Part shown: piece by piece, positions 1 to 64,000 of the stretch
How positions within the stretch are numbered: position 1 is the stretch's first letter
How the letters are laid out: every line of letters starts with the position of its first letter
Origin: Candidatus Kaiserbacteria bacterium CG10_big_fil_rev_8_21_14_0_10_47_16
GTDB taxonomy: Bacteria > Patescibacteriota > Minisyncoccia > Phycocordibacterales > UBA918
Length of the DNA stretch: 64,000 nucleotides
Reading direction: 5' to 3'
Assembly (NCBI GenBank): GCA_002773395.1
Contig: PFBI01000006.1
Location: forward strand, 335,860-399,859
The notes under the pieces: model-generated
Seen by the model: only the letters and a program-made list of their open reading frames with translations
What the model was told of the DNA's origin: nothing
Databases searched by the model: none
Translations under genes and position numbers: made by a program

Positions 1-867
1 CGCGTGAATATTTTGTGCTTCAGTAATCTTTCGTTCGATGTCACCAAGGCGACGCTCGATGTCAGAACGTTCTGCATCACGTACACCGCTCTTGATAGAA
101 CTAAAGAGTGCATACGCCTTCGCCATTTCAGTTCGCACTCGTGCTGAGAGCTTATCGTATGACGGAGTATCGACACTCTTTGTTGCATCTGCTGTTGCTT
201 TCGCGTCGCGCACAACACTTGCAATACCATTTGCTGGTGCACTACGTGCATCTGTTCCCTTGAGTACCGCTGTCTGCACTTCAAGTGCAGTACTAAATGT
301 GATTTCAGCAATCGCTGCTTCATCAGCATCACTCTCTTTAAGTTCAGTAATACCCTTCTGTGCTGCATCTGCATGTTCTTTCACATCAACTGCAATCGCT
401 TCTTCAATATCATTCGTAAGCTTCCCTTCCTTTGCAAGAAGTCGCGCTTCTGCAATACGACGTTCCATGAGTGACGTTTCAAAACTTACCTTCTCGTACG
501 GTGAGTTTGCAAACTGTCCGAGAATTGTTTCATTCACATTTGTCTTCACTGGGTAGAGTACATCCCCTGGCACAGAACGTTCTGCAATAAATGGAATCGT
601 TCCAATGATGAGCAGGAACATAAATACACCAGCGGTTGCGCGGGCATACGTGTGTGTACTCAGTTCACTTATATATTTAAATGCGTAGACGCTTCCCGCC
701 CACGCGCGCTGACCGAGGTCAGGCTGCGCCTGTTCTGTTTGCAGATTCTTCGGAAGCGGGTGGTACTCCATGTACGTCAAAATCCGATCGCGAAGCTCTG
801 CGCGTTCTGCCGCCTTGAGGCGAGTTTTTTCTGCGTATTTTGCTATTTCAGTATCAAAAGATTTCAT
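1..867 (-). CDS. Putative anti-sigma factor-like membrane protein (single TM; partner of the adjacent ECF sigma). 3' end lies beyond the window start.
   Basis: Manual minus-strand translation from ATG at ~865-867 gives MKSFDTEIAKYAEKTRLKAAERAELRDRILTYMEYHPLP... with one hydrophobic helix (VFMFLLIIGTIPFIA). The frame stays open to position 1. It starts 4 nt after the stop of the ECF sigma gene. It is not in the ORF track because it runs off the edge. Confidence 0.5.
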   Translation of the reverse strand, partial: MKSFDTEIAKYAEKTRLKAAERAELRDRILTYMEYHPLPKNLQTEQAQPDLGQRAWAGSVYAFKYISELSTHTYARATAGVFMFLLIIGTIPFIAERSVPGDVLYPVKTNVNETILGQFANSPYEKVSFETSLMERRIAEARLLAKEGKLTNDIEEAIAVDVKEHADAAQKGITELKESDADEAAIAEITFSTALEVQTAVLKGTDARSAPANGIASVVRDAKATADATKSVDTPSYDKLSARVRTEMAKAYALFSSIKSGVRDAERSDIERRLGDIERKITEAQNIHA

Positions 868-871
868 ATCG

Positions 872-1516
872 TTATTTTGCTTCCCCGCCGTAGTAGGGCG
901 AAGTACGTCTGATGCGTGCCATTTCTTCTGCGGTCTCGATTCGTTCTTTCAGAATCTTGATTCCTCGATGGATCCGTACGGAGACGACGTTTTCTGATTC
1001 TTCAACCAGATCACTAATCTCTTTTGGACCAAGGCCGTCCACGAAACGGAGCGTGAGTACTTCCCGATACATGTCCGGAATGTCCCCCATCATTTCGAGC
1101 GCCTGCTTTGCATCGAGTGCAAATGTCATTTCCTCAAGTGAGCCTTCGTGCAACTCGTCAAAATTTCCCTCATCTATCCCTTCTTCACTCATCAACCCAT
1201 CGAGTGACACGCTCTTTCGTTTGCGGTACTCGTCGATAATGAGATTGTTGAGGATTTTATAGAGAAATGGTTTGTACGAATCAACCGTATGCCCACTCCG
1301 AATATAACTCCATACTTTCGTAAATGTGTCATGGACGATTTCAACCGCCCGCTCACGATCCGAAAGTCGGTACGTCGCATGCCGAAACAAAGCGTCGGCA
1401 TATTCATCAAACGCTTTCAAAAAGCGATCTTCCTGATTTCCTCCACCTTTTTCTTCTCCCAAAGACATGTGGAAACCATTATAAGCGATGACGGGCCAAA
1501 AGCCGATATCTTTCAC
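872..1516 (-). CDS. RNA polymerase sigma-70 factor, ECF subfamily
   Basis: The protein shows sigma-70 region 2 and region 4 signatures (ADALFRHATYRL...; RFVDGLGPKEISDL...). The true start may be the internal Met at ~1468. Confidence 0.85.
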   Translation of the reverse strand: MKDIGFWPVIAYNGFHMSLGEEKGGGNQEDRFLKAFDEYADALFRHATYRLSDRERAVEIVHDTFTKVWSYIRSGHTVDSYKPFLYKILNNLIIDEYRKRKSVSLDGLMSEEGIDEGNFDELHEGSLEEMTFALDAKQALEMMGDIPDMYREVLTLRFVDGLGPKEISDLVEESENVVSVRIHRGIKILKERIETAEEMARIRRTSPYYGGEAK

Positions 1517-1536
1517 CGTACAGTGAGGATAGCCAG

Positions 1537-2154
1537 TTATGCCATCTTTTTGAGCAGGTCAAGCAACTCGGGGAATGTTTCCTGGAGGAAGTGGCCACGA
1601 TCTTCAAAAATATGCATGTGGGCTGCGGGGAGCAATTCCTGGAGACGTTCCGCATGAGAAAATGGCACAATATCATCGTCCTTTGAGTGAAAAAGATGTA
1701 TGTCCTTTATAGTATTTGAAATGTCCTTTACAAGATCTGGCTTAAAATGGAAATCCCCGCCGTCTTCCTCACCAAAATCATCTTTATAGGCGGGAGCACC
1801 GACAGTAATAAGGCCTCTTACTGCAACAGGTAACTGATTTTCAGAAAGGTACCTGTAGAGAAATTCGCCGCCCTGTGAGTGACCAATCAAAATCACCCCG
1901 TCATGAAGAAATCCGAAGTAGCGCTCGAACCATATCTTCCATTCCTCATATTTTGCGTTGTTATGACTCGGCATTGAAGGTCGATAGACCTCAAAATCGT
2001 CCCCGAGTACTTCCCCCATGCTTTTGGACCAACCTTTTCGCGGTGATTCAAGCCCAAGCGGGTCACTAATCTCCATTGTACGAAGTCGCTCAAGATACAT
2101 CTCGTAGGTACTAAATGCTTCCCCTCCATGTATATGTACAATTTGCTGTTTCAT
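1537..2154 (-). CDS. Alpha/beta-fold serine hydrolase (RBBP9/YdeN-like)
   Basis: GHSQGG nucleophile-elbow motif, about 200 aa, with an H near the C-terminus. It contains two copies of the TGTCCTTTAY motif inside the CDS. Confidence 0.6.
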   Translation of the reverse strand: MKQQIVHIHGGEAFSTYEMYLERLRTMEISDPLGLESPRKGWSKSMGEVLGDDFEVYRPSMPSHNNAKYEEWKIWFERYFGFLHDGVILIGHSQGGEFLYRYLSENQLPVAVRGLITVGAPAYKDDFGEEDGGDFHFKPDLVKDISNTIKDIHLFHSKDDDIVPFSHAERLQELLPAAHMHIFEDRGHFLQETFPELLDLLKKMA

Positions 2155-2157
2155 ACT

Positions 2158-3081
2158 TTAAAACCAACGTTTCTGGATAAAGAAGTGTGTCACAATCGCC
2201 ATTGTTGTCACAATCAGGATCCCCACAAGCCAAAACGAGTACGGATGATCTGCAAGCGGCAATGGAACATTCATTCCGTAGAGTGAGGAAACAATGGTCG
2301 GGATGGTAAGAATAATAGTGAGCGCCGTGAGCATCTTGATCGTGCTATTGAGCTGCTGTGTGAGAATCGCTTCTGATGCACCGCGAATATTCTGAATGGT
2401 TTTAAGGACTGAGCGTGCAGAATCTGCAAGCTGACTGTTCGCAATCATAAGATCTTCCATAAGCGCAACGTCCTCCGTGTACATCTGAATATGACTTCCG
2501 ACAGTAAGCTGCTGGAGCCACGCATTCGTAGGAACAATCGCTGAGAGCGTGTCATTGAGCTTGTGTTCAAAGGTTACCAAACGTTGAATATCCTGCCCGT
2601 GAATGTCCTGCACGCGGGTACGGTCTCGGTACACCGCCTTTCGCATACGTGTGAGGTCATGATCGAACGACGATGTGAGGGCGGACATAAACTGAATGAA
2701 GAGCTTTGTCTTTTGCGTGGTAACAATTTCCTCTCTTCCATCAAAGAAGGGTTTCAGAAATGGTACGTCACGCTGCGCGACAGTGAGTACAAATGATTCC
2801 CCTACCACAATAAGCAGCGGTGCTGAATCCGTATCTTCTTTCTTCTCATCAAACGGATACCGTGTAAAAAAGTACGAAACACTTCCCGATCGTTCAAAGC
2901 GTGGAACCTCAAAAAAATCCTTACTATCAGCCACAATTTGAGCATCAAGCCCGTACGATTCCACAAGGAGTGCAATCTCTTCTTCGCTTGGCGCGACCGC
3001 ATGCGTCCACATGCCCGTGCGGATATCTTCCGACGTTTTGAGCTCAGTATCTTTTACGGTACGAAAGTAGTGTGTGATCAT
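2158..3081 (-). CDS. corA: Magnesium/cobalt transporter CorA
   Basis: YGMNV (GMN) signature and two C-terminal TM helices. Length and layout are typical of CorA. Confidence 0.85.
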   Translation of the reverse strand: MITHYFRTVKDTELKTSEDIRTGMWTHAVAPSEEEIALLVESYGLDAQIVADSKDFFEVPRFERSGSVSYFFTRYPFDEKKEDTDSAPLLIVVGESFVLTVAQRDVPFLKPFFDGREEIVTTQKTKLFIQFMSALTSSFDHDLTRMRKAVYRDRTRVQDIHGQDIQRLVTFEHKLNDTLSAIVPTNAWLQQLTVGSHIQMYTEDVALMEDLMIANSQLADSARSVLKTIQNIRGASEAILTQQLNSTIKMLTALTIILTIPTIVSSLYGMNVPLPLADHPYSFWLVGILIVTTMAIVTHFFIQKRWF

Positions 3082-3500
3082 AGTGTTTCAAAATATGCTT
3101 CTAACGCTCGACGGTAACTATCAAACAGAGAGATGTTCGGTAATTCTTCTTTGGTAATCCATTGTACTTCTGCCACTTCGTCTTGTGCAATACGTAAGGG
3201 TTCTTCGGGATTTTGCATGGTTGCGGTGTACGCAACTAACAGTCTATAGGCTGCTTCTTTTTTATGAAAATGTTGTTCCACATACACTACCCTCCCAATA
3301 TCACAATGGACACCGAGTTCTTCATACAATTCGCGTGCAAGACCTGATTTTGGATCTTCATTTGTATTTAATCGTCCGCCCGGTATTTCCCACGTGGTCG
3401 CATCATTGACGCCGCGTGTAATAAGAATTTTATTGCCTTGAGAAATGATACCTTTCTGTGCAACTTTTCCAGAGAAATGTTCTTCGTCCCGTTCTTGCAT
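3078..3500 (-). CDS. NUDIX hydrolase
   Basis: Nudix box GGRLNTNEDPKSGLARELYEELGV (Gx5Ex7REuxEExGu). Confidence 0.8.
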   Translation of the reverse strand: MQERDEEHFSGKVAQKGIISQGNKILITRGVNDATTWEIPGGRLNTNEDPKSGLARELYEELGVHCDIGRVVYVEQHFHKKEAAYRLLVAYTATMQNPEEPLRIAQDEVAEVQWITKEELPNISLFDSYRRALEAYFETL

Positions 3501-3777
3501 ACACAGGATTATATCACTCCCTCTACAGAACTCGCATTTTTTGTAGTGTAGTGGTATTATTTCGCGTACGTTTGACTGGGTTTCCTGGTCAGATTTAGGG
3601 CTTACGAGTTGTATCTTCGCCTACCGGCTCGATACCCCTCCTCTTCGCTCGGATATCGAGAGTCGCAAGCAAACGATATAAAGAACGAGTCACAAGAGCA
3701 TCGGGTTGGCTGCATCCGCAGCACCCCTCGCTCGAAAGTCATGAATAAAAACAAGCTTTTATTCACTCTTTCTCACT

Positions 3778-3848
3778 CGGGGTGTAGCATAGTGGTAGTG
3801 TACGCGGTTTGGGACCGTGTGGTCCGGGTTCGATTCCCGGCTCCCCGA
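3778..3848 (+). tRNA. tRNA-Pro (anticodon UGG)
   Basis: Manual fold: acceptor CGGGGTG/CTCCCCG with one U-U at 6:67, D-arm GCAT/GTGT, anticodon stem CGCGG/CCGTG, loop TTTGGGA giving anticodon TGG, T-arm CCGGG-TTCGATT-CCCGG, discriminator A. It closely parallels E. coli tRNA-Pro(UGG). Confidence 0.75.
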
Positions 3849-4051
3849 CAAAGACGAAGTTTTTGTCCATGTAGAATCACAAGACTTCTCCGAGAAACAC
3901 GGCTGACTAGCGTGTTTCGAGCATCCTATAAGTCCAGTGAATTGTTTGTCGATAGTAGTGTCGACAAACTCCAACTGGAAAAATCTGCCGACGAGGCAAT
4001 TTTTCCAGGCAATACTAAAACAAATAAAAGACAGGTTCTGCCTGCCTTTTA

Positions 4052-4079
4052 TTGTAAAAATATATAAATCCTGTAGTAT
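4052..4079 (+). promoter_or_regulatory. Sigma-70-like promoter (TTGTAA-16-TAGTAT) for the small ORF 4108-4398
   Basis: A -35 TTGTAA and -10 TAGTAT with a 16 nt spacer, followed by a GGAGGT Shine-Dalgarno 5 nt before the ATG at 4108. Confidence 0.4.
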
Positions 4080-4107
4080 TCCACCGAACAGCACCTTGGA
4101 GGTCAAA

Positions 4108-4398
4108 ATGCCAAAATACCACGTAATAGCGTGGCGAGCTCCGGGTGAAGCAGCTTGCTTCTTTCGCGGAGACAATCGTTACGCCATATACCTGCCTTTC
4201 ATCTCATCGACAGGTATAACAAAGGGGTGGGTTTCGGACATTTCTGAAGCTCGAGTCTTTGAAGGTTACCCTTGTCTAGACAGAAGAAGTGCTTCGAAGA
4301 GACTCGATCTCTCGAGAATTCGAGTCTTCCCCTACGATGGACCCATCTTATCCAGCCAGATCTTCCGGCCCATAGTTAGGCCGCGCTCCCGCTTCTAA
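4108..4398 (+). CDS. Hypothetical small basic protein (about 96 aa)
   Basis: Internal Met of track ORF 3937-4398 with a strong RBS (GGAGGTcaaaATG). An upstream promoter-like site and a downstream hairpin plus T-rich tract (about 4416-4450) flank it. No recognisable family. Confidence 0.4.
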   Translation: MPKYHVIAWRAPGEAACFFRGDNRYAIYLPFISSTGITKGWVSDISEARVFEGYPCLDRRSASKRLDLSRIRVFPYDGPILSSQIFRPIVRPRSRF

Positions 4399-4482
4399 CA
4401 AGACACCACCACACCCGACGGAATCACCTCCGCTCGGGTGATTTCTGTTTCACATGAAACTTCCTAGCTAAAATATAAAAAC

Positions 4483-4519
4483 CTAAAAGGGCGCGTCCAC
4501 GAGAATGTGAAACGCGCCC
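4483..4519 (-). terminator. Rho-independent terminator of yraN (minus-strand hairpin AGGGCGCG...CGCGCCCT followed by a T-run on the minus strand)
   Basis: Inverted repeat GGGCGCG/CGCGCCC with an A-run on the plus strand, which is a U-run on the minus strand, immediately downstream of the yraN stop. Confidence 0.5.
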
Positions 4520-4578
4520 TCCGTGTTGCTATGAATAAAGATCTTCTGAGTAGAAGAATACGCCTATTTTTTGGAATG

Positions 4579-5007
4579 TCAATACCCCAACTCCACCCCC
4601 TCAACAACCTCCACAACCGCGTACTTTTCACGTGGAACGGTCCTGACCGCTGCTACATCCACCTGAATATCCCCTTTCCAAGCCTTTTCTGATATCCATG
4701 TCTCAATGACGCGCCGTAAACGCTGTCTTTTATGAAAATGCACGTTATCTTCCGGTTTATACGTTCCATGTGAAACATTCCGCTCTAAATCCCCTATTGT
4801 TTCATGTGAAACTGTTTTTACCTCAACAAAGTATACTTTTAGGCCTTTTTTAAGAATAAGATCAATCTCTCCCCACTTCTGGCGATAGTTCCGCTCCAAC
4901 ATCTCAAATCCTCTCTCCATATACCAAAGTGCCGCAATATCTTCACCTATAACACCAACAGATATGTGTGCCGGTGCATTCATGAGGATGCTGTCACTAT
5001 GTTTCAT
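4579..5007 (-). CDS. yraN: YraN family (UPF0102) predicted endonuclease
   Basis: GEIDLI and VEVK motifs characteristic of UPF0102/YraN. It carries two GTTTCA-NN-TGAAAC-type sites inside the CDS and one over its start codon. Confidence 0.75.
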   Translation of the reverse strand: MKHSDSILMNAPAHISVGVIGEDIAALWYMERGFEMLERNYRQKWGEIDLILKKGLKVYFVEVKTVSHETIGDLERNVSHGTYKPEDNVHFHKRQRLRRVIETWISEKAWKGDIQVDVAAVRTVPREKYAVVEVVEGVELGY

Positions 5008-5114
5008 ATGAAACAGTATACCGTGTCTTATACCGCTACCTGCATGGGTTTCATGTGAAACACGTACAATATGGCTTATTTATTGAAACAATATGTTCCA
5101 CGTGGAACATATTG
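5001..5114. promoter_or_regulatory. Cluster of palindromic operator-like sites upstream of yraN: GTTTCATATGAAAC (5001-5014), GTTTCATGTGAAAC (5048-5061) and a 26-nt palindrome CAATATGTTCCACGTGGAACATATTG (5089-5114)
   Basis: Perfect inverted repeats read directly. Related copies are at 4447-4460, 4763-4776 (degenerate) and 4799-4812. Confidence 0.5.
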
Positions 5115-5261
5115 AAATACAGTGTACAACATGTACTTTATGAGAAACCTATATTTTGAGCCCTTTCTATGCAAAAAGTGTCTTTTATAGCGATGTCCTT
5201 TATGCACATATCCCCTCTCTTATGCACAGTTTTCCACTGCCTGAATGAGTAAAAGACGGTG

Positions 5262-5289
5262 TTGACTATATATTGTTATGTGGTATAAA
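5262..5289 (+). promoter_or_regulatory. Sigma-70-like promoter TTGACT-16-TATAAA for the 5351 membrane-protein gene
   Basis: Consensus-like -35 and -10 with a 16 nt spacer, about 60 nt upstream of the ATG with a GGAAAGGG RBS. Confidence 0.45.
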
Positions 5290-5350
5290 TACCAATAGTT
5301 TACGGTCTTGTCCTGATATACATCACAATTTGCTTGGGAAAGGGTACTAA

Positions 5351-5782
5351 ATGACGACCTACAGTGGAAAAAAGGGTAGCGAGAGCCTGAGTATGGCTCC
5401 ATTTACCTTTATCGGCGGTCTTTTCTTCCTAGGGTTTGCGGCACTCGCCGTAACCGTGGGATACGTTCAGGACTTCAAAAACGTCCACTGGGGCGGTGTC
5501 CTTGCTTTCGTGGCAATCGGCGCCACCATGATGTGGTACGGAGCGGCGGGTATGCGGGCCGATCGCAAGAAAGCGCTCAACACAGCCCCTGTGCAAACTC
5601 AGCCGGCTGAGACCAGTCAAAAAACCACGGGCTGGATACTGCTGGCGGGTTCGGCTGCAGTCTGTATTCTGTCAACAGCCCTCAGCTACGGCAACGTTCT
5701 TTCCGACTTCTGGAGCGGCAGCGCATTGGGGATCGCCCTAAGCATTGCCGTCTGGGGTCTGGTAAGGATCTTCCGGAAGTAA
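5351..5782 (+). CDS. Hypothetical membrane protein (4 predicted TM helices)
   Basis: Hydrophobic segments FTFIGGLFFLGFAALAV, GGVLAFVAIGATMMWY, GWILLAGSAAVCIL and ALGIALSIAVWGL. The region appears more GC-rich than its flanks. Confidence 0.6.
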   Translation: MTTYSGKKGSESLSMAPFTFIGGLFFLGFAALAVTVGYVQDFKNVHWGGVLAFVAIGATMMWYGAAGMRADRKKALNTAPVQTQPAETSQKTTGWILLAGSAAVCILSTALSYGNVLSDFWSGSALGIALSIAVWGLVRIFRK

Positions 5783-5800
5783 TCACCGCCACCGGCCGGT

Positions 5801-5852
5801 TCAAGCCTCGGGTTTCAAGGATCGTATGATCTAAGAAACCTGAGGCTTTTCT
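5801..5852 (+). terminator. Hairpin plus T-tract (AAGCCTCGGGTTT...AAACCTGAGGCTTTTC), a putative terminator
   Basis: Imperfect 13-bp inverted repeat followed by TTTTC. Confidence 0.4.
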
Positions 5853-5866
5853 AATACCTAAAAGGT

Positions 5867-5894
5867 TGACGGACTGGCGTATTTCCTGTACATT
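5867..5894 (+). promoter_or_regulatory. Sigma-70-like promoter TTGACG-16-TACATT ahead of a roughly 300 nt leader and rpsN
   Basis: The -35 and -10 with a 16 nt spacer sit about 320 nt upstream of the rpsN ATG. Confidence 0.4.
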
Positions 5895-6216
5895 AGCCCT
5901 CGTAGCGTTTACGCATTCTCTAGTGAGTTACGTAGAAACAACGCACCGATCAAAACGATTTCTCCGGAAATCTGAGACGGAACGCGAATTTTTTCGTACC
6001 TACGAGAATTGCGGGTAGGGGAGGACGGTCACAACATACTATGTGAGACCACTCGTCAAACGTTTGAAAAAGATTTCTGTGGCGAGCTGCCGCGTTATGG
6101 GTCCCGACCGACTCATCACCATATGGGATATATGGCTCTGTCGTCGGTCATCCCATGCCTTGCACTTCATCCACATAAATACTTTTCCAAGAATATTACA
6201 ATTCTAATTTACTTAG

Positions 6217-6402
6217 ATGGCACGAACATCAATCATCGTACGCTCACAACGTGAGCCGAAGTTCAAAAGTCGCGTCGTCCGACGTTGCTTCAAATGTGGT
6301 CGCAAGCGTGGGTACATGCGCGACTTCGACATGTGTCGTATTTGTTTCCGTGAGGCAGCAAACGAAGGGGTATTACCAGGTGTAAAGAAATCATCATGGT
6401 AG
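6217..6402 (+). CDS. rpsN: 30S ribosomal protein S14 type Z (Zn-binding)
   Basis: 61 aa with the CxxC...CxxC motif ([10 protein letters not shown]...CRICFRE). Ordered with the spc operon genes. Confidence 0.9.
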
Positions 6403-6791
6403 GAGATCCAGTAGGGGACTTTATCATCCAGCTTAAGAACGCTGGCATGGTAGGGAAGATGGAAGTAAATCTTCCATACTCAAAGCTCAAAGCAGCAATT
6501 GCTGACAAGCTTGCTGAAGCAGGTTTCGTCGCGAGTGCTGAAAAGCGAGGAAAGAAGGTAAAGAAGACACTCGATGTTGTACTTAAGTACGACGAACGCG
6601 GTGACCACGCAATTCGTGGAGTACAGCGCATTTCAAAACCTGGTCGACGTCTCTACATCGGTGTATCAGACATTCATCCAGTAAAGTTCGGAAAGGGTAA
6701 GCGTATCCTTTCAACTCCTGCAGGTATTCTAACCGGCGAAGAAGCGCGCGAGAAGAATGTTGGTGGTGAGGAACTCTTTATTATTTGGTAA
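6396..6791 (+). CDS. rpsH: 30S ribosomal protein S8
   Basis: N-terminal [13 protein letters not shown] matches the S8 signature. Position after rpsN. Confidence 0.9.
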
Positions 6792-6801
6792 TAGAACGTA
6801 T

Positions 6802-7335
6802 ATGAGTCGACTTGGAAAAATCCCCGTAGTAATCCCGTCAGGTGTCGAAGTGACATTTGTTGGTGGTATGCTCACGGTCAAAGGACCAAAGGGAACACTT
6901 GCACGTCCTGTTACCGATGCGGTGACGGTTACGATTGCTGATGGCGCAGTGACGCTCGCACCAAAAGTTGGCGCTGAAAACGCACCAGCGCTTTGGGGAA
7001 CGTACGCAGCACACCTCCGCAACATGGTTGAGGGTGTTACGAACGGTTTCAAAAAGGAACTTGAGATTGAAGGAGTTGGATACCGTGCGGCAGCGCAAGG
7101 ACGAAAGATCACACTCAGTGTTGGTTTTTCACACCCGGTAGAACTTGAAGCACCAGAAGGTATCGAGATTGCTGTTGAGAAGAACCTCATCACGATTACC
7201 GGAAGTGATAAAGATGCTGTTGGTCAGTTTGCGGCAAACGTACGCGAAGTGAAGAAGCCAGAACCATACAAGGGGAAGGGTATTCACTACGTTGGCGAAT
7301 ACATTATTCGAAAGCAGGGTAAGAAGGCTGTGTAA
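6802..7335 (+). CDS. rplF: 50S ribosomal protein L6
   Basis: MSRLGKIPVVIPSGVEV... L6 signature. The track ORF starts at 6757; the likely true start is the Met at 6802. Confidence 0.9.
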   Translation: MSRLGKIPVVIPSGVEVTFVGGMLTVKGPKGTLARPVTDAVTVTIADGAVTLAPKVGAENAPALWGTYAAHLRNMVEGVTNGFKKELEIEGVGYRAAAQGRKITLSVGFSHPVELEAPEGIEIAVEKNLITITGSDKDAVGQFAANVREVKKPEPYKGKGIHYVGEYIIRKQGKKAV

Positions 7336-7340
7336 GGTAA

Positions 7341-7691
7341 TTGCGTATGAATAACTCGAAAATAACACTCCGAACTCGACGTCACGCACGTATTCGTTCA
7401 CGTATCATTGGTACCGCAGAACGACCACGTCTTGCAGTCTTTCGTAGTAACCGTGCGATTTACGCACAGCTCATCGATGATGCTGCGGGCACAACGATTG
7501 CTGCGGCTGACTCACGAACAATGAAGGAGACAACATCACGCGGACGAGCCGGCGAAGTAGGGAAGGCAATTGCAAAAGCAGCAACAGCAAAAGGAATTAC
7601 TGCGGTCGTATTTGACCGTGGAGGATTCCAATACCAAGGCGTCATCGCAGCAGTTGCTGACGGTGCACGAGAAGGTGGTCTTACATTTTAA
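7341..7691 (+). CDS. rplR: 50S ribosomal protein L18
   Basis: L18 family sequence (RLAVFRSNRAIYAQLIDD...GITAVVFDRGGFQYQG). Confidence 0.9.
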   Translation: MRMNNSKITLRTRRHARIRSRIIGTAERPRLAVFRSNRAIYAQLIDDAAGTTIAAADSRTMKETTSRGRAGEVGKAIAKAATAKGITAVVFDRGGFQYQGVIAAVADGAREGGLTF

Positions 7692-7703
7692 TCACATTAA
7701 GTA

Positions 7704-8324
7704 TTGCGTATGACAGAAAATACAACAAAGGATTCAGTACCAACAACACCTGTTGCGACTGAAGGCCAACCGGAGACAGCTGCCCCACAAACTGCGGGAG
7801 CACCTGCGAGCGAAACGCCAGATGAACGCAAGCGTAACCCACGACGACCACGTCGCGCACGCCGCGGTGGAAATCGTCGAGAGGAACGCGCGCGTCCTGA
7901 GTTTGAACAAAAGATTATCAGTATCCGTCGTGTAACACGTGTGATGGCCGGAGGTCGTCGATTCAGTTTCAGTGTTGCGATGGTTATTGGTGACAAGCGC
8001 GGAAAGGTAGGCGTTGGTATCGGGAAAGCGGGGGACACCCAGCTTGCAATCGAGAAGGCGTACCGAGATGCGAAGAAAAATATCATGACGGTACCAATGA
8101 ACAAGACCCAGCACATCCCACACGACGTTACTATCAAGTACGCGTCGAGTGAGGTGATGATCATGCCTGCACCAGGACGTGGACTCGTTGCCGGTTCATC
8201 AGTACGTACCGTACTTGAACTCGCAGGAGTAAAGGACGTGACCGCAAAGCTGCTCTCACGATCAAAGAACAAACTTAACAATGCACGCGCTGCAATTGCT
8301 GCGCTCGAGCTTCTCAAAGCGTAA
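7704..8324 (+). CDS. rpsE: 30S ribosomal protein S5 (with an N-terminal low-complexity extension)
   Basis: S5 dsRBD and C-terminal domain (ISIRRVTRVMAGGRRFSFSVAMVIGD...). Confidence 0.9.
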   Translation: MRMTENTTKDSVPTTPVATEGQPETAAPQTAGAPASETPDERKRNPRRPRRARRGGNRREERARPEFEQKIISIRRVTRVMAGGRRFSFSVAMVIGDKRGKVGVGIGKAGDTQLAIEKAYRDAKKNIMTVPMNKTQHIPHDVTIKYASSEVMIMPAPGRGLVAGSSVRTVLELAGVKDVTAKLLSRSKNKLNNARAAIAALELLKA

Positions 8325-8334
8325 TGAAATTACT

Positions 8335-8784
8335 ATGCAACTTCACGAACTAAAACCAACGACTGCACGCAAGGTCGCAAAGCGTATTGGTCGCGGCGGC
8401 AAGCGCGGAAAGACCAGTGGCCGTGGTATGAAAGGCCAGAAGGCACGTGCTGGAAACAGTATGCGTCCAGAAATGCGTGACATCATCAAGAAGCTTCCAA
8501 AGCTTCGTGGTCATGGAAAGAATCGCGCGAAGACAGTGAACGCGGAACGACCAATTGCAATGCCGGTAAATATTGCGGCACTTGCACTCGCGTTTCCAAA
8601 GGGTGGTGAAGTATCACCAAAGAGTCTCGTTGGAGCAGGAGTTATCCGATCACAGCGCGGAAAAGCGCCGCTGGTGAAAATCCTCGGTAACGGCGAGATT
8701 ACTCAAAAAATCACGGTGACTGGATGTAGTGTTTCTGCATCAGCACGTGAGAAGATTGAAAAGGCTGGAGGGACTATCGTGTAA
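8335..8784 (+). CDS. rplO: 50S ribosomal protein L15
   Basis: MQLHELKP...KRIGRGGKRGKTSGRG, typical of L15. It directly follows rpsE with no rpmD (L30) ORF between them. Confidence 0.9.
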   Translation: MQLHELKPTTARKVAKRIGRGGKRGKTSGRGMKGQKARAGNSMRPEMRDIIKKLPKLRGHGKNRAKTVNAERPIAMPVNIAALALAFPKGGEVSPKSLVGAGVIRSQRGKAPLVKILGNGEITQKITVTGCSVSASAREKIEKAGGTIV

Positions 8785-8793
8785 ATGGAGAGT

Positions 8794-8814
8794 GCCCGCG
8801 CCTACGGCGCGGGC
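8794..8814 (+). promoter_or_regulatory. Perfect 9-bp stem / 3-nt loop hairpin (GCCCGCGCC-TAC-GGCGCGGGC) between rplO and secY
   Basis: Read directly. It has a weak downstream U-tract and is a possible attenuator or processing structure. Confidence 0.3.
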
Positions 8815-8865
8815 ATACTTCTTTACCATCCTTTTTGCTATACTAGACGAACTATCCGTATTTGA

Positions 8866-10158
8866 TTGGCCACTAACCCTAAAACGATGGACACATTTAT
8901 TCAGAAGATGAAAATCATATTCACCGATTCTGCGATTCGTAATCGTATCTTGTTTGTACTTGGAGCACTCATCGTGTTCCGTGCACTTGCAACCATCCCG
9001 ATTCCAGGCGTTGATGTTGTCGTTCTTGAGCAATTCTTTTCAAACAACGAATTCCTCGGGCTTCTCAACATCTTCTCTGGAGGTGGTCTCTCAAACCTCT
9101 CAATCGTACTCCTCGGTGTAGGACCATTCATTACTGCATCAATCATCATGCAGCTTCTTACGGTGATGTCACCGAAGTTGAAGACGCTCTACACAGAAGA
9201 AGGGGAGAGCGGGCGACAGAAGTTTACACAGATCACACGCACACTCACACTTCCACTTGCGATTCTTCAGGCGTTCGGCTTCCTCTCACTTCTTAAGAGT
9301 CAGGGAGTCCTCCTTGATATTGGAACATTCGGTTTCTTCGCAAACATCGTTGTGGTCGTTGCCGGTTCAATGCTCTTACTCTGGCTCGGTGAACTCATTA
9401 CTGAGTACGGTATCGGAAACGGTGTCTCAATCATTATCTTCGCTGGTATTATTGGTGGTCTTCCTGCAACGTTTGGACAGCTGTTCTTTACCTTCAACGC
9501 GGCACAGATCCCACTCTACATTGGCTTTGGTGCGGCAGCGCTTCTGATCATCTACTTGGTAGTAGTTATGACACAAGCAGAACGACAAGTGCCGATCACG
9601 TACGCAAAGACCGTTCGTGGAGGGAGTGCATACGGAGGCACTACAACCTACCTTCCGCTCCGACTCAATCAAGCGGGAGTTATCCCAATCATCTTTGCGC
9701 TTTCTATCTTGCTGTTTCCGCAAATGATTCTCAACGTGCTCTCTGCGTTCGATATTCCCGGTGTCGGTGTCCTTCTCGCGAAGGTGAGTGCGTTCTACGC
9801 ACATCAGATTTGGTACGCAGTTGCATACTTTGCATTCGTATTCCTCTTCACATTCTTCTACACTGCGGTAACGTTCGACCCTGACGCGGTCTCTAAGAAC
9901 TTGCAGCGACAAGGATCGTTTATCCCCGGTATTCGTCCCGGAAGTCACACCTCTGCATACCTTGGAAGTGTCATCACACGCATCACGTTTGTCGGTGCGC
10001 TCTTCCTCGGAGTGGTTGCGATTCTTCCAGTCGGAATGCAGGCACTAACTGGTGTCACTGCACTCGCAATCGGTGGTACTGCACTCCTCATTGCGGTGTC
10101 GGTAGTCATCGACATCGTACGTCGCGTTGATTCACAAGTGTCCCTTCGCGAATACTAA
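8866..10158 (+). CDS. secY: Preprotein translocase subunit SecY
   Basis: 10-TM SecY with canonical N-terminal and plug regions. Operon position after rplO. Confidence 0.95.
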   Translation: MATNPKTMDTFIQKMKIIFTDSAIRNRILFVLGALIVFRALATIPIPGVDVVVLEQFFSNNEFLGLLNIFSGGGLSNLSIVLLGVGPFITASIIMQLLTVMSPKLKTLYTEEGESGRQKFTQITRTLTLPLAILQAFGFLSLLKSQGVLLDIGTFGFFANIVVVVAGSMLLLWLGELITEYGIGNGVSIIIFAGIIGGLPATFGQLFFTFNAAQIPLYIGFGAAALLIIYLVVVMTQAERQVPITYAKTVRGGSAYGGTTTYLPLRLNQAGVIPIIFALSILLFPQMILNVLSAFDIPGVGVLLAKVSAFYAHQIWYAVAYFAFVFLFTFFYTAVTFDPDAVSKNLQRQGSFIPGIRPGSHTSAYLGSVITRITFVGALFLGVVAILPVGMQALTGVTALAIGGTALLIAVSVVIDIVRRVDSQVSLREY

Positions 10159-10175
10159 TCACTTTGCACTAAATC

Positions 10176-10212
10176 AAAAGGCCGACAGTTTCACTGTCGG
10201 CCTTTTGATTTG
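10176..10212 (+). terminator. Rho-independent terminator after secY (GGCCGACAG-TTTCA-CTGTCGGCC + TTTTGATTT)
   Basis: 9-bp GC-rich stem followed by a U-tract. Confidence 0.7.
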
Positions 10213-10222
10213 AATCTTCCAT

Positions 10223-10372
10223 GTGCGTCAGGTTTCTAATTCACCACAAGGGTACTTCTTGTTTTCTAATTCGTTACCTCATAAGAAAACAAAGTCGCGC
10301 TGCGCTCATAAGAACCTCCTGCCCAGGCTCGCGGTTTCGGCATTAGGGATAGCCGAAACATCGCTCCGCCTC
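10223..10372 (+). repeat. Intergenic repeat family copy A, with core hairpin TTTCGGC-CATTAGGGATAG-GCCGAAA at about 10335-10358
   Basis: Shares its 5' block (GTGCGTCAGGT..CTAATTC.CCACAAGGG), the CTCGCGG block, the hairpin core and ACATCGCTCCGCCTC tail with copies at 16641-16810, 62977-63101 and 63952-64000 (reverse). Confidence 0.5.
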
Positions 10373-10408
10373 TGAAACACGACATAATCTTCCGCAGGGA
10401 AGATTATG

Positions 10409-10984
10409 CTATTCGTCTTTCAGCCACTTCTTGTATCCCGCAACAACCGCATCAGTAATCGCTTCTGGGTCACTCTCTTCAGTATTCACTACAAGGTCAT
10501 ATTGCGATCCATCATACGGATTAAGTCCGTAGTGTTCTTTGTATCTGCTGCGGTGGTTCTCAATACGGGCAAGTGTTCGTTCTTTTGTCGCCTCGAGTGT
10601 TTCCATAATGTCACCACTCTCAACACGAAGCTTCGCCCCCGTGTCATTGAAAATACGTCGCGTCGCTTCATCAAGAGAAATGTCGAAGTAGACTTTAAAT
10701 GAGCTTGGGACAAAATGAAACGCGAGATGCGAGTCAACGATGATATTGTTTTCCTCAGCCTCAATGCGTTCGAGTTCAGCATCGATGCGCATTTCAAGCG
10801 CTTTGTCTTTTGCAACAATTTCATTCATCTCTTGCAGCGTGATACCGCGCTCCTTCGCAAGATGGCGTGTAAAATTTCCTGTTGAAAATGTTTTGTACCC
10901 CAACTGTGTTGCGAGCATTTCTCGAATCGTTGATTTGCCACTTCCGGGCATCCCTCCGAGGGTAATGATTGTTCGTTTCGGCAT
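10409..10984 (-). CDS. P-loop nucleoside-monophosphate kinase, (d)CMP kinase-like
   Basis: Walker A GMPGSGKST and small size, resembling archaeal-type cytidylate kinase. It lies convergent between secY and adk. Confidence 0.6.
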   Translation of the reverse strand: MPKRTIITLGGMPGSGKSTIREMLATQLGYKTFSTGNFTRHLAKERGITLQEMNEIVAKDKALEMRIDAELERIEAEENNIIVDSHLAFHFVPSSFKVYFDISLDEATRRIFNDTGAKLRVESGDIMETLEATKERTLARIENHRSRYKEHYGLNPYDGSQYDLVVNTEESDPEAITDAVVAGYKKWLKDE

Positions 10985-11058
10985 AATGAAGATACGATAC
11001 CATATTTTCCAGCGTCTGCCGAAAAGGTTTATTTTAATGAAGATTCTGGTAGACTGGG

Positions 11059-11670
11059 GTGGTCATGCAAGCACGCACTATCATATTTATCGGGCCGCAA
11101 GGGAGCGGGAAGGGCACCCAGATTGCCCAGCTCAAAGCGATCATTGAAAAGCTTGATCCGCGGCGACGTGTCGTGGATATCCAGACCGGACGACGGTTCC
11201 GCGCTCTCGCAGCAAAGCAGGAGACCTTCGCGGAGAACAAGATTGCGGATACGCTCAATAACGGTCGTTTGCAGCCGGATTTCCTCACCGCTATTCTGTG
11301 GGGGCAGGCAATGGTTGACCAGCTCGACCCAAAGAGCCATCTTCTCATTGATGGATTCCCACGTAACCTCGACCAGGCACACGAGCTTGAGAGCGCACTC
11401 ACATTTTTTGAACGAGAGACACTCGACATTATCAACCTCGATACTCCAGAAGAAGTCGTCCGCACGCGCATGGAAGAACGTGCCCGAGAAGACGACACTC
11501 CGGAGTCTATCGAAGAACGCCTGCGATGGTTTCGCGAAGAAACCCTCCCTGTTGTGGAATATTACCGAGCACGAGAAAACACAACAGTACACGACATCGA
11601 CGGCACCTCGACCATCGATGAAGTGCACCACGCAGTCGTCAAAACACTTTCCCTAGAACAACACTCATAA
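11059..11670 (+). CDS. adk: Adenylate kinase
   Basis: GPQGSGKGTQ P-loop and LID/NMP-binding layout. Confidence 0.9.
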   Translation: MVMQARTIIFIGPQGSGKGTQIAQLKAIIEKLDPRRRVVDIQTGRRFRALAAKQETFAENKIADTLNNGRLQPDFLTAILWGQAMVDQLDPKSHLLIDGFPRNLDQAHELESALTFFERETLDIINLDTPEEVVRTRMEERAREDDTPESIEERLRWFREETLPVVEYYRARENTTVHDIDGTSTIDEVHHAVVKTLSLEQHS

Positions 11671-12443
11671 TGGCAACAAAGAAAACACCTGCAGAAATCA
11701 AACTCCTTACCAAAGGTGGTTCTATTCTTGCACGCATACTTCGTGAACTCGCTGCAACACTAAAGCCCGGAATGAGTACTGAAGATATTAACGACCTCGC
11801 ACTTGAGCTCGCTGAGAAATACGGGGTGGAACCCGTTCTCCTTGGATACCATCCAACATTTGCTGATCATCCATATCCCGGAGCGCTCTGCGTTTCAGTC
11901 AATGATACGGTGCAACACGGTGTTCCACGAGCTGATGAAATTCTTGCCGAAGGAGATATTGTAAACCTCGACATGTCGATTGGTTACGAAGGAATGATTG
12001 TTGACTCAGGTATTACCGTCGGCGTTGGAGCCATTGATGCTGAGTCGCAGAAGCTCATCGATGTCACACGCGAAGCACTCGTACTCGGTATCAAACAAGC
12101 ACAACCGGGAAATCGTATTGGTGACATCTCACACGCGATTCAAACGTATGTGGAAGCACACGGATTTTCAATCGTTGAAGAACTCTGCGGACACGGTGTT
12201 GGGTATGCAGTACACGAAGATCCACAAATTCCAAACTATGGAAAAGCAGGGAAGGGACCGAAGATTGAAGTGGGACACGTGTACGCAATTGAACCAATTG
12301 TAAATATTGGAAAGAAGGATGTTATCTTCGACGATGATGGTGACGGATACAGTGTATTCACCACTGATGGATCTCGCGCGGCACACTTTGAACATACAGT
12401 CGCTATTACGGAGAAGGGGCCTGTGATCATGACCAAGGAGTAA
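11670..12443 (+). CDS. map: Methionine aminopeptidase type I
   Basis: Pita-bread-fold metal ligands (D, D, H, E, E pattern). The conserved secY-adk-map order is kept. Confidence 0.9.
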   Translation: MATKKTPAEIKLLTKGGSILARILRELAATLKPGMSTEDINDLALELAEKYGVEPVLLGYHPTFADHPYPGALCVSVNDTVQHGVPRADEILAEGDIVNLDMSIGYEGMIVDSGITVGVGAIDAESQKLIDVTREALVLGIKQAQPGNRIGDISHAIQTYVEAHGFSIVEELCGHGVGYAVHEDPQIPNYGKAGKGPKIEVGHVYAIEPIVNIGKKDVIFDDDGDGYSVFTTDGSRAAHFEHTVAITEKGPVIMTKE

Positions 12444-12655
12444 CCATCTCTAAAAATTGGTATCTCCATTGTCGTGCTACAAAAAATAAATCTCACCGTA
12501 CCATTACGTACGCCTCGTTTTATTTTTCTCGCACTTCGCGGATATCCTCAATTTTGAGCGATGCTTAGATGAGACCGTTTTTCCTTGTTATTTCAAGCCG
12601 TTCTGCTATACTGCGCGCATAATTTTGGAGGTAATTTATACATTTTTTAGTTATT

Positions 12656-13261
12656 ATGAATCGAAAACCACATCAGGAACGAACGTTCGTCATCCTCAAG
12701 CCCGACACCGTACAACGCGGTCTCGTAGGAGAAGTTATTAAACGTTTTGAACGCACCGGACTCAAGTTCACTGCCATGAAAATGTTTGTGCCCACAGAAG
12801 CACAGCTCCAAATTCACTACAACAAGGACGAGGAGTGGTTCTTGAAAAAGGGTAATCGTATTATTGAAGATCTAACAGCGCACAATCTTCCCGTTGATAA
12901 AGAACCTATCGAGTACGGTCGCGATATCATCCGAACCATTGTTTCATACATGACTGCAGCTCCTGTTATTGGGGTAGTTCTCGAAGGAAATCAAGCAGTT
13001 GGTGTTGTAACAAAGCTTGTAGGAACAACAGAACCGTCGTCATCAGATGTTGGAACGATCCGCGGTGACTACACTGTCGATTCATATGGTCATTCATCAT
13101 TTGAAAACCGTGCAGTGCGAAACCTCATCCATTGTTCAGAGTCTCCAGAGGAAGCAGAGCGCGAAATTGCACTTTGGTTCACTGAGAACGAAGTTATGGA
13201 CTACGTGACAGCGCAAGAACGCATCATGTACGACGTAAACTTTGACGGGAAGCCTGAGTAA
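12656..13261 (+). CDS. ndk: Nucleoside diphosphate kinase (long form with insertions)
   Basis: ERTFVILKPD N-terminus and an NLIHCSES active-site His region. Confidence 0.8.
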   Translation: MNRKPHQERTFVILKPDTVQRGLVGEVIKRFERTGLKFTAMKMFVPTEAQLQIHYNKDEEWFLKKGNRIIEDLTAHNLPVDKEPIEYGRDIIRTIVSYMTAAPVIGVVLEGNQAVGVVTKLVGTTEPSSSDVGTIRGDYTVDSYGHSSFENRAVRNLIHCSESPEEAEREIALWFTENEVMDYVTAQERIMYDVNFDGKPE

Positions 13262-13280
13262 TCAAACGAGCGTGTAAGCC

Positions 13281-13316
13281 AAAAATTGCAGTGTCTTCCG
13301 ACACTGCAATTTTTTG
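13281..13316 (+). terminator. Rho-independent terminator after ndk (TTGCAGTGTC-TTCC-GACACTGCAA + T7)
   Basis: 10-bp stem followed by a U-tract. Confidence 0.65.
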
Positions 13317-13549
13317 ATATACTGTATCTGGAACCGCATATCGTATGTTCCGGTTACATTTGCAACGGGCTGCCTGCAATCGCAAGGAGTAATGAGAATC
13401 AAAGCGATTTTCAGACACGAATTGGAAAGGGTGCCCACCTAGAGCTTACACCTAGGAGCATGCGTTTGTGGTTCCACAATAGGTCGTAGGGTGACGCGTT
13501 GCCCTGCGTTTTTTTGTACCTGAAGAGCGTGGTACACTATTTTCATCAT

Positions 13550-13930
13550 ATGCGCCCACTTACTTTTTTACTTCTCACCAGTGCTTCGATACTGGCTGTA
13601 TCACACTTTTTTGCGCTGCACTTCTATCTGTACTGGATTTATCTTTGGCTTGATATACCAATGCACATACTTGGGGGAGTCACCGTTGCGCTCGTATTTT
13701 TTGTCATTGATGACTATGCTATTCCATACGTTCCACGCGTCCGTCGATTTCTTCCATTTATTCTTGCCGTCTTTGCAGTGGGACTGCTCTGGGAATACTT
13801 TGAGGTATGGGCCGGTGTCGCTACACAGCCTAACTACTGGCAGGACACGATTGGAGACCTCGTCATGGACCTCGTTGGAGGAAGCATCGGATACATCGTC
13901 GCCACCCGCATACGAACATTAGAGGTATAA
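13550..13930 (+). CDS. Hypothetical polytopic membrane protein (possibly VanZ-like)
   Basis: Four hydrophobic helices. The track ORF starts at 13499; the likely start is the internal Met at 13550. Confidence 0.45.
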   Translation: MRPLTFLLLTSASILAVSHFFALHFYLYWIYLWLDIPMHILGGVTVALVFFVIDDYAIPYVPRVRRFLPFILAVFAVGLLWEYFEVWAGVATQPNYWQDTIGDLVMDLVGGSIGYIVATRIRTLEV

Positions 13931-13937
13931 AATTTAT

Positions 13938-15296
13938 ATGGCATCACTTGGTTTTTATGGGGGAGTCGGACAGGTAACGGGGGCAAACTTTCTTCTTAAT
14001 ACTGACGGGGCACAATTTCTTATCGACTGCGGTCTCATACAGGGAAGTCGATTTGCTGCGGCCGAAAATTGCGAGGCATTTGCATACAGTCCAAAAGATA
14101 TTGACGCTCTTTTTATAACGCACGCACACGCCGACCACATTGGTCGCATTCCAAAACTCGTTGCTGATGGATTCACCGGAAAGATTTATACGACTGACGC
14201 AACAAAAGATCTTGCGGCCGTCATGCTTCGTGACGCGTACACGGTGATGACATACGAGGCTGATAGATACGGGTCACCGCGGTGCTACGAGATGAAAGAT
14301 GTCACCGCAGCAATCGCACTCTTTAGTGGCGTTTCGTATAACGAACCGATCGCACTAAAAGATGATGTGACGGCGGTCTTCACGAACGCTGGTCACATCC
14401 TCGGTTCTGCGTTTGTAACGTTCACCCGCAAAGGGCGATCATGCGTATTCTCTGGTGACATTGGGAACGTCCCACAACCTCTCCTCGATGCACCAACGAT
14501 TCCGACCGGATACAATTACCTCGTTATGGAGAGTGTGTATGGAGATCGACTCCACGAACAAGTAGCAGAACGAAACGATCTCTTAAAACACTACATTGTC
14601 GAGACACAGAAGAAAGGCGGCACACTCATCATTCCCGCATTCTCTCTCGAACGTACGCAAGGAATGCTTTTTGAAATTAATAACTTTGTTGAAAAAGGTG
14701 AAATCAAACCGCTTCCGGTATTCCTCGATTCACCACTTGCGATTAATGTCACCGGACTCTACCGAACGCACACCGACTACATGAAAAAGGCGGTGCAGGA
14801 ACAGATCAAAGGCGGAGATGATATCTTTGCATTCGATGGACTCTCATTCACGCACACCGTAAAGGACTCCGAGGAAATCAAACGTGAGAAGGGAGCAAAA
14901 ATTATTATCGCCGGAAGTGGCATGAGTCATGGCGGACGCATTCTTGGACACGAGCGACACTTCCTCGAAGACAAGAAAACAACACTCCTTCTTGTGGGGT
15001 ACCAATCAGTCGGGACACTCGGGCGACTCCTGAATGACGGTGCAAAGCGTGTAAAGATTGATGGGGAAGACGTACGGGTACGGGCGCAGATTGCACGCAT
15101 CTCTGGCTACTCAGGTCATGCTGACCGTGACCAACTGATCGACTTTGTAGCGCAAGGTGGAGAAAACGTCGAGAAAGTATTTGTCACTATGGGAGAAGAA
15201 CGTGCATCACTCTTTCTTGTCCAACGCCTTCGTGAGTACTTAGATGCCCCCGCAGTGATACCGAGTCTGGGGGATGTAGTACCAATTAACTTCTAA
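13938..15296 (+). CDS. MBL-fold metallo-hydrolase with a beta-CASP domain (RNase J/CPSF-like RNA-metabolising nuclease)
   Basis: HAHADH motif and a beta-CASP layout over about 450 aa. Confidence 0.75.
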   Translation: MASLGFYGGVGQVTGANFLLNTDGAQFLIDCGLIQGSRFAAAENCEAFAYSPKDIDALFITHAHADHIGRIPKLVADGFTGKIYTTDATKDLAAVMLRDAYTVMTYEADRYGSPRCYEMKDVTAAIALFSGVSYNEPIALKDDVTAVFTNAGHILGSAFVTFTRKGRSCVFSGDIGNVPQPLLDAPTIPTGYNYLVMESVYGDRLHEQVAERNDLLKHYIVETQKKGGTLIIPAFSLERTQGMLFEINNFVEKGEIKPLPVFLDSPLAINVTGLYRTHTDYMKKAVQEQIKGGDDIFAFDGLSFTHTVKDSEEIKREKGAKIIIAGSGMSHGGRILGHERHFLEDKKTTLLLVGYQSVGTLGRLLNDGAKRVKIDGEDVRVRAQIARISGYSGHADRDQLIDFVAQGGENVEKVFVTMGEERASLFLVQRLREYLDAPAVIPSLGDVVPINF

Positions 15297-15333
15297 TACA
15301 AAAAGCCCGTGACGGAGTCACGGGCTTTTTGTA
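15297..15333. terminator. Bidirectional terminator (AGCCCGTGAC-GGA-GTCACGGGCT flanked by A- and T-runs) between the convergent MBL nuclease gene and rplT
   Basis: Perfect 10-bp stem with AAAA upstream and TTTTT downstream. Confidence 0.65.
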
Positions 15334-15343
15334 TGAGTGTTCT

Positions 15344-15688
15344 TTACTTAACCTTTGCAAGGATGCGTTCGAACGCTTCTGGGCGTTGATCCGCAATTGC
15401 TGCAAGCATCTTTCGATTGAGTGCAACTTCTTGTGCGGCAAGTGTCTTGATGAAAAGACTGTACTTGAGTCCGTGCGCGCGGAGTGCTGCACTGAGGCGA
15501 ACAATCCAAAGCTGACGGAATACGTTCTTTTTATCTTTACGGTGAGCAAACGCATGCGACTGTGCATGGTAGATTGCTTCGCGTGCAGCTCGCTTCTTGG
15601 TAGAGCGTGCGTGACGATATCCTTTTGTTTCTTCGAGGATGTTTTTGCGGCGGCGATTGGCGACCACTCCTCCTTTTACTCGTGACAT
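15344..15688 (-). CDS. rplT: 50S ribosomal protein L20
   Basis: L20 family sequence (RVKGGVVANRRRKNILEETKGYRHARS...). Confidence 0.9.
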   Translation of the reverse strand: MSRVKGGVVANRRRKNILEETKGYRHARSTKKRAAREAIYHAQSHAFAHRKDKKNVFRQLWIVRLSAALRAHGLKYSLFIKTLAAQEVALNRKMLAAIADQRPEAFERILAKVK

Positions 15689-15732
15689 AGTGCGTTATTA
15701 TTCAATCAAATGTGTAACTTCAAATAGTGCTT

Positions 15733-15924
15733 TTACGCGCCACTCTTTGGAAGAAAACGACGAGTAATCCTCTTTGAGAGTGAAATGTTTTGTGTACGCT
15801 TTCGTGCAAGGTGCTTCGAACCTGATTCTTTTGCATTAAAGTGGTTTTGCCCAGCCTTACGTGCAATAATCTTGCCGTTCTTTGTTACCTTGAGACGTTT
15901 GGTATATGACTTGTTTGTTTTCAT
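15733..15924 (-). CDS. rpmI: 50S ribosomal protein L35
   Basis: 63 aa basic protein MKTNKSYTKRLKVTKNGKIIARK..., positioned between infC and rplT. Confidence 0.9.
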   Translation of the reverse strand: MKTNKSYTKRLKVTKNGKIIARKAGQNHFNAKESGSKHLARKRTQNISLSKRITRRFLPKSGA

Positions 15925-15927
15925 AAA

Positions 15928-16488
15928 CTATTCCTTAGAATTTTCTGTTGGTTGTGTTGGTTCTGCTTTTTGTTTACCAACTCTCTCGAGTGTGGTGGTG
16001 AATCCTTTCGGACTTCGTTTGATCTCGTCAGCAATCTTGTACTCAGCGGGGACTAATTTCAAGAATCGCTCGAGTCGTTCTTTAAGGAAGCCTTCTTCCA
16101 TGTACTTGTAGCGTCCCCAGAGGAAGAGGTCGATTTTAACTCGATGTCCTTCTTCGAGCCACGCGGCCACTCGCTTTGCTTTGAGTGTTAAGTCATGGTC
16201 ACCAGTACCGATTTTTACCTGTATCCCCTTGGTTTCGGTAACGTGTGACTTGGCCTTTACTTCCTTCGCTCTTTTCTTCTGTTCGTACTGGTACTTACCG
16301 TAGTCCATTATCTTCGCAACGGGAGGCTTGGCGTTGGGAGAAATTTCGATAAGATCGAGATTTGCTTCTTCAGCCATTGCGAGTGCGTCGGATGTAGAGA
16401 TAACCCCAACATTCTCGCCGGCCGCGCCAATGACGCGCAGCTCCGATGCTCTGATTGCTTTGTTAATACGGATTCGTGTGTCTTTCAA
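15928..16488 (-). CDS. infC: Translation initiation factor IF-3 (non-AUG start: TTG at 16486-16488 or the in-frame ATC just upstream)
   Basis: IF3 N- and C-domains, at the head of the infC-rpmI-rplT operon. There is an in-frame stop 6 codons upstream and no ATG available. Confidence 0.9.
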   Translation of the reverse strand: MKDTRIRINKAIRASELRVIGAAGENVGVISTSDALAMAEEANLDLIEISPNAKPPVAKIMDYGKYQYEQKKRAKEVKAKSHVTETKGIQVKIGTGDHDLTLKAKRVAAWLEEGHRVKIDLFLWGRYKYMEEGFLKERLERFLKLVPAEYKIADEIKRSPKGFTTTLERVGKQKAEPTQPTENSKE

Positions 16489-16599
16489 GATGAAAAGCCT
16501 TATTTAAAGAGAGCCCGAGCGAACTCAAGCTCTCTGGAATACAGCGCAAATATACTATATATGTGGCGGAAAGGCAAGGGTGGGGGGGCTTCGTGCAGG

Positions 16600-16631
16600 C
16601 TCTAGAATTAACTCTAGAGTTAATTCTAGAG
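16600..16631. repeat. Perfect 32-nt palindrome CTCTAGAATTAACTCTAGAGTTAATTCTAGAG about 110 nt upstream of infC, followed by TATTTTT
   Basis: Read directly; it is self-complementary over all 32 nt. Confidence 0.5.
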
Positions 16632-16640
16632 AGTATTTTT

Positions 16641-16810
16641 GTGGCGTCAGGTCACTAATTCGCCACAAGGGACTCGGCGCAACTCACTAACTATTTTGTG
16701 GTCACAAGTTACTAAGCAAAATACGAAGCTACGCTTGTATTTTACTAAGTACTCGCGACCCCGGCTCGCCGTCTCGGCATTAGAAATAGCCGAGACATGG
16801 CTGCGCCTTG
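16641..16810 (+). repeat. Intergenic repeat family copy B, with core hairpin TCTCGGC-CATTAGAAATAG-GCCGAGA at about 16772-16795
   Basis: See copy A. Its stem differs from A by a compensatory pair (T-A to C-G). Confidence 0.5.
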
Positions 16811-16849
16811 CACAGCAGCCGGAAGCAAAGCCTTTTGCTTCCTATACGA

Positions 16850-16890
16850 AAAGCCCTCGGTTTTAAAACCGAGGGCTTTTCGTATGCTGC
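16850..16890. terminator. Bidirectional palindromic terminator (AAAAGCCCTCGGTTTTAAAACCGAGGGCTTTT) next to tRNA-Arg
   Basis: Perfect palindrome with A- and T-runs on both sides. Confidence 0.55.
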
Positions 16891-16892
16891 TG

Positions 16893-16964
16893 TGCACCCG
16901 CCAGGACTCGAACCCAGAATAACTGATCCGAAGTCAGTTGTGATATCCATTTCACTACGGGTGC
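16893..16964 (-). tRNA. tRNA-Arg (anticodon UCG)
   Basis: Reverse complement folds as acceptor GCACCCG/CGGGTGC, anticodon stem ACTGA/TCAGT, loop CTTCGGA giving TCG, T-arm GGGTTCGAGTCCTGG, discriminator A. Confidence 0.75.
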
Positions 16965-17030
16965 GTGTGTCGACTATAATACGCGCCGAATAGCGAAATT
17001 GCAACGAATATCTGCTAGAATGCAGGGACA

Positions 17031-18503
17031 ATGATCGTACGGTCTGATATTCCAAAAGAAGTACAGCTTGTCGCCGACACGCTTGAGAAAGCTGGGTTTG
17101 AAGCCTACCTCGTCGGTGGGTGTGTTCGTGACATGCTTATTGGTCGCACTCCGAAGGATTGGGACATCACAACCAACGCAAAACCTGAGGAAGTAACAGC
17201 TCTTTTTGAGGAAACATACAATAATAATGACTTTGGGACCGTTGGTGTCGTGAATCTAGAAACAGAGGATGAGAGCGTCCGTGTCGTCGAAGTAACGCCG
17301 TATCGCAGTGAATCTGGCTATTCTGACGCACGTCGTCCTGACACCGTCACCTTTGGTGTATCGCTTGAAGAAGACCTCGCGCGACGAGACTTCACCATCA
17401 ACGCCATCGCATTTCGCCTTAAGGATGAGCAAACGGTTGATATATTTGACGGGAGTGCTGATATCGCAGCAAAGCGCCTGACTGCAGTAGGGAACGCAGC
17501 GGAACGCTTTGGGGAAGATGCCCTCCGCATGCTCCGCGCAGTACGACTCAGTGTTGAACTCGATTTTGTTATCGAATCAGAAACAATGACTGCCATTGCC
17601 GAAAAGGGCTCCAACTTGAGCCTTATTTCAAAAGAACGCATCCGCGATGAGTTCTCACGAATCTTAAAGTCTTCGCAGCCAATGCAGGGCCTTATTCTCT
17701 GTGAAAAGCTTGGTTTACTTGCATATATTATGCCGGATCTCCTTCGTGGTATCGGTGTGGAACAAAACCAAGCCCACAGCTTCGACGTCTACGAACACAA
17801 CCTACGCACTATGCAACACGGCGCTGACAAAGAATGGGATTTTGATATCCGCCTCGCGGGACTCCTCCACGATATTTCAAAACCAGAGACACGAAAGTGG
17901 AGTAAGGAGAAGAACGACTGGACCTTCCACGGCCACGAGGTTGTCGGCGCACGAGTCGCAAAAAAGATCATGACGGATCTGAAGTTCCCGAAAGAGAAGA
18001 TCGCGCGTATCACTAAACTCGTCCGCTGGCACATGTTCTTTTCAGACCCTGATTTGATTACCCTTTCTGCGGTACGACGTATGATTCGCAACGTAGGGGA
18101 GGAGAATATCTGGGACCTGCTCAACCTCCGCATTTGTGACCGTATTGGTACTGGGCGGCCAAAGGAGCAGCCATTCCGCTTCCGCAAGTACAAATCAATG
18201 GTTGAAGAGGCGCTTAGAGATCCTATCTCAGTGAAGATGCTCAAGATTGACGGCGCTCGTATTATGGAAATAAGTAGTGAGAAACCAGGACCAAAGCTCG
18301 GAGACACCCTCCACGCACTCCTTGAGGAAGTACTCGACGACCCACAGAAGAACACCGCTGAATACCTAGAGGGACGCGCGCAAGAACTCATGGCGATGGA
18401 TGCAGCAGAACTAAGGAAGCTCGGTGATGCAGGGAAAGATAGACGAGAAGGGGAGGAAGCTGGCGAAATCCAGAAACTCCGCCGAAAACACAAAGTTGTA
18501 TAA
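17031..18503 (+). CDS. cca: CCA-adding tRNA nucleotidyltransferase with HD domain
   Basis: Pol-beta-type NT motif GGCVRD...DxD and an HD motif (LLHDISKP) in the C-terminal half. Confidence 0.85.
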   Translation: MIVRSDIPKEVQLVADTLEKAGFEAYLVGGCVRDMLIGRTPKDWDITTNAKPEEVTALFEETYNNNDFGTVGVVNLETEDESVRVVEVTPYRSESGYSDARRPDTVTFGVSLEEDLARRDFTINAIAFRLKDEQTVDIFDGSADIAAKRLTAVGNAAERFGEDALRMLRAVRLSVELDFVIESETMTAIAEKGSNLSLISKERIRDEFSRILKSSQPMQGLILCEKLGLLAYIMPDLLRGIGVEQNQAHSFDVYEHNLRTMQHGADKEWDFDIRLAGLLHDISKPETRKWSKEKNDWTFHGHEVVGARVAKKIMTDLKFPKEKIARITKLVRWHMFFSDPDLITLSAVRRMIRNVGEENIWDLLNLRICDRIGTGRPKEQPFRFRKYKSMVEEALRDPISVKMLKIDGARIMEISSEKPGPKLGDTLHALLEEVLDDPQKNTAEYLEGRAQELMAMDAAELRKLGDAGKDRREGEEAGEIQKLRRKHKVV

Positions 18504-18536
18504 GAAAAGACCGAGCCTATAGGCTCGGTCTTTTCT
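18503..18536 (+). terminator. Rho-independent terminator after cca (GACCGAGCC-TATA-GGCTCGGTC + T-tract)
   Basis: 9-bp stem followed by TTTTCTT. Confidence 0.65.
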
Positions 18537-18574
18537 TATGTATATAAACCTACGCTTGGCACTGAGATAGAAAA

Positions 18575-18649
18575 AAGCCCGCAGGGTTCGAAGGTCGAAT
18601 GGAATGTCCTTTACATGTCCTTTATTCGATTCCCGAACCCTGCGGGCTT
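18575..18649. repeat. Long perfect 16-bp stem (AAGCCCGCAGGGTTCG / CGAACCCTGCGGGCTT) enclosing a roughly 43-nt loop with tandem TGTCCTTTAC / TGTCCTTTAT copies
   Basis: Read directly; A- and T-runs flank the stem. Confidence 0.5.
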
Positions 18650-19008
18650 ATTTATGGGTGATCTACATAAGTATGTATTACTTATTTTTTGGCACGAGAT
18701 GTGCTGAATGAACTGTGAGTCGACGCGGGACGGAGTCCCTATAGGCCGAAGCGCATTGTGGCTCCGTCCGTGGGGTGGCGACTCATACTTTTTAGATGAT
18801 ACATATGTGAACCATCTAATAGTGGGATGTGAGTTATTTTGGAGGTTAACTCAATATTTTTGAACGAACTGTTTAGGGGGACATCCCCGCCTGCCCTCTC
18901 TGGGCCTGCGTATATAGTATGTCCTTTACAACAACGCGTAAAGGACAATCGTGTGCATAACTGTGTATAACATGTCCTTTATAAAAGACATGTCTTTTTG
19001 TGGCCTAT

Positions 19009-19806
19009 TTACTCGTCGATTGCGAGCTCAATAGATACGGGGCAGTGGTCACTTCCGGTCACTTCCGGGTGGATGTCAGCTTTTTTTATGATTGAGACCA
19101 GTGCTTCGGATGCGAGGATGTAATCAATTCTCCATCCTACGTTTCGCTCGCGTGCACCACCCCAGTGTGACCACCATGTGTAGAAACCATTCCCTTTGTG
19201 AAACAGTCTGAAGGTATCGACAAATCCGCCGTCCACAAATGCATCGAACCCTGCACGTTCTTCATCGGTAAATCCTTTCTTCCCCTTGTTCTCTTTCGGG
19301 CGGGCGAGGTCATCTTCTGTGTGTGCCACGTTGTAGTCACCGCAGTGAATGACTGGTTTCTCAGATTCAAGACGTTTCATGTACTCAAAGAATGCAGGAT
19401 CCCATTGCTGCCGCATTGGAATACGTGACAGATCGTCCTTTGCGTTTGGTGTATATACCGTTACCACGTAGAAATGTTCGAATTCGAGGGCTAATACACG
19501 ACCTTCTTTGATTGTGTCACCATATCCATCAGAGAGTTGATACTTCTCAATAAGATCTTCCGGGAAACCGTGCATTACGTTTTCAGGGGCTTGTTTGGTG
19601 AATATTGCCGTTCCTGAGTATCCTTTACGGTCTGCAGAGTTCCAGTATTCATCGTAATCCGGTAAATCAATCTCTACCTGATCTTGGTTTGCCTTCGTCT
19701 CTTGGAGACAAAGAATGTCTGGCTGATGCTTCTCGATGAAGGGAAGGAGCTCTTCTTTTTTCAAAACTGCACGAATACCGTTTACGTTCCACGAATAGAT
19801 TTTCAT
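19009..19806 (-). CDS. xth: Exodeoxyribonuclease III (AP endonuclease)
   Basis: EEP-fold motifs (WNVNG, LQE, GDxN, SDHxP). The track ORF extends to 19842; the likely start is the Met at 19806. Confidence 0.85.
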   Translation of the reverse strand: MKIYSWNVNGIRAVLKKEELLPFIEKHQPDILCLQETKANQDQVEIDLPDYDEYWNSADRKGYSGTAIFTKQAPENVMHGFPEDLIEKYQLSDGYGDTIKEGRVLALEFEHFYVVTVYTPNAKDDLSRIPMRQQWDPAFFEYMKRLESEKPVIHCGDYNVAHTEDDLARPKENKGKKGFTDEERAGFDAFVDGGFVDTFRLFHKGNGFYTWWSHWGGARERNVGWRIDYILASEALVSIIKKADIHPEVTGSDHCPVSIELAIDE

Positions 19807-19995
19807 CTTGATAGTATACCCGTGAAACGTTGCAGTGAACAAACCCTTGCATTTTTACACACATATGCTTTAATTGTCGCAACAAAGCGGCACTCCTCCT
19901 CTGAGAGTTCTCACAAAGAAGTAGATCAGGTGCGGGTAAGTTTTGTGGCAGATGGTGTTATATCCAATGCTCTTATTCACTAAGAACAAAGAACA

Positions 19996-20199
19996 ATGAC
20001 AGGCAAGATTGCACGTCTTACAGATCGCGGATTCGGATTCATTACTCCGGACGGCGACGATAAGGATGTGTTCTTCCACGCTCGTTCACTTTCTGAAGGT
20101 CTTCTCTACGATGACCTAAAGGAAGGCGAGGCAGTTACGTTTGATCTTGAGAATGGTCCAAAAGGCCCTTCTGCAGCAAACGTAGCTCGACCAGCGTAA
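19996..20199 (+). CDS. cspA: Cold-shock protein (CspA family)
   Basis: RNP1/RNP2 motifs (GFGFI, VFFH). A long 5' UTR follows the TTGCAT promoter-like site. Confidence 0.9.
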   Translation: MTGKIARLTDRGFGFITPDGDDKDVFFHARSLSEGLLYDDLKEGEAVTFDLENGPKGPSAANVARPA

Positions 20200-20218
20200 G
20201 CTCGGTACGGGAGACAAG

Positions 20219-20256
20219 GAAAAGCGCTGTGAGCCTCGGCTCACAGCGCTTTTCCG
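20219..20256 (+). terminator. Rho-independent terminator after cspA
   Basis: AGCGCTGTGAGCC-TC-GGCTCACAGCGCT + TTTT. Confidence 0.65.
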
Positions 20257-20316
20257 TTATTCTTTCATCCCCGCGGTATACTACTGCTATACCCGTAACA
20301 CCGTAATCACACACCT

Positions 20317-20550
20317 ATGAAAGTTGTTTTAATTATTCTTATTCTTATCATCGTCTTTGGGGGAGGGTGGTATCTCATCAATTCTTCGAAGACTGCCATG
20401 GCACCTGAAGAAACCGCGAACGACACTGCATCAACAACAATGTCTGACGAGTCGGCGAGCGCCGCTACCGTGGACAGTAGCGCAGAAGCAAACTTTGGTA
20501 CTGATGCTGGTATGGAACTCCCGATTCCTGACGATGAGTCGAATTTCTAG
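20317..20550 (+). CDS. Hypothetical small membrane-anchored protein (77 aa; N-terminal TM, acidic S/T/A-rich tail)
   Basis: ORF bounded by terminators on both sides. There is no obvious SD, so it is uncertain. Confidence 0.35.
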   Translation: MKVVLIILILIIVFGGGWYLINSSKTAMAPEETANDTASTTMSDESASAATVDSSAEANFGTDAGMELPIPDDESNF

Positions 20551-20560
20551 TGACTACGTA

Positions 20561-20596
20561 AAAAGGCGCGAGGGCGAAAGCCCTCGCGCCTTTTTA
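20561..20596. terminator. Bidirectional terminator (GGCGCGAGGGC-GAAA-GCCCTCGCGCC) between the convergent small ORF and the xer gene
   Basis: 11-bp stem with a GAAA tetraloop and flanking A/T runs. Confidence 0.6.
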
Positions 20597-20599
20597 CTA

Positions 20600-21523
20600 T
20601 TAGTTCGAGTGGAACTTTTTATGCACTTCTCGGAGGTGTTTGTCGGTTACGTGTGTATATATCTGTGTTGTCGCAATATTTGCATGCCCCAACAGCGCTT
20701 GCACAGAGCGCAGGTCGGCGCCGTTTGAGAGGAGGTCTGTCGCAAAACTGTGACGGATAACGTGCGGCGTTACCTTGCGGGTAATTCCTGCAATAGTGGC
20801 GTACCGTTTAATGATGCGCTGTACGCTTCGTGGTGTCAGTCGTAAATCTTTATTGTCTTTTTGTGTCATCTTTGCGTTCTTCCCATACTGAATAAAGAGT
20901 GCGTCATCCATATCCTTTCGTGACTTCACGTATTCACGAATTGACTGTTTTGCTTTGTCAGAGAGAAAGACCACGCGAATTTTATCACCCTTCCCGCGTA
21001 TAGAGAACTCATCACGTGAGAGATCAACATCTTCAATAGAGAGGCCGCAGAGCTCCGAGACGCGGAGCCCGGTTGAAAACAAGAGCTCAAGAATGGCTTT
21101 ATCGCGCAGTCCTTGCTCGGTAGCACGATCGGGCGCATTCATAAGACGGCTGAGTTCTGCAGGAGAAATAAGGTCGAGTGACCGTTCAGGAACCTTCGCC
21201 AACTCAATACGTTCTGGATCGAGCGAGGAAATGTTCCGTTTTCGGAGATATTTCAGAAAGGCGCGGAGCGCAATCAGGTAGTAATTCTGTGTTCGTCGCT
21301 TCAACGTATCGGTTGTTCTTCCCGTTTTTGTCCCCGGCTGACGATTGAGCCACAGGCGGTACTCACGCACCATGCTTTCAGTAACTTTTTTTGGGTCAGT
21401 TACTTTTGCGTAGTCCAAAAAACGGGTGAGGTATCGATCATAGTTTGATACGGTATGAATACTTCGTCCACGCTCAATTTCGAGGTATTCCAAAAATTGT
21501 TGTTTTGCTTCCGCGAGGTTCAT
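20600..21523 (-). CDS. Tyrosine recombinase XerC/XerD family
   Basis: C-terminal catalytic R...HxxR...Y signature (HVIRHSFAT...LGHANIATTQIYTHV). The likely start is the MNLAEAK Met, since the track ORF extends 30 nt further. Confidence 0.85.
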   Translation of the reverse strand: MNLAEAKQQFLEYLEIERGRSIHTVSNYDRYLTRFLDYAKVTDPKKVTESMVREYRLWLNRQPGTKTGRTTDTLKRRTQNYYLIALRAFLKYLRKRNISSLDPERIELAKVPERSLDLISPAELSRLMNAPDRATEQGLRDKAILELLFSTGLRVSELCGLSIEDVDLSRDEFSIRGKGDKIRVVFLSDKAKQSIREYVKSRKDMDDALFIQYGKNAKMTQKDNKDLRLTPRSVQRIIKRYATIAGITRKVTPHVIRHSFATDLLSNGADLRSVQALLGHANIATTQIYTHVTDKHLREVHKKFHSN

Positions 21524-21613
21524 ATATAGCAGTATTGTAGCACTCCATTCCACAGCAACTGCACCGCTGCACTCGCTGTGTAACGTATACTATATATGTA
21601 ACAAACACACGTC

Positions 21614-22492
21614 GTGAGTAGTCGTATTCGTATTGGAGTAGCACTGGTAGTTGGAGTCGTCATCATCGGCGGGGCCTTTTATCTACGCGGACAAACAGAA
21701 GTATTGCCCACAGGAATTCTCTCTGTTTCTGGCAGCCCTACTCGCGGGTCTATTGCCGAGACCGACAAAAACAACAACGGTATCAACGACTGGGAGGAGT
21801 CATTGCAAACTCTCACCATCAACTCTGCATCGAAAACCGGCACCGCGATCGCGGCAGGCGGTGACTACGAGCCTAAAACGTTGACCGATCGTTTTGCTCA
21901 AAAGTTTTTTGAAGAATATACAACCTCAGACGCAAGCGGTTCCTCCGACCCAGCTGCGCAGCAGGCCTTTTTAAATTCTTCTATCGCACAGCTCAGCGGG
22001 GAAGCGTTGGACACACCCTACACACAAAAAGATATTCGTATCGGCGATTCTTCACCACAAGCCCTGCGCGATTACGGAAATAATATTTCAGACATTGTGA
22101 ATCGTTACTCGGGTGCGAGTACAGAAAACGAACTTACCGTATTTGCCCGTGTCATCGACAATGACAATGCGAAAGATTACCAAACACTTACAAACATCAG
22201 TACCGCATATAGCAAGGTTCTTGCTGATACACTGGTACTAGCGGTACCACCCGAACTTGCTTCTTCGCATCTCCTTCTTGTGAATGCGTATCTTGCTGTT
22301 CAGGCCGATGTCGCCGCAATGGCAAATGCAAAAACTGACCCACTCTACGCTCTCGTACGTGTAAAGCGATACGAGGAAGACGCCAAAGCGCTGTACGCCG
22401 TTTTCAATACCATATATTCGTACCTCTACTCAAGTGGCGTACGATACGCGAGCGATGAACCGGGATCAATATTCCAAGTAGCAGGGAACTAG
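21614..22492 (+). CDS. Hypothetical membrane-anchored secreted protein (first gene of the T4SS-like operon)
   Basis: N-terminal TM (IGVALVVGVVIIGGAFYL) followed by a hydrophilic domain. No known family. Confidence 0.55.
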   Translation: MSSRIRIGVALVVGVVIIGGAFYLRGQTEVLPTGILSVSGSPTRGSIAETDKNNNGINDWEESLQTLTINSASKTGTAIAAGGDYEPKTLTDRFAQKFFEEYTTSDASGSSDPAAQQAFLNSSIAQLSGEALDTPYTQKDIRIGDSSPQALRDYGNNISDIVNRYSGASTENELTVFARVIDNDNAKDYQTLTNISTAYSKVLADTLVLAVPPELASSHLLLVNAYLAVQADVAAMANAKTDPLYALVRVKRYEEDAKALYAVFNTIYSYLYSSGVRYASDEPGSIFQVAGN

Positions 22493-22498
22493 CACACT

Positions 22499-23881
22499 AT
22501 GACGGACACAACACCAACACAAAAAAACAGGTGGTCTCTCGCACGATATGCCGTTACCTTGGTTCTTATTTTGTCTTTTGCTGCGGCTCCACTTTCAATA
22601 ACATCCTCGCTCCATATACAAAAACAAGAAGCTGCTGCGCAGTGGTCGGTACTTGATGCCGCCAACCTTGTGAAGAACACGTTCGTTGCCGCAATCCAAA
22701 ATTCACTTCAAGTAAAGGAGTTCTCTCTCGACGCGATTGCATACGCACTTGCGAAGCAGGCAATTCAATCAATGACGACGAGTATTGTGCAGTGGATTAA
22801 CTCCGGCTTTAAGGGGAGTCCTGCCTTCGTCCAAAACCTCGAGTTCCATTTAAACTATCTGGCCGACCGTGTGGCGTCTGAATTCTTCTCTGAGCTCGGA
22901 GGTGGATTTCTCTGTGCGCCATTCCAACTCAATGTGCGTGCTGCAATTTCTTTGCAGTACAACAATAATAAATACTACAAGAACCGCGGACAGTGCAGCC
23001 TCTCAAGCGTCGCTGCAAATATTGAAAACTTTGGTAAGGCGGGCGTCACCTCAAGTTGGGGGAACTTCATGCAAGTGGCAATGTACCCACAAAACAATCC
23101 GTACGGATCAATGGCACTCGCACAACAGGAACTGACCCTCCGTATTGTGAACGCGCGCAATCAGGAAGTTGAACTTCTTAGTTTCGGTGACGGATTCCTT
23201 TCGTACCGCGATACAGAGGACGCATGGTGTATAGGACAACCGGTTGAGAAGTGTCCTGTTATAACACCGGGGAAGGTTATCTCTGAACAGCTCAACAAAT
23301 CGCTTGGCGCAGGTCAGGATGTATTGGTAAGTGCCGACGAAATCAACGAAATAATCGGTGCACTCTTTGCGCAACTCACGACACAAGCTATCACCGGAGT
23401 AAACGGACTCCTCGGGGTTTCTTCAGGCCAGAACGGTAGTCAATCGTATCTCAATCAGGTAAACAGTGACAAAACGAAAGTAGGATACGACGCTTCAAGT
23501 TACACAAACGTGACTCAAACCCTTCAAACCGAACAGACCTTCCTCAGTCTCAACGAACAAATTGTGACCACAATAAATGGCGCTGCGACGCTTTCGTGTT
23601 CACAGTCACTCCCAACAAGTCTTGTGACTGCACGATCAACTGCATCGGCTGCGGTCACCAGCACTCGCACAAACGTTTCTCGCCTTGAAGGGTTCCAGAG
23701 TCAATTAAGCGGAACGTCAAATTCTAAGGAACAAGAAACGATCTTCTCACAGTTCCAAGCATTTGCATCATCTGGAGTACTTCATTCACCAGCTACCGTT
23801 ACAAGTCTCCAGAATACGGTCGATAGTATTACTGCTGCAGTCACCAGTTACGAGGCGTCATACTGTAAAACAACTCCATAA
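22499..23881 (+). CDS. Hypothetical membrane-anchored secreted protein, Cys-containing
   Basis: N-terminal TM and a 430-aa extracytoplasmic domain. It starts 7 nt after the previous gene. Confidence 0.55.
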   Translation: MTDTTPTQKNRWSLARYAVTLVLILSFAAAPLSITSSLHIQKQEAAAQWSVLDAANLVKNTFVAAIQNSLQVKEFSLDAIAYALAKQAIQSMTTSIVQWINSGFKGSPAFVQNLEFHLNYLADRVASEFFSELGGGFLCAPFQLNVRAAISLQYNNNKYYKNRGQCSLSSVAANIENFGKAGVTSSWGNFMQVAMYPQNNPYGSMALAQQELTLRIVNARNQEVELLSFGDGFLSYRDTEDAWCIGQPVEKCPVITPGKVISEQLNKSLGAGQDVLVSADEINEIIGALFAQLTTQAITGVNGLLGVSSGQNGSQSYLNQVNSDKTKVGYDASSYTNVTQTLQTEQTFLSLNEQIVTTINGAATLSCSQSLPTSLVTARSTASAAVTSTRTNVSRLEGFQSQLSGTSNSKEQETIFSQFQAFASSGVLHSPATVTSLQNTVDSITAAVTSYEASYCKTTP

Positions 23882-23883
23882 GT

Positions 23884-25971
23884 ATGTTCTCTTTTGCTCA
23901 CAACAAAAAACATCTCCTCATAGCTGCTCTTTTTGTGTGTTCACTTGCATTCACGGCGTTGAGCGCCCCCCAATACGCACATGCACAAACACCTGCCGCA
24001 CAACCCGCGGCAACCACTGGAACTGCCGCAACTCCAACAGCAACTGCACCCGCTGCAGCTACCACTGAGAGCCCAAAAGAGACAGGGGGAGGGGTAGGGA
24101 GTTTCCTTGGGAACCTCGTACTCAGTCTCGGTGGTGCTATCGCCGGTCTTGGCGGATGGCTTCTTGATGGAGCGATTGATAAGTTTGTCATCCACATTGC
24201 CGACGGCCTTCATGCAAACGAACCTCTCGGCAAGGCGATCTCAACACTCTGGACCGTCGTGCGCGACATAGTGAACCTCGTATTCATTTTCGGGTTTGTG
24301 TACATTGGTATTCGCACCATCATCGATCCGAGTCGAGCACAAACAAAGTCCTTCCTCTCGCAACTCGTTGTTGCTGCACTCCTCGTCAACTTTAGTCTCT
24401 TCTTTGTAAAGTTTGTGATCGATATCGCAAATGTCACCTCGCTCGAAATTTATAATCTTATTGGGGGTGGGCAGGGGAATATCGCGGCGCAGTTTGCGGC
24501 GCATGTTGGCGTGCCCGACTGGTTTACAGCAAAAGACCCTGAGCAACTTGCACAACTTTCTGGCGAAACCGCCCTTGTCTACTACATTATGGCAGCCCTC
24601 TTCCTCATCATTGCCGGATTCACCTTTGCTGCTGGTGCATTCCTCCTCGTCTCCCGCTACATCGTGCTCATTCTCCTCATGATTTTTTCACCGCTTATCT
24701 TTGCGGCAATGGTGTTCCCACAACTCGGAAAAATCGGAGGCGGCCTCATGGGAAGACTCATCAACTATGCCTTCATGGCGCCCGCCTATCTTTTCTTACT
24801 CTATCTCTCACTCTCAGTGGTTGTCGCAGCGAGCCCTAGTAAGGCAACAAGTATTCGTGATGTCTTCGCAGGAGGTATCAATGGCTCGAGTACCAATGGT
24901 GATATTTCAATCATTCTCGTCTTCTTTATTGGTATTGGACTGCTCATCGCTTCACTCCAAGCCGCAAAGGCGCTTGGGGTCGCCGGATCCCAACAAACAC
25001 TTAAGTTTGGGAATTATCTTCGTGGACAAGCCCAAAGCTTTGTTGGTAGAAACACTGTAGGTCGTGCCGGCGACATGGCTTTGAAAGCGTATGAAAAGGT
25101 GGACGCAAAAGCGACGAGTTCGAAGACTGGGCGATTCCTTCGCGGAGCCGTTTCTGTTGCATCTGTTGGTGTCCTGAGTGACCGAAGTGTCCGCACAGGT
25201 CTGCAAAAAACTTCTGGCGCGAAATTCGGTGGGACAACTTCGTTTACTGACGCTAAAAAGTATGATGAGGATCTCAGTAAACGACGCTCTGGTCTGCGCG
25301 CTGAGATGCAACGCGAAAAAGATATTGAAAAAGGTATTGGTCTTGCGAATACTGATCTTAGTAAACTTTCTGAAGATGAGAAGAAAGTCCATTCAGAGGA
25401 CATGCAAAAGATGGTTGATGCCATTGAGGATCTTACTGCAGACCAAATGAAAGACCTCGAGCTCAACATTCTTACAAATGAGGATGTGGCTGTGCACCTT
25501 TCAATGAAACAAATTGAAGGTCTTGAAAAGACTGGTAAGTACTCTGACGCTCAAATTGAAAGTATTAAGGACGCCAAGAAAGCTGGTACACGTGCCATTG
25601 CGCTCAACACAAACGGTCGCGGTGAAATGAAGGTTGGTGGCCGAACGCAGCAAGAGCGACTGGTAAAGCAAAATGTAAACGACGTTGGCGCTCTCCATGT
25701 TTCAATCTTCAAAGCTCGCGATATGGCAAGATACCTTACTCCGGCAATGGTTGAGGCTCGCATGCAGCGTGGCATCACTGAACAAGATCTCTTTGATCCG
25801 AATGAGAAGGACCCTGACCAAGTGGGTATCCGGCAAAGTCTTAATACGTACCTCAATGATACCGACACCCCACAGAGTGTTATTCAGCAGTGGGCTAAGT
25901 GGAAAGAGAAGTCACCGGTATACGCAGCGCGCCTTAATCTCGACATTCCTGACTCCTCAACGAATAATTAG
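23884..25971 (+). CDS. VirB6/TrbL-like polytopic membrane protein with a signal peptide, Thr/Ala/Pro-rich linker and a C-terminal coiled-coil cytoplasmic domain
   Basis: Signal peptide, at least 6 hydrophobic helices, 695 aa, and a position next to PrgI/VirB4 genes. The assignment rests on topology and context, not motif identity. Confidence 0.45.
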   Translation: MFSFAHNKKHLLIAALFVCSLAFTALSAPQYAHAQTPAAQPAATTGTAATPTATAPAAATTESPKETGGGVGSFLGNLVLSLGGAIAGLGGWLLDGAIDKFVIHIADGLHANEPLGKAISTLWTVVRDIVNLVFIFGFVYIGIRTIIDPSRAQTKSFLSQLVVAALLVNFSLFFVKFVIDIANVTSLEIYNLIGGGQGNIAAQFAAHVGVPDWFTAKDPEQLAQLSGETALVYYIMAALFLIIAGFTFAAGAFLLVSRYIVLILLMIFSPLIFAAMVFPQLGKIGGGLMGRLINYAFMAPAYLFLLYLSLSVVVAASPSKATSIRDVFAGGINGSSTNGDISIILVFFIGIGLLIASLQAAKALGVAGSQQTLKFGNYLRGQAQSFVGRNTVGRAGDMALKAYEKVDAKATSSKTGRFLRGAVSVASVGVLSDRSVRTGLQKTSGAKFGGTTSFTDAKKYDEDLSKRRSGLRAEMQREKDIEKGIGLANTDLSKLSEDEKKVHSEDMQKMVDAIEDLTADQMKDLELNILTNEDVAVHLSMKQIEGLEKTGKYSDAQIESIKDAKKAGTRAIALNTNGRGEMKVGGRTQQERLVKQNVNDVGALHVSIFKARDMARYLTPAMVEARMQRGITEQDLFDPNEKDPDQVGIRQSLNTYLNDTDTPQSVIQQWAKWKEKSPVYAARLNLDIPDSSTNN

Positions 25972-25980
25972 TATCGGCAT

Positions 25981-26451
25981 ATGAATTCAAATTGGGATAC
26001 CTTTCAAGAAAAATATAGAGCGGCTCCACCGCACATTCAGAATATTATAGATTCTGATGTGATCTTACTTTTCGTGAGAAAAATTAAATCCGCATGCGAT
26101 TTGCCTGTTCTAAAAACAGACGACCTAATAATTCTAGTCAGTGACTGTGTACTTGGAATACAAAAACCTGAAGAGCTTTTTAACTCGGAGATTTTTGCAG
26201 CCGTCTCGGCAGAGAAGCGGGGGAAGGTGATTGATATGATTAACGATTTTGTAAAAAATCCTCCAAGTGTGCCTACCTCCGCTGCAGATCCTGTGGAAAT
26301 TGCACCTGTTGCAGCACTGGATCAAGATTCTGCGAATGTCACTCAAAGTGAACCTCCAAAGACTCCTTCGCCTGGACCTACTCAGCTGCCGCAGCGGTAC
26401 ATGAAGCCGCTCACTGAGATGCCGCGATATGACGATAAGGGTCGGCGGTAG
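25981..26451 (+). CDS. Hypothetical cytoplasmic protein
   Basis: ORF in the operon with no TM segments and a Pro-rich C-terminus. Confidence 0.5.
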   Translation: MNSNWDTFQEKYRAAPPHIQNIIDSDVILLFVRKIKSACDLPVLKTDDLIILVSDCVLGIQKPEELFNSEIFAAVSAEKRGKVIDMINDFVKNPPSVPTSAADPVEIAPVAALDQDSANVTQSEPPKTPSPGPTQLPQRYMKPLTEMPRYDDKGRR

Positions 26452-26515
26452 TCTCTCGAGAATCTTTCAACGTCGTCACTTCAGATTTCTGGTTCGACTG
26501 TTGTACAATGGATGA

Positions 26516-26947
26516 ATGCGCTTTGAGGTACCACAGTTTATTGAAATCGAAGACAAGATCATTGGCCCATTCACGTGGAAGCAATTCATTTATATTGCTG
26601 GCGGTGGGGGAGCGGTACTTGTGTTGTATTTCACCCTTCCGTTTATACTCTTCGCCATACTTGGTGTTCCGATTGCGGCACTTGCGGGCTTCCTCGCATT
26701 CCACAAAATAAACAATCGGCCCTTCTCAGTCTTCCTTGAATCAATGGTAAGCTATTTTATGGGGAACAAGCTGTACCTATGGAAGAAAAAACAAGGTCAA
26801 ATCATTACCGCAGAGAAGACGCTCTATAAAAGTCCTGTTGCAGAAGCTCCAACATCATCACCTGTTCCAGGGAATGACAATATTTCTTCACTTGCGCGCA
26901 AGCTTGAGATGAATGCACTTGAGAACCCTACCCCTGACCAACAATAA
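26516..26947 (+). CDS. PrgI-family (VirB3-like) small membrane protein of Gram-positive-type T4SS
   Basis: The N-terminal DKIIGPFTWKQFIYIAGG motif resembles the PrgI family signature (KIFGPLTLRQFIYL). Two TM helices, and it lies directly upstream of VirB4. Confidence 0.6.
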   Translation: MRFEVPQFIEIEDKIIGPFTWKQFIYIAGGGGAVLVLYFTLPFILFAILGVPIAALAGFLAFHKINNRPFSVFLESMVSYFMGNKLYLWKKKQGQIITAEKTLYKSPVAEAPTSSPVPGNDNISSLARKLEMNALENPTPDQQ

Positions 26948-26952
26948 CTACT

Positions 26953-27594
26953 ATGCCTTCTTCAACGAAACAAACCTCAGCACAAGACTTTGTACCGATC
27001 GCCGACATTAGAGACGGTGTCGTTATTTTAAAAGATGGCCAGATGTGCAGTGTTCTCCTTGCCTCATCAATCAACTTCGCGCTCAAATCGACCGACGAAC
27101 AAACTGCCATCTTGGCGCAGTTCCAAGCATTCCTCAACACCCTCGATTTTTCAATACAAATGCACGTCGAGTCGAGACGTCTCGATATTCGACCGTATCT
27201 TGAGATGCTCGCGACCCGCGAGAGTACCCAATACAACGATCTCATGCGCACACAGCTTCGCGAATACATGGAGTTTATTCGTTCATTTACTGAAGAGGTG
27301 GATATCATGGCGAAGCGCTTTTTCCTTGTCATTCCGTACAGCCCGACGACAACCAACGTGCGGAGCAACATCACAAGCTTCCTTGGGCGTCGGTCTACGG
27401 CACCCTTTGATGCAAACCGCTTCCGTGAGCATCAAACCCAACTCGAGCAACGCGTTGATGTGGTCACACAAGGGCTCGCACGTATTGGTGTGAAGACACT
27501 TCCACTCGGAACCGACGAGCTCACCGAACTCTATTACCACATCTTTAATCCGGGGGAGCAGTCGGCTGCACCACGCCCAACAAATGCTATATGA
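26953..27594 (+). CDS. VirB4/TraC-family N-terminal domain encoded as a separate ORF
   Basis: The IADIRDGVVILKDGQMCSVLLASSINFALKSTDEQTAIL...SIQMHVESRRLDI pattern is typical of the VirB4/TrbE N-terminal domain. Its stop overlaps the next start (ATATGA). Confidence 0.6.
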   Translation: MPSSTKQTSAQDFVPIADIRDGVVILKDGQMCSVLLASSINFALKSTDEQTAILAQFQAFLNTLDFSIQMHVESRRLDIRPYLEMLATRESTQYNDLMRTQLREYMEFIRSFTEEVDIMAKRFFLVIPYSPTTTNVRSNITSFLGRRSTAPFDANRFREHQTQLEQRVDVVTQGLARIGVKTLPLGTDELTELYYHIFNPGEQSAAPRPTNAI

Positions 27595-29411
27595 GTGTTT
27601 TTGATTTTCTAAAAAAGAAGCCCGCAGCGCCGCAACCACCTTCTGATGGTACGCCAACAGATATTTCCGCAGGCACCGGTATGAATATCCCTGATATTAT
27701 TGCGCCTGCTGCAATCAGTATCAACCCGCAAAGTCTCAATGTGAGCGGACGTCTTTCGCGCGTCTTCTTTGCAGTGTCATACCCACGATATCTCAATGAC
27801 GGCTGGCTCGAACCAATCCTCAACCTCTCACGCGAGATGGATATTTCTATTGTGGTACACCCGATCAACACAGCAGATACGCTGAAGAAATTCCAAAAGA
27901 AAGTTGCCGAGGTACAGAGCCAAATTGCTGACCGTGAAGGACGTGGGCAAGTGCGTGATCCACAACTTGAGGCGGCATACCGAAACCTCGAAGACCTCCG
28001 TGACAAGCTCCAACAAGCAGAAGAGAAGCTCTTTGACGTTGGTTTCTATATTGCAATTTACGGCGACACTGAGGCAGAGCTCAGCAAAACGGAAACGGAA
28101 ATTAAAAGTATTCTTGACGCCCGTCTCGTCTACATTAAGCCGGCAGTATTCCAGCAGGAACAAGGGTTCCGAAGTATTTTGCCAACTGCGCGCGATGAGC
28201 TTTTGGTACACAACAAGTTTAATTCGTCACCGCTCTCAAGCTTTTTCCCATTCACCTCATTCGACCTCACGTCTGACACGGGGATTCTCTACGGCATCAA
28301 CCGCCACAACTCATCACTCGTTCTCTTTGATCGATTCTCACTTGCCAACTACAACTCAGTGACCTTTGCAACCTCTGGTGCAGGGAAGTCATACGCAGTA
28401 AAGCTCGAGATTCTTCGGTCAATGATGTTTGGGACGGAGGTGATTGTCATCGACCCTGAACACGAGTACGAGTACCTCGCAGAAGCAACCGGCGGACGGT
28501 TCTTTAATATTTCACTTTCTTCAGACCACCATATCAATCCGTTCGATCTTCCGATGCCACAGGCAGATGAGAACCCTGAAGATGTTCTCCGTTCACATAT
28601 CATCGAGCTCGTTGGCCTCTTTAAACTCATGCTTGGTGGACTTACGCCTGAAGAAGACGCCTTGATCGATCAAGCGCTTCGCGAAACGTACGCCCTCAAA
28701 GACATTACCGGAGCCTCTGATTTCTCGAGCCTTGAACCACCACTTCTGTCTGACTTCGAAATGGTACTCGCGGGAATGGAGGGGAGTAGTTCACTCCTCA
28801 GTCGTCTCTCAAAGTACACCACGGGTACATGGGCAGGTTTCATGAATAAGCCCACAAACGTAGATATCAACCAGAAGTTTATTGTGTTCTCTCTCCGCGA
28901 CATGGAAGAGGAACTCAAGAGTATTGCGATGTATATTGTGACAAACCACATTTGGGGAGCTATCCGCCGAGAACTTAAAAAGAGACTCCTCGTTATTGAC
29001 GAGGCATGGTGGATGCTCAAACAAGAGAGCACTGCAGAATTCCTTCACGGCATTGCAAAGCGCGGTCGCAAGTACTACCTCGGTCTCGCAACAATTACAC
29101 AGGACGTGGACGATTTCTTGCGCTCACCATACGGTGTCCCAATGATCACCAACTCCTCGATGCAGCTTTTGATGAAGCAGTCGCCGACGGCGATCGATAC
29201 CCTCCAGCAAGTGTTCAATCTCACCGACGAGGAGAAGTATTTGCTCCTTGAGTCAGGAGTGGGGGAGGGGATATTCTTTGCAGGACTCAAGCATGTGGCT
29301 ATTAAGGTGATCGCTTCTTACACTGAAGACCAGATCATCACCTCCGATCCATCGCAGCTGCTCCAAATAAAGGCAGCCCGACAAGAGTTTCAGAATGCGG
29401 CAGGACACTAG
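27591..29411 (+). CDS. VirB4-like type IV secretion ATPase (C-terminal ATPase portion)
   Basis: Walker A ATSGAGKS and the VirB4-specific DEAW Walker B (VIDEAWWML). Length 606 aa; together with the upstream ORF it totals about 819 aa. Confidence 0.75.
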   Translation: MSVFDFLKKKPAAPQPPSDGTPTDISAGTGMNIPDIIAPAAISINPQSLNVSGRLSRVFFAVSYPRYLNDGWLEPILNLSREMDISIVVHPINTADTLKKFQKKVAEVQSQIADREGRGQVRDPQLEAAYRNLEDLRDKLQQAEEKLFDVGFYIAIYGDTEAELSKTETEIKSILDARLVYIKPAVFQQEQGFRSILPTARDELLVHNKFNSSPLSSFFPFTSFDLTSDTGILYGINRHNSSLVLFDRFSLANYNSVTFATSGAGKSYAVKLEILRSMMFGTEVIVIDPEHEYEYLAEATGGRFFNISLSSDHHINPFDLPMPQADENPEDVLRSHIIELVGLFKLMLGGLTPEEDALIDQALRETYALKDITGASDFSSLEPPLLSDFEMVLAGMEGSSSLLSRLSKYTTGTWAGFMNKPTNVDINQKFIVFSLRDMEEELKSIAMYIVTNHIWGAIRRELKKRLLVIDEAWWMLKQESTAEFLHGIAKRGRKYYLGLATITQDVDDFLRSPYGVPMITNSSMQLLMKQSPTAIDTLQQVFNLTDEEKYLLLESGVGEGIFFAGLKHVAIKVIASYTEDQIITSDPSQLLQIKAARQEFQNAAGH

Positions 29412-29455
29412 GTGTCCTGTTTTGCTTTTTTATTTGGTCTCTTTCCCTTTATACT

Positions 29456-30235
29456 GTGTCTATGGCTCGTGAATCAGCAGAACGTATTGAAGCAAATGAT
29501 TCATTTCCTTCTACGCGGGTACAAAATGCCCAAGCAGTTTCTTCGAGCCGCCAGACTGTCCACTCTGACTTCGCACAAAGCAAGAGCTTGCAGGCGAAGG
29601 TCCACGAGCAACGTTTCAATAAACCAAAGGCAGCGAATGATAACTTCTCGCAAGCTGCAAATGACAACAGTCCATCACTGACGCAACGTGTACTGCGTCG
29701 TGATGCAAAAGAGGACATTGAGGAACAATCGCTTGCCGGCACCATTCTCTCTACTGGGAAAGCTGCGAAGGGAACGGCTATCGCAGCCGAACGTGTTGCT
29801 GCAACCGCTGTGCTTCTTTACTCCATCGCTGCAATCACATACGTGTTTATATTTATATTTGGCGTTATTGCGCTTGGTCTGATCTACGCAGGAACGTCAT
29901 CAGTTCTTGGAGTCAGTCTTGACGGTGTCGTAAAAGGGGCGACGACCGTGCTCTCGTGGTTTGGTTTGGGTGATGGCGGTGTTGGGGTTAGTGATATTGG
30001 GGGCGTACTGTGGGCCTTCGCTGTGCTTTTTGCTTTTATTGGGTATCTCGTTATTGGAGTTATAGCCACCTTTACACTCCGCACCAACTTCCTTGATTCC
30101 TCTGAGTTCTTTCTTGTGACCGTAGTGACACTTGGAGCAAGTATGGCGCCCGTTTCACAGCTCTTTCCATGGATTGCCGTATGGGTGTTCTATATCCAAG
30201 CAACCACTATTACGAAAGCACTGAAAAAGAGGTAG
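29456..30235 (+). CDS. Hypothetical membrane protein (cytoplasmic N-terminus, 4 C-terminal TM helices)
   Basis: ORF in the operon with its hydrophobic C-terminal half. Confidence 0.5.
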   Translation: MSMARESAERIEANDSFPSTRVQNAQAVSSSRQTVHSDFAQSKSLQAKVHEQRFNKPKAANDNFSQAANDNSPSLTQRVLRRDAKEDIEEQSLAGTILSTGKAAKGTAIAAERVAATAVLLYSIAAITYVFIFIFGVIALGLIYAGTSSVLGVSLDGVVKGATTVLSWFGLGDGGVGVSDIGGVLWAFAVLFAFIGYLVIGVIATFTLRTNFLDSSEFFLVTVVTLGASMAPVSQLFPWIAVWVFYIQATTITKALKKR

Positions 30236-30269
30236 GGCTTTCCTCACATGCCAGCGTATCGCGCGCATA

Positions 30270-31274
30270 GTGCATGGTAAGCTATATGATATGAAGAGTG
30301 TATCGATTACCTCCACACTTATTGCTGTCTTTTTTGTATGTGTATGCAGTTTCTTCCTTGTTTTTGCAGGATATGTACACGCGCAGTCTTTTGCTGACGA
30401 AGCATCACTTGAAGTGTCCCCACGCACCCCCGCTCCATTTAGTACAGTGACAGTTTCTCTTAATGCGTACACCCTCGATACCGTTGGCGCTTCTATACGG
30501 TGGTATATAGATGGCACTGAATCTACGAATGTGCGCAATGAGCGTGCAATCACGCTCATTGCGAAGGATCTTGGAGAGGCAACCGTTGTACGCGCCACAC
30601 TCACACTCGCAAGTGGAGTACCGCTTACCGTCTCAACGACCATCGTACCGACATCCATTGATCTTATTATTGAAGCAGATACATTGGTGCCGAGTTTCTA
30701 TAAAGGACGTGCTCTTCCTGTGAGCGGTGCGCCGCTTACATTAATAGCTATCCCACACGATGGTAGTAATAAAGGACCAGGGTCTTATTCATACTCATGG
30801 AAGTTAGGAGAAGATATACTCTTTGGTGGTTCTGTTATGGGGAAATATCGCATCACCACTACAATGCCGCAATACTCACGACCACTCGTTGTTACTGTTT
30901 ATGATTCAACAGGGAAGACAGTTGGGAGTGCTGCGGTCAATCTTGAGCCTGTGAGTCCAGAGCTATACTTCTACGAAACAAATCCTCTCCGCGGACTTTC
31001 AGAGCGTGCGGTAAATGGTTCGTACACACTCATTGGTGACGAAGTCACCATGCGCGCTGAGCCATACTTCATGACTGCAAATATCTTTTCGCAAAGTCCG
31101 CTTATCGCGTGGACGATTGACGGTCGCGAAGTAGCGACCAACGAGACCGACTCCGGCTCAATCACGCTGCGACGAGAGGGTGGAAGCGGTTCTGCTAATA
31201 TCGGTTTCCGTCTTTCGAACCAAGCACAATTCTTACAGCATGTGACCGGTTCATTTAATTTGAGTTTTCAATAA
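30270..31274 (+). CDS. Hypothetical secreted protein with three roughly 100-aa beta-rich repeats
   Basis: Signal/TM anchor followed by an internally repeated domain (...TVSLNAYT... / ...LTLIAIPHDG... / ...EVTMRAEPYF...). Confidence 0.5.
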   Translation: MHGKLYDMKSVSITSTLIAVFFVCVCSFFLVFAGYVHAQSFADEASLEVSPRTPAPFSTVTVSLNAYTLDTVGASIRWYIDGTESTNVRNERAITLIAKDLGEATVVRATLTLASGVPLTVSTTIVPTSIDLIIEADTLVPSFYKGRALPVSGAPLTLIAIPHDGSNKGPGSYSYSWKLGEDILFGGSVMGKYRITTTMPQYSRPLVVTVYDSTGKTVGSAAVNLEPVSPELYFYETNPLRGLSERAVNGSYTLIGDEVTMRAEPYFMTANIFSQSPLIAWTIDGREVATNETDSGSITLRREGGSGSANIGFRLSNQAQFLQHVTGSFNLSFQ

Positions 31275-31277
31275 TAT

Positions 31278-32240
31278 ATGACGTACGCTACTCGTAACAT
31301 TCTGTACATAACACTCTCTGCACTCTTCACATTCTTTGTCTGTGCATCGTATGCCCTTGCTGCAGCAGATCCGTACGTACCACTCGTAGGAATCCCAGGG
31401 GTTGAGACCACGGGTAAAGCAGGTCTCACTACGTACCTCAATCAGCTCTTTATTCTCACCATTATTGGAGGGGCGCTCATCGCAGTGGTGAAGATATCAA
31501 TCGCTGGCTTTAAGTGGATGATGACTGATAGTATGTCAACCAAAGGTGACGCACGTGCAGATATTACCGGAGCGCTTCTTGGACTTGGTATTCTTCTCGC
31601 AACCTACGTGGTACTCAACACCATCAACCCTGACCTCACACGTTTGGACGTCCTTAGAAACGCTCCCGCGACATCGTATATCACACCGCAGAATTCAAAT
31701 GGCGGCACTGGCGCTGCCGCAAGCGCGGGTGTTCCACAAACAATAGACTCCGTGACCGTAAGTAGTGACAAGTCTCAAGCGGAAGCTTTGGCAGAGGCCC
31801 AAACCGCTGCCACCTCTGGTGATGCTGCAGCAGAATGCCGAGCAAAGGGGGCGACACCTCGAATTAAACCAGTGTTGGGGGATAATTACCAAGTAACTGC
31901 CAATGATATTATCTGCCCAACAGCAGCCTCCGACAGCGGGAGCAAGGGATATTCCGGACCGAATGCAAAAGCTGACGCAGACGCTTCCGTTGCTGCCTGT
32001 AACGAGGCTAATGGGAAAGGTTCCTCTGCTCAACAGCTGTGGGGAAATGAGGCCTCATACGTAGTGACGTGCGATTGGGATGTAATCGCACAAAACTTCT
32101 CAACCAAAACCACCGCTGAAGCCGCGGTCAAAACATGTACAACTGCAGGAAGGGCCGCAGAAGTTAAAACAGCTGGATTCTTTTCTTCTGGATACACGGC
32201 AAACTGTTCGAGTTTGACCGGCGAGTGGCCACCAAAATAA
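31278..32240 (+). CDS. Secreted protein whose N-terminal roughly 120 aa resemble a VirB2/TrbC-type pilin (signal peptide plus two hydrophobic helices), with a roughly 200-aa Cys-containing C-terminal extension
   Basis: Topology only: a signal peptide ending ALAAA, then hydrophobic segments LFILTIIGGALIAVV and ALLGLGILLATYVVL separated by a short polar loop. Confidence 0.3.
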   Translation: MTYATRNILYITLSALFTFFVCASYALAAADPYVPLVGIPGVETTGKAGLTTYLNQLFILTIIGGALIAVVKISIAGFKWMMTDSMSTKGDARADITGALLGLGILLATYVVLNTINPDLTRLDVLRNAPATSYITPQNSNGGTGAAASAGVPQTIDSVTVSSDKSQAEALAEAQTAATSGDAAAECRAKGATPRIKPVLGDNYQVTANDIICPTAASDSGSKGYSGPNAKADADASVAACNEANGKGSSAQQLWGNEASYVVTCDWDVIAQNFSTKTTAEAAVKTCTTAGRAAEVKTAGFFSSGYTANCSSLTGEWPPK

Positions 32241-32243
32241 TTT

Positions 32244-33473
32244 ATGAAAAAAACTCTCATCATCACTATTGGCGTTCTCATCCTCATTCTTGTCGTGGGG
32301 GTATGGGCTTACCTCTTTATGTTTGGAACACCAAAGAGCACCGGTGAAGTATTTGCAAACTTTGGACTCGGGAACAATGATGCAGTAACCACTCCAACGA
32401 CAACCAATGACGGCACCTCGCTCCCGATAAGTGATTCGGTATTTAACAATGTTATCGAAGCGCGAACATTCCAACAACTCACCACGAAGCCAGTGGCAGG
32501 AATGACCTTTGTCGGAAGTACGACTATTCGGTACATGGAGCAGGGGACAGGGTACATATTTGATATTGATACAGAAACAGGCACCGAGCGACAAGTTGTC
32601 GGCAACACCTTCACAAAGGTGCGTAGTGCGGTCTTCTCGCTCGATGGTACATCAGTTGCACTCACACGCGATGAAGGACGTGCATCACGTATCACAGTAG
32701 GAACCATTGTGGAGGGCGAGGGAAGGGACACACTCCGAAGCGTTAATCTCCCGCTTGGATCATCCGAGCCCCACTTTAGTACCACTGCCACAAGCACCTT
32801 CAACTATCTCTACACCACAGCTGCTGGTGGGACGGGCCACGCGTACAACGTACTGACAGGGAACGACAGTGTCCTCTTCACCATTCCGTTTACGTCTGCA
32901 CACATCCTTTGGGGTACCCACACCTATGTGTACACAAAACCAACCGCTGAGCTTGCGGGGTATGTGTACGAAATAAAGAACGGGTCACTTGGTTTCGTAA
33001 CGAACGGTGGTACCGGGCTTATGGCGACAGCATATGCTGGCGGAGTGATCACAACGCTCTCAAACAGTCCAACAATGTTTTCTAGCGTCAACCCACAAAG
33101 TGGTGGTGATTCTTCCACACTTCCTGTTTCAGTTATCCCTGAGAAATGTACGTTCTTGGACCGTATACCCAATGAGCTTGTCTGCGCTGTACCCGCAACT
33201 CTCCCGGATGATGCCACCTACCCGGATGATTGGTATAAGGGGGTGATTTCATTTGCTGACCGGTTTTGGTTAATTGATACAGCGAACGGAAGTGCCCGGT
33301 TAGTTGCTGATCCGACCGCTGACGCTGGTCGAGACGTTGACGTTCTCAAACTTGAGGTAAACGGTGAGGGAACACAGTTCCTCTTCATTAACAAAAATGA
33401 CAACACGCTTTGGCTTCTCAATTTGACTGACACCAGTTTTGTCCCCGAAGACACCGCTACTACTGAAAACTAA
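32244..33473 (+). CDS. Hypothetical membrane-anchored secreted protein (last gene of the operon)
   Basis: N-terminal TM and a 380-aa extracytoplasmic domain. It is followed by the hairpin AACCGGTGCCCATGGGCACCGGTT + T-run. Confidence 0.5.
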   Translation: MKKTLIITIGVLILILVVGVWAYLFMFGTPKSTGEVFANFGLGNNDAVTTPTTTNDGTSLPISDSVFNNVIEARTFQQLTTKPVAGMTFVGSTTIRYMEQGTGYIFDIDTETGTERQVVGNTFTKVRSAVFSLDGTSVALTRDEGRASRITVGTIVEGEGRDTLRSVNLPLGSSEPHFSTTATSTFNYLYTTAAGGTGHAYNVLTGNDSVLFTIPFTSAHILWGTHTYVYTKPTAELAGYVYEIKNGSLGFVTNGGTGLMATAYAGGVITTLSNSPTMFSSVNPQSGGDSSTLPVSVIPEKCTFLDRIPNELVCAVPATLPDDATYPDDWYKGVISFADRFWLIDTANGSARLVADPTADAGRDVDVLKLEVNGEGTQFLFINKNDNTLWLLNLTDTSFVPEDTATTEN

Positions 33474-33518
33474 TTGGCTACTATAAAAATAACCGGTGCC
33501 CATGGGCACCGGTTATTT

Positions 33519-34283
33519 TTATATTTGTTTTTCAAGTTCTTCTGGGAGCACATGTGGATGCCGTTTCCGAACGACGTACTCTTGTGCAATACCGAAGATG
33601 TTACTAACTGCGAAGTAGAGAGCTATAGCTGCTGAGATTGTATACCCAATCACAAAGATAATGATTGGCATACCGTACTTCATTTGTATCTGCATACTGC
33701 GACTGAAATCATCTTTGAAGTTTGGTGTCGCATCTTTTTCGCGAGGTTTCAGTGGTGGGAGTGACATCTTCATAAGGACGTACTGTGAGAGACCTGCGAT
33801 GAGCGCGATCGGGAAACTCTTTGCAGCCATATCAACAGCACCGAGAAAGAGCATCGATGCTGTTTCTGGGTTTGGAATAAAACTATAAAGGATTGCGGTG
33901 TTGATTTCAGGCAAGTGTACGCCTCCACCACGTGCTACTGAGAAGTAGAGCGCAATAATGATTGGGATTTGGATAAACAGAAGGAGAATACTTGAGAAAG
34001 GATTTACGCCCGCTTTCTTGTAAAGCTCCATCATGTGCTTCGCCAGTTCTTCGCGCTTATCTTTGTACTTCTCTTGTATCCGTTTGAGTTCCGGTTCAAT
34101 AAGTCTCATTGCACGCTGTGTATGCGCAGCCTTCATTGAGAGAGGGAGGAGTACCGTCTTTACCACAATAGTGGTGAAGACAATCGCAAGTCCTATATCT
34201 CCTCCGGGTACGACGTCAATAAAAAAGACAAGGATGTTATATACAGGATCAAAGAATATGGTGTGCCAAAGATTTAAAAACAT
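33519..34283 (-). CDS. yidC: Membrane protein insertase YidC (short form)
   Basis: YidC/Oxa1 core with 5 TM helices, downstream of rnpA as in most bacteria. Confidence 0.85.
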   Translation of the reverse strand: MFLNLWHTIFFDPVYNILVFFIDVVPGGDIGLAIVFTTIVVKTVLLPLSMKAAHTQRAMRLIEPELKRIQEKYKDKREELAKHMMELYKKAGVNPFSSILLLFIQIPIIIALYFSVARGGGVHLPEINTAILYSFIPNPETASMLFLGAVDMAAKSFPIALIAGLSQYVLMKMSLPPLKPREKDATPNFKDDFSRSMQIQMKYGMPIIIFVIGYTISAAIALYFAVSNIFGIAQEYVVRKRHPHVLPEELEKQI

Positions 34284-34295
34284 AAGGTCTACAGT

Positions 34296-34628
34296 CTATC
34301 GTGTATTCTGTATTCTTCCAACCGCAGCAGACACCGCATGACTGAGATCCTCATACGAAGCGCCAACTGCATCCTTCTTTAAAAGAATAATGCAGACACC
34401 GGTGCGTGCCTGTGCTCGCGCGAGGCGACGCAAGATGTCATACACCTGCCGCCTGATTTTGTTCCGCTTTACCGCAGACTTAAGTATCTTCTTTGGTACT
34501 ACAACTGCACCATGGAATGCATTGTGCGGGGCACACACAAGGGTAAAGAGGGGAGTGTGGAGGCGTTTCCCCGACGCAAAAAAGCGATCAAAATCGCTTT
34601 TTGTGAGACGTTCAGTCTTCGCGAGCAT
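34296..34628 (-). CDS. rnpA: Ribonuclease P protein component
   Basis: A 110-aa basic protein with the RNR motif region (KRNKIRRQ), located between rpmH and yidC. Confidence 0.8.
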   Translation of the reverse strand: MLAKTERLTKSDFDRFFASGKRLHTPLFTLVCAPHNAFHGAVVVPKKILKSAVKRNKIRRQVYDILRRLARAQARTGVCIILLKKDAVGASYEDLSHAVSAAVGRIQNTR

Positions 34629-34636
34629 GTGTATTA

Positions 34637-34774
34637 TTATACACTGAGTTTTGCTCGTCCTTTTCGTCTACGTGACTGGAGGATTTTTGACCCTGACTTC
34701 GTGCCGCTTCGCACAAGGAAACCGTGCGTTGTTGCGCGTTTTCGTTTCTTTGGCTGATACGTTCGTTTTGGCAT
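34637..34774 (-). CDS. rpmH: 50S ribosomal protein L34
   Basis: Manual translation gives [45 protein letters not shown] (45 aa), a canonical L34. It is not in the ORF track because it is under 60 aa. Confidence 0.8.
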
Positions 34775-35012
34775 ACTGGTTCGTTATGTGAGAGTGCACT
34801 GTACACCATATAATAAACAAAATCAAGATACTCACCAGCCCTCCACTCTTTGACTTTTTAAGTCATTGACAGTTACCGCAATTTAGAGCTCTCCACAGGT
34901 TGTACACAGGTAGACAAACAATATCCCCACAAACACTGCGTATTTGTGGAAAACGTTTACACATCTTGAGAGACCGGTATAATGCTTTCTATCGCTTGAA
35001 TGTTCTATCTCT

Positions 35013-36395
35013 ATGGATTCACTTACACAATCATCTCGCAGTATCGTTCAGACACAGCAAATTGATGTTAAGCAGCTCTGGGACGACACTCTCGTCCAGA
35101 TTGAGCTTTCCATTACCGCTGCCAACTTCAAAACATGGTTTCGTGACACACATATTGTGTCTCTCGAGGACGGAACAGTGACCCTTGGCGTCCCCAGTGT
35201 CTTTGTGCGCGACTGGCTTGCTGATAAGTTCCAATCGCTCATCTTGAAAACCCTCCGTGACCTCACTCCACACGTTCGAAGTATCGAATACGCGGTGGTG
35301 CAACGCTCAAGTAAGAAGTTTGAGTCAAGTAAGAAGCAAACAGTAAACGCAACCCTGCCCCTTGAGGAGTACTACATCAACAAGAACGACAACCTCAACC
35401 CGAAGTATCTTTTCGAAACGTTTGTTGTCGGCCCATTCAACGAACTTGCGCATGCTGCTGCAAAAGCCGTGTGTGAAAAGCCGGGGATTGTGTACAACCC
35501 ACTCTTTATTTATGGAAAAACAGGCCACGGGAAGACACACCTTATCCAAGCGGTAGGGAACCAACTAAAACGAAATGGCCGAAGTGTGTTCTATGTCACC
35601 AGTGAGCGGTTTGCGGTGGATTATATGAACTCTCTCCAGAGTGGTACCGCAAATAACTTCAAAAATAAGTACCGCCAGTACGATGTGCTTATCATGGACG
35701 ACGTGCAGTTCCTCTCAAGTAAGGAAAAGACGCAGGAAGAACTCTTCCACCTCTTCAACGCAATGCACGACAACAACAAACAGATTGTGTTCTCAAGTGA
35801 TACGCACCCAGCACTACTCTCAGGGCTCCAGGAACGTCTCCAGTCACGTTTTGCACAAGGAATGATTGTAGACATCCCGCAGCCTGACAGTGAGTCTCGT
35901 GCGTCGATTATTCAATCAAAGACTGCACGCAGTAATATCACGCTTGAGAATGACGTTATCACCTTCCTTGCGACGACTATTGAGGGGAACATCCGGGAGC
36001 TTGAGGGTGCGCTCAACATTGTAATGTGCCAAACACAGGTGACTGGACGAACACTTTCACTCGATGAGGTTGTCGCGCTCATGAAAAACAGCGCGCGCCC
36101 ACGACGATCACTCGCGGTATCTGATGTTGTTGATAAAGTCGCACGATACTTTGATGTCGAACCATCTAGTATCTACGAAAAAACGCGGCGAAAGGAGATT
36201 GTGAAGCCTCGACAGCTCATTATGTACATTCTCCGAGAAGATTTTGCGGTCTCATACCCATCTATCGGCCAAAAGCTTGGTGGGCGTGACCACACAACCG
36301 TCATCCACTCATGTGAAAAGATTAAGCGTGAGGTGTTGGAAGGGAATGATGATTTGGTAGAAGAAATTGCTCAAATTCGAGCGCTTCTCCAATAA
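35013..36395 (+). CDS. dnaA: Chromosomal replication initiator protein DnaA
   Basis: AAA+ Walker A GKTGHGKTHL, sensor motifs and a C-terminal DnaA-box-binding HTH. Confidence 0.95.
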   Translation: MDSLTQSSRSIVQTQQIDVKQLWDDTLVQIELSITAANFKTWFRDTHIVSLEDGTVTLGVPSVFVRDWLADKFQSLILKTLRDLTPHVRSIEYAVVQRSSKKFESSKKQTVNATLPLEEYYINKNDNLNPKYLFETFVVGPFNELAHAAAKAVCEKPGIVYNPLFIYGKTGHGKTHLIQAVGNQLKRNGRSVFYVTSERFAVDYMNSLQSGTANNFKNKYRQYDVLIMDDVQFLSSKEKTQEELFHLFNAMHDNNKQIVFSSDTHPALLSGLQERLQSRFAQGMIVDIPQPDSESRASIIQSKTARSNITLENDVITFLATTIEGNIRELEGALNIVMCQTQVTGRTLSLDEVVALMKNSARPRRSLAVSDVVDKVARYFDVEPSSIYEKTRRKEIVKPRQLIMYILREDFAVSYPSIGQKLGGRDHTTVIHSCEKIKREVLEGNDDLVEEIAQIRALLQ

Positions 36396-36422
36396 AAACA
36401 GCGTGTCTACGCTGTTTTTATA

Positions 36423-36714
36423 AGCCCTCGAAACCCCTGTGTACTACCTGTGAATATCGATGGTAAAATCACTGTGGAAGACTCGGTATGAATGTGTGTA
36501 TAAACGACAAATAATTTACACTTATGCACACATATACACCGACAGCCCAAATAGGTAGAGTATATGCACACCAATGTGAGGGTGAGTACACAGTTTTTCT
36601 TTCAGAGTGTTGATGAGATAAAGGTGAAGGTATACGGTAAAATTGGTTTATACACCTATCCACACTCCTAATAGGGAATAGTGGTTTTAGAAAAAATAAA
36701 TAATAAGAACAGTT
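36423..36714. other. Putative oriC segment with DnaA-box-like 9-mers and an AT-rich unwinding element between dnaA and dnaN
   Basis: TTATNCACA-like sites are visible (TGTGTATAA, TTATGCACA, TTATACACC, TATCCACAC, TTATGCACA at the dnaN start), along with an AT-rich run TTTTAGAAAAAATAAATAATAAGAA. More boxes (TATCCCCACA, TTTTCCACAAA) lie between rpmH and dnaA. Confidence 0.5.
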
Positions 36715-37803
36715 ATGCACATCACGGTCGACCATATAAAACTCCAAAATCTTCTCGAAAGAGTTGCACGAGTGAGTACAAAACACCTCACACTCCCTGC
36801 GCTCCAATGTGTACTTCTTGATGTAAAAGAAAACACCCTCACTATTCGCGCAACAAATCTAGAGATAGGTATTGAAGGCACTATTGCAGTTGATGTAAAA
36901 GAAGAGGGAACAGTGAGTGTTATTGCGCAAACGTTTTTACAAATTGTTTCACTTATTTCACAAAAAGACGTAACACTTCACACAGAAGGTGATGTGCTTA
37001 TTGTGGAGACAAAAACATCACGCACAACAATCCATACAATTACTGCACAAGATTTCCCTCATATCCCAAAAGTGGAAGGGAAAGGACAGGTTATTAAAGG
37101 AACTATTTTTGCAAATGCAGTAAAGACGGCAGCGTTTGCTGCGTCACAGTCGTCTATTAAGCCAGAACTCGGCTCAGTGTATGTATTTCAAAAGAAGGAA
37201 CACACACTTACCTGTGTTGCGACAGACTCCTTCCGATTGGTAGAAAAAACAGTTTCCCAACAAAATGTTGTTCTTGAAGAGGGAATACTTATTCCCGCGA
37301 AGAATGCACTTGAACTCGCGCGACTCTGTGATTCCCAAGATGACGACCCAATGTTGTACATAACAGAGAATCAATGTGCGTTGCAGTTTGAGAACATCTA
37401 TATCACATCACGGCTTACGTCAGGAACCTTCCCTGACTACGCTCAGATCATTCCTAAGGAGTTTGTGAGCCATAGTACACTCCTTACCCAAGACCTGCAG
37501 AATGCGCTCAAGAAGACGAGTATATTCCTTAATAAGTTCATGCAGCTTACGATCGCGGCGTCAGCGCAAAATCTCACCCTTACCTCAAAAGGTGATGTAG
37601 GGACAACAACTGAGAAAACACCCGCAAGTCTTGAGGGGGATGAAATCTCCTTAAACTTCAACCAACGATATATCGCAGATATTTTAGGGTACATCACCGA
37701 CGAAAGTATAACGATTCACTTTGCAGGGACGGGGCGACCGATCATTATTGAAAGTGTGCACGATAAGTCACTCCGGTATTTGGTAATGCCAATGAATAAG
37801 TAG
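36715..37803 (+). CDS. dnaN: DNA polymerase III beta sliding clamp
   Basis: Three-domain beta-clamp length and sequence. Position after dnaA. Confidence 0.9.
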   Translation: MHITVDHIKLQNLLERVARVSTKHLTLPALQCVLLDVKENTLTIRATNLEIGIEGTIAVDVKEEGTVSVIAQTFLQIVSLISQKDVTLHTEGDVLIVETKTSRTTIHTITAQDFPHIPKVEGKGQVIKGTIFANAVKTAAFAASQSSIKPELGSVYVFQKKEHTLTCVATDSFRLVEKTVSQQNVVLEEGILIPAKNALELARLCDSQDDDPMLYITENQCALQFENIYITSRLTSGTFPDYAQIIPKEFVSHSTLLTQDLQNALKKTSIFLNKFMQLTIAASAQNLTLTSKGDVGTTTEKTPASLEGDEISLNFNQRYIADILGYITDESITIHFAGTGRPIIIESVHDKSLRYLVMPMNK

Positions 37804-37817
37804 TAGCTTCAGGTTAT

Positions 37818-38102
37818 ATGCGAGGAGGTGGAATCAAAAAAGTAGCCGATCTCTTTGAGACGTATCGGACACGGCTTAAAGCGCCGCAGAAAACTGTCAT
37901 AAACACCTTTACAGAGGTTGTGAGTGACGTGTGCGGCTTTTCTCTGCGTACGAGTGACGTTTCCTACACACCGTCCTCAAAAACACTCTCGCTTAAAGCA
38001 GCGGGGCCTCTCAAAACAGAGATTCTACTGCGCAAACAAGAACTCCTTATTCATATGAAGGGACGCCTTGGTGCATCGAGTGCACCAAATGAGATTATTT
38101 AG
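37818..38102 (+). CDS. Small DUF721/DciA-like protein (tentative)
   Basis: A 94 aa ORF immediately downstream of dnaN. Its C-terminal LSLKAAGPLKTEILLRKQELL pattern resembles DUF721. Context and weak similarity only. Confidence 0.35.
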   Translation: MRGGGIKKVADLFETYRTRLKAPQKTVINTFTEVVSDVCGFSLRTSDVSYTPSSKTLSLKAAGPLKTEILLRKQELLIHMKGRLGASSAPNEII

Positions 38103-40305
38103 TTTGAGGTGGATGATGCAGACGAAGGAACTGTTTTTCCAAGAAGGCTCGCTTTCCAAAGACTCACAGGGTACTCCCAGAGACGGAACTGTGAGTCTTG
38201 TTCAGGGCGTGATGGTTCAGGACCGGCAGGATCATTCTTATTAACATAGAAAAGGATAGAGTGTGCGTCATTAATGGCATCGTTTATGTCGTTACTCATT
38301 GTGCCATCGCTGTTTGTTGTCACTGAAGACGGGTTGAACCACATGCCGTTGAGAACAGGTTTATTTGATGGGGTTCGGTCAGGCTCTGGGAAACTCTCAG
38401 CATCACGCTTTGTGAGCGCGTAGTCCATGAAGTCTCGCCACATTGGAGTAACAATGAGACCTGAAATCTTTTTGTCCATAGAACTATTGTCGTTATTGCC
38501 TGCCCATGTACCCACAACGATCGTTGGTGTGTACCCAAGAATCCACGCATCTCGGTAATCGTTGGTGGTACCTGTTTTTGCCGCTACGTCACGTCCGCCG
38601 AAGTAGAGTTGTGAGTTTGCGCCATAGAGTGGTGTGCGGGCAGCGTTGTCGGAAAGTATGTCAGAAATTTGTAGGGCAACATTTCGATTAAGTACAGTTG
38701 ATGCACGTTCTTCTGCAGAGTCAGCCTCTTCCAAGACTTGACCACGACTGTCTTCGATGCGGAGGATACTGATGGGGTCATGCTTCACACCCTCATCAGC
38801 AAAGACGCTGTAGGCGTTCACCATATCAAGAAGTTTTACCTCACCACCTCCAAGTACGAGTGTAAGACCATACGCGTTTGCGTTGGTGAGTGTTGAAATA
38901 CCCATGTCACGTGCAAGTTTGATGGAGTCTTTAATACCCGCAAGGTAGAGCGTTTTTACTGCAGGCACATTTCGAGACTGCGCGAGTGCATTACGAAGAG
39001 AGATTGGCCCAACAAATACATTATCGTAGTTTTCTGGGGAGTAGCACCCTTCGTCAGGTTGGAAGTTGTCTGGTGCACACGATGTTGAAAACTGTGTTTC
39101 GAGGTCGAACACAACGGTCTCTGGGGTGAATCCCTTTGAAAATGCTTCTGCGTACACAAATGGTTTGAATGAAGAACCTGGCTGTCGGTCGGCGAGCGCA
39201 ACGTTATAGCTCCCATCGATATCTTTATCGAAGTAGTTGCGAGAGCCAACCATAACGAGAAGCTCACCTGTCTTTGGGTCTGCCGCAACCATTGAAGCGT
39301 TACTCGCATTGAAGGCATCTTGGTTGTAGATCGCATATTTATTCACAATAGTCTCCGCCTCTTTCTGGAGATCGTAGTCGAGCGTGGTAATTACCTTAAA
39401 GCCACGCTCAGCGAGTGATTCTTCACCGTATTTCTCCGCAAGGTATTCACGAATGTAGAACACAAAGTGTGGTGCGCGGATACCCCCGATCGGGGCAAGG
39501 CCAAAGTCAACTTCTTCAATTTTTGCAGCATCATGTTCCTCTTGAGTAATAAACCCGTTCTGAAGCATACGCTCCAACACAAGATTCTTTCGCTTCTCAA
39601 GCTCGTCCATGTGGTTACCATACGGTGAGTAGTACGTCGGTGCTTGCGGGAGGGCAGAGAGATACGCCGCTTCAGCAAGATCAAGGTCAGATGCGCGTTT
39701 TCCAAAGAAGGCGAGACTCGCTTCCTCGACCCCATAAATGGTCCCGCCGTATGGAGACTCATTGAGGTAGTGATTCAAAATCTCATCCTTTGTGAGCACC
39801 TGCTCAAGACGGATGGCGAGGATAGCTTCTTTTATCTTACGGACGAGGGTCTTGTCTTGATCAAGGAGTGCGTTCTTGATTACCTGCTGGGTAATCGTAG
39901 AACCACCACCGCCACTAAAGGGACTCCCATTCGAGAGGACGTTCGTCACCATGGAACGAATGATAGCGAGTGGTCGAACACCGTTGTGTTGGTAGAAGGT
40001 GTCATCTTCGATTGCTACGGTCGCGTTTTTTATATTGCGAGAGATATCTTCAAAGGGAACGACGGTACGCCGAACGTCTTGGTGGAAGTCGTAGAGGAGT
40101 ATTTCACCGGTACGGTCGTAGATTTTTGTAGACTGGAGTACACGGCGTTGCTCAAAAGATGAGAGATCAGGAATATCAAGGGTAGAGACCCAAAGAAAAA
40201 TGATGCCAGACAGCACGAGCCCAACCACGGTCATAAGAATAAGCCCATCAATTGAGAGCTGCTTCCAGTGCTTTTTAATCCAAGCTTTTGTTGTATTCCG
40301 CATAG
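38099..40305 (-). CDS. Class A penicillin-binding protein (PBP1A; glycosyltransferase plus transpeptidase)
   Basis: GT51 motifs (EDxxFxxHxG, GGSTITQQ) and transpeptidase SxxK, SxN and KTG motifs. The track ORF extends to 40546 through a TTG. The likely start is the Met at ~40305, just before the signal-anchor helix. Confidence 0.8.
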
Positions 40306-40571
40306 TCCCTATGTCCGCTATAGTGCCAATAGTAACACCACTTTGGCAAAAACTCACCCAGAAAATATCACCAGACCAAAGGCGCCTGGATTTCGAGACA
40401 AAATAGGTGAAGGCGACCGAGGCATAGAAATCTCTGGTGAGGAAGCCTGAGGCCATTTTGGCCGAAATCCAGAGGCCGACGACGGTGAAACAAAAGACAG
40501 GTAGTCGCTTTTGTGTTCTTTTATGGGTGGGTTCTATACACACCAAAAGTGTGTGGTAGAGTTAAAGCACT

Positions 40572-41750
40572 ATGAAGATTGATACTGATCCGATAAAAAT
40601 AAACGAACTCCTTACTCGTGGAGTTGCGGAGATCATTCATGAAGAGAGTCTCCGAAAAAAGCTCGAAAGTGGAAAACAGCTTCGTATTAAACTCGGTATT
40701 GATCCAACGAGCCCTAACATTCACATCGGGAGAGCGATACCGCTCCTCAAACTCCGAGACTTTCAGGAACTTGGGCATCAAGTGGTTTTTATTGTAGGGG
40801 ACTTCACCAGTGTGATCGGCGACACCTCTGACAAAGACAGTGAACGACCAATGCTTGACCGTGACGTCATTGAGGCAAACAAAAAAACGTACTTTGCGCA
40901 GGTTGGGAAGATTCTTGACCTTGAGAAAGCAGAACTCCGGTACAACTCTGAATGGCTTGAGGAACTCACCTACCGTGAGATTGGGGAGCATGCAGATGTA
41001 TTTTCTGTCGCAGACTTTATTGCGCGAGATAACATCAAGCGAAGACTCGATAGCGGCAAGCGTGTTTCGCTTCGTGAGGTACTCTACCCGCTCATGCAGG
41101 GGTATGACAGTGTTGCGGTGGAAGCTGATGTTGAGATTGGGGGAACCGATCAACGGTTTAATCTTCTTGCAGGACGGACACTCCAACCACGTTTTGACCA
41201 AAAGCCGCAAGATATTCTTATGAGCCCACTGATTAATGGGACTGATGGGAGGAAGATGAGTTCGAGTTGGGGGAACACTATTAATCTGGTTGCAGAACCA
41301 GAAGATATGTACGGAAGTGTGATGAGTATGGCGGATGCGGAGATTGTTGGGTACTTCACGACCTGTACCCGAGTACCACTTAGTGAAGTCAAAGAAATAG
41401 AGGAAGCGATGCAGTCGGGGACAAACCCTCGTGATCTTAAGATGCGACTCGCTCGAGAAATTGTAACGATGTACCACGGAGAGAAGGAGGCGAAAGAAGC
41501 GGAGCAAGCCTTTGTTGAAACGTTTCAGAAGGGAGGTGTACCGGAAGAGGTTGAAGAAATTTCAGGAGATTACACCGCAGCACTCCTTGAGAAAAATATG
41601 GTCGCGTCAAAGACAGAACTTCGTCGTCTCTTTGAAGCAGGGGGAGTACGAAATGCAGAAACAGGAGAAAAGTATGATGAATTCCCGACCGTTACCGAGC
41701 CAACGGTACTGAAAATCGGGAAGCGAAGATTTGTAAAACTTCTTCCGTAG
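40572..41750 (+). CDS. tyrS: Tyrosyl-tRNA synthetase
   Basis: Class I HIGH-like (HIGR) and KMSKS-like (KMSSS) motifs, GGTDQ, and a C-terminal region resembling the bacterial TyrRS anticodon-binding/S4 part. Confidence 0.7.
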   Translation: MKIDTDPIKINELLTRGVAEIIHEESLRKKLESGKQLRIKLGIDPTSPNIHIGRAIPLLKLRDFQELGHQVVFIVGDFTSVIGDTSDKDSERPMLDRDVIEANKKTYFAQVGKILDLEKAELRYNSEWLEELTYREIGEHADVFSVADFIARDNIKRRLDSGKRVSLREVLYPLMQGYDSVAVEADVEIGGTDQRFNLLAGRTLQPRFDQKPQDILMSPLINGTDGRKMSSSWGNTINLVAEPEDMYGSVMSMADAEIVGYFTTCTRVPLSEVKEIEEAMQSGTNPRDLKMRLAREIVTMYHGEKEAKEAEQAFVETFQKGGVPEEVEEISGDYTAALLEKNMVASKTELRRLFEAGGVRNAETGEKYDEFPTVTEPTVLKIGKRRFVKLLP

Positions 41751-41754
41751 GTAA

Positions 41755-41797
41755 AAGAAAAGGCCCGGCACCAGAGGTGCCGGGCCTTTTCTTTTTT
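41755..41797. terminator. Bidirectional terminator (GGCCCGGCACC-AGA-GGTGCCGGGCC)
   Basis: 11-bp stem flanked by A- and T-runs, between the convergent tyrS and the acidic ORF. Confidence 0.65.
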
Positions 41798-42089
41798 AGA
41801 GGTGATCCTCGTCGTCAAATGAATCAAATTCAACATCCTCAGCATCTGCTTCGAAGAGATCCTCTTCGTCATCATCGTCATCATCGTCATCGTCTTCATC
41901 ATCGTCATCTTCGGGGTCCTCAGTATCTTTTTCAGAAAGGAGAGACTCGGGTTCCACTGGCACACCGCCCTCGAGGTCGTCATCGTCGTCCTCGAGTTCG
42001 TCTTCATCATCGAGACCGTCTCCGAGCATAGCCTCTTCGACGTCGTTCTCGTCCTCATTGATGTCATCTGTGTCAGCGAATGCGTTCAT
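41796..42089 (-). CDS. Hypothetical highly acidic (D/E-rich) low-complexity protein
   Basis: A 97 aa ORF with more than 50 percent D and E, located downstream of ruvC on the same strand. The overlapping plus-strand ORF is an H/R-rich mirror image, so coding status is uncertain. Confidence 0.35.
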   Translation of the reverse strand: MNAFADTDDINEDENDVEEAMLGDGLDDEDELEDDDDDLEGGVPVEPESLLSEKDTEDPEDDDDEDDDDDDDDDEEDLFEADAEDVEFDSFDDEDHL

Positions 42090-42163
42090 ACAAAATTATG
42101 AAAAATTATTTTTTATCTCGTATGTTTTATCAGATGTCGTTTCTAAGTGCAAGAGCTGAGAAT

Positions 42164-42646
42164 TCATATTCCGCCGCGGGTATGTGCGAGGGTGGTTATG
42201 CCGACAGCGATTGCGTCGTATTCGTCGTCGAGCGCGGCTGCGGGGACGTTTGGAACGAGGCGTTTTACCATATCCATAACCGCATGTTTGTCGCTGTTCC
42301 CGTAGCCGGTCACCGCAACTTTTATTTCTTGTGGGCCGTACTCATGAACGGTGCACCCATGCACCTGTGCAAGATAGAGAATGATGCCACGAGCTTCGGC
42401 GACCGCGATGCCGGTCTTTTGGTTCTTGTTAAAGAAGATTGTTTCAATACCAACAGCATTCGGAGCATACTCGGTAAGGAGATTGTCGATTGCAACGCCG
42501 AGTGAGTGAAGACGGCTGGGGAGAGGACTATTTTTATCACTCGATATACACGTAGAGAAGATAAGCACTTCTTTACCGCTCTCACCACGTTCCATAATGG
42601 CGACACCGAGCCGATCGTATCCAGGGTCAATAGCGAGTACACGCAT
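42164..42646 (-). CDS. ruvC: Holliday junction resolvase RuvC
   Basis: MRVLAIDPG...GIET... carries the RuvC catalytic acidic residues. The track ORF runs to 42895 through the terminator and yebC tail. The true start is the Met at ~42646. Confidence 0.8.
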   Translation of the reverse strand: MRVLAIDPGYDRLGVAIMERGESGKEVLIFSTCISSDKNSPLPSRLHSLGVAIDNLLTEYAPNAVGIETIFFNKNQKTGIAVAEARGIILYLAQVHGCTVHEYGPQEIKVAVTGYGNSDKHAVMDMVKRLVPNVPAAALDDEYDAIAVGITTLAHTRGGI

Positions 42647-42663
42647 ACGCGTACAGAGTACCA

Positions 42664-42709
42664 TGAAAAAAGCCGACCATGACACACCGGTGTCATGGTC
42701 GGCTTTTTT
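42664..42709. terminator. Bidirectional terminator between yebC and ruvC (AGCCGACCATGACAC-ACCG-GTGTCATGGTCGGCT)
   Basis: 15-bp stem with A6 before and T6 after. Confidence 0.6.
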
Positions 42710-42713
42710 CAAG

Positions 42714-43259
42714 CTAGTCCCCCTCGGGAGTGTCGGCAGTTGTATATATTTCCTGCACGTCGTCTTGTTCTTCCAGTTTTTCAATAAGCTCAGCAAGCTT
42801 CTCGCCGTCGTTGTCCGAGAGTTCGATAGGCATGTTCGGAACGTATCGTTCAGACGTTTTTGTGAACGCCCAGAGCGATGACCCTGGTGCGCCAAGCTCG
42901 TACCCAGCCTTTGAAAAGATATGTTTAATTTCAGGAGCAGTGCGGTTGTTGTTGTCAGTCACGGCAGTAATGATCAGTGCAGTTCCGCCAGGGCCAAATG
43001 CTTCAAAGGTCACTTCCTCAAGTGCGGCACCGCCGGCACCTCCACCTTTTGCGACCGCGCGATCGATATTATCTTTTGGCATTGAATCCTTCTTCGCACG
43101 CTCGATTGCAGCGATGAGTCCTGGAGCCGACGTGTCGCCACCTGCTTTCCGTGATTCCATCGCAATGAGGGCAGCATGTTTTGAAAACACCTTACTCTTT
43201 ACCGCATCAGTTGCCGCTTTCTTGTGCTTAATTTTTGACCATTTATTATGTCCTGACAT
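42714..43259 (-). CDS. yebC: YebC/PmpR family DNA-binding transcriptional regulator
   Basis: N-terminal MSGHNKWSKIKHKK... signature of the YebC family. Conserved neighbourhood with ruv genes. Confidence 0.85.
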   Translation of the reverse strand: MSGHNKWSKIKHKKAATDAVKSKVFSKHAALIAMESRKAGGDTSAPGLIAAIERAKKDSMPKDNIDRAVAKGGGAGGAALEEVTFEAFGPGGTALIITAVTDNNNRTAPEIKHIFSKAGYELGAPGSSLWAFTKTSERYVPNMPIELSDNDGEKLAELIEKLEEQDDVQEIYTTADTPEGD

Positions 43260-43314
43260 AGTGTTGAATATTTATGTATATAAAGTGTATGAAACGAAAC
43301 GTAGGAACGCAAGT

Positions 43315-44301
43315 TTAAAGATTCTGGATGTGACTGTATGCGATCGGAGTTGCAACACGACCGCGAGGCGTACGCTCGAGGAGTCCTTGGCGAATGAGGT
43401 ATGGTTCGAGAACGTCCTCGATTGTCGCCTGCTCCTCGCCGGTTGCGGCAGCGATGGTGTTGAGTCCGACAGGACCACCGTTGAACTTGGTGATAATTGC
43501 GTCGAGTACTGCACGGTCGGGACCAGAGAGACCGAGTGTGTCTATCTCGAGAAGACCAAACGTTCGGCTGACGGTGTCGGCAGTAATAGCCCCACCTTCA
43601 AGCTGTGCTAAGTCGCGGCATCGCTTGAGGAGATAGTTTGCAGTACGTGGTGTTGCGCGACAACGTGCAGCGATGCCACTAAATATTTGATCAGGGGTAT
43701 CGACACCAAGGAGTGCCGCTGAGCGCCTTAGGATTGTTGCGATTTCATCTTCAGAATAAAACTCCAATCGGAATGTACCGCCAGAAAAGCGTGATCGAAG
43801 CGGTGAGGAGAGGAGCGAAATGCGCGTTGTTGCGGCAACGAGTGTAAAGGGAGGAAGTTCAAGTTGTACCGTGCGTGCAGACGGACCTTTTCCAATAATG
43901 ATATCGAGAACTCCCGATTCCATAGCAGGGTAGAGAACTTCTTCAATGCTTTTACTGAGTCGGTGGATCTCATCAATAAAGAGGACGTCACCGGGAGAGA
44001 GGTTGGTGAGGATTGCCGCAAGATCGCCAACACGTTCAATGGCGGGCCCTGATGTTGAGCGCATGTTGGTCCCTAAGGTTTTTGAAATCAGGTGTGCGAG
44101 AGTCGTCTTCCCGAGTCCGGGCGGTCCATAGAGAAGAATATGTTCTGCAGCGTGTCCACGTTCGCGTGCGGCCGTGAGTAAAATACGCAGGTTTTCCTTT
44201 ATTTTTTCTTGACCCACATACTCGTCCCAACTTTGTGGGCGAAGGGTCTGGTCAAGGTTGCTCGCAAAATCACGAGAAATTTCTTTGGAGTCAGTATCCA
44301 T
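43315..44301 (-). CDS. ruvB: Holliday junction branch-migration helicase RuvB
   Basis: AAA+ Walker [12 protein letters not shown], Walker B and the RuvB winged-helix C-terminus. Confidence 0.9.
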
Positions 44302-44359
44302 TGGGACATTTTACCAAAGAAGCACCCAAAAGGGCAGGAGTAACAAAAAGGGGTAAGGG

Positions 44360-44387
44360 TTGACAAAAATAATCAGTATGCTAGAAT
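44360..44387 (+). promoter_or_regulatory. Near-consensus sigma-70 promoter TTGACA-16-TAGAAT facing a roughly 290-nt ORF-less region
   Basis: Perfect -35 hexamer, 16-nt spacer and a 5/6 -10 hexamer, read directly. Confidence 0.5.
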
Positions 44388-44393
44388 ACTGGT

Positions 44394-44690
44394 GTTCGTT
44401 CTTCATCTGCCGCTTTTGCGACAGGTGTTTTCTTTTTAATTTTAGAGTGGAGAAAGAAGGGTTATCCAGCCGATAACCCTCTAAACAACAAAAGGTTGCT
44501 TTACGAGGACACTGTGGTGCTCACCTTCGAGTGAGATCTCTGTGGTGTTCCTTAGTTCTGTAACCACTTCTTCCGGGAAGTTTTGCTTAGAGGGTTATAT
44601 TCTGGATTCTCAGTGAACACCACCGATGTAACTAGGGAATACTCTAGCACATGAAAAAGCATCTGCGTATTGACCAGATGCTTTTTGTAT
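44394..44690 (+). ncRNA. Candidate structured non-coding RNA of unknown family, from promoter to terminator with no ORF
   Basis: Bounded by the consensus promoter and the hairpin AAAAAGCATCTG-CGTATTGAC-CAGATGCTTTTT. Several internal stems are visible, such as GGGTTATC-CAGCCG-GATAACCC nested in TTTAGAG/CTCTAAA, CTCAC-CTTCGA-GTGAG, ACTTC-TTCCGGG-GAAGT, and a long-range TGGTGTTC / GAACACCA pairing. Confidence 0.35.
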
Positions 44691-44704
44691 TTCGGGGGCA
44701 TTTA

Positions 44705-46411
44705 TCAGACTGTGTCCTCAGAATCTTGGTCTGTATCAAGATCAGGCGCCTCTTCAGTGGTGCGAGTGTTGTGAAGATCGATCACACGTTCGAGCTCATC
44801 GAGGGAGGTGATGCCGGCGAGAACTTTTTCAATACCGTCTTGCGCCATACTCGGAATATCTTGTTTCTTCGCTGCGGCAAGAATGTGTATTTCACGAGGA
44901 TCACGAATGACCGCTTCCTCGACGGCGGTGTCAACGCGAATTGCTTCAAAGACACCTTTGCGTCCCTTGTATCCACTTCCACCACATGCGGGGCAACCCT
45001 TTGGTTCGTAGATGGTGTGCTGCGCAACTGGTTCGTCCATGATTTGTGCAATGAGTGTTTGTTCTTGTGTAGTTGCGTCACGCTGTACTTTGCATTCATT
45101 ACAGAGAAGACGAACCAAGCGTTGTCCGAGGATGAGATTGACGGAACTGCCGATTGTACGGGCATCAACACCGAGGTCGAGTAGACGAGGGAAGGCAGCT
45201 GCTGCGCTGTTTGTGTGGAGTGTGGAGAAGACGAGGTGACCGGTGAGCGCCGCGTTCATGGCGGTTTCCGCTACCTCGCGGTCACGGATCTCACCGACCA
45301 TAATAATGTCGGGGTCTTGCCGGAGAATTGCACGAAGACCTTGCGCGAAGGTGTAATCTTCTTCAATTTGGGTCTGTACGATTCCAGGGAGCTTATATTC
45401 AACAGGATCTTCAATGGTCACAATCTTTGTTTCGGGCGTATGGACTTTTTGCATGAATGCGTAGAGTGCGGTTGTTTTTCCTGAACCGGTTGGACCGGTA
45501 GTAATGATGGCGCCATTTGGTCGTACGAGCTCTTCAAGAACGACGGCTTTGAGTTTGTCATTGAGACCTAGACCTTCAAGGGTAAACCCAGATGCGTCAG
45601 GGTCGAGGAGACGCATTACGACAGACTCACCGTATGCACCAGGAATGACTGATGTACGCACTTCGATCTTGCGTGTACCCACGTCGAAGGTGAAGCGCCC
45701 GTCTTGTGCTTCGTTGTGAATATTGAGGATAAGGCCAGAGAGAAGTTTTATACGAGACGTAATGAGTGTGTAGATTGTTTTGTCGGCATTGGTAATATCC
45801 CACAACACACCATCGAGACGGTATCGAAAACGCACGGTGTTTTGTTCTGGTTCAATGTGGATGTCAGATGCACCGAGCGCGAGTGCGCCCGCGAACAGTA
45901 CCTCGATAGTACTTGTTGCACGCTCTGTTTTATTTGTTTGCTGTACTTCAAGGATTTTGGTTGCAACGTCGAGGTGCGTTTTAATTTCTGCAGCGAATGC
46001 GGTAATGGCGGCAGGACTGATGTCGAGGACACCCTGCTTCTCAGCTGTTGCAGAGAGAACGTCTTTGTAGCGAAGCCACGCATGGTCGAGACTTGCGAGC
46101 GTAACGAGGTATCCGGTAATGGTGTAGCCGCGTGACTCAAGAGATTGGAGCACCTCTTCGGTCTTCGGATTTTCAGGATTTTGAATAGCGACAGAAAGCT
46201 GTTTGTTTTGTTCGAGGAATGCAGCAACCTGAGCTTCGCGAGCAACCTTTTCAGGAATGAGCGCAAGCGCATCGGTATCGATGGTAATACCGTGGAGATT
46301 GGTATATCCGAGGTTGTAGTTTGGGGCCAGCATGCGGGCAGCGTTCTCCTCCGCGCTGTGTCCAAGCGATTCGAGCTTTTGATTGATACGCGTGTCATCA
46401 AACTGTGGCAT
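44705..46411 (-). CDS. pilB: Type IV pilus / type II secretion family assembly ATPase (PilB/GspE)
   Basis: Walker A GPTGSGKTT, Asp and His boxes and a tetracysteine Zn motif (CNEC...CPACGGSG). Confidence 0.85.
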   Translation of the reverse strand: MPQFDDTRINQKLESLGHSAEENAARMLAPNYNLGYTNLHGITIDTDALALIPEKVAREAQVAAFLEQNKQLSVAIQNPENPKTEEVLQSLESRGYTITGYLVTLASLDHAWLRYKDVLSATAEKQGVLDISPAAITAFAAEIKTHLDVATKILEVQQTNKTERATSTIEVLFAGALALGASDIHIEPEQNTVRFRYRLDGVLWDITNADKTIYTLITSRIKLLSGLILNIHNEAQDGRFTFDVGTRKIEVRTSVIPGAYGESVVMRLLDPDASGFTLEGLGLNDKLKAVVLEELVRPNGAIITTGPTGSGKTTALYAFMQKVHTPETKIVTIEDPVEYKLPGIVQTQIEEDYTFAQGLRAILRQDPDIIMVGEIRDREVAETAMNAALTGHLVFSTLHTNSAAAAFPRLLDLGVDARTIGSSVNLILGQRLVRLLCNECKVQRDATTQEQTLIAQIMDEPVAQHTIYEPKGCPACGGSGYKGRKGVFEAIRVDTAVEEAVIRDPREIHILAAAKKQDIPSMAQDGIEKVLAGITSLDELERVIDLHNTRTTEEAPDLDTDQDSEDTV

Positions 46412-46459
46412 ATATAGGAGTATTATGACATACCTCTACGCACTTGCGCGTGAAATATT

Positions 46460-46915
46460 TTGATACAATGGGGCAACATGGAAACTCGCACCATACAAAG
46501 TCTTGTAGAGCTCGACTCATTTGCCGATGAGATTATTTCGATTCTTCCACAACGGGAAGGGGCGAATGTACTTCTTCTCAAAGGGGATCTCGGCGCAGGG
46601 AAGACAACATTCACTCAAATTCTTGCAAAGAAGCTTGGTGTTGCAGAACATGTGGTGAGCCCAACATTCATGATTATGCGAACATATGAAGGGCACCACG
46701 ATTTGTGCAAAAAGTTCGTACACATTGATGCCTACCGCATCGAGGATATTTCTGAAGTCGAAGTATTGCGCATCCCGGAATTATTTACAGAGACAGGGAC
46801 CGTCGTGTGTATTGAGTGGCCAGAGCGTATTCCTGAAGTACTCCCGCAAAACGCGCTGACCATTTCTTTTGCGATCGCAGAGGGTGAGTCACGCACCGTC
46901 ACCTATGGCAGCTAA
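46460..46915 (+). CDS. tsaE: tRNA t6A37 threonylcarbamoyladenosine biosynthesis protein TsaE
   Basis: P-loop GDLGAGKTTF and a length of about 150 aa, typical of YjeE/TsaE. Confidence 0.8.
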   Translation: MIQWGNMETRTIQSLVELDSFADEIISILPQREGANVLLLKGDLGAGKTTFTQILAKKLGVAEHVVSPTFMIMRTYEGHHDLCKKFVHIDAYRIEDISEVEVLRIPELFTETGTVVCIEWPERIPEVLPQNALTISFAIAEGESRTVTYGS

Positions 46916-49322
46916 AAAACCAACGAAAACAAAAAAGGTCGCAAAGGAAAAACCACCAACACTGGTACTCCTTGATGCGCATGCAATTTTGCACCGCGCG
47001 TATCATGCACTTCCGGACTTCGCGTCCCCGACAGGTGAGCCGACGGGAGCACTCTATGGTGTTGTTTCAATGCTTCTTAAAATAGTCGAAGATGTGAAGC
47101 CGGATTATATTGTTGCGTGTTACGACCTCCCAGAACCAACCTATCGCCACGAAGCCTTTGAAGGCTATAAGGCAGGACGAGTGAAAATGGATGATGCGCT
47201 CGCGCGACAGATTGATCGTTCGCGCGATGTATTTGAAGCGTTTGGTATTCGTATTTATGAAGCGGCAGGGTTTGAGGCGGACGATATTCTCGGCACCATT
47301 GCAGAACAGTCAAAAGATTTTAAAGACCTTCACGTCATTATTGCGTCAGGCGATATGGACACGCTGCAACTCATCGAGAAGAAGCGGGTGCAGGTGTATA
47401 CCTTGCGAAAAGGTATTAAGGACACGATTCTTTATGACGAGAAAGGTGTGAAAGACCGCTTTGGATTTGGACCATTGCTCATTCCAGATTTCAAAGGACT
47501 CCGCGGTGACCCGTCGGACAATATCCCCGGCATTGTTGGCATCGGAGAAAAAACGGCAACCGAGCTCATCACGCAATTCGGCGGCATCGATGATTTGTAT
47601 AAAAAATTAAAAAAGGATCCGAATGCGTTTGAGAAAGCGGGCATTAAAGCGCGCATGATTAACCTTCTTACCGAAGGGGAAGAGGAGGCGCAGTTTTCAA
47701 AAATGCTCGCAACGATTCGAAGGGACGCGCCAATTGAGTTTGAACTTCCCGAAGGGACATGGCGGGACAAACTTGATGTGGAAGTAATTCTCCAACTTTT
47801 TGCGGAGCTCGGATTCCGTACGCTTGGCGGCCGCGTGAAAGCGCTCTTTGGCGGCAAGGATGTTATGAATCTCACTGATGAGGGAGAAGTTGTTCCGGAA
47901 GACGACTTACAAAAGACCGCAATTGCACTCTGGATTCTTGAATCAGACACAACGAATCCAACACTTGATGATATTTTGTCGTACGCACGTGGTCGCGGTC
48001 AGGAAGCAACGTATGCCGTTGCGAAGAAACTCATTTTCGATGAACTTAAAGAACAGAAGCTCAATAAACTCTACGAGGAGATGGAACTCCCGCTCATTGA
48101 GGTAGTTGATCGTATGCATGAAGTGGGTATTAAGCTTGATACTGCCTATCTCGCAAAGATTTCAAAGAAATTCCACACCGAGCTCGCGGGACTTGAAAAG
48201 CGCATTTATAAACTTGCGACCGTTGAATTCAATATAAACTCGCCGAAGCAACTCGGCGACGTGCTCTATGATACGCTCGGACTCAAAGCGAAGAATCAAA
48301 AGAAAACGGCAACAGGGCAACGTTCAACACGTGAATCAGAACTCGAGAAGCTTCGTGAGGTGCACGATATTATTCCTGAGATACTTCGCTACCGAGAATT
48401 ACAAAAGCTCGTCTCAACATACGTGGACACACTTCCGACGACAGTGGGGAAGGATGGTCGTGTACACACAACATTCCTGCAAGCGGGAACGGTAACGGGA
48501 CGTATGGGTTCAAAAGACCCAAATATGCAGAACATCCCAATGCGTACCGACGAAGGTCGGGCGATACGCCGCGCGTTTGTTGCTGAAAAGGGCTACAAAC
48601 TTGTTGCGATAGACTACTCGCAGATTGAATTGCGCATCGCTGCATTCCTCTCAAAGGATGCAAAGATGATGGAGATTTTTAAACGAGGTGAAGATGTTCA
48701 TACGGGAGTTGCGGTACGAGTGTTTGGGGTACATGCAGATGATGTGACGCCCGATATGCGTCGACGCGCAAAGGTCATTAACTTCGGGATTCTCTACGGA
48801 ATGGGCGTCAATGCGCTCAGGCAGAATCTTGGTGGGGAAACATCTCGTGAAGAAGCGCAGGAGTTTCTCAATGCATACTTCAATACCTTCACACGCCTCG
48901 CTGAGTATCTGGAAGAGGTGAAGGTGAATGCGCGGAAGACGCGCTACACCGAAACACTCTTTGGTCGCCGCCGTCACTTTCCAGGGATTGCATCGAGTTT
49001 GCCGTTTATCCGTGCGCAGGCAGAACGCATGGCGATCAACGCGCCGATTCAGGGAACAGAAGGAGATATTGTTCGTATTGCCATGAACGAGGTGCACTAC
49101 TACTTCAAAGAAAAGAAGATGCTTGATGATGTACGACTCCTGCTTCAGGTGCATGACGAACTCGTATTTGAAATCAAAGAGGAATTGGTAGAGAAAGTCC
49201 TCCCTGAAATCACCAGTCGCATGACGAGTGTCGTGTCCGAGAAGGATAGTCACGGCGTGCCGATTGATGTGGAGACGAAGATTGGCAACAACTGGGAAGA
49301 GATGGCGAAAGTTTTGAAATAA
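46905..49322 (+). CDS. polA: DNA polymerase I (5'-3' exonuclease plus polymerase domains; short form)
   Basis: N-terminal FEN-like domain, and PolA motifs A (DYSQIELR), B (RRxxKxxNFGxxYG) and C (VHDE). The likely start is the internal Met at 46905, overlapping the tsaE end. Confidence 0.9.
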   Translation: MAAKKPTKTKKVAKEKPPTLVLLDAHAILHRAYHALPDFASPTGEPTGALYGVVSMLLKIVEDVKPDYIVACYDLPEPTYRHEAFEGYKAGRVKMDDALARQIDRSRDVFEAFGIRIYEAAGFEADDILGTIAEQSKDFKDLHVIIASGDMDTLQLIEKKRVQVYTLRKGIKDTILYDEKGVKDRFGFGPLLIPDFKGLRGDPSDNIPGIVGIGEKTATELITQFGGIDDLYKKLKKDPNAFEKAGIKARMINLLTEGEEEAQFSKMLATIRRDAPIEFELPEGTWRDKLDVEVILQLFAELGFRTLGGRVKALFGGKDVMNLTDEGEVVPEDDLQKTAIALWILESDTTNPTLDDILSYARGRGQEATYAVAKKLIFDELKEQKLNKLYEEMELPLIEVVDRMHEVGIKLDTAYLAKISKKFHTELAGLEKRIYKLATVEFNINSPKQLGDVLYDTLGLKAKNQKKTATGQRSTRESELEKLREVHDIIPEILRYRELQKLVSTYVDTLPTTVGKDGRVHTTFLQAGTVTGRMGSKDPNMQNIPMRTDEGRAIRRAFVAEKGYKLVAIDYSQIELRIAAFLSKDAKMMEIFKRGEDVHTGVAVRVFGVHADDVTPDMRRRAKVINFGILYGMGVNALRQNLGGETSREEAQEFLNAYFNTFTRLAEYLEEVKVNARKTRYTETLFGRRRHFPGIASSLPFIRAQAERMAINAPIQGTEGDIVRIAMNEVHYYFKEKKMLDDVRLLLQVHDELVFEIKEELVEKVLPEITSRMTSVVSEKDSHGVPIDVETKIGNNWEEMAKVLK

Positions 49323-49455
49323 GCCAATGTGCTTTGTCGTGACTACGATCTTGTCAGCACGGTACGTCTCTGTACCGCTTTCTCCAAGATCTTGTCGCTT
49401 CGCGCCCCTCGGCCCATTTCAAAACTTTCGCAAACAAGGGTAATATTACGACAAC

Positions 49456-50157
49456 ATGCTTTATAGCTTTTTTGGTACAGATGTTGTGGGAGTTCGAGAA
49501 AAAGCACATGCGTTTATGCATGGGCGAGAAGAGCAGGGGGTAAGTTCGGTGCGCATCACTCCTGAGAACTGGAGTACTTCTGGCGTTGAGGATGCAGCGG
49601 GCAGTCTGTCGCTCTTTGGCGGCGAACAGCTCTACATCGTTGATACTCCGTCGGGAGATAAGGAGATGCTCGAGTACATATTTGAAAATCTTGACATGCT
49701 CGCGGAGTCACCAAACACATTTGTACTTATTGAAGAAGGACTTCTCGCAGCGCCGAAGAAGAAGCTCCAAAAATATTCGGCAGAAGCGGTTGAAGTAACT
49801 GCAGGGAAGGTTGAACGTTTCAATGTATTTGCGCTCACGGATGCCCTCTCTCGGCGTGATAAGAAATCACTCTGGATATTATTGCAGCAAGCAAAACAGA
49901 ATGGTCTTTCCGAAGAAGAAATTATCGGGACACTCTTCTGGCAATTAAAGACGATGCGACTGGTGGCACACTCGAGAAGTGCTGAAGAGGCAGAGCTGAA
50001 ACCATTTGTATACAGTAAGACAAAGAGTGCAAACGCGAAGTTTAAAGAAGAGGAGGTGGATTTGGTTACACGAGAACTCGTTCGAGTCTATCACGATGGA
50101 CATTTAGGGAAACGCGATATCGCCATCTCACTGGAGAAGTGGGTACTCGCGCTCTAG
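49456..50157 (+). CDS. holA: DNA polymerase III delta subunit-like (short HolA)
   Basis: Motif parallels with E. coli HolA: SLSLFGGEQLYIVD vs AMSLFASRQTLLLLL, NTFVLIEEG vs DLLLIVRGN, and ILLQQAKQNGLSEEEIIGTLFWQLKTMRL vs ILQQLRLEGSEPVILLRTLQRELLLL. Confidence 0.5.
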   Translation: MLYSFFGTDVVGVREKAHAFMHGREEQGVSSVRITPENWSTSGVEDAAGSLSLFGGEQLYIVDTPSGDKEMLEYIFENLDMLAESPNTFVLIEEGLLAAPKKKLQKYSAEAVEVTAGKVERFNVFALTDALSRRDKKSLWILLQQAKQNGLSEEEIIGTLFWQLKTMRLVAHSRSAEEAELKPFVYSKTKSANAKFKEEEVDLVTRELVRVYHDGHLGKRDIAISLEKWVLAL

Positions 50158-50215
50158 TTGACGCAGTTGTTTGAAAAACGTAAGCTTCAATTCAGCACAG
50201 TAACGGAGAGGAAAT

Positions 50216-50701
50216 ATGCCTAGTAAGAAATGTGACAACACAAGCGTCGGAATCATCACGTTCGTTGACGGGGCACTGCTCCTGATTGATCGGGCGAAAC
50301 CGCCATTCGGGCTTGCGGCACCGGCAGGGCACGTTGACGACCACGGAAATCCGGATGATAGCCAGGAGCGCCGGTTTGGAGCTGCTGCTCGGGAAGAGTT
50401 GCAAGAAGAGACAGGTCTCATTGTGACGAAACTAATGCTGATCGGGAAAGGTGTCAAAGAAAACCCGTGTCGGCGTGAAGGAGGAAGCTGGCACTATTGG
50501 CAAATCTATCTTGCAGAAACGGAAGGCGAGATACGTCCCAGTGAAGAAGAGACGAAAGGCTATCGTCTGTTCACGAAAGAAGAGACGAAGCAGCTTCTTG
50601 CCGGAGGCACCTTTGAAATGGCGCACGGTGAAGTCTCTCTTGAACCAGTATGGCAAGACTGGTTCATGGAGCTGAAGATTCTCAACTGGTTCCGTCCATA
50701 A
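50216..50701 (+). CDS. NUDIX hydrolase
   Basis: Nudix box GHVDDHGNPDDSQERRFGAAAREELQEETGL. Local GC appears elevated. Confidence 0.75.
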   Translation: MPSKKCDNTSVGIITFVDGALLLIDRAKPPFGLAAPAGHVDDHGNPDDSQERRFGAAAREELQEETGLIVTKLMLIGKGVKENPCRREGGSWHYWQIYLAETEGEIRPSEEETKGYRLFTKEETKQLLAGGTFEMAHGEVSLEPVWQDWFMELKILNWFRP

Positions 50702-50756
50702 CAGGTAAGGGCCGTCGCTCCGCGACGGCCCTTTTGTTTTTTGGTACTATATTTAT

Positions 50757-51221
50757 ATGAAACTCACACTTTGTGGCAGCATAGCCTTTTATCCTGAATT
50801 TGAGCACGCGCGCGACGAACTTGTAAAACTTGGGCACGAAGTACAGATTCCCGAACTTACAAAAGAAGCCCCCGAAGAATTTGGAGGCGGGAAGAAAGTA
50901 TATTTAGCCAAATATATCGAAGAAAATGGAGGTATTGATATGTTTCCCGCAGATCACCACATGTGGGGTGTAAAGACAGAGGCAATTAGAGACCATTTTG
51001 ACAAAATTGATTGGTGTGAGGGGATAGTAGTTATTAACCCCGAAAAGCGGGGAGTTCAAGGATATGTTGGAGGGAATACACTTATTGAAATTGGCGTTGC
51101 CTTTTATCTTAAAAAGAAAATTTATATTCTCAATGATGTTTCTTCCGAACTCTCATACAAACAAGAAGTGAGGGCTATGCAACCGGTGATGCTTGAGGGC
51201 GATATATCGAAAGTGAAGTAG
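50757..51221 (+). CDS. Hypothetical protein
   Basis: A 154 aa ORF with no confident family. There is a faint resemblance to nucleoside 2-deoxyribosyltransferase-like folds. Confidence 0.45.
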   Translation: MKLTLCGSIAFYPEFEHARDELVKLGHEVQIPELTKEAPEEFGGGKKVYLAKYIEENGGIDMFPADHHMWGVKTEAIRDHFDKIDWCEGIVVINPEKRGVQGYVGGNTLIEIGVAFYLKKKIYILNDVSSELSYKQEVRAMQPVMLEGDISKVK

Positions 51222-51263
51222 TTCGACAAGAGCGCTCACTATGTTATAGTTTTCGACACATTC

Positions 51264-51336
51264 CCGCCCATAGCTCAGTTGGTAGAGCAGCTCCCTTTTA
51301 AGGAGAAGGTCCTAGGTTCGAGCCCTAGTGGGCGGA
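51264..51336 (+). tRNA. tRNA-Lys (anticodon UUU)
   Basis: Acceptor CCGCCCA/TGGGCGG, D-arm GCTC-AGTTGGTA-GAGC, anticodon loop CTTTTAA giving TTT, T-arm CTAGG-TTCGAGC-CCTAG, discriminator A. Confidence 0.8.
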
Positions 51337-51342
51337 CTCGAG

Positions 51343-51383
51343 TAAAAGAAAACATCAGTCTTAAAGGCTGATGTTTTCTTTTA
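51343..51383. terminator. Bidirectional terminator after tRNA-Lys (GAAAACATCAG-TCTTAAAGG-CTGATGTTTTC)
   Basis: 11-bp stem with flanking A and T runs. Confidence 0.6.
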
Positions 51384-51534
51384 GTACACAAACTGCTTTG
51401 TGTACGACCCGAGTCCGAACCGGAATCATGCCGGAGGCAGATGAGGTGGGGTCGCAGGCCTGACGAAGGAAGGACCTGTGACGACAAAGTTATTCGTGAA
51501 CTAGATTTGGAAGCCAATCCTGTGACGACAAACA

Positions 51535-51774
51535 TCACTGTCCAATAATTTGAAATAGTGCAGCCAAGGCAATTATTGCCCATATAATATTAAGTACGCC
51601 TGGCTGGTATGCTTTTTTATAAAAAGAGAGAACAACAATACCAAGGGCGCCAGTTCCGTTGAGAAATTGATACCAAAACGCAGTGGGTTCAAGTATGGAG
51701 AAGCTTACTAAAAAATATGCCAAAACAATTGCGGCTGTTCCATACCACCCAAAAAGTTCAATGAAAAGTTTCAT
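51535..51774 (-). CDS. Hypothetical small membrane protein (79 aa, 2-3 TM)
   Basis: ORF with hydrophobic helices. Confidence 0.45.
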   Translation of the reverse strand: MKLFIELFGWYGTAAIVLAYFLVSFSILEPTAFWYQFLNGTGALGIVVLSFYKKAYQPGVLNIIWAIIALAALFQIIGQ

Positions 51775-51783
51775 GGTAAGAAA

Positions 51784-52155
51784 TTATATCGGTAAATCAA
51801 AGGCGAAGACTCCTCCGCCGGTGATAAAGAGTGAAAGTGCGGTAGCGAGGAGGAGTGTATAGAAAAGGGCGTTCTGTATGTACGCTGATCGGAGACGTTT
51901 CGCAAAGATAATTCCAAGAAGTGAGAGGAGCATGACGGCGAGCGCAGCAATCTGTGTGTAAAAACCAAGTACGAGCATTGCGCCACTTACGAGCTCAACT
52001 GCAGCAAGAGCTACACCAACCTTCGCAGGGAAGGGGAGTTCATGTTTGCGCACGAGGTGGGTGTAGCCAAAGTACACGAGTATTGTTCCTACGAAAAAGC
52101 GAAGGATGAGATAGGCAAAGAGTGCGAGGAATTGTATTGGAAATGGATTAAGCAT
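51784..52155 (-). CDS. DoxX family membrane protein
   Basis: Four TM helices with DoxX-like spacing. The likely start is the Met at 52155 (MLNPFPIQFLALFAY...); the track ORF is longer. Confidence 0.6.
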   Translation of the reverse strand: MLNPFPIQFLALFAYLILRFFVGTILVYFGYTHLVRKHELPFPAKVGVALAAVELVSGAMLVLGFYTQIAALAVMLLSLLGIIFAKRLRSAYIQNALFYTLLLATALSLFITGGGVFAFDLPI

Positions 52156-52635
52156 ATGATTTCTGATAGTGTAGCATGCATGAATACATACGTAATTCTC
52201 CATAATGTGCGTAGCGCACACAACGTCGGTTCGGCCTTTCGGACTGCGGATGGCGCCGGTGTGAGTAAGATATTTTTAACGGGGTATACACCGGCGCCCA
52301 TTGATCGCTTTGGGAGGGTTGTTCCAGAAATTTTAAAAACATCGCTCGGTGCTACAAAGAGTGTTGAGTGGGAGGCGAGTGAAAATATCGAAGACATTTT
52401 CACTCGTCTTAAAGCAGAAGGAGTCACTCTCGTCGCGGTTGAGCAAACAGAGCACTCAATTGATTATAAAACGTTTACACCAAACGGTGACGTTGCGTAT
52501 ATTTTTGGAAATGAGATCGACGGAGTGCCAAAAGACGTCTGCAGTGCGGCGGACGTGGTTATTGATATTCCTATGAACGGAGTGAAGGAGTCGCTCAACG
52601 TCTCGGTAACGGTTGGGATTATTCTGTTTCGTTAG
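52156..52635 (+). CDS. SpoU/TrmH-family RNA 2'-O-methyltransferase
   Basis: SPOUT motifs (VILHNVRSAHNVGSAFRTADGAG, IFGNEIDGV, ESLNVSVTVGIILF). The start is the Met at 52156 or 52180; the track ORF begins at 52042. Confidence 0.75.
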   Translation: MISDSVACMNTYVILHNVRSAHNVGSAFRTADGAGVSKIFLTGYTPAPIDRFGRVVPEILKTSLGATKSVEWEASENIEDIFTRLKAEGVTLVAVEQTEHSIDYKTFTPNGDVAYIFGNEIDGVPKDVCSAADVVIDIPMNGVKESLNVSVTVGIILFR

Positions 52636-53905
52636 CGAGAGCGCCCATTTCTTGCTGGACTACCTTCGCATCACTCCATGGCATCTTTGTATTGTGTGGG
52701 CCCATGATATACGGGTCTGTTCCTTTGCCGCTAATTAAGACAACACCGCCGTCAGGAGCACCTTGCAGTGCAGCGCGAATTGCTTCACGTCTATCCATAA
52801 TAATTTCAAGCTTTGATTCGTCTTCAACACCGCGAACCATATCGTTGATAATCTTTCGCGGGTCCTCATCGTATGGATCTTCGTTGGTGAGAATAATCTT
52901 CTCACAGTATTCAGATGCGATACGTCCCATTTCAGGACGCTTCCACGTGTCGCGGCCACCGCCCGTATTTCCAAGGACACAGACCTTTACATCTTTCGGA
53001 AACGCTTGGTAGAGCTTTTCGAGTGAGTCGGGTGTGTGGGCGTAATCAACAACAGCCGTTACCTTTTTCTTCGAACCGGCAGGCATTTTAAATCGCTCTA
53101 CGCGGCCTTTAACAGGAGAGAGTTCCGCCAACGCTTTTGCGATGGTTGGAAGTGGAATACAGAATGCACGCGCGACGGTGATCGCAGCAAGTGCATTGTA
53201 TACATTGAAGAGTCCTACAAGTGGTACGCGAATGGTGGTTCCTTCAAGAACGAGACTCACATCCTCTCGGTTGAGCGTGTGGAGTTCCAAATCCTCGAGT
53301 GAGTAGGGGAGAGAATGCTCAACATGCGCCTTGAGGAAGTCAGACCCGTGGTCGTCATCTGCATTTGCTACCATAAAGCGTGGGCGTTTTTTTGATACTT
53401 CAAGAGCTTCAGCGAGTTTGAGTTTCGCTGCAATGTATTTTTCGTATGATCCATGCGACTCAATGTGTTCTGGCGATAGGTTTGTGAACACGAGCGCGTC
53501 GAGATGGATGAAACTGTGTCGAAACTGTTTTACACCTTCGGATGTCATTTCAATAATGGCAACTTCACAGCCCGCGTCCACTGCATCACGGAGAAATTTT
53601 TGTACAAAGAAACGACCCGGCATCGTCATCTTGTACATATTGCGTTCGCTCTTTTCTCCGATCTTAAATCTGATCGTTCCGGCAACTGCGGTCCGATGTC
53701 CGTCAGCTTCAAAGATTGCATTGATAAGCTCAACGGTCGTTGATTTACCTTTCGTACCGGTTACACCAATAACAGTGATTTCTTTTGACGGAATGCGATA
53801 GATGACCGCGCCGAGTACGGCAAAACAATAATGGTATGCGGGCTGCAGGAGTCTAAATAACGGTGTCGGTATGAGTCGTTTGATGTAGTACAGTAGTGTT
53901 CCCAT
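52619..53905 (-). CDS. Mur ligase family protein (MurE-like UDP-MurNAc-tripeptide synthetase lacking the N-terminal domain)
   Basis: P-loop GVTGTKGKSTT, Mur ligase central and C-terminal domains, and a DNPR-like region. Confidence 0.75.
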   Translation of the reverse strand: MGTLLYYIKRLIPTPLFRLLQPAYHYCFAVLGAVIYRIPSKEITVIGVTGTKGKSTTVELINAIFEADGHRTAVAGTIRFKIGEKSERNMYKMTMPGRFFVQKFLRDAVDAGCEVAIIEMTSEGVKQFRHSFIHLDALVFTNLSPEHIESHGSYEKYIAAKLKLAEALEVSKKRPRFMVANADDDHGSDFLKAHVEHSLPYSLEDLELHTLNREDVSLVLEGTTIRVPLVGLFNVYNALAAITVARAFCIPLPTIAKALAELSPVKGRVERFKMPAGSKKKVTAVVDYAHTPDSLEKLYQAFPKDVKVCVLGNTGGGRDTWKRPEMGRIASEYCEKIILTNEDPYDEDPRKIINDMVRGVEDESKLEIIMDRREAIRAALQGAPDGGVVLISGKGTDPYIMGPHNTKMPWSDAKVVQQEMGALANETE

Positions 53906-53969
53906 AATAAATAGATTGGCACTAAACTCCAGTATAAAGGTTTATTGGTATCGACAGAAGGGAAAAGTG

Positions 53970-54542
53970 TTATTTCCCAAGAATCTGAAGCGCAGCTTTA
54001 ATGCGGGCATTCGTTTCCGTGATGTCCTCAGCAATGACGGCGAGGACGTCTCGCGCATCGCGCTGAGTATACCCAAGCGCAATGAGCGCATCAAGAACAT
54101 CGCTGTCACCGCTGTGTATATGTGGTGCAGGAGAATCGTCCCGTGTGAAGGCGTGCATTTTATCTTTGAGCTCAAGGATTATTTTTTCGGCAGTCTTTTT
54201 CCCGATGCCGGACATCTTTGCGAGATACGAGGCGTCTTGTTTTGCGATTGCAGTATGGAGCAGTTTTATATCGGCCTGCGAAAGAATTTGGAGTGCTGAT
54301 TTCGGACCAATCTTAGGCAAGGTAAGAAGGAGCTCAAACATCGCGAGTTCATCGTCGGTAATAAACCCATAGAGGTCGAGCGCGTTCTCGCGCACCGCAA
54401 GGTGTGTGTAGAGGCGAACAGATTCACCGAGTGCAGGGTGCGTGTGCGCAGGCATTGCCACCTTGTAGCCGATACCGCCTATCTCAATAACGACAAATTC
54501 AGCGCAACTTTCAATAATAGTGCCAGAAAGACTTCGAATCAT
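53970..54542 (-). CDS. ruvA: Holliday junction DNA helicase RuvA
   Basis: OB-fold N-terminus, two HhH motifs (LLTLPKIGPKSA..., MSGIGKKTAEKI) and a C-terminal domain III. Confidence 0.85.
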   Translation of the reverse strand: MIRSLSGTIIESCAEFVVIEIGGIGYKVAMPAHTHPALGESVRLYTHLAVRENALDLYGFITDDELAMFELLLTLPKIGPKSALQILSQADIKLLHTAIAKQDASYLAKMSGIGKKTAEKIILELKDKMHAFTRDDSPAPHIHSGDSDVLDALIALGYTQRDARDVLAVIAEDITETNARIKAALQILGK

Positions 54543-54608
54543 ATTCTCAGTATACGCGATTGGAGAAGACTATTGTACCCATCACCGTGGTGGTACAATG
54601 TTTTCCAT

Positions 54609-55949
54609 ATGAAAGCCATCATTCGAAATATCGTTATTGTGCCAGTTCTTGCACTCAGTCTTATAACGCCAGCGCTCGCTCAAACCACTACGCCGACAGA
54701 AAATGCACCCGAAGCGCCGAAAGGATTGCCGGCATGCGGTGCGTGGTATCAGTCTAATAAAACCCCAATCGCACTTACTGCGAGCGCAGAATCGGTGGCT
54801 GCGGGCGAGACGGTTTCATTTTCAGGAACCCTCACCAATGAAGCGCCATATGCAATTGCAGATATGAATGTGTACGTAAAGGTATTTCGCGACCGCACAC
54901 CAGGAGCGCGTGATGTAAATGGACCTGACGTTGTCGATTGGTTCCATGCGGTGTCAGACATTTCTCTGAAAGCGGGGGAGTCACGGTGGGTAACTATTTC
55001 ATGGAAGGTGCCGACAGGAGCACAACCGGGGCGATATACACTCGGTACCTATGTGACCGGTTCGGATCAGTTCGATCTCCAAGGCCTCACTTTTTCTGAT
55101 GACGCTGTGGGGAACATTACGAACTTCACTGTTACCGGTGACGATAATGGTGCGCTCGTTTTTGATAAAACATCAGTAACCGTAGCGGGGCAACCCTTCT
55201 ACTTTGCAACCTTCCCGCCCGTTGTGCTCGCGACGAGTTCGGTGGTCATTACTGCCGATATTGCAAACAGTATGGAAGATACGGTCAGAGGGACAGTTAC
55301 GTGGAAGTTGTACTCATGGGACGGCATTAGTGAAGATCGGCTCATTGAAGAATCGCACGATGACATTACACTCCCAACAAAATCAAAAGCAGCGCTGACG
55401 TATACCGTGACGGACACTGCGCACAGCGTGTACTACCTTGTGGGTGACGTTGTTGCAGAAAATGGAACGCGTTCCGTCATTGGCGCACGCTTCCTCCGTA
55501 ATGGTGTTGATGAACCGCGCTTCTCTGCAGCAGGCTCAGATTATCCGCTCGTTGGAGGAGAGAGTAAGCTCTTTGTCTGCGCGCAGAATGCAGGAAACCG
55601 TATTGCGAAAGACGTTGTCTTCAGTGTACTCGTTGTGCCACATGGGGTACGCAGCCTTTTCGGCCCTGTTGCGGAAGCGACATACGAAGGAGGATTTCCT
55701 CCGAGCGCACTCGCGTTGCCACTGCAAGCACAAAAGTCAGCAACATCATTTGATGTTATTGCACGCCTCACACAGAATGGCACGGTCATTGATTCGATCA
55801 CCATTCCATATAGTTGTAGTGCCCTTGGAACACCCTGCAATATTCTTGATACATGGTATTTACTCTACGTGGCACTAATTCTCGTTCTTCTCATTGCGCT
55901 CGCGCTCTATATACGTACACGTCGCCGTAAAAAAAGAATGTACACGTAG
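54609..55949 (+). CDS. Hypothetical cell-surface protein (signal peptide, beta-rich ectodomain, C-terminal TM anchor with a basic tail)
   Basis: N-terminal MKAIIRNIVIVPVLALSLITPALA and C-terminal LLYVALILVLLIALALYIRTRRRKKR. The track ORF begins at 54402, overlapping ruvA. Confidence 0.55.
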   Translation: MKAIIRNIVIVPVLALSLITPALAQTTTPTENAPEAPKGLPACGAWYQSNKTPIALTASAESVAAGETVSFSGTLTNEAPYAIADMNVYVKVFRDRTPGARDVNGPDVVDWFHAVSDISLKAGESRWVTISWKVPTGAQPGRYTLGTYVTGSDQFDLQGLTFSDDAVGNITNFTVTGDDNGALVFDKTSVTVAGQPFYFATFPPVVLATSSVVITADIANSMEDTVRGTVTWKLYSWDGISEDRLIEESHDDITLPTKSKAALTYTVTDTAHSVYYLVGDVVAENGTRSVIGARFLRNGVDEPRFSAAGSDYPLVGGESKLFVCAQNAGNRIAKDVVFSVLVVPHGVRSLFGPVAEATYEGGFPPSALALPLQAQKSATSFDVIARLTQNGTVIDSITIPYSCSALGTPCNILDTWYLLYVALILVLLIALALYIRTRRRKKRMYT

Positions 55950-56040
55950 TGTGTAGACGTGTGCTTGTCCCCAAAATAACGATACGTATGTGTATCGGCA
56001 AAGTGCTACACTAAGTAAAACGTGCTCGCACGTGTATTGT

Positions 56041-57072
56041 ATGGACACTGCTTCGCAACAACTGACGTCAAATTATACTTTGCTAAAAAGAGAGCGAAGA
56101 GGCATCCCACATGCGTTTGTTGTCATTACTATTATTGTTGGAAGTGTGTGGCATTTGTGGCAAGTTCAATACGCACACGTAACTCCACAACGTACAGGGG
56201 GAGAACTCGCTGCACTTTCGGGAGATCTTATTTTTCATACCGGGACACCAATTGAGCAGGCAAACGGGGCTGAGCTTTTGGGTATTGTGGTCTATTCTTC
56301 TGACACACCTGAACTCAGCACCGTACTTTCATCTGATGAAAACCTTTTTATATCAGGAGCAGCGCTCTCACCTGATCGAAGTCGCGCTGCCGTTGCTTCA
56401 AATATTTTTGGCGGGGAGACTGCAACCGTACAGGTTGTAACATTGAGTACCGGAGAACGAACGGTGATTGATGAAGGCGTCAGTGTCCTTTTTGGAACGC
56501 CGATTTGGTCAGCTGATGGAAGTACTTTTGTGTATACACGCGCAACACTCGACCCGAATGCAGACGGAGACGATGCACTCACCGCCATTACAGAAGAACA
56601 TATGGTGAAAGTGTCAGCCGTAAGTGGCAGTCGTGTGGATAGAGGCGAGGGGACACCCGTGGCGCTTTCACCAGATGGAAAGGCAATTCTCTCTCGTACT
56701 ATAAACGGCACGCTCGTATTTCAAGATCAAGAAGGTGTGATCACCGACCTTGAAGGAACAGATACAACAGAAATTCTTATGTGCGCCCAATCACTCGATG
56801 GGTCGCGCCTTATTTTGATACAGGGTGGCAAGGCGGCACTCTATACTATTGATTGGGGCACCCTCACACTCGGAGAAGGGGTTAGTATGGGTGACGGATA
56901 CACGAGTGCAACGTTCGATCAGTCAGATGCAATGGCACTCCTCCGTACTGATGGATCTGTTGATGTATTTCATATAGAAAACGAAACACCGGTCTTCGCT
57001 TCAACGTATCGCCTGACGATGGATGTGACTGCACAGACAACAACACTCCTTGATTGGATTAATCCGCAATAA
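56041..57072 (+). CDS. Membrane-anchored beta-propeller-like protein (TolB/PD40-like repeats), copy 1
   Basis: N-terminal TM (AFVVITIIVGSVW) and repeated LSPDGK / WSADGS motifs. Paralogous to 58557-59606. The track ORF starts at 55990. Confidence 0.5.
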   Translation: MDTASQQLTSNYTLLKRERRGIPHAFVVITIIVGSVWHLWQVQYAHVTPQRTGGELAALSGDLIFHTGTPIEQANGAELLGIVVYSSDTPELSTVLSSDENLFISGAALSPDRSRAAVASNIFGGETATVQVVTLSTGERTVIDEGVSVLFGTPIWSADGSTFVYTRATLDPNADGDDALTAITEEHMVKVSAVSGSRVDRGEGTPVALSPDGKAILSRTINGTLVFQDQEGVITDLEGTDTTEILMCAQSLDGSRLILIQGGKAALYTIDWGTLTLGEGVSMGDGYTSATFDQSDAMALLRTDGSVDVFHIENETPVFASTYRLTMDVTAQTTTLLDWINPQ

Positions 57073-57076
57073 CGGT

Positions 57077-58474
57077 ATGCAACATTTACGCACAAAAGTA
57101 TCGCTGCGACACCTACTCATATATATAGGAGTAGCACTTGTACTCGTGGGCTCACTCGCGTCATTTACCGATGCGAGTAGCACCACATTTCGTGCAGGAC
57201 TCCAAGCAGCTGATTCCAGCGGATGCGGAAATCGTGTCGGCACGGCGCAGTACACACCAGACAGTAGTAGTGCAGGATGGTCATCCTATGCATACGATGG
57301 AGGAGGTACGGATGTGACATGCTTTAAAGTGTATTCAGATCCAGGACCAGCGAGTATGGATGTTCGTGTGTGTGTTCAGGCGTATAACAATGGTGTGGTG
57401 TACGCAGAACGATGTACGAATTGGGCCTCTGCAGGTGGTGGATGGTCATCGTATTCTTCAGATAAAGATCTCGATGCAGCGCGCATTAAGGTGGAAAATA
57501 GAGCAATGCCGGCCAACCAAACACTTGCCAGTACATACCTTGGTATACAGCTCGCAAAGGGAACAAATGGCGCGTGTAACCAACCGGGTGCAGCGCGATA
57601 CACGTCAACAAGTGGTGGGTGGTCGAGTTGGGCACTCGACGGATCAGCAGGGGATGCAGATTGCATCCGAGTATTTCTCGGTGCAACCGTTGATACTGCA
57701 ATTTATCCAACAGTGAGTTTCTCTGCAAATCCATCAGTCATCGTGTCGGGCAACTCATCGACGCTCACATGGAGCGCAAGTAACGCGACGAGTTGTACGG
57801 GGTCTGGATTTTCTACCGGAAATGCAACGAGCGGAAATAGAAGCGTCTCGCCAGTCGTTACGACGCAATATAGCGTGCGCTGCTATTCTTCAACAGGACA
57901 CTCAACAATTAAATATGCGACCGTTACCGTAAACAGTCCGACGCCAACAGCGACACTCGAGGTTCGCAATGATACAACAGGGGGTACATATACAGGAAGC
58001 AACATCACGATTAATCAAGGAGAACAAATTAGTCTCAAGTGGAGCTCGAGTAACGCCACCAGTTGTGCAGGAAGTAATTTCTCAACGGGTGGAGCAACGA
58101 GCGGTACACAAAGTTCAATAAATGAACCGGCAGTAGGGAGTAGCGTAACGTACACCCTTATTTGTACTGGCTCAGGAGGCTCAGGAAACGACGCGCTCGT
58201 GGTGACGACAGTAGCACTTCTTCCGCCAACACTCACGTCGCCGCAAGAAGGGGAGCCGGTGCGTCGAAGTGATTCCGCAACGCTTAATTGGAACCTCAAT
58301 GGAAACAATCCTGCGCAGTGTTCATTTACGGGGACAGGAGTCCCGAGCAGTATTAGTGCGCAGACAGGGTCATTCAATATTACGGTAGAGGGAGAATCGA
58401 CAATAACACTCACGTGCCCAGGAGGGAGTGATGATGTTACGATCACCATCGTTCCACAAGTTTTCGAACAGTAA
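57077..58474 (+). CDS. Secreted protein with an N-terminal duplicated Cys/Trp-rich domain and three Ig-like repeats (LTWSASNATSC...TYTLxC), copy 1
   Basis: Signal anchor, and internal repeats read directly. Paralogous to 59603-62290. The track ORF begins at 57050. Confidence 0.55.
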   Translation: MQHLRTKVSLRHLLIYIGVALVLVGSLASFTDASSTTFRAGLQAADSSGCGNRVGTAQYTPDSSSAGWSSYAYDGGGTDVTCFKVYSDPGPASMDVRVCVQAYNNGVVYAERCTNWASAGGGWSSYSSDKDLDAARIKVENRAMPANQTLASTYLGIQLAKGTNGACNQPGAARYTSTSGGWSSWALDGSAGDADCIRVFLGATVDTAIYPTVSFSANPSVIVSGNSSTLTWSASNATSCTGSGFSTGNATSGNRSVSPVVTTQYSVRCYSSTGHSTIKYATVTVNSPTPTATLEVRNDTTGGTYTGSNITINQGEQISLKWSSSNATSCAGSNFSTGGATSGTQSSINEPAVGSSVTYTLICTGSGGSGNDALVVTTVALLPPTLTSPQEGEPVRRSDSATLNWNLNGNNPAQCSFTGTGVPSSISAQTGSFNITVEGESTITLTCPGGSDDVTITIVPQVFEQ

Positions 58475-58556
58475 TTTTTCTTGTCCACAAAAGAAGCGCA
58501 ACGGCGAAGCCGTTTTGTGTACTCATGAGTGATACACTTATTCTATATAGTCATAT

Positions 58557-59606
58557 ATGGATACCACTCTTTATACACAACCAGAGGGATATGGTGCATC
58601 AAAAAGTACCAAAGCATCAATCCCGACAGCGTTTGTTATTATTACCGTTATCGTGGGGGCAGTGTGGCACGTCTACCAACAAGGAGGACTTCAGTTTCTG
58701 CCGCTAGACCGCAATACGGCACATATTGAAAGTGAAGGGAACCTTCTTCCGGGAGATATTATGTTTTTTACAAAAACACCTCTCGAGTATCCTGATGGCA
58801 CACAAACATACGGTGTCGCGCTCCACTCGAGTGACGGTGTCGTCTCAGATGTAGTTCCTATTACACCGGAGTTACCGATGACGGATGTGAGCAGCTCGCC
58901 GAGAGGAGATATGTTGGCAGTGGTGTATAACGGCTTTGGTAGGGAACCATCACGAATTGAAATTATTACGATTGATGGTCGTGATCGACAGGTTGTTGCA
59001 GAAGCAGACGATGTATTTTTCTCTACACCGGTTTGGTCGGGTGATGGCGAGAGTATTCTGTATGCGCGTAACACTCTCGATCATTCGTTGCCGAGAGAGG
59101 ATGTGGTTGCTCACCCAAGTAAGCGAGAGCTCGTGCGTCTTTCTCTAAGGGACTCCGCTACTGCGACAATCGGAGAAGGTATTCCGATTGGGCTCTCTTA
59201 TGATGGTACACAGTCACTTCTAGTTAACTCGTCGGACGAGCTTGTTATGACAAATGCAGACGGTACACAGAAAGTACTCGCGCCGCTCGGTTCATTTGAA
59301 TATTTTGAAAGTAGTCTGTCACAAGATGGTCGTACGGTAGTGGTAGTAGTCGATGATCGCGTCCAGATCATGACACTCAATTGGAAACTGAACACGGTTG
59401 AATTCCAAACAGCGTTCAATGATGTTGTAATGAGTTCCGTGTTTGATCAAGGGGGAACTCCTCTGCTTCTTTTCCCGAACGGTACCCTCAGAACATATGC
59501 GCTCACCGATCTGGGGTGGATACCGGTTGAGAAATATACTGTGCGAGCACAGTTTCAGGATGGTGCGGTAAAGTTACTTCGTTGGAATAATACAATGTCA
59601 CTATGA
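58557..59606 (+). CDS. Membrane-anchored beta-propeller-like protein, copy 2
   Basis: Same architecture as 56041-57072 (TM AFVIITVIVGAVW; SSPRGDMLAV and WSGDGESILY repeats). Confidence 0.5.
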   Translation: MDTTLYTQPEGYGASKSTKASIPTAFVIITVIVGAVWHVYQQGGLQFLPLDRNTAHIESEGNLLPGDIMFFTKTPLEYPDGTQTYGVALHSSDGVVSDVVPITPELPMTDVSSSPRGDMLAVVYNGFGREPSRIEIITIDGRDRQVVAEADDVFFSTPVWSGDGESILYARNTLDHSLPREDVVAHPSKRELVRLSLRDSATATIGEGIPIGLSYDGTQSLLVNSSDELVMTNADGTQKVLAPLGSFEYFESSLSQDGRTVVVVVDDRVQIMTLNWKLNTVEFQTAFNDVVMSSVFDQGGTPLLLFPNGTLRTYALTDLGWIPVEKYTVRAQFQDGAVKLLRWNNTMSL

Positions 59607-62290
59607 TGTCTATGCAGCACATACAACATATTCTGAAGATAGTGTCTCTAACTCTGTTCATTTTCGGCGGATTTGTCATGCTCCCATCTCAAGTAGAGGC
59701 GAGTGGGACAACACTTGTTGCGGGACTTCGGGCAATGGACGTCAATAGCCAGTACTGTTCCCAGCGTGAAGGTTCACCAGGATATACGCCAGATACAACA
59801 AGCGCTGGCTGGTCGTCTCTCGTGCGAGACACAGGAGGGGCCGACATCAGTTGTGTAAAAGTATATGCAGACCCTGGGCCATCAACGAAAGATGTTCGAA
59901 TTTGTATACAATTAGAAAACAACGGAACGTATTTTTCTTCAGTCTGCACGAGCTGGGCCTCAGAAGGTACAAACGGTGATAGTGTGTCCTCATGGTCTGC
60001 AGGGAAAGACAATGACGGCATTCGCATTTCGGTTGAGAACAGAGATATGCCGTCAGGGCAGACGATAAGCGATGTTCAGCTTGGCATCCAGCTTTCAAAA
60101 AAGAATAGTGGTATATGTAATCAGCCTGGTACTACTCAGTACACGCCGATTGGTGGAGGGTGGTCATCTTATGCTGTTGATGGGGGCAACGGGGGATACG
60201 GAGGAGACTTTGACTGCACGAAGGTATATCTGAACTCAACCATCACCACAGCACCGAGCCCAATATATCCAACGGTTACATTGACCGCAGATCAAAACCC
60301 AATCACTACAGGGGGATCCACCACACTCCGTTGGACTTCAAGTAATGCGTCATCATGTAGCGCAATTGCAGGAAGTGGATTCTCAGTGAGTTCTACAAAC
60401 GGAAGTGACGGAATTTCACCAACCTCTTCCCAAACATATACAATTCGCTGCTATTCATCGACGGGGCACAGCTCCTCAAAGTCAGTGAATATGGTGGTGA
60501 ACGCTGCGACAGCCCCCACAGCATCACTTTCTGCGAGCAGTAACTCGGTGTCATCAGGAAGTACGGTGACACTCACGTGGTCTTCAACAAACGCAACGAG
60601 TTGTTCAGGTACGGGGAGTGGCTTCGCAACAGGCAACGCAACCAGTGGAACAGACACCGTAAACCCAACTGTCGACACTACTTACACACTCACGTGTACT
60701 GGCACTGGTGGCACAGGTACTGATTCAGAAACAATTACTATTATTGTCACAGGTCCGCCGACCGTAACACTTACCGCAACCCCTTCCACGTTTGCGTCAG
60801 GTAGCTCGTCGACACTTACGTGGTCATCGTCTGGCGCAGACACTTGTAGCTCTTACGGATCACCTAGTTTTTCAACCGGAAATGCAACGAGTGGTTCTGT
60901 TTCTATTTCTCCAACAACAAATACTACGTACACCATCCGGTGTTATAACGCCTATGGATATACCAATGCGACCGCAACAGTTACCGTAACTGCGAGCGGG
61001 GGTACAGATCTTATTTCAGCAACACCGACACTTTACTCGGGTTCACTCACTGCAGGAAGTTCGCTCAGGTTTTCAAGTGTAGTTACAAATCAAGGCACTG
61101 TGGATACGTCAACATATTTCTACACTCTCTTTCAAATTGATGTTGATAATAACGGCAGTTATGACTGGACGTACGATTCCTACAATGGAACATTAGCAGC
61201 AGCAAACTCGGCTACGCAAGTAGCAACAAGTTGGACAGCGCTAGGTGGCACGCATTCGGTACGAGCATGTGCGGATACGCATTCATCAGGAGGTTCGAGC
61301 AATAATCGTATTACTGAGAGTGATGAGACCAACAACTGTAGTGCAGCGTATACGTTTACGGTCAGTGCAGCAGACCTCGTGACTGCAACACCAACCATTT
61401 CCCCTACTTCACCTATTGCAGGGAATACGATAACGTTCTCTGCAGTGGTTACAAACCAAGGAAGTGTGGACGCAGGAAGTTCGCCAACGCTCTTCGAGCT
61501 CGATATAAATAACGACGGTAGCTACGATTGGACAGGGAACAGTGGTGTAGGTTCGATTAACGCAGGGAGTACTCGAACCTACACACCAAACGGTGCAAAC
61601 AGTACACAAACAACGTGGACCGCAACTGCGGGGACACACACCATTCGCGCCTGTGCGGATAATTATTATCCTGATGGAAATTTCTGGGATAATCGTGTGA
61701 CAGAAAGTGATGAAAATAACAACTGCGCAACGTACACGTTTACGGTTGTAAACCCTGTACCGACCGCAACGCTTGAAGTACAAAATACGACAACCGGCGG
61801 TGCGTACACAACCAATGACATCAGCATTAGTAATGATGATCAGATCGCGCTTCGGTGGTCTTCAACGAATGCAACTTCATGCTCGGGATCAAACTTCTCT
61901 GCAGGAGGAACAACGAGTGGAACGCAGAGTTCTATTACTGAGCCGAGTCCTGGAAGTAGTACAACGTACACGCTTGTGTGTACAGGTGCTGGAGGGACAG
62001 GGAGCGACCCGCTTACGGTAACAACTGCAGCACTCTCGCCACCGACACTTACCTCAACACAGTCGGCCGAACCAGTTCTCTTAGGAAGCTCCGCAACGTT
62101 CAATTGGAACCTTAACGGAAATACCCCAGCCCAGTGTTCATTTGTTGGTAGTGGCGCCCCAGGGTCTATCAGTGCCCAAACAGGCTCATTCAACACAACG
62201 GTGCAAGGAGAAACCCGAGTGACGCTGTCGTGTCCGGGAGGTAATGTGTCGGTAACCGTCCGTGTGATTCCGAAGGTGTACGAGGAATAA
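59603..62290 (+). CDS. Large secreted protein (895 aa) with the same N-terminal domain and at least six Ig-like repeats plus two internally repeated insert domains, copy 2
   Basis: Motif blocks (GWSS...DG...DC.KVY, L.W(S/T)SSNA(T/S)SC, TYT(L/I).C) are shared with 57077-58474, and the C-terminal 90 aa are nearly collinear. Confidence 0.55.
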   Translation: MMSMQHIQHILKIVSLTLFIFGGFVMLPSQVEASGTTLVAGLRAMDVNSQYCSQREGSPGYTPDTTSAGWSSLVRDTGGADISCVKVYADPGPSTKDVRICIQLENNGTYFSSVCTSWASEGTNGDSVSSWSAGKDNDGIRISVENRDMPSGQTISDVQLGIQLSKKNSGICNQPGTTQYTPIGGGWSSYAVDGGNGGYGGDFDCTKVYLNSTITTAPSPIYPTVTLTADQNPITTGGSTTLRWTSSNASSCSAIAGSGFSVSSTNGSDGISPTSSQTYTIRCYSSTGHSSSKSVNMVVNAATAPTASLSASSNSVSSGSTVTLTWSSTNATSCSGTGSGFATGNATSGTDTVNPTVDTTYTLTCTGTGGTGTDSETITIIVTGPPTVTLTATPSTFASGSSSTLTWSSSGADTCSSYGSPSFSTGNATSGSVSISPTTNTTYTIRCYNAYGYTNATATVTVTASGGTDLISATPTLYSGSLTAGSSLRFSSVVTNQGTVDTSTYFYTLFQIDVDNNGSYDWTYDSYNGTLAAANSATQVATSWTALGGTHSVRACADTHSSGGSSNNRITESDETNNCSAAYTFTVSAADLVTATPTISPTSPIAGNTITFSAVVTNQGSVDAGSSPTLFELDINNDGSYDWTGNSGVGSINAGSTRTYTPNGANSTQTTWTATAGTHTIRACADNYYPDGNFWDNRVTESDENNNCATYTFTVVNPVPTATLEVQNTTTGGAYTTNDISISNDDQIALRWSSTNATSCSGSNFSAGGTTSGTQSSITEPSPGSSTTYTLVCTGAGGTGSDPLTVTTAALSPPTLTSTQSAEPVLLGSSATFNWNLNGNTPAQCSFVGSGAPGSISAQTGSFNTTVQGETRVTLSCPGGNVSVTVRVIPKVYEE

Positions 62291-62362
62291 CATTGAGCGA
62301 GCGTATTGCACGGGCTATGGAAATGGGGTATAGTGTGGCCCACTAACGATTTATATTTTACG

Positions 62363-62626
62363 ATGGCAATTACAAAAGGAGCACAAAAAGCACACCGATC
62401 ATCGCTTAAGAAGCGTGTATTCAACACACGTCGCAAAAATGCAATGAACGATGTGGTAAAGAAAATCCGTAAGGCAGCGCTCGGCGGCGAAGCGAAGGAA
62501 GCACAAAGTATGCTTCCGGCAGCGTACAAAGCCATCGATAAGGCAGCGAAAGGTGGTTTGATTAAGCCAAACACTGCAGCACGAAAGAAGTCTCGTCTCG
62601 TTGCGGCTATCAAGCGCGCGAAGTAA
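62363..62626 (+). CDS. rpsT: 30S ribosomal protein S20
   Basis: MAITKGAQKAHRSSLKKRVFNTRRKN... is typical of S20. The track ORF begins at 62306. Confidence 0.85.
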   Translation: MAITKGAQKAHRSSLKKRVFNTRRKNAMNDVVKKIRKAALGGEAKEAQSMLPAAYKAIDKAAKGGLIKPNTAARKKSRLVAAIKRAK

Positions 62627-62642
62627 TCTTTCTGGATTTTAG

Positions 62643-62669
62643 AAAAGGGCCCCTTGGGGCCCTTTTTGT
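62643..62669 (+). terminator. Rho-independent terminator after rpsT (GGGCCCC-TTG-GGGGCCC + T5)
   Basis: GC-rich stem followed by a U-tract. Confidence 0.65.
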
Positions 62670-62976
62670 TGTGGAATTCTGCCACGTTAGTGTGCGGCAC
62701 TTGTTTCGTTGGTTCGGGGATCGACCCCCTTTCGAAGCGCTTCCGCTACACGGATTCTCTCTTCGCATGCGGCACATCCTTCGGCCTTGGCTTTGACGCG
62801 AGCTCCGCGGTCGAGCCCATTATACGAGGTAGAGATTTCTTTGTCTGTGATGCAGACGTGTGGGGCAGTGTTCCTGTCCATGAGGACACCTTTCTTTTGT
62901 GCAGGTCTCTTGTTTATAACTTTGAGTAGAGAGAGAAAGTAACAAAACCGGCGCATATGCACCGGATTTGATTGTT

Positions 62977-63101
62977 GCGGAGGGAGTGAGATTCGGCGTC
63001 CAACTCTAACTCACTACGTTCGTAAGAGTTACCTGCCCGGACTCGCGGGCTCGCGACATTAGGAATAGTCGCTCGCATCGCTCGTCTTTCGAATCTCACT
63101 C
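62977..63101 (+). repeat. Intergenic repeat family copy C, bounded by 12-nt inverted repeats GAGTGAGATTCG / CGAATCTCACTC that copy the tRNA-Ser T-arm and 3' end. The left boundary reproduces 19 nt of the tRNA-Ser 3' end.
   Basis: GCGGAGGGAGTGAGATTCG at 62977-62995 is identical to the plus-strand sequence of the tRNA-Ser 3' end at 63147-63165. TTCGAATCTCACTC at 63088-63101 is its inverse. The core hairpin GCGAC-CATTAGGAATAG-GTCGC is at about 63053-63072. Confidence 0.5.
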
Positions 63102-63107
63102 TCAATA

Positions 63108-63142
63108 AATAAAAACATCTGAAAGAATTCAGATGTTTTTAT
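63108..63142. terminator. Bidirectional terminator (AAAAACATCTGAA-AGAA-TTCAGATGTTTTT) downstream of tRNA-Ser
   Basis: Near-perfect palindrome flanked by A and T runs. Confidence 0.55.
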
Positions 63143-63147
63143 TCAAG

Positions 63148-63234
63148 CGGAGGGAGTGAGATTCGAACTCACGGTCCGGTTTCCCAGACTCCTGTTTTCA
63201 AGACAGGTGCAATCGACCACTCTGCCATCCCTCC
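63148..63234 (-). tRNA. tRNA-Ser (anticodon UGA), class II with a long variable arm
   Basis: Reverse complement GGAGGGATGGCAGAGTGGTCGATTGCACCTGTCTTGAAAACAGG...GTGAGTTCGAATCTCACTCCCTCCG. The anticodon loop CTTGAAA gives TGA. Confidence 0.8.
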
Positions 63235-63353
63235 AAGGTATGGACTTCTTGATATATTTTGTTCGTCCGTTCTTGTGCTCACTGCGTTTTGCAGTGAGAG
63301 GATAGTAACAAATTAGACCACGGTTGTACATATTCGCATGCTAGAATATACGC

Positions 63354-63824
63354 ATGGCAGAAGCAGTACAAGCAGTGACGTGGGAGGCTACACAGCACCA
63401 TCATATTGAAAAAGGACAGGACTGGTTCTGGATCCTCGGTCTTATTGCGGTCGCAGGAGCGGTAGCCGCATTCATCTTCGGCGACGTACTCTTCGGCGTC
63501 GTTATTCTACTTGGCGCGATTGTGATGGCAGTGTTTGCGCTTCACGAACCAGAGATGAAATTTTTCGCTATTACCACTCGCGGACTTCGTATTGAAGATC
63601 AACTCTATCCATACGCAACCTTGGAATCATATTATATTGATGAAGATCACCCACAGGGAGCACAGCTCCTCATTAAATCAGAACGCATGTTTATGCCACT
63701 TCTGATTATTCCTATTCCGGATGAGTACACTGAAGAAATCGATGAAATCCTCCGTGTACGACTCCTTGAGGAACATTTAGAAGAACCGCTCGCACACCGA
63801 CTACTGGAATTTTTCGGTTTTTGA
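63354..63824 (+). CDS. Hypothetical membrane protein (two TM helices; acidic C-terminus)
   Basis: ORF with an extended -10 promoter (TGcTAGAAT at 63339-63347) upstream. Confidence 0.5.
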   Translation: MAEAVQAVTWEATQHHHIEKGQDWFWILGLIAVAGAVAAFIFGDVLFGVVILLGAIVMAVFALHEPEMKFFAITTRGLRIEDQLYPYATLESYYIDEDHPQGAQLLIKSERMFMPLLIIPIPDEYTEEIDEILRVRLLEEHLEEPLAHRLLEFFGF

Positions 63825-63840
63825 TGTATTCTGTTGCCAC

Positions 63841-63912
63841 GCCTTCATAGTTTAATGGATAGAACGCAGGTTTGCGGTATCTGTAATCCAGGTTCGATTC
63901 CTGGTGAGGGCA
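63841..63912 (+). tRNA. tRNA, probably Arg (anticodon read as GCG; assignment tentative)
   Basis: Acceptor GCCTTCA/TGAGGGC with one G-U, D-arm GTTT-AATGGATA-GAAC, anticodon stem CAGGT/ATCTG with loop TTGCGGT, T-arm CCAGG-TTCGATT-CCTGG, discriminator A. The GCG anticodon is unusual, so stem registration should be checked. Confidence 0.55.
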
Positions 63913-63922
63913 CAAACGCGCG

Positions 63923-63951
63923 AAAAAGACCTCCCCTGCGGGAGGTCTTTA
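63923..63951 (+). terminator. Rho-independent terminator after the tRNA (GACCTCCC-CTGC-GGGAGGTC + TTT)
   Basis: 8-bp GC-rich stem and a U-run. Confidence 0.6.
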
Positions 63952-64000
63952 GCGTTTGTGAGCCGGAGCGATGTTTCGGCTATTCCTAATGCCGAAACCG
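63952..64000 (-). repeat. Intergenic repeat family copy D (reverse orientation), truncated by the window end. Core hairpin TTTCGGC-CATTAGGAATAG-GCCGAAA at about 63975-63998.
   Basis: The reverse complement CGGTTTCGGCATTAGGAATAGCCGAAACATCGCTCCGGCTCAC matches copy A almost exactly. Confidence 0.5.

Follow-up and report, generated by a model that had tools for sequence, protein, structure and literature searches.

The DNA analysed here is a stretch of 64,000 nucleotides from Candidatus Kaiserbacteria, called the window in the following, and the question it raises is what reads a dense group of short palindromes that lies on and around the gene yraN and extends into its coding sequence. It was proposed in an earlier note, made from the letters alone, that these palindromes are kept by selection on the DNA as an operator array for a dimeric DNA-binding protein, possibly a regulator of the Crp/Fnr or Xre type acting by DNA looping. 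The first part of this proposal is supported, since frozen codons and conservation point to DNA-level selection that includes the coding region and the symmetry of the sites agrees with a dimeric protein as reader. As to the identity of this reader, the palindromes are, judged by their sequence, copies of parS, the binding and loading site of ParB/Spo0J, and together they quite probably form an origin-proximal chromosomal parS array on and around yraN. parS is the almost universal site of bacterial chromosome partition and is often called the bacterial centromere.

The parS-like consensus used for counting was the 14-mer GTTYCAYRTGRAAC, in which T or C is allowed at position 4 and A or G at position 11. 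With at most one mismatch it has exactly seven matches in the 64-kb window, all inside 662 bp (4447-5108) and none elsewhere, whereas shuffled sequence contains 0.14 matches on average and never more than 1. Six sites match exactly, site 2 carries the single mismatch and two of the seven are perfect parS 16-mers (Table 1). Three sites are located upstream of yraN, one of them over the start codon, three in the coding sequence and one downstream; the upstream sites follow each other at a spacing of exactly 47 bp, and those in the gene are all in the same reading frame. The four full palindromes described earlier (sites 1, 4, 5 and 6) were all confirmed at their positions, as was the perfect 26-nt palindrome, the centre of which is the seventh site. 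Two further places had been described as degenerate or half sites: 4505-4513 indeed contains a half-site, while 4763-4776 is a full site with the T/C alternative at position 4. Likewise, the sites encoding VSHET and VSHGT inside yraN were correctly recognised, but their count of two missed a third in-gene site, which encodes VPREK. The description of the region as gene-poor was broadly right: 3850-4578 holds only a non-conserved open reading frame, for which no homologue was found among 84 related loci, 5008-5350 is intergenic, and similarly long gaps flank yraN in relatives. The possibility that the intergenic sites stem from a partly duplicated yraN was rejected, as a repeat search showed that only the 14-18-nt motif itself is repeated. 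An Rfam search of the window returned five tRNAs and no other known RNA family.

Table 1. Features of the yraN locus and of the replication-origin region, in coordinates of the window.
Feature	Position	Strand	Sequence	Remarks
parS-like site 1	4446..4461		TGTTTCACATGAAACT; 14-mer 4447-4460 GTTTCACATGAAAC	119 nt 3' of the yraN stop codon
Isolated half-site	4507..4513		GTGAAAC	putative
yraN	4579..5007	-		UPF0102, PD-(D/E)xK nuclease, 142 aa; PF02021, E 4.6e-19
parS-like site 2, in yraN	4624..4639		14-mer 4625-4638 TTTTCACGTGGAAC	encodes VPREK; one mismatch
parS-like site 3, in yraN	4762..4777		14-mer 4763-4776 GTTCCATGTGAAAC	encodes VSHGT
parS-like site 4, in yraN	4798..4813		14-mer 4799-4812 GTTTCATGTGAAAC	encodes VSHET
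parS-like site 5	5000..5015		perfect 16-mer TGTTTCATATGAAACA; 14-mer 5001-5014 GTTTCATATGAAAC	over the yraN start codon
Predicted -10 box of yraN	5015..5020	-	TATACT	abuts site 5, 7 nt before the ATG
parS-like site 6	5047..5062		GGTTTCATGTGAAACA; 14-mer 5048-5061 GTTTCATGTGAAAC	47 bp from site 5
26-nt perfect palindrome, with parS-like site 7	5089..5114		core 5094-5109 TGTTCCACGTGGAACA, perfect 16-mer; 14-mer 5095-5108 GTTCCACGTGGAAC	site 7 is 47 bp from site 6
yidC	33519-34283			Pfam YidC match
rnpA	34296-34628			Pfam RNase P protein match
Replication-origin region (rnpA, dnaA, dnaN)	34629..37803			30 kb from the array
dnaA	35013-36395			Pfam DnaA match
dnaN	36715-37803			Pfam beta clamp match

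The parS consensus of most bacteria is TGTTNCACGTGAAACA, the parS of Mycobacterium smegmatis is GTTTCACGTGAAAC and the consensus of Pseudomonas putida is TGTTCCACGTGGAACA, with near-identical forms in Myxococcus xanthus and P. aeruginosa (PMC7022226). The core of the 26-nt palindrome in the window is identical to the P. putida form base for base, and the sites of the array are 14/16-bp palindromic matches to the chromosomal parS sequence tGTTNCACGTGAAACa, with a pyrimidine-purine centre that is not strictly CG. Furthermore, half-sites of the type GTTTCAC/GTTCCAC are bound by some ParB proteins (PMC7022226).

How the motif is placed in other bacteria was followed in a control scan of public metagenome contigs, in which two copies of GTTTCAYRTGAAAC at a distance of 5-21 bp were searched for. 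The resulting 80 loci come from organisms spanning 29-73% G+C. A canonical ParB is encoded in 36 of them (E 1e-22 to 1e-96, mostly 1e-56 to 1e-96) and Soj/ParA in 43, many of the remaining contigs being too short to tell, and the site nearest to the parB reading frame lies at a median distance of 779 bp from it. The presence of parB and parA near these motif pairs, i.e., the occurrence of the motif beside parAB operons, indicates that it is a general marker of bacterial par loci, and the recovery of ParB in the control loci shows that the ParB profile is sensitive.

The central dinucleotide differs between the two sets of loci. At the yraN loci, intergenic sites have CG in 45%, CA or TG in 37% and TA in 18% of cases, compared with 91% CG beside canonical parAB in the control scan. 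This relaxed centre counts against a plain parS reading of the yraN arrays. CA/TG- and TA-centred sites are also found directly upstream of canonical parA (loci L092 and L108), and of the 568 sites near yraN all but two (566) have a pyrimidine-purine centre, under a search pattern that left it free.

Conservation was analysed in 84 non-redundant yraN loci of Paceibacteria with 80 species representatives (GTDB, one genome per species). Three orthologous loci were reached via YraN homologues (71%, 74% and 58% protein identity); all have clusters upstream of, inside and just after yraN, and in one of them the neighbouring genes differ and the cluster is still there. A species scan added 80 further yraN loci, with record names such as Kaiserbacteria, Nomurabacteria, Paceibacteria and similar. 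The comparison of orthologous loci called for in the earlier note was clear: an array of 3-12 sites (median 8) on yraN is retained in 84/84 loci, with a median span of 890 bp and three to five, typically three, sites in the gene. Like the window, relatives also have one to three sites just 3' of the stop codon. The commonest site spacing in the other species is 24-26 bp. As regards the individual sites, the position of site 2 reads GTTCCACGTGAAAA or GTACCACGTGAAAC in at least 47 species, site 6 is kept in the relatives L001 and L004, and the 26-nt palindrome has a 24-nt palindrome as counterpart in L001, with the outer A..T pair exchanged for G..C.

Beyond yraN the sites disappear. Their density is about 5 per kb at the gene and about zero beyond approximately -3.5/+2 kb, and the DNA beyond -3.5/+2.5 kb of yraN in 83 loci, about 800 kb, contained a single site. 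The other condition that the earlier note set for a refutation, a similar density of the motif everywhere, thus did not apply to the 64-kb window or to ±10 kb in relatives. Thereby the sites in the window and in the flanks of 83 loci are few, clustered and not dispersed, as is typical for parS, and their restriction to yraN, with near-none in the surrounding ±10 kb, points to a single cis-acting locus and not to a regulon. The operator array for DNA looping was not borne out either, as there is one sharply bounded cluster per locus, origin-proximal in this genome, and no dispersed regulon. A regulator of the Crp/Fnr/Xre type also finds no support, since the motif is that of parS, the sites occur only at yraN and a helix-turn-helix (HTH) neighbour conserved in relatives was not found in the window. 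The motif resembles neither of the consensus forms TGTGA-N6-TCACA and TTGAT-N4-ATCAA. An SOS/LexA box, considered since yraN is a DNA-processing gene, was dropped once parS had been recognised; the motif is unlike boxes of the GAAC-N4-GTTC type.

The in-gene sites allow selection on the DNA to be separated from selection on the protein. Across the loci, 238 of 249 in-gene sites are in frame 0 and they occupy four fixed places in the protein. For the peptide V-S-[Y/H]-E, which belongs to site 4 in the window, codon usage was compared in 74 species with YraN proteins about 43-63% identical to that of the window: valine is encoded by GTT in 73/74 (background 30%), serine by TCA in 73/74 (background 25%), tyrosine by TAT in 64/65 (background 56%) and glutamate by GAA in 74/74 (background 62%). 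An A, corresponding to position 16 of the parS 16-mer, follows the 14-mer in 45/74, compared with an ACA background of 25%. The view that the in-gene palindromes are a by-product of conserved peptides and the intergenic ones a matter of chance or base composition draws on the invariance of V66, S67, E69 and T70 in the YraN protein alignment. It is refuted by synonymous codons that are fixed far beyond codon bias, by intergenic sites with the same consensus and the same almost invariable pyrimidine-purine centre, and by seven sites where 0.14 are expected, and we give it virtually no weight. Since the in-gene sites are kept by DNA-level selection, the peptides VS[HY]ET, VS[HYR]GT and VPRE[KT] are dictated by the DNA, and the centromere sequence has thus probably also shaped the YraN protein (VSYET, VSxGT, VPREK). 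The array is also a natural case in which a DNA-binding code clearly takes precedence over the choice of codons.

The palindromes might alternatively act in RNA, either as hairpins in the yraN mRNA that control translation or as targets of an RNase such as an NYN protein. The start codon is inside one site, and a gene with an NYN domain (PF01936) follows yraN in L004 and L005, the counterpart in L001 having no NYN match. The hairpins formed by the 14-mers are weak (-3.8 to -6.8 kcal/mol) and, with the exception of the 26-nt palindrome, no better than those of shuffled sequence. It is the sequence that is conserved and not the pairing: positions 4 and 11, which belong to the two half-sites, vary independently without covariation (Fisher p = 0.21), and a variant with a C·A mismatch on the sense strand (51) is commoner than the U·G variant (36). 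Sites are also present upstream of the probable transcription start, and the window contains neither the NYN gene nor a remnant of it, all of which makes an RNA element extremely improbable. The independence of the half-sites and the lack of hairpins better than shuffled ones rather indicate that the reader is a dimeric protein acting on double-stranded DNA.

A chromosomal parS array is expected near the replication origin. Beside dnaA and dnaN the window contains yidC and rnpA, the cumulative GC skew is lowest at approximately 34-38 kb of the window, and the distance of 30 kb between array and dnaA corresponds to about 5% of the genome, the size of which is at least 624 kb. parS sites are normally located within the ori domain (PMC7022226), and at this distance the array lies inside it. 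Origin proximity is established for this genome only: dnaA was not found within the 10-kb flanks of yraN in other species, and the synteny with relatives, which ends after the genes for the CCA-adding enzyme and exonuclease III, gives no extension of the origin closeness.

The gene that carries the array belongs to the YraN/UPF0102 family by its PF02021 match, its D...E-x-K motif and its PD-(D/E)xK fold, and the protein is identical to a database entry with the locus tag COU16_03340. The catalytic motif, comprising G46-E47-x-D49 and E62-V63-K64, is invariant among 24 homologues. The predicted structure (AlphaFold, pLDDT 84) matches best to 3FOV and to Hjc resolvases and shows a weak likeness to HincII. 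In this model, the site-encoded peptides map to three places, namely to where the catalytic strand ends, to a loop modelled with low confidence and to the turn of a beta-hairpin, the last corresponding to site 2; these positions would likely tolerate a sequence imposed by the DNA. In a preprint, YraN is described as the nuclease partner of the ComM helicase that resolves D-loops of transformation and acts as single-stranded-DNA endonuclease, and its abstract reports no sequence specificity (bioRxiv 10.1101/2024.02.06.579203).

Another reader could be YraN itself, which as a PD-(D/E)xK nuclease dimer might bind or nick GTTYCAYRTGRAAC in the sites of its own gene, in a similar way to plasmid centromeres, which are found next to the gene for the protein that binds them. 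In favour of this are the linkage of array and yraN in 100% of the loci, the fact that short palindromes are common targets of proteins with a restriction-enzyme-like fold, the weak likeness of the model to HincII in addition to Hjc, and the site-encoded peptides, which are specific to this YraN subfamily. This reading is nevertheless very unlikely. YraN is described as a single-stranded-DNA endonuclease working with ComM, with no sequence specificity given in the abstract (bioRxiv 10.1101/2024.02.06.579203); moreover, an independent evolution of exactly the specificity of ParB is not parsimonious, and in the model the strand end, loop and turn that bear the site peptides form no obvious reading head.

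The binding protein of a parS array would presumably be a ParB homologue. Neither parB nor parA turned up in searches with a motif regular expression, with tblastn using Spo0J and Soj and with a three-sequence ParB HMM, which covered the 64-kb window, the 10 kb beyond its right end and 1.44 Mb in total, mainly yraN loci. This result and the position of parAB count against the parS reading: parAB adjoins the array in 0/84 yraN loci, compared with ParB in 36/80 control arrays and 43/80 if parA is counted. The presence of ParB in this genome is assumed, since the part that was examined and is free of ParB amounts to about 15% of the genome.

What is found beside yraN instead, directly upstream of it in 66/84 loci, is a gene for a 224-aa protein with an N-terminal HTH. 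The HTH matches of this protein are all weak and generic, and it is related neither to ParB nor to any PDB entry. It is missing beside yraN in the syntenic relative L001 and is absent from the window, and none of its 111 detected homologues could be matched to the contigs of this genome. On the grounds of the absence from the window, the homologue check and the lacking relation to ParB, it was rejected as binding protein of the array.

The start of yraN deserves attention in this respect. Translation of yraN starts, on the minus strand, at the ATG within site 5, and a site ATG is in frame as start codon in 41/84 loci. In at least 15 loci, that of the window included, a predicted -10 box TATACT or TATAAT, often TGn-extended, is found at the same place, with 7-8 nt between it and the ATG. 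From a -10 box that abuts the start-codon site it follows that the yraN mRNA is probably leaderless and that an occupied site would block RNA polymerase. A dedicated transcription factor, e.g., the 224-aa HTH protein, could thus repress yraN via operators that equal parS, without any centromere being involved. One site over the start codon right after the -10 box, others in the promoter area, the strict coupling of array and yraN in all 84 loci, the HTH gene upstream of yraN in most of them and the missing parAB operon would all suit such a repressor. Transformation, moreover, is usually tightly regulated. YraN acts in transformation (bioRxiv 10.1101/2024.02.06.579203). We nevertheless regard a dedicated repressor as unlikely, since the motif does not differ from the parS found throughout bacteria and lies beside parAB in an unbiased control, and since the sites after the stop codon and the three to five in-gene sites are unneeded for repression. 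Furthermore, a regulon is lacking, as yraN is the only gene within ±10 kb that has sites, and the HTH protein, with its generic HTH, is absent from the window and from beside yraN in L001.

For a parS array, a mechanism can be outlined on the basis of other bacteria. ParB (Spo0J) dimers load at parS as CTP-dependent clamps, spread on the DNA and recruit the SMC condensin, and together with ParA they help to segregate newly replicated origins. In Paceibacteria, ParB dimers would correspondingly load at the array and form a partition complex, which would mark the origin region for segregation and recruit SMC. As a plausible side effect, occupancy of the start-codon site directly after the -10 box would probably also lower yraN transcription, and centromere occupancy might thereby conceivably be tied to the expression of a recombination nuclease.

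The strict linkage to one non-par gene, with three to five sites in a 420-bp coding sequence, is unneeded for a centromere and may reflect an additional, yraN-specific function. One possibility, which we consider unlikely, is that Paceibacteria have re-purposed the centromere, either in cells that lack ParB and use another reader such as the HTH neighbour or YraN, or in cells in which ParB and the array serve as a switch for yraN. In the latter case, yraN expression would be tied to the replication or segregation state of the origin region. If true, re-purposing would explain why start-codon, in-gene and flanking sites are locked to yraN throughout the class and why parAB is unlinked, and the finding would be considerably more interesting if ParB were absent or the array controlled yraN.

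To our knowledge, almost nothing is known about chromosome organisation and segregation in the tiny, mostly uncultured bacteria of the candidate phyla radiation. The parS array provides a concrete and testable candidate centromere for the class Paceibacteria, with 7-8 parS sites on yraN, in this genome at about 30 kb from oriC. It might furthermore be used to mark the origin region in fragmented metagenome assemblies and could serve as partition cassette in genetic tools for Paceibacteria. A dense, partly in-gene parS array that is locked to yraN, unlinked from parAB and relaxed in its centre appears to be undescribed: in the searchable literature, neither such an arrangement nor a description of parS or ParB in Patescibacteria/Parcubacteria was found.

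The kind of element, a chromosomal parS, is already known, and it is the arrangement that is distinctive. Bacillus subtilis possesses ten parS sites. Its chromosomal parS is the same 16-bp palindrome, with T/C tolerated at position 5 of the 16-mer, and chromosomal parS sites resemble those at yraN in being few per genome, in belonging to the origin domain and in that they may fall in coding sequence. The parS inside B. subtilis spo0J reads ...NVPRET..., so that the peptide of the VPRE[KT] site in yraN recurs there. In contrast to the B. subtilis type, the 7-8 sites described here are packed into approximately 0.7-0.9 kb instead of being scattered across tens to hundreds of kb. Of these sites, three to five lie in one 420-bp non-par gene, parAB is not adjacent and the CG centre is replaced in about half of the sites. 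The parS of P. putida, P. aeruginosa and M. xanthus (TGTTCCACGTGGAACA/G) has the same sequence as the core of the 26-nt palindrome; in the yraN array, however, this is one variant among sites of the GTTTCA type, and it is extended by five additional symmetric bases on each side. Plasmid centromere arrays likewise contain many close and regular sites for a ParB-type protein, as exemplified by sopC of the F plasmid with its twelve 43-bp repeats. These arrays are plasmid-specific, non-coding and located by the par operon, whereas the yraN array has the chromosomal parS sequence and overlaps a gene. ParB bound at parS can reduce the expression of neighbouring genes, as in the competence operon of Streptococcus pneumoniae. 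In P. aeruginosa, genes near parS1-4 are silenced (PMC7022226). The array at yraN resembles these cases in that it adjoins a gene for a transformation nuclease and places one site over the start of its transcription and translation, from which a similar effect on yraN expression may be presumed.

A probable -10 box precedes yraN, the UPF0102 nuclease gene in and around which the parS-like sites lie. This box ends 7-8 nt upstream of the yraN ATG in the window and in 15 or more related loci, a distance that suggests that the yraN mRNA is leaderless and that its 5' end would lie within a parS site. Further upstream, the 26-nt palindrome (5089-5114) has symmetric arms that extend beyond its parS core. 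In a relative (L001:2893-2920) the symmetry is retained and both arms are changed, with the outer A..T replaced by G..C, and as RNA the palindrome of the window is predicted to form a hairpin of -14 kcal/mol.

The genes that accompany yraN were compared between the window and the loci retrieved with yraN. In close relatives yraN is followed by a gene encoding 164 aa, with one or two parS sites between the two genes, and for this gene a Pfam NYN-domain match is recorded in two of the loci (L004 and L005). No remnant of it is found in the window, where a non-conserved ORF takes its place. On the upstream side, many loci carry a conserved gene, often tandemly duplicated, for a 224-aa protein in which an HTH occupies the N-terminus and a domain of about 180 aa bears the motif 'PLFxAGLxxYxxxGD', which by eye looks LAGLIDADG-like. 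Apart from weak HTH matches the protein has no Pfam family, its detected homologues come from Patescibacteria-type records only, and it is absent from the 64-kb window.

Features in the window and in retrieved loci
Feature	Location	Strand	Remark
Probable -10 box of yraN	window 5015-5020	minus	TATACT in the window; TATACT or TATAAT, often TGn-extended, across the loci
Non-conserved ORF	window 3937-4398		in place of 164-aa gene
164-aa gene	L001:3491-3985, L004:1468-1962		after yraN in close relatives
224-aa protein gene	L018:7994-9371		immediately upstream of yraN; also in 65 other loci
tRNA-Pro-like fragment	window 3542-3630		repeat families D19 and D20
Canonical origin region	window 33519-37803		yidC, rnpA | dnaA, dnaN
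TraG/VirB4-like type IV secretion ATPase and type II/IV secretion (pilus) ATPase	window 27591-29411, 42164-46411
parS array	L129:3872-4261		five perfect CG-centred sites, intergenic, beside CCA-adding enzyme gene
Dense parS array	L148:842-1532		TA-centred sites, near yyaC-like gene, Firmicute-like contig
Dense parS array	L133:781-963		six sites at 32-37 bp spacing, 1-kb contig

At both its 5' and its 3' part the tRNA-Pro-like fragment resembles the tRNA-Pro gene next to it (3778-3849), but its middle is 28 nt longer than that of the gene, and it is called by neither ARAGORN nor Rfam; the fragment may have arisen as a tRNA copy that has since decayed. The GC-skew minimum falls within the origin region, which also contains DnaA-box-like words (34880-34960). 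Secretion ATPases flank this region, and RuvC is close by.

Arrays of parS sites also occur at other positions. The contig of one of these (L129) lacks yraN. With a CCA-adding enzyme 47% identical to that of the window, this contig probably belongs to a different Patescibacteria lineage. The yraN arrays, too, usually have the gene for this enzyme on their upstream side. Since this gene adjoins both kinds of array, the chromosomal position next to it may be older than the link between parS and yraN.

Follow-up and report, generated by a model that had tools for sequence, protein, structure and literature searches.

Four repeats in the window, the whole 64-kb stretch of DNA analysed here, are members of a previously uncatalogued family of structured intergenic units. 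The family has at least 80 copies across Patescibacteria (CPR) MAGs and metagenomes, spanning class-level lineages. Its members share a covarying core whose fold is under strong selection, and they lie behind gene 3' ends, bordered by an inverted copy and a direct repeat of the gene end. The explanation put forward here, on which belief and doubt are evenly balanced, is that the family is a gene-less integrative mini-element that targets gene 3' ends and whose fold serves its own propagation.

Patescibacteria have, to our knowledge, very small genomes, few recognised mobile elements and few known non-coding RNAs. The present family, with more than 80 examples, strong covariation and class-level spread, is absent from Rfam 15 and from the searched literature. 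If it is mobile, gene-less units of 0.2 kb home to the 3' ends of tRNA, tmRNA and core genes while repairing them, which would point to recombination through a guide or a folded strand. Should it instead be an RNA, a new structured RNA, present in many copies, would follow the most highly expressed genes. The family accounts for odd tRNA 3'-end fragments, long palindromes and spurious ORFs that flank CPR tRNA genes, and the covariance model can be used to annotate these elements.

Distribution of the family

A pattern scan of a genome collection gave 60 loci, about 28 of them with a flanking hairpin. All of the hairpin-bearing loci were from Saccharibacteria, Kaiserbacteria, Paceibacteria, Parcubacteria or other Patescibacteria MAGs. 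A metagenome scan added 44 loci. Covariance-model matches numbered 33 in the genome set and 49 in the metagenome set. Genomic context covered the 64 kb of this genome and loci of 8-14 kb from other genomes.

When the window was scanned against Rfam 15 at gathering thresholds, five tRNAs passed and nothing else. E-value scans of the three complete copies returned noise from terminator hairpins, all far under the gathering scores. An earlier note on this DNA had called the repeats novel and proposed a covariance scan of Rfam; novelty holds against Rfam 15, no family of which matched. Phage and plasmid records gave no match by blastn in distant mode, three pattern scans of 2.9 million viral contigs gave two chance matches, both lacking the hairpin, and literature searched by topic and by motif strings contained nothing relevant.

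A covarying two-armed core

The core is 95-115 nt long and forms a two-armed junction, with Pa-J-P2 as one arm and P3 as the other. Paired cells amounted to 87.1% and 86.6% in two sequence sets, compared with 29-40% when the partners were slid. Double compensatory changes were found at 27/28 and 26/28 pairs, and none of 500 shuffles reached the observed values. The second alignment is an independent set and replicates the covariation of the first. Selection on structure, which the earlier note had argued from a single hairpin, thus extends well beyond it. Conservation extends to unpaired nucleotides: a bulged A, the tandem G.A junction, and two loops, one of 10 nt and the apical one, GAGCGNAGYGAA.

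It is the gene-sense strand that folds. Counts of G.U against A.C on this strand were 45:16 and 51:30 in the two sets, and the minimum free energy was lower on it in 24 of 25 copies. The functional strand is therefore the reverse of the one read earlier and the same as that of the neighbouring tRNA or gene. In the closing stem P1 the G.U bias is absent (92 vs 83). When the full unit is folded, a tRNA-like frame results, at z-scores of -4 to -9. The fold may work either as RNA or as single-stranded DNA.

Three further features were considered for the core and rejected. A pseudoknot pairing the P2 loop with the 3' strand of P3 is perfect in two loci (L012, L022), but on reading the sequences the loop variants are uncompensated. 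A canonical k-turn at the junction would need a bulge of 3 nt and the bulge is 1 nt. A small peptide could be read in the short forms, as AGGAGG-N5-ATG followed by an 8-codon ORF; the long forms put a hairpin there and the ATG is gone.

The four copies in the window

The motif CATTAGRRATAG occurs exactly four times in the window, at 10341, 16778 and 63057 on the + strand and at 63980 on the - strand. Shuffled windows had a mean of 0.65 occurrences, and none of 100 shuffles reached four. The covariance model, run on the window with filters off, matched 10279-10373, 16701-16810, 62996-63089 and 63969-64000, and the remaining matches were at noise level. Motif count and model confirm the four copies, A to D, of the earlier note. 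Their hairpin stems differ by compensatory changes as it described: TTTCGGC/GCCGAAA in A and D, TCTCGGC/GCCGAGA in B and GCGAC/GTCGC in C. The 12-nt loop, said to be conserved, is indeed invariant in the window, but two copies at another locus (L039) have a different loop. The tRNA genes that were said to adjoin B, C and D were found flanking all three.

Copy A, on the - strand, spans 10225..10373. Its core (10279-10373; a 76-bit covariance-model match) consists of Pa, the junction J, P2 and the P3 5' strand. The P2 hairpin is at 10334-10359 and an extra P3-like hairpin at 10261-10290. The 3' module CCCTTGTGGTGAATTAGAAACCTGACGC occupies 10225-10252. An upstream hairpin at 10383..10408, in - strand letters CATAATCTTCC-CTGC-GGAAGATTATG, abuts the stop codon of a cytidylate-kinase-like gene (10409-10984, - strand). 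This gene is reverse-oriented and breaks the usual secY-adk-map order. The segment previously taken for a 5' block of A and B (GGCGTC..CTAATTC.CCACAAGGG) is in fact a 3' module, and is probably a leftover from older copies.

Copy B, also on the - strand, is a long form with a variable hairpin within P3. Its core lies at 16701..16810 (65.2-bit match; fold z-score -7.9 on the - strand) and its P2 hairpin at 16771-16796. The sequence of the 3' tail (16643..16700) reads ..TTGCGCC, then GAGTCCCTTGTGGCGA, then ATTAGTGACCTGACGCC. By analogy with the arrays at loci L057 and L061, this tail may represent remnants of core 3' ends joined to a stretch resembling a tRNA 3' end. In one promoter-like site the -35 box is formed by the 3' end of copy B. 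The leader (16810..16895, - strand) begins with the end and flank of tRNA-Arg(tcg) (16886-16895; GCTGCTGTGC on the + strand). It continues with a palindromic terminator of 43 nt (16843-16885) and a further hairpin, P0 (16821-16842), and closes with the tRNA end and flank in inverted copy (16810-16819).

Copy C, a short form on the - strand, lies downstream of an intact tRNA-Ser (63147-63234, - strand). Its core, which was folded, is at 62996..63089 (72.9-bit match), with the P2 hairpin at 63053-63072. The T-loop, T-stem and first acceptor bases of the tRNA recur as an inverted copy (GAGTGAGATTCGAA on the - strand; 63088..63101), which forms the 5' strand of the closing stem P1. Between this copy and the tRNA is an AT-rich hairpin with a T-run (63108..63143, - strand). 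On the far side of the core is a direct repeat (62977..62995, - strand), whose 19 nt are identical to the tRNA-Ser 3' end (63147-63165) from T-loop position C56. A GC-rich terminator (62948-62965) comes after this repeat.

Copy D, on the + strand, follows tRNA-Arg(gcg) (63841-63913, + strand). Its leader (63911..63960) is a long hairpin with a CTGC loop on the inner stem. In the outer stem the last 3 nt of the tRNA and 6 nt of flank pair with their inverted copy. The core (63959..64000) is ended by the window edge after the P2 hairpin (63973-63998) and gave partial matches of 47.2 and 34.5 bits.

It had been stated that each copy starts after a terminator. For copy A the terminator in question is the convergent secY terminator, which lies at the 3' end of the element. 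Each copy does have a hairpin of its own, on the opposite side, where it separates the core from the upstream gene. This genome has many terminators with long perfect stems, the secY stem being 18 bp.

A possible distant relative lies behind tRNA-Lys (51264-51337) at 51344..51482 on the + strand. A terminator (51344-51382) comes first, then a P0 hairpin whose loop is CTGC (51385-51404), then a core that is divergent (51416-51482). The core scored 14.9 bits (E=0.1), the best covariance-model match after the four copies, and is assigned to the family tentatively. The window also contains a gene for a Xer-type recombinase (20600-21553).

Unit anatomy and insertion at gene 3' ends

The complete unit is about 200-260 bp long and has no ORF. 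Its parts follow in the order gene 3' end (O), terminator-like hairpin, inverted copy of O, core and direct repeat of O. The inverted copy is complementary to the gene 3' end over 9-22 nt and is often split by a second hairpin. Of 86 matches, 34 follow a same-strand tRNA or tmRNA gene at a distance of 34-429 nt, and one is in another arrangement. The RNA-gene targets are tRNA-Arg (four anticodons), Ser, Val, Gly, Lys, Leu and Phe, and tmRNA; the protein-gene targets are the 3' ends of ftsZ, EF-G and dnaJ. The ftsZ and EF-G groups have the same plan, and in two loci (L085, L102) the displaced copy of the gene end retains its stop codon and terminator.

Exact inverted repeats of 9 nt or more were found in 37 of 76 copies (1 in the shuffle control), and exact direct repeats of 10 nt or more in 27 of 76 (2 in the control). 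The direct repeats are 17-22 nt long at tRNA genes and 25-70 nt at protein genes. Those of 17-22 nt all begin at C56: L041 (22 nt), L039 (21 nt), L014 (20 nt), window copy C (19 nt), L018 (17 nt), L054, L061, L051, L082, L073 and L112. The direct repeats end in the gene's own flank, CAG or CAA, never in CCA, and the cDNA of a mature tRNA was on this ground rejected as their source. The upstream tRNAs are intact according to ARAGORN.

Units can be stacked behind one tRNA, and the greater the distance from the tRNA, the more the repeat has decayed. At L061 three units behind tRNA-Val have progressively decaying repeats. At L054 the array is a tandem duplication, at L057 several 3' remnants are present, and at L070 copies of O enclose an island made up of gene segments and mini-units. 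The sites also turn over: tRNA-Ser and tRNA-Arg(gcg) carry different units in the window and in L018. Direct repeats, inverted copy and stacking together indicate an inserted, once-mobile unit that also has a conserved fold. The earlier note had set selected structure against a mobile element, an opposition that does not stand, given the 17-22-nt direct repeats of the target tRNA 3' end, the inverted copy and the stacked arrays. It had named MITE ends with target-site duplications as evidence of the latter; target duplications are present, but the ends are target-derived, differ from copy to copy and are not MITE-like. Excised forms, polymorphic empty sites and an enzyme were not observed, and it is from unit anatomy alone that we infer mobility.

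About a third of the copies have no clear distal repeat (window copy A, L012, L022, L046). In L029 and L048 the inverted copy is perfectly complementary to the upstream gene end and the distal repeat has decayed. Retention of the one during decay of the other implies an ongoing constraint in place. At orthologous ftsZ, EF-G and dnaJ sites of different species the fold is kept by compensatory changes. The orientation of the element tracks the upstream gene and not the replication fork, and a model in which the lagging-strand template is used thus gains no support.

Clustering of the ORFs that neighbour the units gave housekeeping genes only, with no recombinase cluster. A phmmer search with the Xer recombinase of the window against 340 neighbouring ORFs from 67 loci found only its own orthologue, in L098. 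There is no integrase within 4-6 kb of the units. Canonical intrinsic terminators with T4-T6 runs lie between tRNA and core in most units, which argues against efficient co-transcription, and a conserved promoter within the unit was found on neither strand.

Mobile element or RNA

As a gene-less integrative mini-element, the unit would use site-specific recombination to enter, either within the T-loop or, in protein genes, at comparable sites close to the 3' end. It would supply its own copy of the gene end, which leaves the gene intact and moves the original end to beyond the insert. Restoring the gene with the original end displaced is the behaviour of integrative elements that target tRNA genes. 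The recombinase would be provided in trans. The mobile form may be a folded single strand in which O pairs with the inverted copy and so rebuilds the target duplex, as in the attP of CTX phage and the attC of integrons, and the conserved core may be the part recognised by the machinery. Against the mini-element, a site-specific recombinase would have to accept many different targets, P1 lacks the G.U bias, about a third of the copies lack a clear distal repeat and the inverted copy is under constraint in place. The retention of the fold at orthologous sites fits a host-level function, for instance as an RNA, at least as well as it fits a selfish element. The main rival, possible though on balance somewhat improbable, is that the core is a functional non-coding RNA on the gene-sense strand, made by read-through from a strongly expressed gene and then processed. 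The inverted copy and distal repeat would mimic an acceptor stem and T-stem, with P0 in the place of the D and anticodon arms of a tRNA. Excision by RNase P and RNase Z could follow, and the insertion signature would record how an RNA gene cassette spread. The strong covariation with conserved unpaired nucleotides and the sense-strand G.U excess speak for an RNA. So do the co-orientation with a highly expressed upstream gene, the compensatory changes at orthologous ftsZ sites, the tRNA-like frame of the full unit (z -4 to -9) and the GC-rich terminator after copy C and its repeat. There is a precedent in the RtT repeats of E. coli tyrT, a processed RNA with repeat units downstream of the tRNA, each containing about 19 nt of its 3' end. 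Yet T4-T6 terminators separate tRNA and core in most units, neither strand has a conserved in-unit promoter, and P1 is again without G.U bias. In older copies decay affects the acceptor-like part of the distal repeat but not the match between inverted copy and upstream tRNA, so the tRNA-like frame is not maintained.

A new class of mobile element without a gene of its own is an unlikely but more far-reaching reading. The T-loop and acceptor end would be rebuilt as a hairpin in a folded single strand, with the two-armed fold recruiting a host recombinase; or the target-derived flanks would guide a protein encoded elsewhere. If either version is true, it would be structure-programmed homing, protein-free in cis, to the most conserved genes of minimal genomes. 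It is quite improbable that the units serve as recombination sites for a cassette system of integron type with tRNA T-loops as its entry site, the intervening gene segments being cassettes and the bare units empty ones. The order at L070 (tRNA, two genes, unit, two ORFs, unit, toxin-antitoxin pair, repeat remnant) would suit such a system, as would the reverse-oriented kinase-like gene that interrupts secY-adk-map by copy A and the fold, an imperfect palindrome whose bulges are conserved, with a variable terminal hairpin and the ends ..CGAAC / GTTCGA... However, no array adjoins an integron-type integrase, most units carry no gene, loops and junctions are sequence-conserved, unlike those of attC, and the R''/R' consensus is matched at only 6/7 positions, a match that comes solely from the T-loop being palindromic by chance. 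A scaffold like a guide RNA, in the style of TnpB/IscB omega RNA or IS110 bridge RNA, whose target-derived flanks direct a distantly encoded protein to intact target gene ends, is highly improbable. It would explain a scaffold with about 20 nt of target sequence 3' of it and the complement of that sequence 5', and also why arrays grow at the tRNA. But no TnpB, IscB or IS110-type ORF recurs near the 67 loci, the Rfam models of HEARO and IS605-associated RNAs gave no match, the scaffold has terminators upstream of it, and the genome's own intact tRNA would itself become a target. Least probable of all are passive leftovers without function, either attP arms of decayed prophages or islands, or slippage-duplicated long-stem terminators. 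Long perfect stems such as that of secY are common here, and the repeats and arrays do resemble integrase traces at tRNA genes. Nevertheless, 26-27 of 28 pairs covary across class-level lineages, conserved loops outlast changing stems, and viral contigs, phage and plasmid collections hold no match.

Comparison with known systems

The closest known systems include the integrative elements that target tRNA and tmRNA genes through tyrosine integrases acting at the T-loop sublocation, together with derivatives poor in genes, such as CIMEs and the cargo-only satellites found among tycheposons. The family is like tRNA-integrating islands in that direct repeats from T-loop to 3' end flank the insert, the gene is restored with the displaced end left as a repeat, units accrete in tandem at a tRNA, and tmRNA is among the targets. 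Unlike these islands, the units are about 0.2 kb long and have neither an ORF nor an integrase within 4-6 kb. They also have an inverted copy of the target end and a core that covaries across class-level lineages, and they occur at ftsZ, EF-G and dnaJ ends. Structurally they resemble the CTX-phage attP(+), in which a folded strand rebuilds a duplex that mimics the chromosomal target. As with Xer exploiters of the CTX type, no integrase is encoded by the element and a host recombinase would be used. The target, however, is a gene 3' end and not dif, the unit is 200 nt without genes, and no evidence ties the family to Xer.

Like REP/REPIN sequences and MITEs, the units are multicopy, intergenic, hairpin-forming and placed after genes, with stems that evolve by compensatory change. 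Unlike MITEs, they have no conserved terminal inverted repeats; their ends derive from the local gene and differ at every target, and their duplications are 17-22 nt (tRNA genes) or 25-70 nt (protein genes) and not a fixed 2-10 bp. The core, a two-armed junction with conserved loops, is also unlike either. A RAYT or transposase partner was not seen in the 64-kb window, and near the other loci no non-housekeeping ORF recurred. The P2 loop has what we take to be a resemblance to the pT181 nick site, its TAGCGA string is presumably like CS-6 of ssoA origins, and the GAGC repeats recall what we assume to be the AAV Rep-binding element; blastn supported none of the three. The family differs from RtT (RF00391), with a score of 13.3 bits against a gathering threshold of 45 (E=4.9); RtT belongs to one tRNA in enterobacteria, whereas this family has many targets across a phylum. 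A group I intron was rejected, as the elements lie downstream of complete tRNAs and there is no Intron_gpI match. The tRNA introns described in Patescibacteria are in the anticodon loop only (35/36; PMC13011429).

The units share with integron attC an imperfect palindrome of about 60-140 nt, conserved unpaired bases, a variable terminal hairpin, arrays and the ends ..AAC / GTT... Like attC, they may act as a folded single strand. They differ in that the loops and junctions are sequence-conserved, the outer stem is target-gene sequence and the entry site is the tRNA T-loop; no IntI gene is nearby and most units lack an ORF. The attC boxes are R'' (RYYYAAC) and R' (GTTRRRY), with crossover at G/TT. 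The family ends ATCGAAC/GTTCGAT match them at 6/7 positions, with the junction at TT/CGA, and this resemblance arises because it is the T-loop sequence itself. The site stands after a promoter-less ORF in L070 and possibly at window copy A, and the majority of sites are directly behind tRNA genes.

Copies in the window

The window contains the motif CATTAGRRATAG at four positions (10341+, 16778+, 63057+ and 63980-), with a mean of 0.65 in shuffled sequences and none of 100 shuffles reaching four. This bears out the four repeat copies, A to D, of the earlier note, and the hairpin stems with compensatory differences listed there are present in the copies. B, C and D were also said to lie beside tRNA genes, and ARAGORN and Rfam both place tRNA-Arg(tcg) (16892-16964, -) next to copy B, tRNA-Ser(tga) (63147-63234, -) next to copy C and tRNA-Arg(gcg) (63841-63913, +) next to copy D. 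Each of these copies is downstream of its tRNA and on the tRNA strand, which is the reverse complement of the strand originally described. Copy A is downstream of a minus-strand cytidylate-kinase-like gene (10409-10984). The gene-sense strand of the copies gives the stabler RNA folds; the z-score of copy B is -7.9 on this strand versus -4.0 on the other.

Copy C starts and ends with tRNA-Ser sequence. Its 19 nt at 62977-62995 repeat the tRNA-Ser 3' end (63147-63165) without a difference, and the 14 nt of 63088-63101 match the tRNA-Ser T-loop and T-stem in inverse complement.

Other features adjoin copies A and B. At 10159-11058 the usual secY-adk-map order is broken by the reverse-oriented cytidylate-kinase-like gene with copy A behind it, and the two may have arrived jointly as one insertion. 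The 3' end of copy B forms the -35 box of a promoter-like site, CTGACG-16-TAGAAT (16623-16650, -), that faces infC (16488-15928, -), beside a 32-nt perfect palindrome, CTCTAGAATTAACTCTAGAGTTAATTCTAGAG (16600-16631). A 75-aa ORF overlapping copy B (16639-16866, +) is probably spurious.

Fold of the core

The core, the conserved folded part of 95-115 nt, was described by a covariance model, R1, built from 16 short-form copies with 95 positions and 28 pairs. Read on the gene-sense strand, it opens with Pa, a 3-bp helix whose pairs vary (AGC/GCT, GCC/GGC, ACC/GGT, GAC/GTC, GGC/GCC), followed by a junction in which GGA faces GA as tandem G.A and then by the short helix J, in which two bases bulge out. 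P2 is the hairpin of the earlier note, with a 10-nt loop UAUYYCUAAU and a C-G closing pair. In the second arm, P3, an internal loop separates the outer helix from the inner one, which carries a conserved bulged A. P3 also has an optional variable hairpin, and its apical loop approximates GAGCGNAGYGAA.

In alignments fitted to R1, and hence leaning towards the model structure, 87.1% of the cells are paired in the first set of loci and 86.6% in the metagenome set, which is independent of the construction of R1; sliding the 3' partners lowers these values to 33-40% and 29-40%. None of 500 shuffles in either set reached the observed pairing, counts that are not probabilities because the sequences are phylogenetically related. 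Both sides have changed in 27 of the 28 pairs in the first set and 26 in the metagenome set, so the pairing-preserving covariation noted earlier extends to nearly the whole core. From a plain MAFFT alignment, RNAalifold predicted Pa, J and P2 as well; 7 of 12 pairs carry double compensations. G.U pairs exceed A.C mismatches (45:16 and 51:30) and the minimum free energy is lower on the gene-sense strand in 24 of 25 copies. Therefore the folded strand is the gene-sense strand, acting either as RNA or as single-stranded DNA.

The string GAGCG-N-AGYGA(A/G) recurs as the loop of different hairpins at many loci outside the window (L041, L039, L014, L062): the P3 tip, a hairpin of a second core type, and, in L041 and L039, the hairpin that directly follows the tRNA. 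It may mark where binding or cleavage takes place. Short-form cores (e.g. 10296-10322, -, in the window) contain AGGAGG-N5-ATG opening an 8-codon ORF, MSVSELET*. The core ATG in locus L018 (6691-7155) is in frame with a downstream ruvX-like gene, and gene callers can therefore yield a falsely extended protein.

Units at tRNA and tmRNA genes

The core lies within a larger unit made partly of target sequence. The tRNA ends in a segment, O, that comprises the T-loop from C56, the T-stem 3' strand, the acceptor 3' strand and the discriminator. An intrinsic-terminator-like hairpin follows, then O in inverse complement, split by a second hairpin, P0, that often has a CUGC loop: the acceptor part comes before P0 and the T part after it. 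Next is the core, and finally O repeated directly. When the unit is folded whole as a single strand, the result is an acceptor-like stem, P0 as a side hairpin, and a stem, P1, that closes around the core; the z-scores range from -4 to -9.

Of 86 R1 matches, 34 lie 34-429 nt downstream of a same-strand tRNA or tmRNA gene (the target in L048 is a tmRNA gene) and one is in another arrangement. Exact inverted repeats of at least 9 nt were found in 37 of 76 copies (one in the shuffle control) and exact direct repeats of at least 10 nt in 27 (two in the control). The direct repeats measure 22 nt in L041, 21 in L039, 20 with one mismatch in L014, 19 in copy C and 17 in L018; about a third of the copies have no clear distal repeat. 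All repeats derived from a tRNA begin at T-loop position C56. Because the repeats run into the flank of the gene itself (CAG in L041, CAA in L061) and do not finish in CCA, they were copied from DNA, and the mature tRNA is ruled out as their source.

Units at protein genes

Clustering of the ORFs around 67 loci showed recurrent neighbours: ftsA-ftsZ, EF-G, dnaK-dnaJ, trxB and ribosomal-protein genes. The element is placed after their 3' ends on the same plan as at tRNA genes: the final 25-45 coding nt and the stop codon are followed by an inverted copy of this stretch, the core and a direct copy. The direct copy retains the stop codon and original terminator in L085 and L102, and at ftsZ loci synonymous coding differences are mirrored in the inverted copy. 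The P2 and P3 stems carry compensatory changes at protein-gene loci while the loops stay constant. In a few cases the junction sequence appears, tentatively, to resemble the T-loop (GGTG/CAGTTCC against GGTT/CGATTCC).

Arrays, other cores and turnover

Units are found stacked. Behind tRNA-Val in L061 are three units, each with its own core: one of a distant type 3 (17 bits), one of type 2, which has just a P3-like arm plus a little hairpin, and one of type 1, the core described above. All three close with a copy of the tRNA end, more decayed with distance from the tRNA. L054 shows tandem duplication (period 180 nt), extra 3' remnants are present in L057 and in window copies A and B, and L039 (3956-6489) holds four copies in 2.5 kb amid four tRNA genes, two of them with the P2 loop GACCACAAGGA in place of UAUUCCUAAU in an otherwise conserved core. 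In L070 (3593-7001, -) an island bounded by tRNA 3'-end copies runs tRNA, two genes, unit, two ORFs, unit, toxin-antitoxin pair and repeat remnant; it includes a gene for a 236-aa protein, a NUDIX gene and two small ORFs, the toxin of the pair is RelE/YoeB-like, and its two mini-units, set between gene segments, are nearly identical.

The type-2 core (L018 5551-5717, -; also L014, L039, L061 and L085) is likewise set between an inverted copy and a direct repeat, at tRNA genes and at EF-G. Its parts are a P3-like hairpin (GTTGCC, loop GAGCGAAGCGAAG, GACAAC) and a small hairpin, GTACTGAACATGTAATG; Pa and P2 are absent, and the fold z-score is -9. At a syntenic tRNA-Ser/tRNA-Arg(gcg) pair, the unit behind tRNA-Ser is type 1 in the window and type 2 in L018.

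Distribution

A search of Rfam 15, as the earlier note had proposed, found no family at the copies at gathering thresholds or at E<=10, only weak terminator-hairpin matches. The window was traced to a Patescibacteria MAG, GCA_009991995.1, and to near-identical contigs. An exact-pattern scan of one genome per species gave 60 loci. About 28 have the flanking hairpin, all in Patescibacteria (Saccharibacteria, Kaiserbacteria, Paceibacteria, Parcubacteria); the remainder are chance matches without it. A further 44 loci came from a metagenome scan. No true match to the pattern or to related ones turned up in 2.9 million viral contigs, nor did blastn find one in phage and plasmid records. R1 scored 41-107 bits at 33 places in the first set and matched 49 places in the metagenome set.

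Insertion or RNA

Insertion at gene 3' ends is marked by direct repeats from T-loop to gene end, an intact upstream gene, stacking with graded decay, and turnover, a signature that tRNA-targeting integrative elements also leave. The unit differs from these in being about 0.2 kb without any gene, and in having an inverted target copy and a core fold conserved across class-level lineages. That it is a gene-less integrative mini-element has, in our estimate, an even chance. Its active form would be single-stranded and folded so that the target duplex is rebuilt, as with CTX-phage attP and integron attC, which best accounts for the inverted copy; the core would be the recognised fold and the enzyme would be supplied in trans. 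No integrase is encoded within or beside the units, and no recombinase, transposase or reverse transcriptase recurs among the ORFs clustered around the 67 loci. The one Xer-type tyrosine recombinase of the window (20600-21553) matches XerD, XerC and XerA-like models; phmmer against 340 neighbouring ORFs found its orthologue in L098 only.

The core might instead be a processed RNA, which we consider less likely than the mini-element. Compensatory evolution at orthologous sites and constant co-orientation with highly expressed genes speak for an RNA or a host-level role, as does an inverted copy that pairs perfectly with the upstream gene end despite decay of the distal repeat (L029, L048). Simple co-transcription is opposed by the canonical terminators between tRNA and core, by the lack of a conserved promoter in the unit and by the absence of G.U bias in P1. 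The mini-element and the processed RNA are compatible if the cargo of the cassette is an RNA gene.

Other features of the window

With filters off, R1 finds in the window only the four copies and a 14.9-bit relative behind tRNA-Lys (51264-51337), the fifth-best match. This element (51344-51482, +) has a terminator, a hairpin with the CTGC loop of the other units (51385-51404) and a divergent core reading AACCGGA, GAGGTGGGGTCGCAGG and CCTGTGACG, directly after which CCTGTGACGACAAA recurs; it probably belongs, distantly, to the same superfamily. The GC skew changes from negative to positive at about 34000-38000, with a cumulative minimum near 36 kb, suggestive of a replication origin within the window. 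A palindrome of about 88 nt (18565-18652) lies downstream of the CCA-adding-enzyme gene; R1 does not match it, and its arms carry the T-loop-like strings GGGTTCGAAGGTCGAATGG and TTCGATTCCCGAACCC.

Follow-up and report, generated by a model that had tools for sequence, protein, structure and literature searches.

The 64,000-nucleotide stretch of DNA analyzed here (hereafter, the window) includes a region bounded by two protein-coding genes. On the left is the gene for a CCA-adding enzyme (17031 to 18503, plus strand; identified by Pfam), which is followed by its own terminator (18509 to 18535), and on the right is a gene for an ExoIII-family nuclease (19009 to 19842, minus strand; Pfam PF03372) that is syntenic in 73 of 80 loci. 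Between them lies an unannotated gene predicted to encode a structured RNA of ~335 nt (18571 to 18907, minus strand). This gene is convergent with the CCA-adding enzyme gene, and its transcript would start with the A at position 18907 (AGGCCCAG...). The first-pass annotation of this DNA called attention to a recurrent short word, and mentioned neither the RNA gene between the clusters of this word, nor the DnaA boxes near it, nor the convergent flanking genes.

The word, TGTCCTTTAY, is present in eight exact copies in the window (match starts at 1701, 1722, 5194, 18605, 18616, 18920 on the plus strand, 18938 on the minus strand, and 18973), compared with 0.23 expected, and none of 100 shuffled sequences reaches eight. 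Thus, the over-representation noticed earlier is real, and the places given for the word are generally correct, except that the last copy spans 18973 to 18982, one base to the left of the claimed 18974 to 18983. The conserved 10-mer proper is ATGTCCTTTA, which has seven exact copies and is the commonest 10-mer in the window; the form of the motif for whole-genome counting is TGTCCTTTA. Other 9-mers that are frequent in the window (TTATTGAAA, GTACACAAA, and CAAAGAGTG) are dispersed and have unrelated flanks, and codon usage is probably their source.

We sampled ~1.9 Mb of related sequence, centered on the genes for the CCA-adding enzyme and for DnaA (dnaA). Within the window and 80 CCA-centered loci (929 kb), the motif 9-mer is found 342 times, whereas ~7 copies are expected, and 72% of these copies are located outside ORFs in DNA that is 81% ORF. 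Four syntenic places account for 307 of 334 copies. At syntenic positions the motif is identical letter for letter in dozens of Kaiserbacteria and Paceibacteria genomes, within the sampled DNA always in a single gene neighborhood of ~5.5 kb, and is kept between genomes whose proteins share just 64 to 76% identity. Each genome carries ~8 to 12 sites.

Such a short exact word, 9 to 10 bp in length and sometimes arranged as inverted pairs in hairpins, resembles the DUS of Neisseria and the USS of Haemophilus, and the motif had accordingly been read as a possible uptake signal that biases natural transformation. The genes that had been cited in this context do reside in the window, including a PilB-type ATPase of a type IV pilus (44705 to 46411) and T4SS-like genes (26516 to 29411) for PrgI and a VirB4/TraG-like ATPase. 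Furthermore, yraN, which is among the genes flanked by the motif, functions in transformation elsewhere in bacteria. However, the frequency of the motif is not above expectation outside the one small neighborhood. When genome-wide enrichment was checked as the annotation had proposed, 866 kb of dnaA-centered loci from relatives yielded 1 copy versus 6.6 expected (178 versus 185 with one mismatch allowed), and the remaining 63 kb examined from the same genome (19 to 64 kb of the window plus 18 kb of flanks) yielded none. Even within the window the density is 1 copy per 8 kb, whereas known uptake sequences occur roughly once per kb. The comparison of conservation with turnover gives the same answer, in that a strong intergenic bias and fixed syntenic positions over deep divergence are the opposite of what a dispersed, fast-turnover uptake tag would exhibit. 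Unlike DUS and USS, the motif is not dispersed, frequent, or lineage-variable, and it is linked to a promoter. We regard an uptake function as extremely unlikely, and the notion that an uptake sequence tags the DNA of these bacteria, although tempting, is set aside as wrong.

The predicted RNA comprises a 5′ hairpin, a hairpin carrying the anti-Shine-Dalgarno-like loop UAACCUCCAAAA, a GAGUC...GACUC domain, and a terminator. The RNA is conserved in an alignment of 20 relatives, wherein 95.8% of the cells are paired and 20 double-sided pair changes are observed, compared with 8.7 ± 1.7 after shuffling (0/500), and the signal collapses in slid controls. Its G·U pairs fit the minus strand only, and its predicted fold has a free energy of −114.7 kcal/mol (z = −8.4). 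No family in Rfam 15 matches this RNA in the window, whether the cut-off is the gathering score or E ≤ 10, none matches the RNA region of 17 relatives at gathering or permissive thresholds, and ARAGORN reports no tRNA or tmRNA there. A literature search for structured RNAs in Parcubacteria returned nothing relevant.

The terminator hairpin (18575 to 18650, minus strand; −45.5 kcal/mol, z = −7.9) is followed by a U-run, and therefore has the form of an intrinsic terminator on the minus strand; its stem covaries in relatives. Covariation, the strand evidence from G·U pairs, and this terminator support the prediction that a real transcription unit is located downstream of the inverted motif pair described below as O1. 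Two tandem motif copies (18604 to 18613 and 18615 to 18624, 11 bp apart) are present at the tip of the hairpin, consistent with the earlier description of tandem copies within a stem-loop: they occupy the apical part of nucleotides 18575 to 18649, which form an 18-bp outer stem and a 6-bp inner stem. The terminator tips of relatives have the sequence GCCGA...TCGGC and lack the motif, which indicates that only this genome has the tandem copy.

Upstream of the RNA start, inverted half-sites ATGTCCTTTA (18919 to 18928, plus strand) and TTGTCCTTTA (18939 to 18948, minus strand) are separated by 10 bp and form a candidate operator that we call O1 (18919 to 18948). This inverted pair and the palindrome AAAAGACATGTCTTTT (18984 to 18999) match what had been reported previously. 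O1 overlies both the −35 box of a sigma-70-type promoter for the RNA and the spacer that follows this box. The −35 hexamer TTTACG (18937 to 18942, minus strand) is contained within the distal half-site, and reads TTTACA in most relatives and TTGACG in two, in which a change of the motif to TGTCCTTGA creates this better −35 box. After a spacer of 17 nt comes the −10 hexamer TACTAT (18914 to 18919, minus strand), the first T of which coincides with the final base of the proximal half-site. The sole promoter-like site identified by a promoter scan in two related loci (L005 and L016) is TTTACA-17-TACTAT; the RNA promoter of the window itself scores 8/12, which is just below the cut-off and hence went unreported. 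The alignment of promoter and motif holds across 25 loci. In these loci O1 has the consensus aTGTCCTTTACa-N8-TAAAGGACAT, and its half-sites are exact in 23 and 17 of the 25, respectively, whereas the 10-bp spacer is unconserved and carries near-zero information. Eight deviations are found in the arms, and none of the eight is compensatory.

A second candidate operator, O2 (18972 to 18999), is located 10 bp from the end of the minus-strand nuclease gene and consists of abutting inverted half-sites ATGTCCTTTA/TAAAAGACAT (18972 to 18991) along with a degenerate third half-site, ATGTCTTTTT (18990 to 18999), which explains the palindrome AAAAGACATGTCTTTT. The equivalent position in relatives has ATGTCCTTTATAAAGGACAT. 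Distances between the centers of O1 and O2 in 19 loci are 36.5 to 37, 47 to 48, 57 to 58, 60, and 79 bp, and thus vary between genomes only in steps of ~10.5 bp. The two elements exhibit the attributes of operators, namely a conserved half-site sequence, overlap of O1 with the core promoter, and placement of the sites on one helical face.

Selection for RNA or DNA hairpins, such as terminators or REP/MITE-like elements, rather than for a word bound by protein, is a very unlikely explanation of the copies. A genuine terminator hairpin does hold the tandem copy, and O2 is the center of 40- to 46-bp palindromes in seven relatives, with outer arms that differ by genome and with one example that scores as terminator-like on the plus strand. 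However, the word is invariant, whereas elements conserved only for structure drift, and changes in the O1 arms are never compensatory. O1 is located upstream of the predicted RNA start and has no U-run, which does not fit an intrinsic terminator. Many copies stand alone or form direct repeats, and the motif is missing from the terminator tips of relatives. Moreover, the flanks of 340 copies share no sequence, which argues against a mobile repeat, and their positions are syntenic, in disagreement with a REP/MITE-type element. The first-pass annotation had placed the motif in terminator-like hairpins; this holds for the tandem copies, but the 10-bp inverted pair is better described as a promoter operator. 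Two other origins were also rejected. A Xer/dif-type site would have the wrong geometry and number, given spacers of 0 or 10 bp and many copies per genome (a Xer-like gene is present in the vicinity). A search of a viral collection with the palindrome pattern gave 23 matches with scattered spacings, which we judged to be roughly at chance level for a phage or plasmid origin.

Conservation of the half-sites without conservation of the spacer or compensation, together with helical phasing, points to a protein that binds double-stranded DNA. We conclude that ATGTCCTTTA is probably the half-site of a local operator for a lineage-specific protein of this type, which would likely act as a repressor with DnaA at the RNA promoter. 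The alternative suggestion of the first-pass annotation, that the copies are operator sites of a global regulator, is thus favored with regard to the operator, although the regulator looks local rather than global because its sites in the sampled DNA are confined to one ~5.5-kb neighborhood.

The involvement of DnaA is suggested by tandem DnaA boxes located between O1 and O2, at 18952 to 18960 (TTATGCACA) and 18962 to 18970 (TTATACACA) on the minus strand, or about −45 to −63 relative to the RNA promoter. They are conserved in relatives as TTATnCACAgTTATnCACA, often as the perfect TTATCCACA. Overall, 80 of the 132 DnaA boxes in related loci have a motif copy no more than 40 bp away, and the window contains nine matches to TTATNCACA versus 2.25 expected, four of which are beside the motif. 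The motif loci have just two DnaA boxes each and do not resemble oriC; rather, a DnaA-box cluster and an AT-rich element are present in the dnaA-dnaN spacer (36396 to 36714), 17 to 30 kb from the motif island. A one-mismatch composite of motif and DnaA box in this spacer (36495 to 36510) raised the possibility of a link between the motif and the origin, which we rejected because motif and composite occur at chance frequency across 80 dnaA loci from relatives. In these dnaA-centered loci, oriC and the dnaA flanks lack the motif. A literature search combining Patescibacteria with “DnaA box” found nothing relevant.

Promoters regulated by DnaA and DnaA-box clusters elsewhere (Bacillus subtilis sda and DnaA-box clusters; Escherichia coli dnaA, nrdAB, datA, and DARS, with IHF/Fis sites) likewise have tandem consensus boxes away from oriC and directly upstream of a promoter, and the boxes are conserved together with candidate sites for a second protein. 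In contrast to these systems, each site here has only one or two boxes, the partner sites do not resemble those of IHF or Fis, and the product is a predicted noncoding RNA; nothing in the data points to DnaA titration or nucleotide exchange. The short asymmetric boxes of the response regulators Spo0A (TGTCGAA), CtrA, MtrA, and HP1021 resemble the motif in that a box starting with TGTC abuts or overlaps DnaA boxes. These proteins act at oriC, in contrast to the placement of the motif, and no response-regulator gene was found to be linked to it.

A second module (5193 to 5228, plus strand) has the same composition. Here ATGTCCTTTA (5193 to 5202) overlaps a DnaA box (TTATGCACA, 5200 to 5208), a second box follows at 5220 to 5228, and degenerate motif copies are present at 5178 to 5187 and 5131 to 5140. 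The module is ~190 bp upstream of yraN/UPF0102 (4579 to 5007, minus strand; Pfam PF02021), and 25 loci carry it ahead of this gene as TTAAGGACA-N17-19-TGTCCTTTATACACA. Composites of motif and DnaA box (TGTCCTTTATACACA) number 51 in CCA-centered loci versus 1 in dnaA-centered loci. Across 49 loci, the motif flanks UPF0102 more consistently than any other gene, with 32 copies upstream and 20 downstream. Six parS-like palindromes (TGTTNCANNTGNAACA; 0.21 expected) are located within or next to this gene (4446 to 5109), and parS-like sites also adjoin UPF0102 in relatives.

Motif copies are also present within coding genes. An α/β-hydrolase gene (1537 to 2154, minus strand) includes two copies (1700 to 1709 and 1721 to 1730, plus strand) that are 21 bp apart and that read xTA AAG GAC ATx on the coding strand, thereby encoding (V/I)KDI twice. 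Hydrolase homologs with 58 to 84% identity have exact or one-mismatch versions at the same codons, and in one subclade copies are found at fixed codons of the CCA-adding enzyme gene in 15 of 15 loci. The copies in coding genes are held at synonymous positions.

We also considered a regional array for a chromosome-organizing or partition protein (parS/ParB, RacA ram, or datA/DARS-like), wherein control of transcription is a side effect. Maintenance at synonymous positions is common for parS, and a single ~5.5-kb neighborhood, 17 to 30 kb from oriC, holds all of the copies as well as the parS cluster and the additional DnaA boxes. Every orientation is represented and helically phased: inverted pairs (9 or 18 to 19 bp) occur 31 times, everted pairs (22 to 25 bp) 30 times, and direct pairs (11 to 12 bp) 20 times, with spacings that cluster at 9 and 19, at 23 to 24 and 44 to 45, and at 12, 24, and 41 bp. 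This explanation nevertheless seems unlikely. The copies with the strongest conservation fall exactly on a promoter's −35 box and spacer, the number of sites per genome is small, no partition or condensin-loading gene was seen adjoining the sites, and the motif is missing from oriC and the dnaA flanks.

Still less probable is a positive promoter element, either a pho-box/WalR-type activator site or an extended −35 for an alternative sigma factor, that replaces or reinforces a weak −35 box. The motif does contain TTTACA, which is the −35 hexamer for the RNA, and in two related loci (L077 and L080) it is found close to the −35 region of a purB-like gene. Also, the tandem copies in the window form an 11-bp direct repeat, TGTCCTTTAyA (TGTCCT-N5-TGTCCT), that recalls boxes of the OmpR/PhoB family, including the Pho box and those of WalR and CpxR, in which the motif likewise supplies the −35 region. 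A gene for an ECF-type sigma factor is located just downstream of the hydrolase copies. However, the conserved promoter of this sigma gene (TGAAAGA-N15-CGTC) is unlike the motif. Among 340 copies there is no −10-like signal at a fixed distance, and no information beyond motif positions −2 to +10. Unlike OmpR/PhoB boxes, inverted pairs and perfect abutting palindromes such as O2 dominate, and the proximal half-site extends as far as the −10 box, a position in which polymerase and an activator would collide.

The paired, cooperatively bound operators of λ CI (OR/OL), LacI (O1-O2), and LexA (SOS boxes) are among the closest precedents. As in these systems, the half-sites are conserved and palindromic with a free spacer, one operator overlaps the −35/−10 region, and a second is upstream and helically phased. 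What differs is that some half-sites here are everted or directly repeated, and some fall in coding genes. The mixed arrangements and coding copies are unusual for a simple dimeric repressor, and a protein that forms arrays or binds as a monomer fits equally well. Among the operator consensus sequences known to us from publications, none matches the motif, and a literature search with the motif words returned only primers. Sanchez-Osuna and colleagues are said to have assigned the Patescibacteria LexA box in 2017 to the Gram-positive GAAC-N4-GTTC type, and we rejected a LexA box because that motif differs from the one described here.

No gene for an HTH or other DNA-binding protein is consistently linked to the motif loci. 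UPF0102/YraN, although its gene is flanked by sites, was rejected as the binder because it is a nuclease of transformation D-loops, acting as an ssDNA/nicking endonuclease whose site specificity is relaxed (bioRxiv 10.1101/2024.02.06.579203). The ECF-type sigma factor was rejected as a reader of the motif because its own promoter differs and no −10 signal follows the motif. A 118-amino-acid HTH protein encoded beside the Exo gene in L170 is conserved in no other locus.

The position of O1 leads us to infer that repression is the likeliest mechanism, wherein protein occupying O1 would block RNA polymerase and would be stabilized through contact with protein bound at O2 on the same helix face. 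DnaA on the intervening boxes might modulate the outcome, such that RNA output would follow both the signal read by the protein and the status of the replication initiator. The same protein may have further sites on both sides of yraN/UPF0102 and inside the genes for the CCA-adding enzyme and the hydrolase; a site at the RNA terminator tip would be peculiar to this genome.

To our knowledge, gene regulation is almost wholly unexplored in Patescibacteria (candidate phyla radiation). Members of this group cannot be grown alone, and the organism studied here is uncultured. The locus offers a concrete conserved cis-regulatory module in which a 9- to 10-bp word, a promoter, DnaA boxes away from the origin, and a predicted new structured RNA are combined. 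The motif could serve as bait toward a first lineage-specific regulator, and the module provides a handle on how replication might be coupled with other processes in such tiny cells. As a speculative and rather doubtful extension, some lineage-specific factor and DnaA may jointly gate the RNA and, via the further sites, a small set of DNA- and RNA-repair genes including that for the transformation nuclease, yraN. The RNA might then be a signal of replication status that damps translation or recombination in these genome-reduced bacteria, and the array of sites next to parS might shape the local chromosome. The anti-Shine-Dalgarno-like loop of the RNA, UAAUACCUCCAAAA, is invariant.

The motif TGTCCTTTAY, singled out in the first-pass annotation as over-represented, occurs as eight exact matches in the 64-kb window compared with 0.23 expected, a count reached in none of 100 dinucleotide-preserving shuffles. 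Its conserved form is the 10-mer ATGTCCTTTA, which is present in seven exact copies and is the top-ranking 10-mer of the window by frequency. The motif copies group into four clusters: two copies 21 bp apart at 1700–1730; a copy at 5193–5202 with degenerate copies at 5131 and 5178; two copies 11 bp apart at 18604–18624; and, at 18919–18999, an inverted pair with one further copy and two degenerate half-sites. The positions originally reported for these copies hold except for the last, which lies at 18973–18982. The first-pass description of a hairpin around the tandem pair is borne out (−45.5 kcal/mol, z = −7.9), as is that of the 10-bp inverted repeat at 18919–18948.

The main clusters sit in a 500-bp spacer (18504–19008) between the convergent genes for the CCA-adding enzyme (CCA, plus strand) and an ExoIII-family nuclease (Exo, minus strand). 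The best relatives of the CCA enzyme come from Candidatus Kaiserbacteria/Paceibacteria (Parcubacteria, Patescibacteria) MAGs, with 64–76% identity. In addition to these two genes, the window carries a ribosomal-protein/SecY block, IF3, a Xer-like recombinase, rnpA-yidC, dnaA-dnaN, PolA and others, along with the PilB-type ATPase and T4SS-like genes that had been recognized on first reading. In relatives with longer contigs, every motif copy falls inside ~5.5 kb with the order Exo, structured RNA, CCA, tRNA, UPF0102 (yraN), NUDIX/CorA and alpha/beta-hydrolase, and the UPF0102–CCA gap is ~1 kb (seen in L169 and L170). The corresponding part of this genome (window 5351–16500) instead has an inserted ~12-kb block between them, comprising a membrane protein, S8-L6-L18-S5-L15-SecY-Adk-Map, NDK, RNase J-like and IF3 genes, indicating that a rearrangement split the motif island.

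Enrichment of the motif is local rather than genome-wide. There are 155 copies of ATGTCCTTTA in 80 CCA-centered loci of related genomes (865 kb). The 9-mer TGTCCTTTA is found 342 times in these loci plus the window (929 kb; ~7 expected), whereas 80 dnaA-centered loci (866 kb) from equally related metagenomic genomes contain a single copy where 6.6 are expected, and one-mismatch variants of the motif occur there at chance (178 versus 185 expected). In the source genome, no copies are present in window positions 19–64 kb or in the 8.5-kb left and 9.8-kb right flanks. Of 334 copies in the CCA-centered loci, 188 reside in the CCA–Exo spacer, 67 within the CCA gene, 52 flanking the UPF0102 gene and 27 elsewhere; 72% are outside ORFs (≥80 codons), although such ORFs make up 81% of the DNA. 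The motif is thus shared with relatives and is not peculiar to the window, and its frequency and position contradict the earlier suggestion that it is a DNA uptake sequence (DUS/USS). The first-pass annotation had itself named a frequency no higher than expected as grounds for rejecting an uptake signal, and this is what the sampled DNA outside the island shows. The element failed the defining tests for a DUS/USS, oriC, REP/MITE or dif.

Alignment of 20 genomes revealed that the minus strand of the CCA–Exo spacer holds a conserved element. It opens with a 5′ hairpin (AGGCCCAGAAAGGGC) and continues with a variable hairpin, a conserved stretch (CCCUUAAAGAG), a hairpin with the loop UAAUACCUCCAAAA, a GAGUC...GGGAC...GUCCC...GACUC domain, and a long terminal hairpin in two tiers with a U-run after it. 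Of the 30 pairs in the consensus structure (95.8% of cells paired), 20 are changed on both sides, compared with 8.7 ± 1.7 in shuffles (0 of 500 reach 20), and every pairing measure collapses when partners are slid by 1–3 columns. One pair is G·U in 17 of the 20 sequences and others are U·G; these would be A·C or C·A on the opposite strand, which assigns the RNA to the minus strand. The window RNA folds with −114.7 kcal/mol (z = −8.4). A profile of the 5′ domain yields exactly one match per genome, always in the CCA–Exo spacer, and none in the dnaA-centered loci. Neither the window nor the RNA region of 17 relatives matches Rfam 15 at any threshold, and ARAGORN found nothing in the RNA region. 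Given the covariation, the strand-specific pairs, the single copy per genome and the absence of database matches, we regard the minus-strand interval from 18907 to ~18571 as a predicted, unannotated structured RNA gene of ~335 nt. The tandem motif copy in its terminator tip (18604–18624) is unique to this genome: at that position every aligned relative carries a motif-free GCCGA...TCGGC inner stem. The UAAUACCUCCAAAA loop is invariant and resembles an anti-Shine–Dalgarno sequence. The 5′ hairpin AGGCCCAGAAAGGGCGAGCAGG loosely recalls the SRP helix-8 motif (AGG / GNRA loop / AGCA), but differs in being placed at the extreme 5′ end.

The inverted pair at 18919–18948, here called O1, coincides with the predicted promoter of this RNA. 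The RNA-strand consensus from 25 loci is TTATnCACA-g-TTATnCACA-ngn-aTGTCCTTTACa-N8-TAAAGGACAT-ActaTa-N5-AGGCCCAGAAA, wherein the −35 box (TTTACA) lies inside the distal half-site of O1 and the initial T of the −10 box (TACTAT) is the final T of the proximal half-site. The boxes are 17 bp apart, and the conserved RNA 5′ end, AGGCCC, begins 7 nt past the −10 box. A promoter scan identified TTTACA/TACTAT as the sole promoter-like site in the spacers of L005 and L016. The corresponding window promoter, TTTACG/TACTAT (−35 box, 18942–18937; −10 box, 18919–18914; predicted start, ~18907; all minus strand), scores 8/12, slightly below the scan cut-off. In two genomes the motif is changed to TGTCCTTGA, which creates a better −35 box, TTGACG. 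The half-sites of O1 are exact in 23 and 17 of the 25 loci, and the 10 bp separating them hold almost no information. Furthermore, one arm deviates in eight loci, never with a pairing-restoring change in the other. The free spacer and the uncompensated changes indicate that the word is selected and not the hairpin, and a pure-hairpin reading is further contradicted by motif frequency and position. We interpret O1 as a putative operator of the RNA promoter.

Two DnaA boxes in tandem, TTATGCACA and TTATACACA (18952–18960 and 18962–18970), lie immediately upstream of O1; in relatives they are often perfect TTATCCACA. The boxes are followed by a second palindromic operator, O2 (18972–18999), whose half-sites abut in inverted orientation as ATGTCCTTTATAAAGGACAT in relatives and as ATGTCCTTTATAAAAGACAT at 18972–18991 in the window, where a third, degenerate half-site creates the palindrome that had been noticed on first reading. 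Measured over 19 genomes, the distance between the O1 and O2 centers is 36.5–37 bp in four loci, with one DnaA box between, and 47–48 bp (two loci), 57–58 bp (10 loci), 60 bp (one locus) or 79 bp (two loci) with two boxes between. These distances step by about 10.5 bp, a quantization that is the signature of proteins required to face each other on double-stranded DNA; it makes no sense for uptake tags or RNA elements. In seven relatives (L001, L003, L005, L010, L016, L018 and L073), O2 is at the center of 40–46-bp palindromes, the outer arms of which vary from genome to genome yet stay complementary; some lineages have thus surrounded O2 with a hairpin. The L005 hairpin (7957–7998) was called terminator-like on the plus strand. 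Of 132 DnaA boxes in the CCA-centered loci and the window together, 80 have a motif copy no more than 40 bp away.

DnaA boxes also accompany the motif elsewhere. In 25 loci, TTAAGGACA-N17–19-TGTCCTTTATACACA is located about 140–215 bp upstream of the UPF0102/yraN start codon, wherein the motif and a DnaA box overlap by three bases and a further DnaA box is often next. The window composite is at 5193–5208, with a second DnaA box at 5220–5228, and such composites number 51 in CCA loci versus one in dnaA loci. Many relatives also carry an everted motif pair downstream of UPF0102 and upstream of tRNA genes. In or beside the UPF0102 gene are six parS-like palindromes, TGTTNCANNTGNAACA (0–1 mismatch; 4446–5109; 0.21 expected), and relatives have parS sites beside UPF0102 and within the CCA gene. 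This cluster is probably the centromere region of the chromosome, about 30 kb from dnaA. The dnaA-dnaN spacer (36396–36714; also 34810–35012), which has many DnaA-box-like 9-mers and an AT-rich stretch, is likely oriC. Cumulative GC skew reaches its minimum at 36–38 kb. However, the genes at 21.6–33.5 kb, all on the plus strand, would be head-on to a fork from this origin.

Other copies are embedded in genes. In one subclade, the CCA gene residues (S/A/D)-K-G-(Q/H) are written exactly as xxT AAA GGA CAx in 15 of 15 loci, and neighboring synonymous positions vary freely. The two copies in the window hydrolase gene encode (V/I)KDI twice, as xTA AAG GAC ATx, and homologues of 58–84% identity keep an exact or one-mismatch motif at the same codons; these copies too are therefore maintained at the DNA level. 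A single copy lies just 5′ of TATACT-N6-ATG of a purB-like gene on the minus strand of L077 (~4130–4170) and L080 (~4160–4200), whose mRNA is apparently leaderless with the motif near the −35 position. Neighboring copies prefer spacings of 9 and 19 bp when inverted, 23–24 and 44–45 bp when everted, and 12, 24 and 41 bp when direct. These varied arrangements, and the presence of some copies within genes, are also compatible with a protein that assembles a regional array beside parS, or with a positive, pho-box-like element.

The best-supported interpretation is nevertheless that the motif is an operator for a putative lineage-specific protein that binds double-stranded DNA. Because O1 spans the −35 box to the −10 edge, a bound protein should exclude RNA polymerase, and the fixed helical phase of O2 argues that proteins on O1 and O2 touch each other. 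DnaA on the intervening boxes, which abut the −35 box, could aid or hinder this contact or polymerase. That the protein represses and that DnaA takes part are inferred from the geometry, in the light of paired operators elsewhere and of promoters under DnaA control, for example those of dnaA, nrdAB and sda. The arrangement resembles classical cooperating operator pairs, here combined with DnaA boxes, and the element does not belong to any named regulon that could be tested. We rate the motif as a putative transcription-factor operator, a known kind of element, that led to a predicted, undescribed RNA gene. Our literature search found no mention of the motif or of DnaA boxes in Patescibacteria. 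Hardly any work has explored conserved cis-regulatory logic in candidate-phyla-radiation bacteria, it is unusual to find DnaA boxes at a noncoding RNA promoter, and the operator/DnaA-box module is open to direct testing.

Three candidate binders were considered and set aside. Other bacteria require YraN/UPF0102, an endonuclease whose site specificity is relaxed, to resolve transformation D-loops (bioRxiv 10.1101/2024.02.06.579203), and therefore it is more likely a target than the binding factor. An HTH protein beside Exo in one relative is not conserved elsewhere. The ECF-type sigma factor encoded downstream of the hydrolase has its own, different conserved promoter-like block, TGAAAGA-N15-CGTCTTCGCTTATAATGG, directly 5′ of its gene (window ~1470–1525, minus strand; L168, L169 and L170). 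The block resembles an autoregulatory ECF promoter that has been joined to a TATAAT box and has an almost leaderless start, and a DUF5667 gene follows the sigma gene.

Beyond the motif island, a Xer-like recombinase gene (20600–21553) lies beside a run of twelve plus-strand ORFs (21614–33473), only two of which have Pfam matches (PrgI and a VirB4/TraG-like ATPase). This run is a T4SS-like cluster of mostly uncharacterized proteins, and it is not beside Xer in L169 or L170. The Exo and Xer genes flank a small cold-shock-domain protein gene (19996–20199, plus strand), which a simple ORF picker passed over for an overlapping spurious ORF on the opposite strand.
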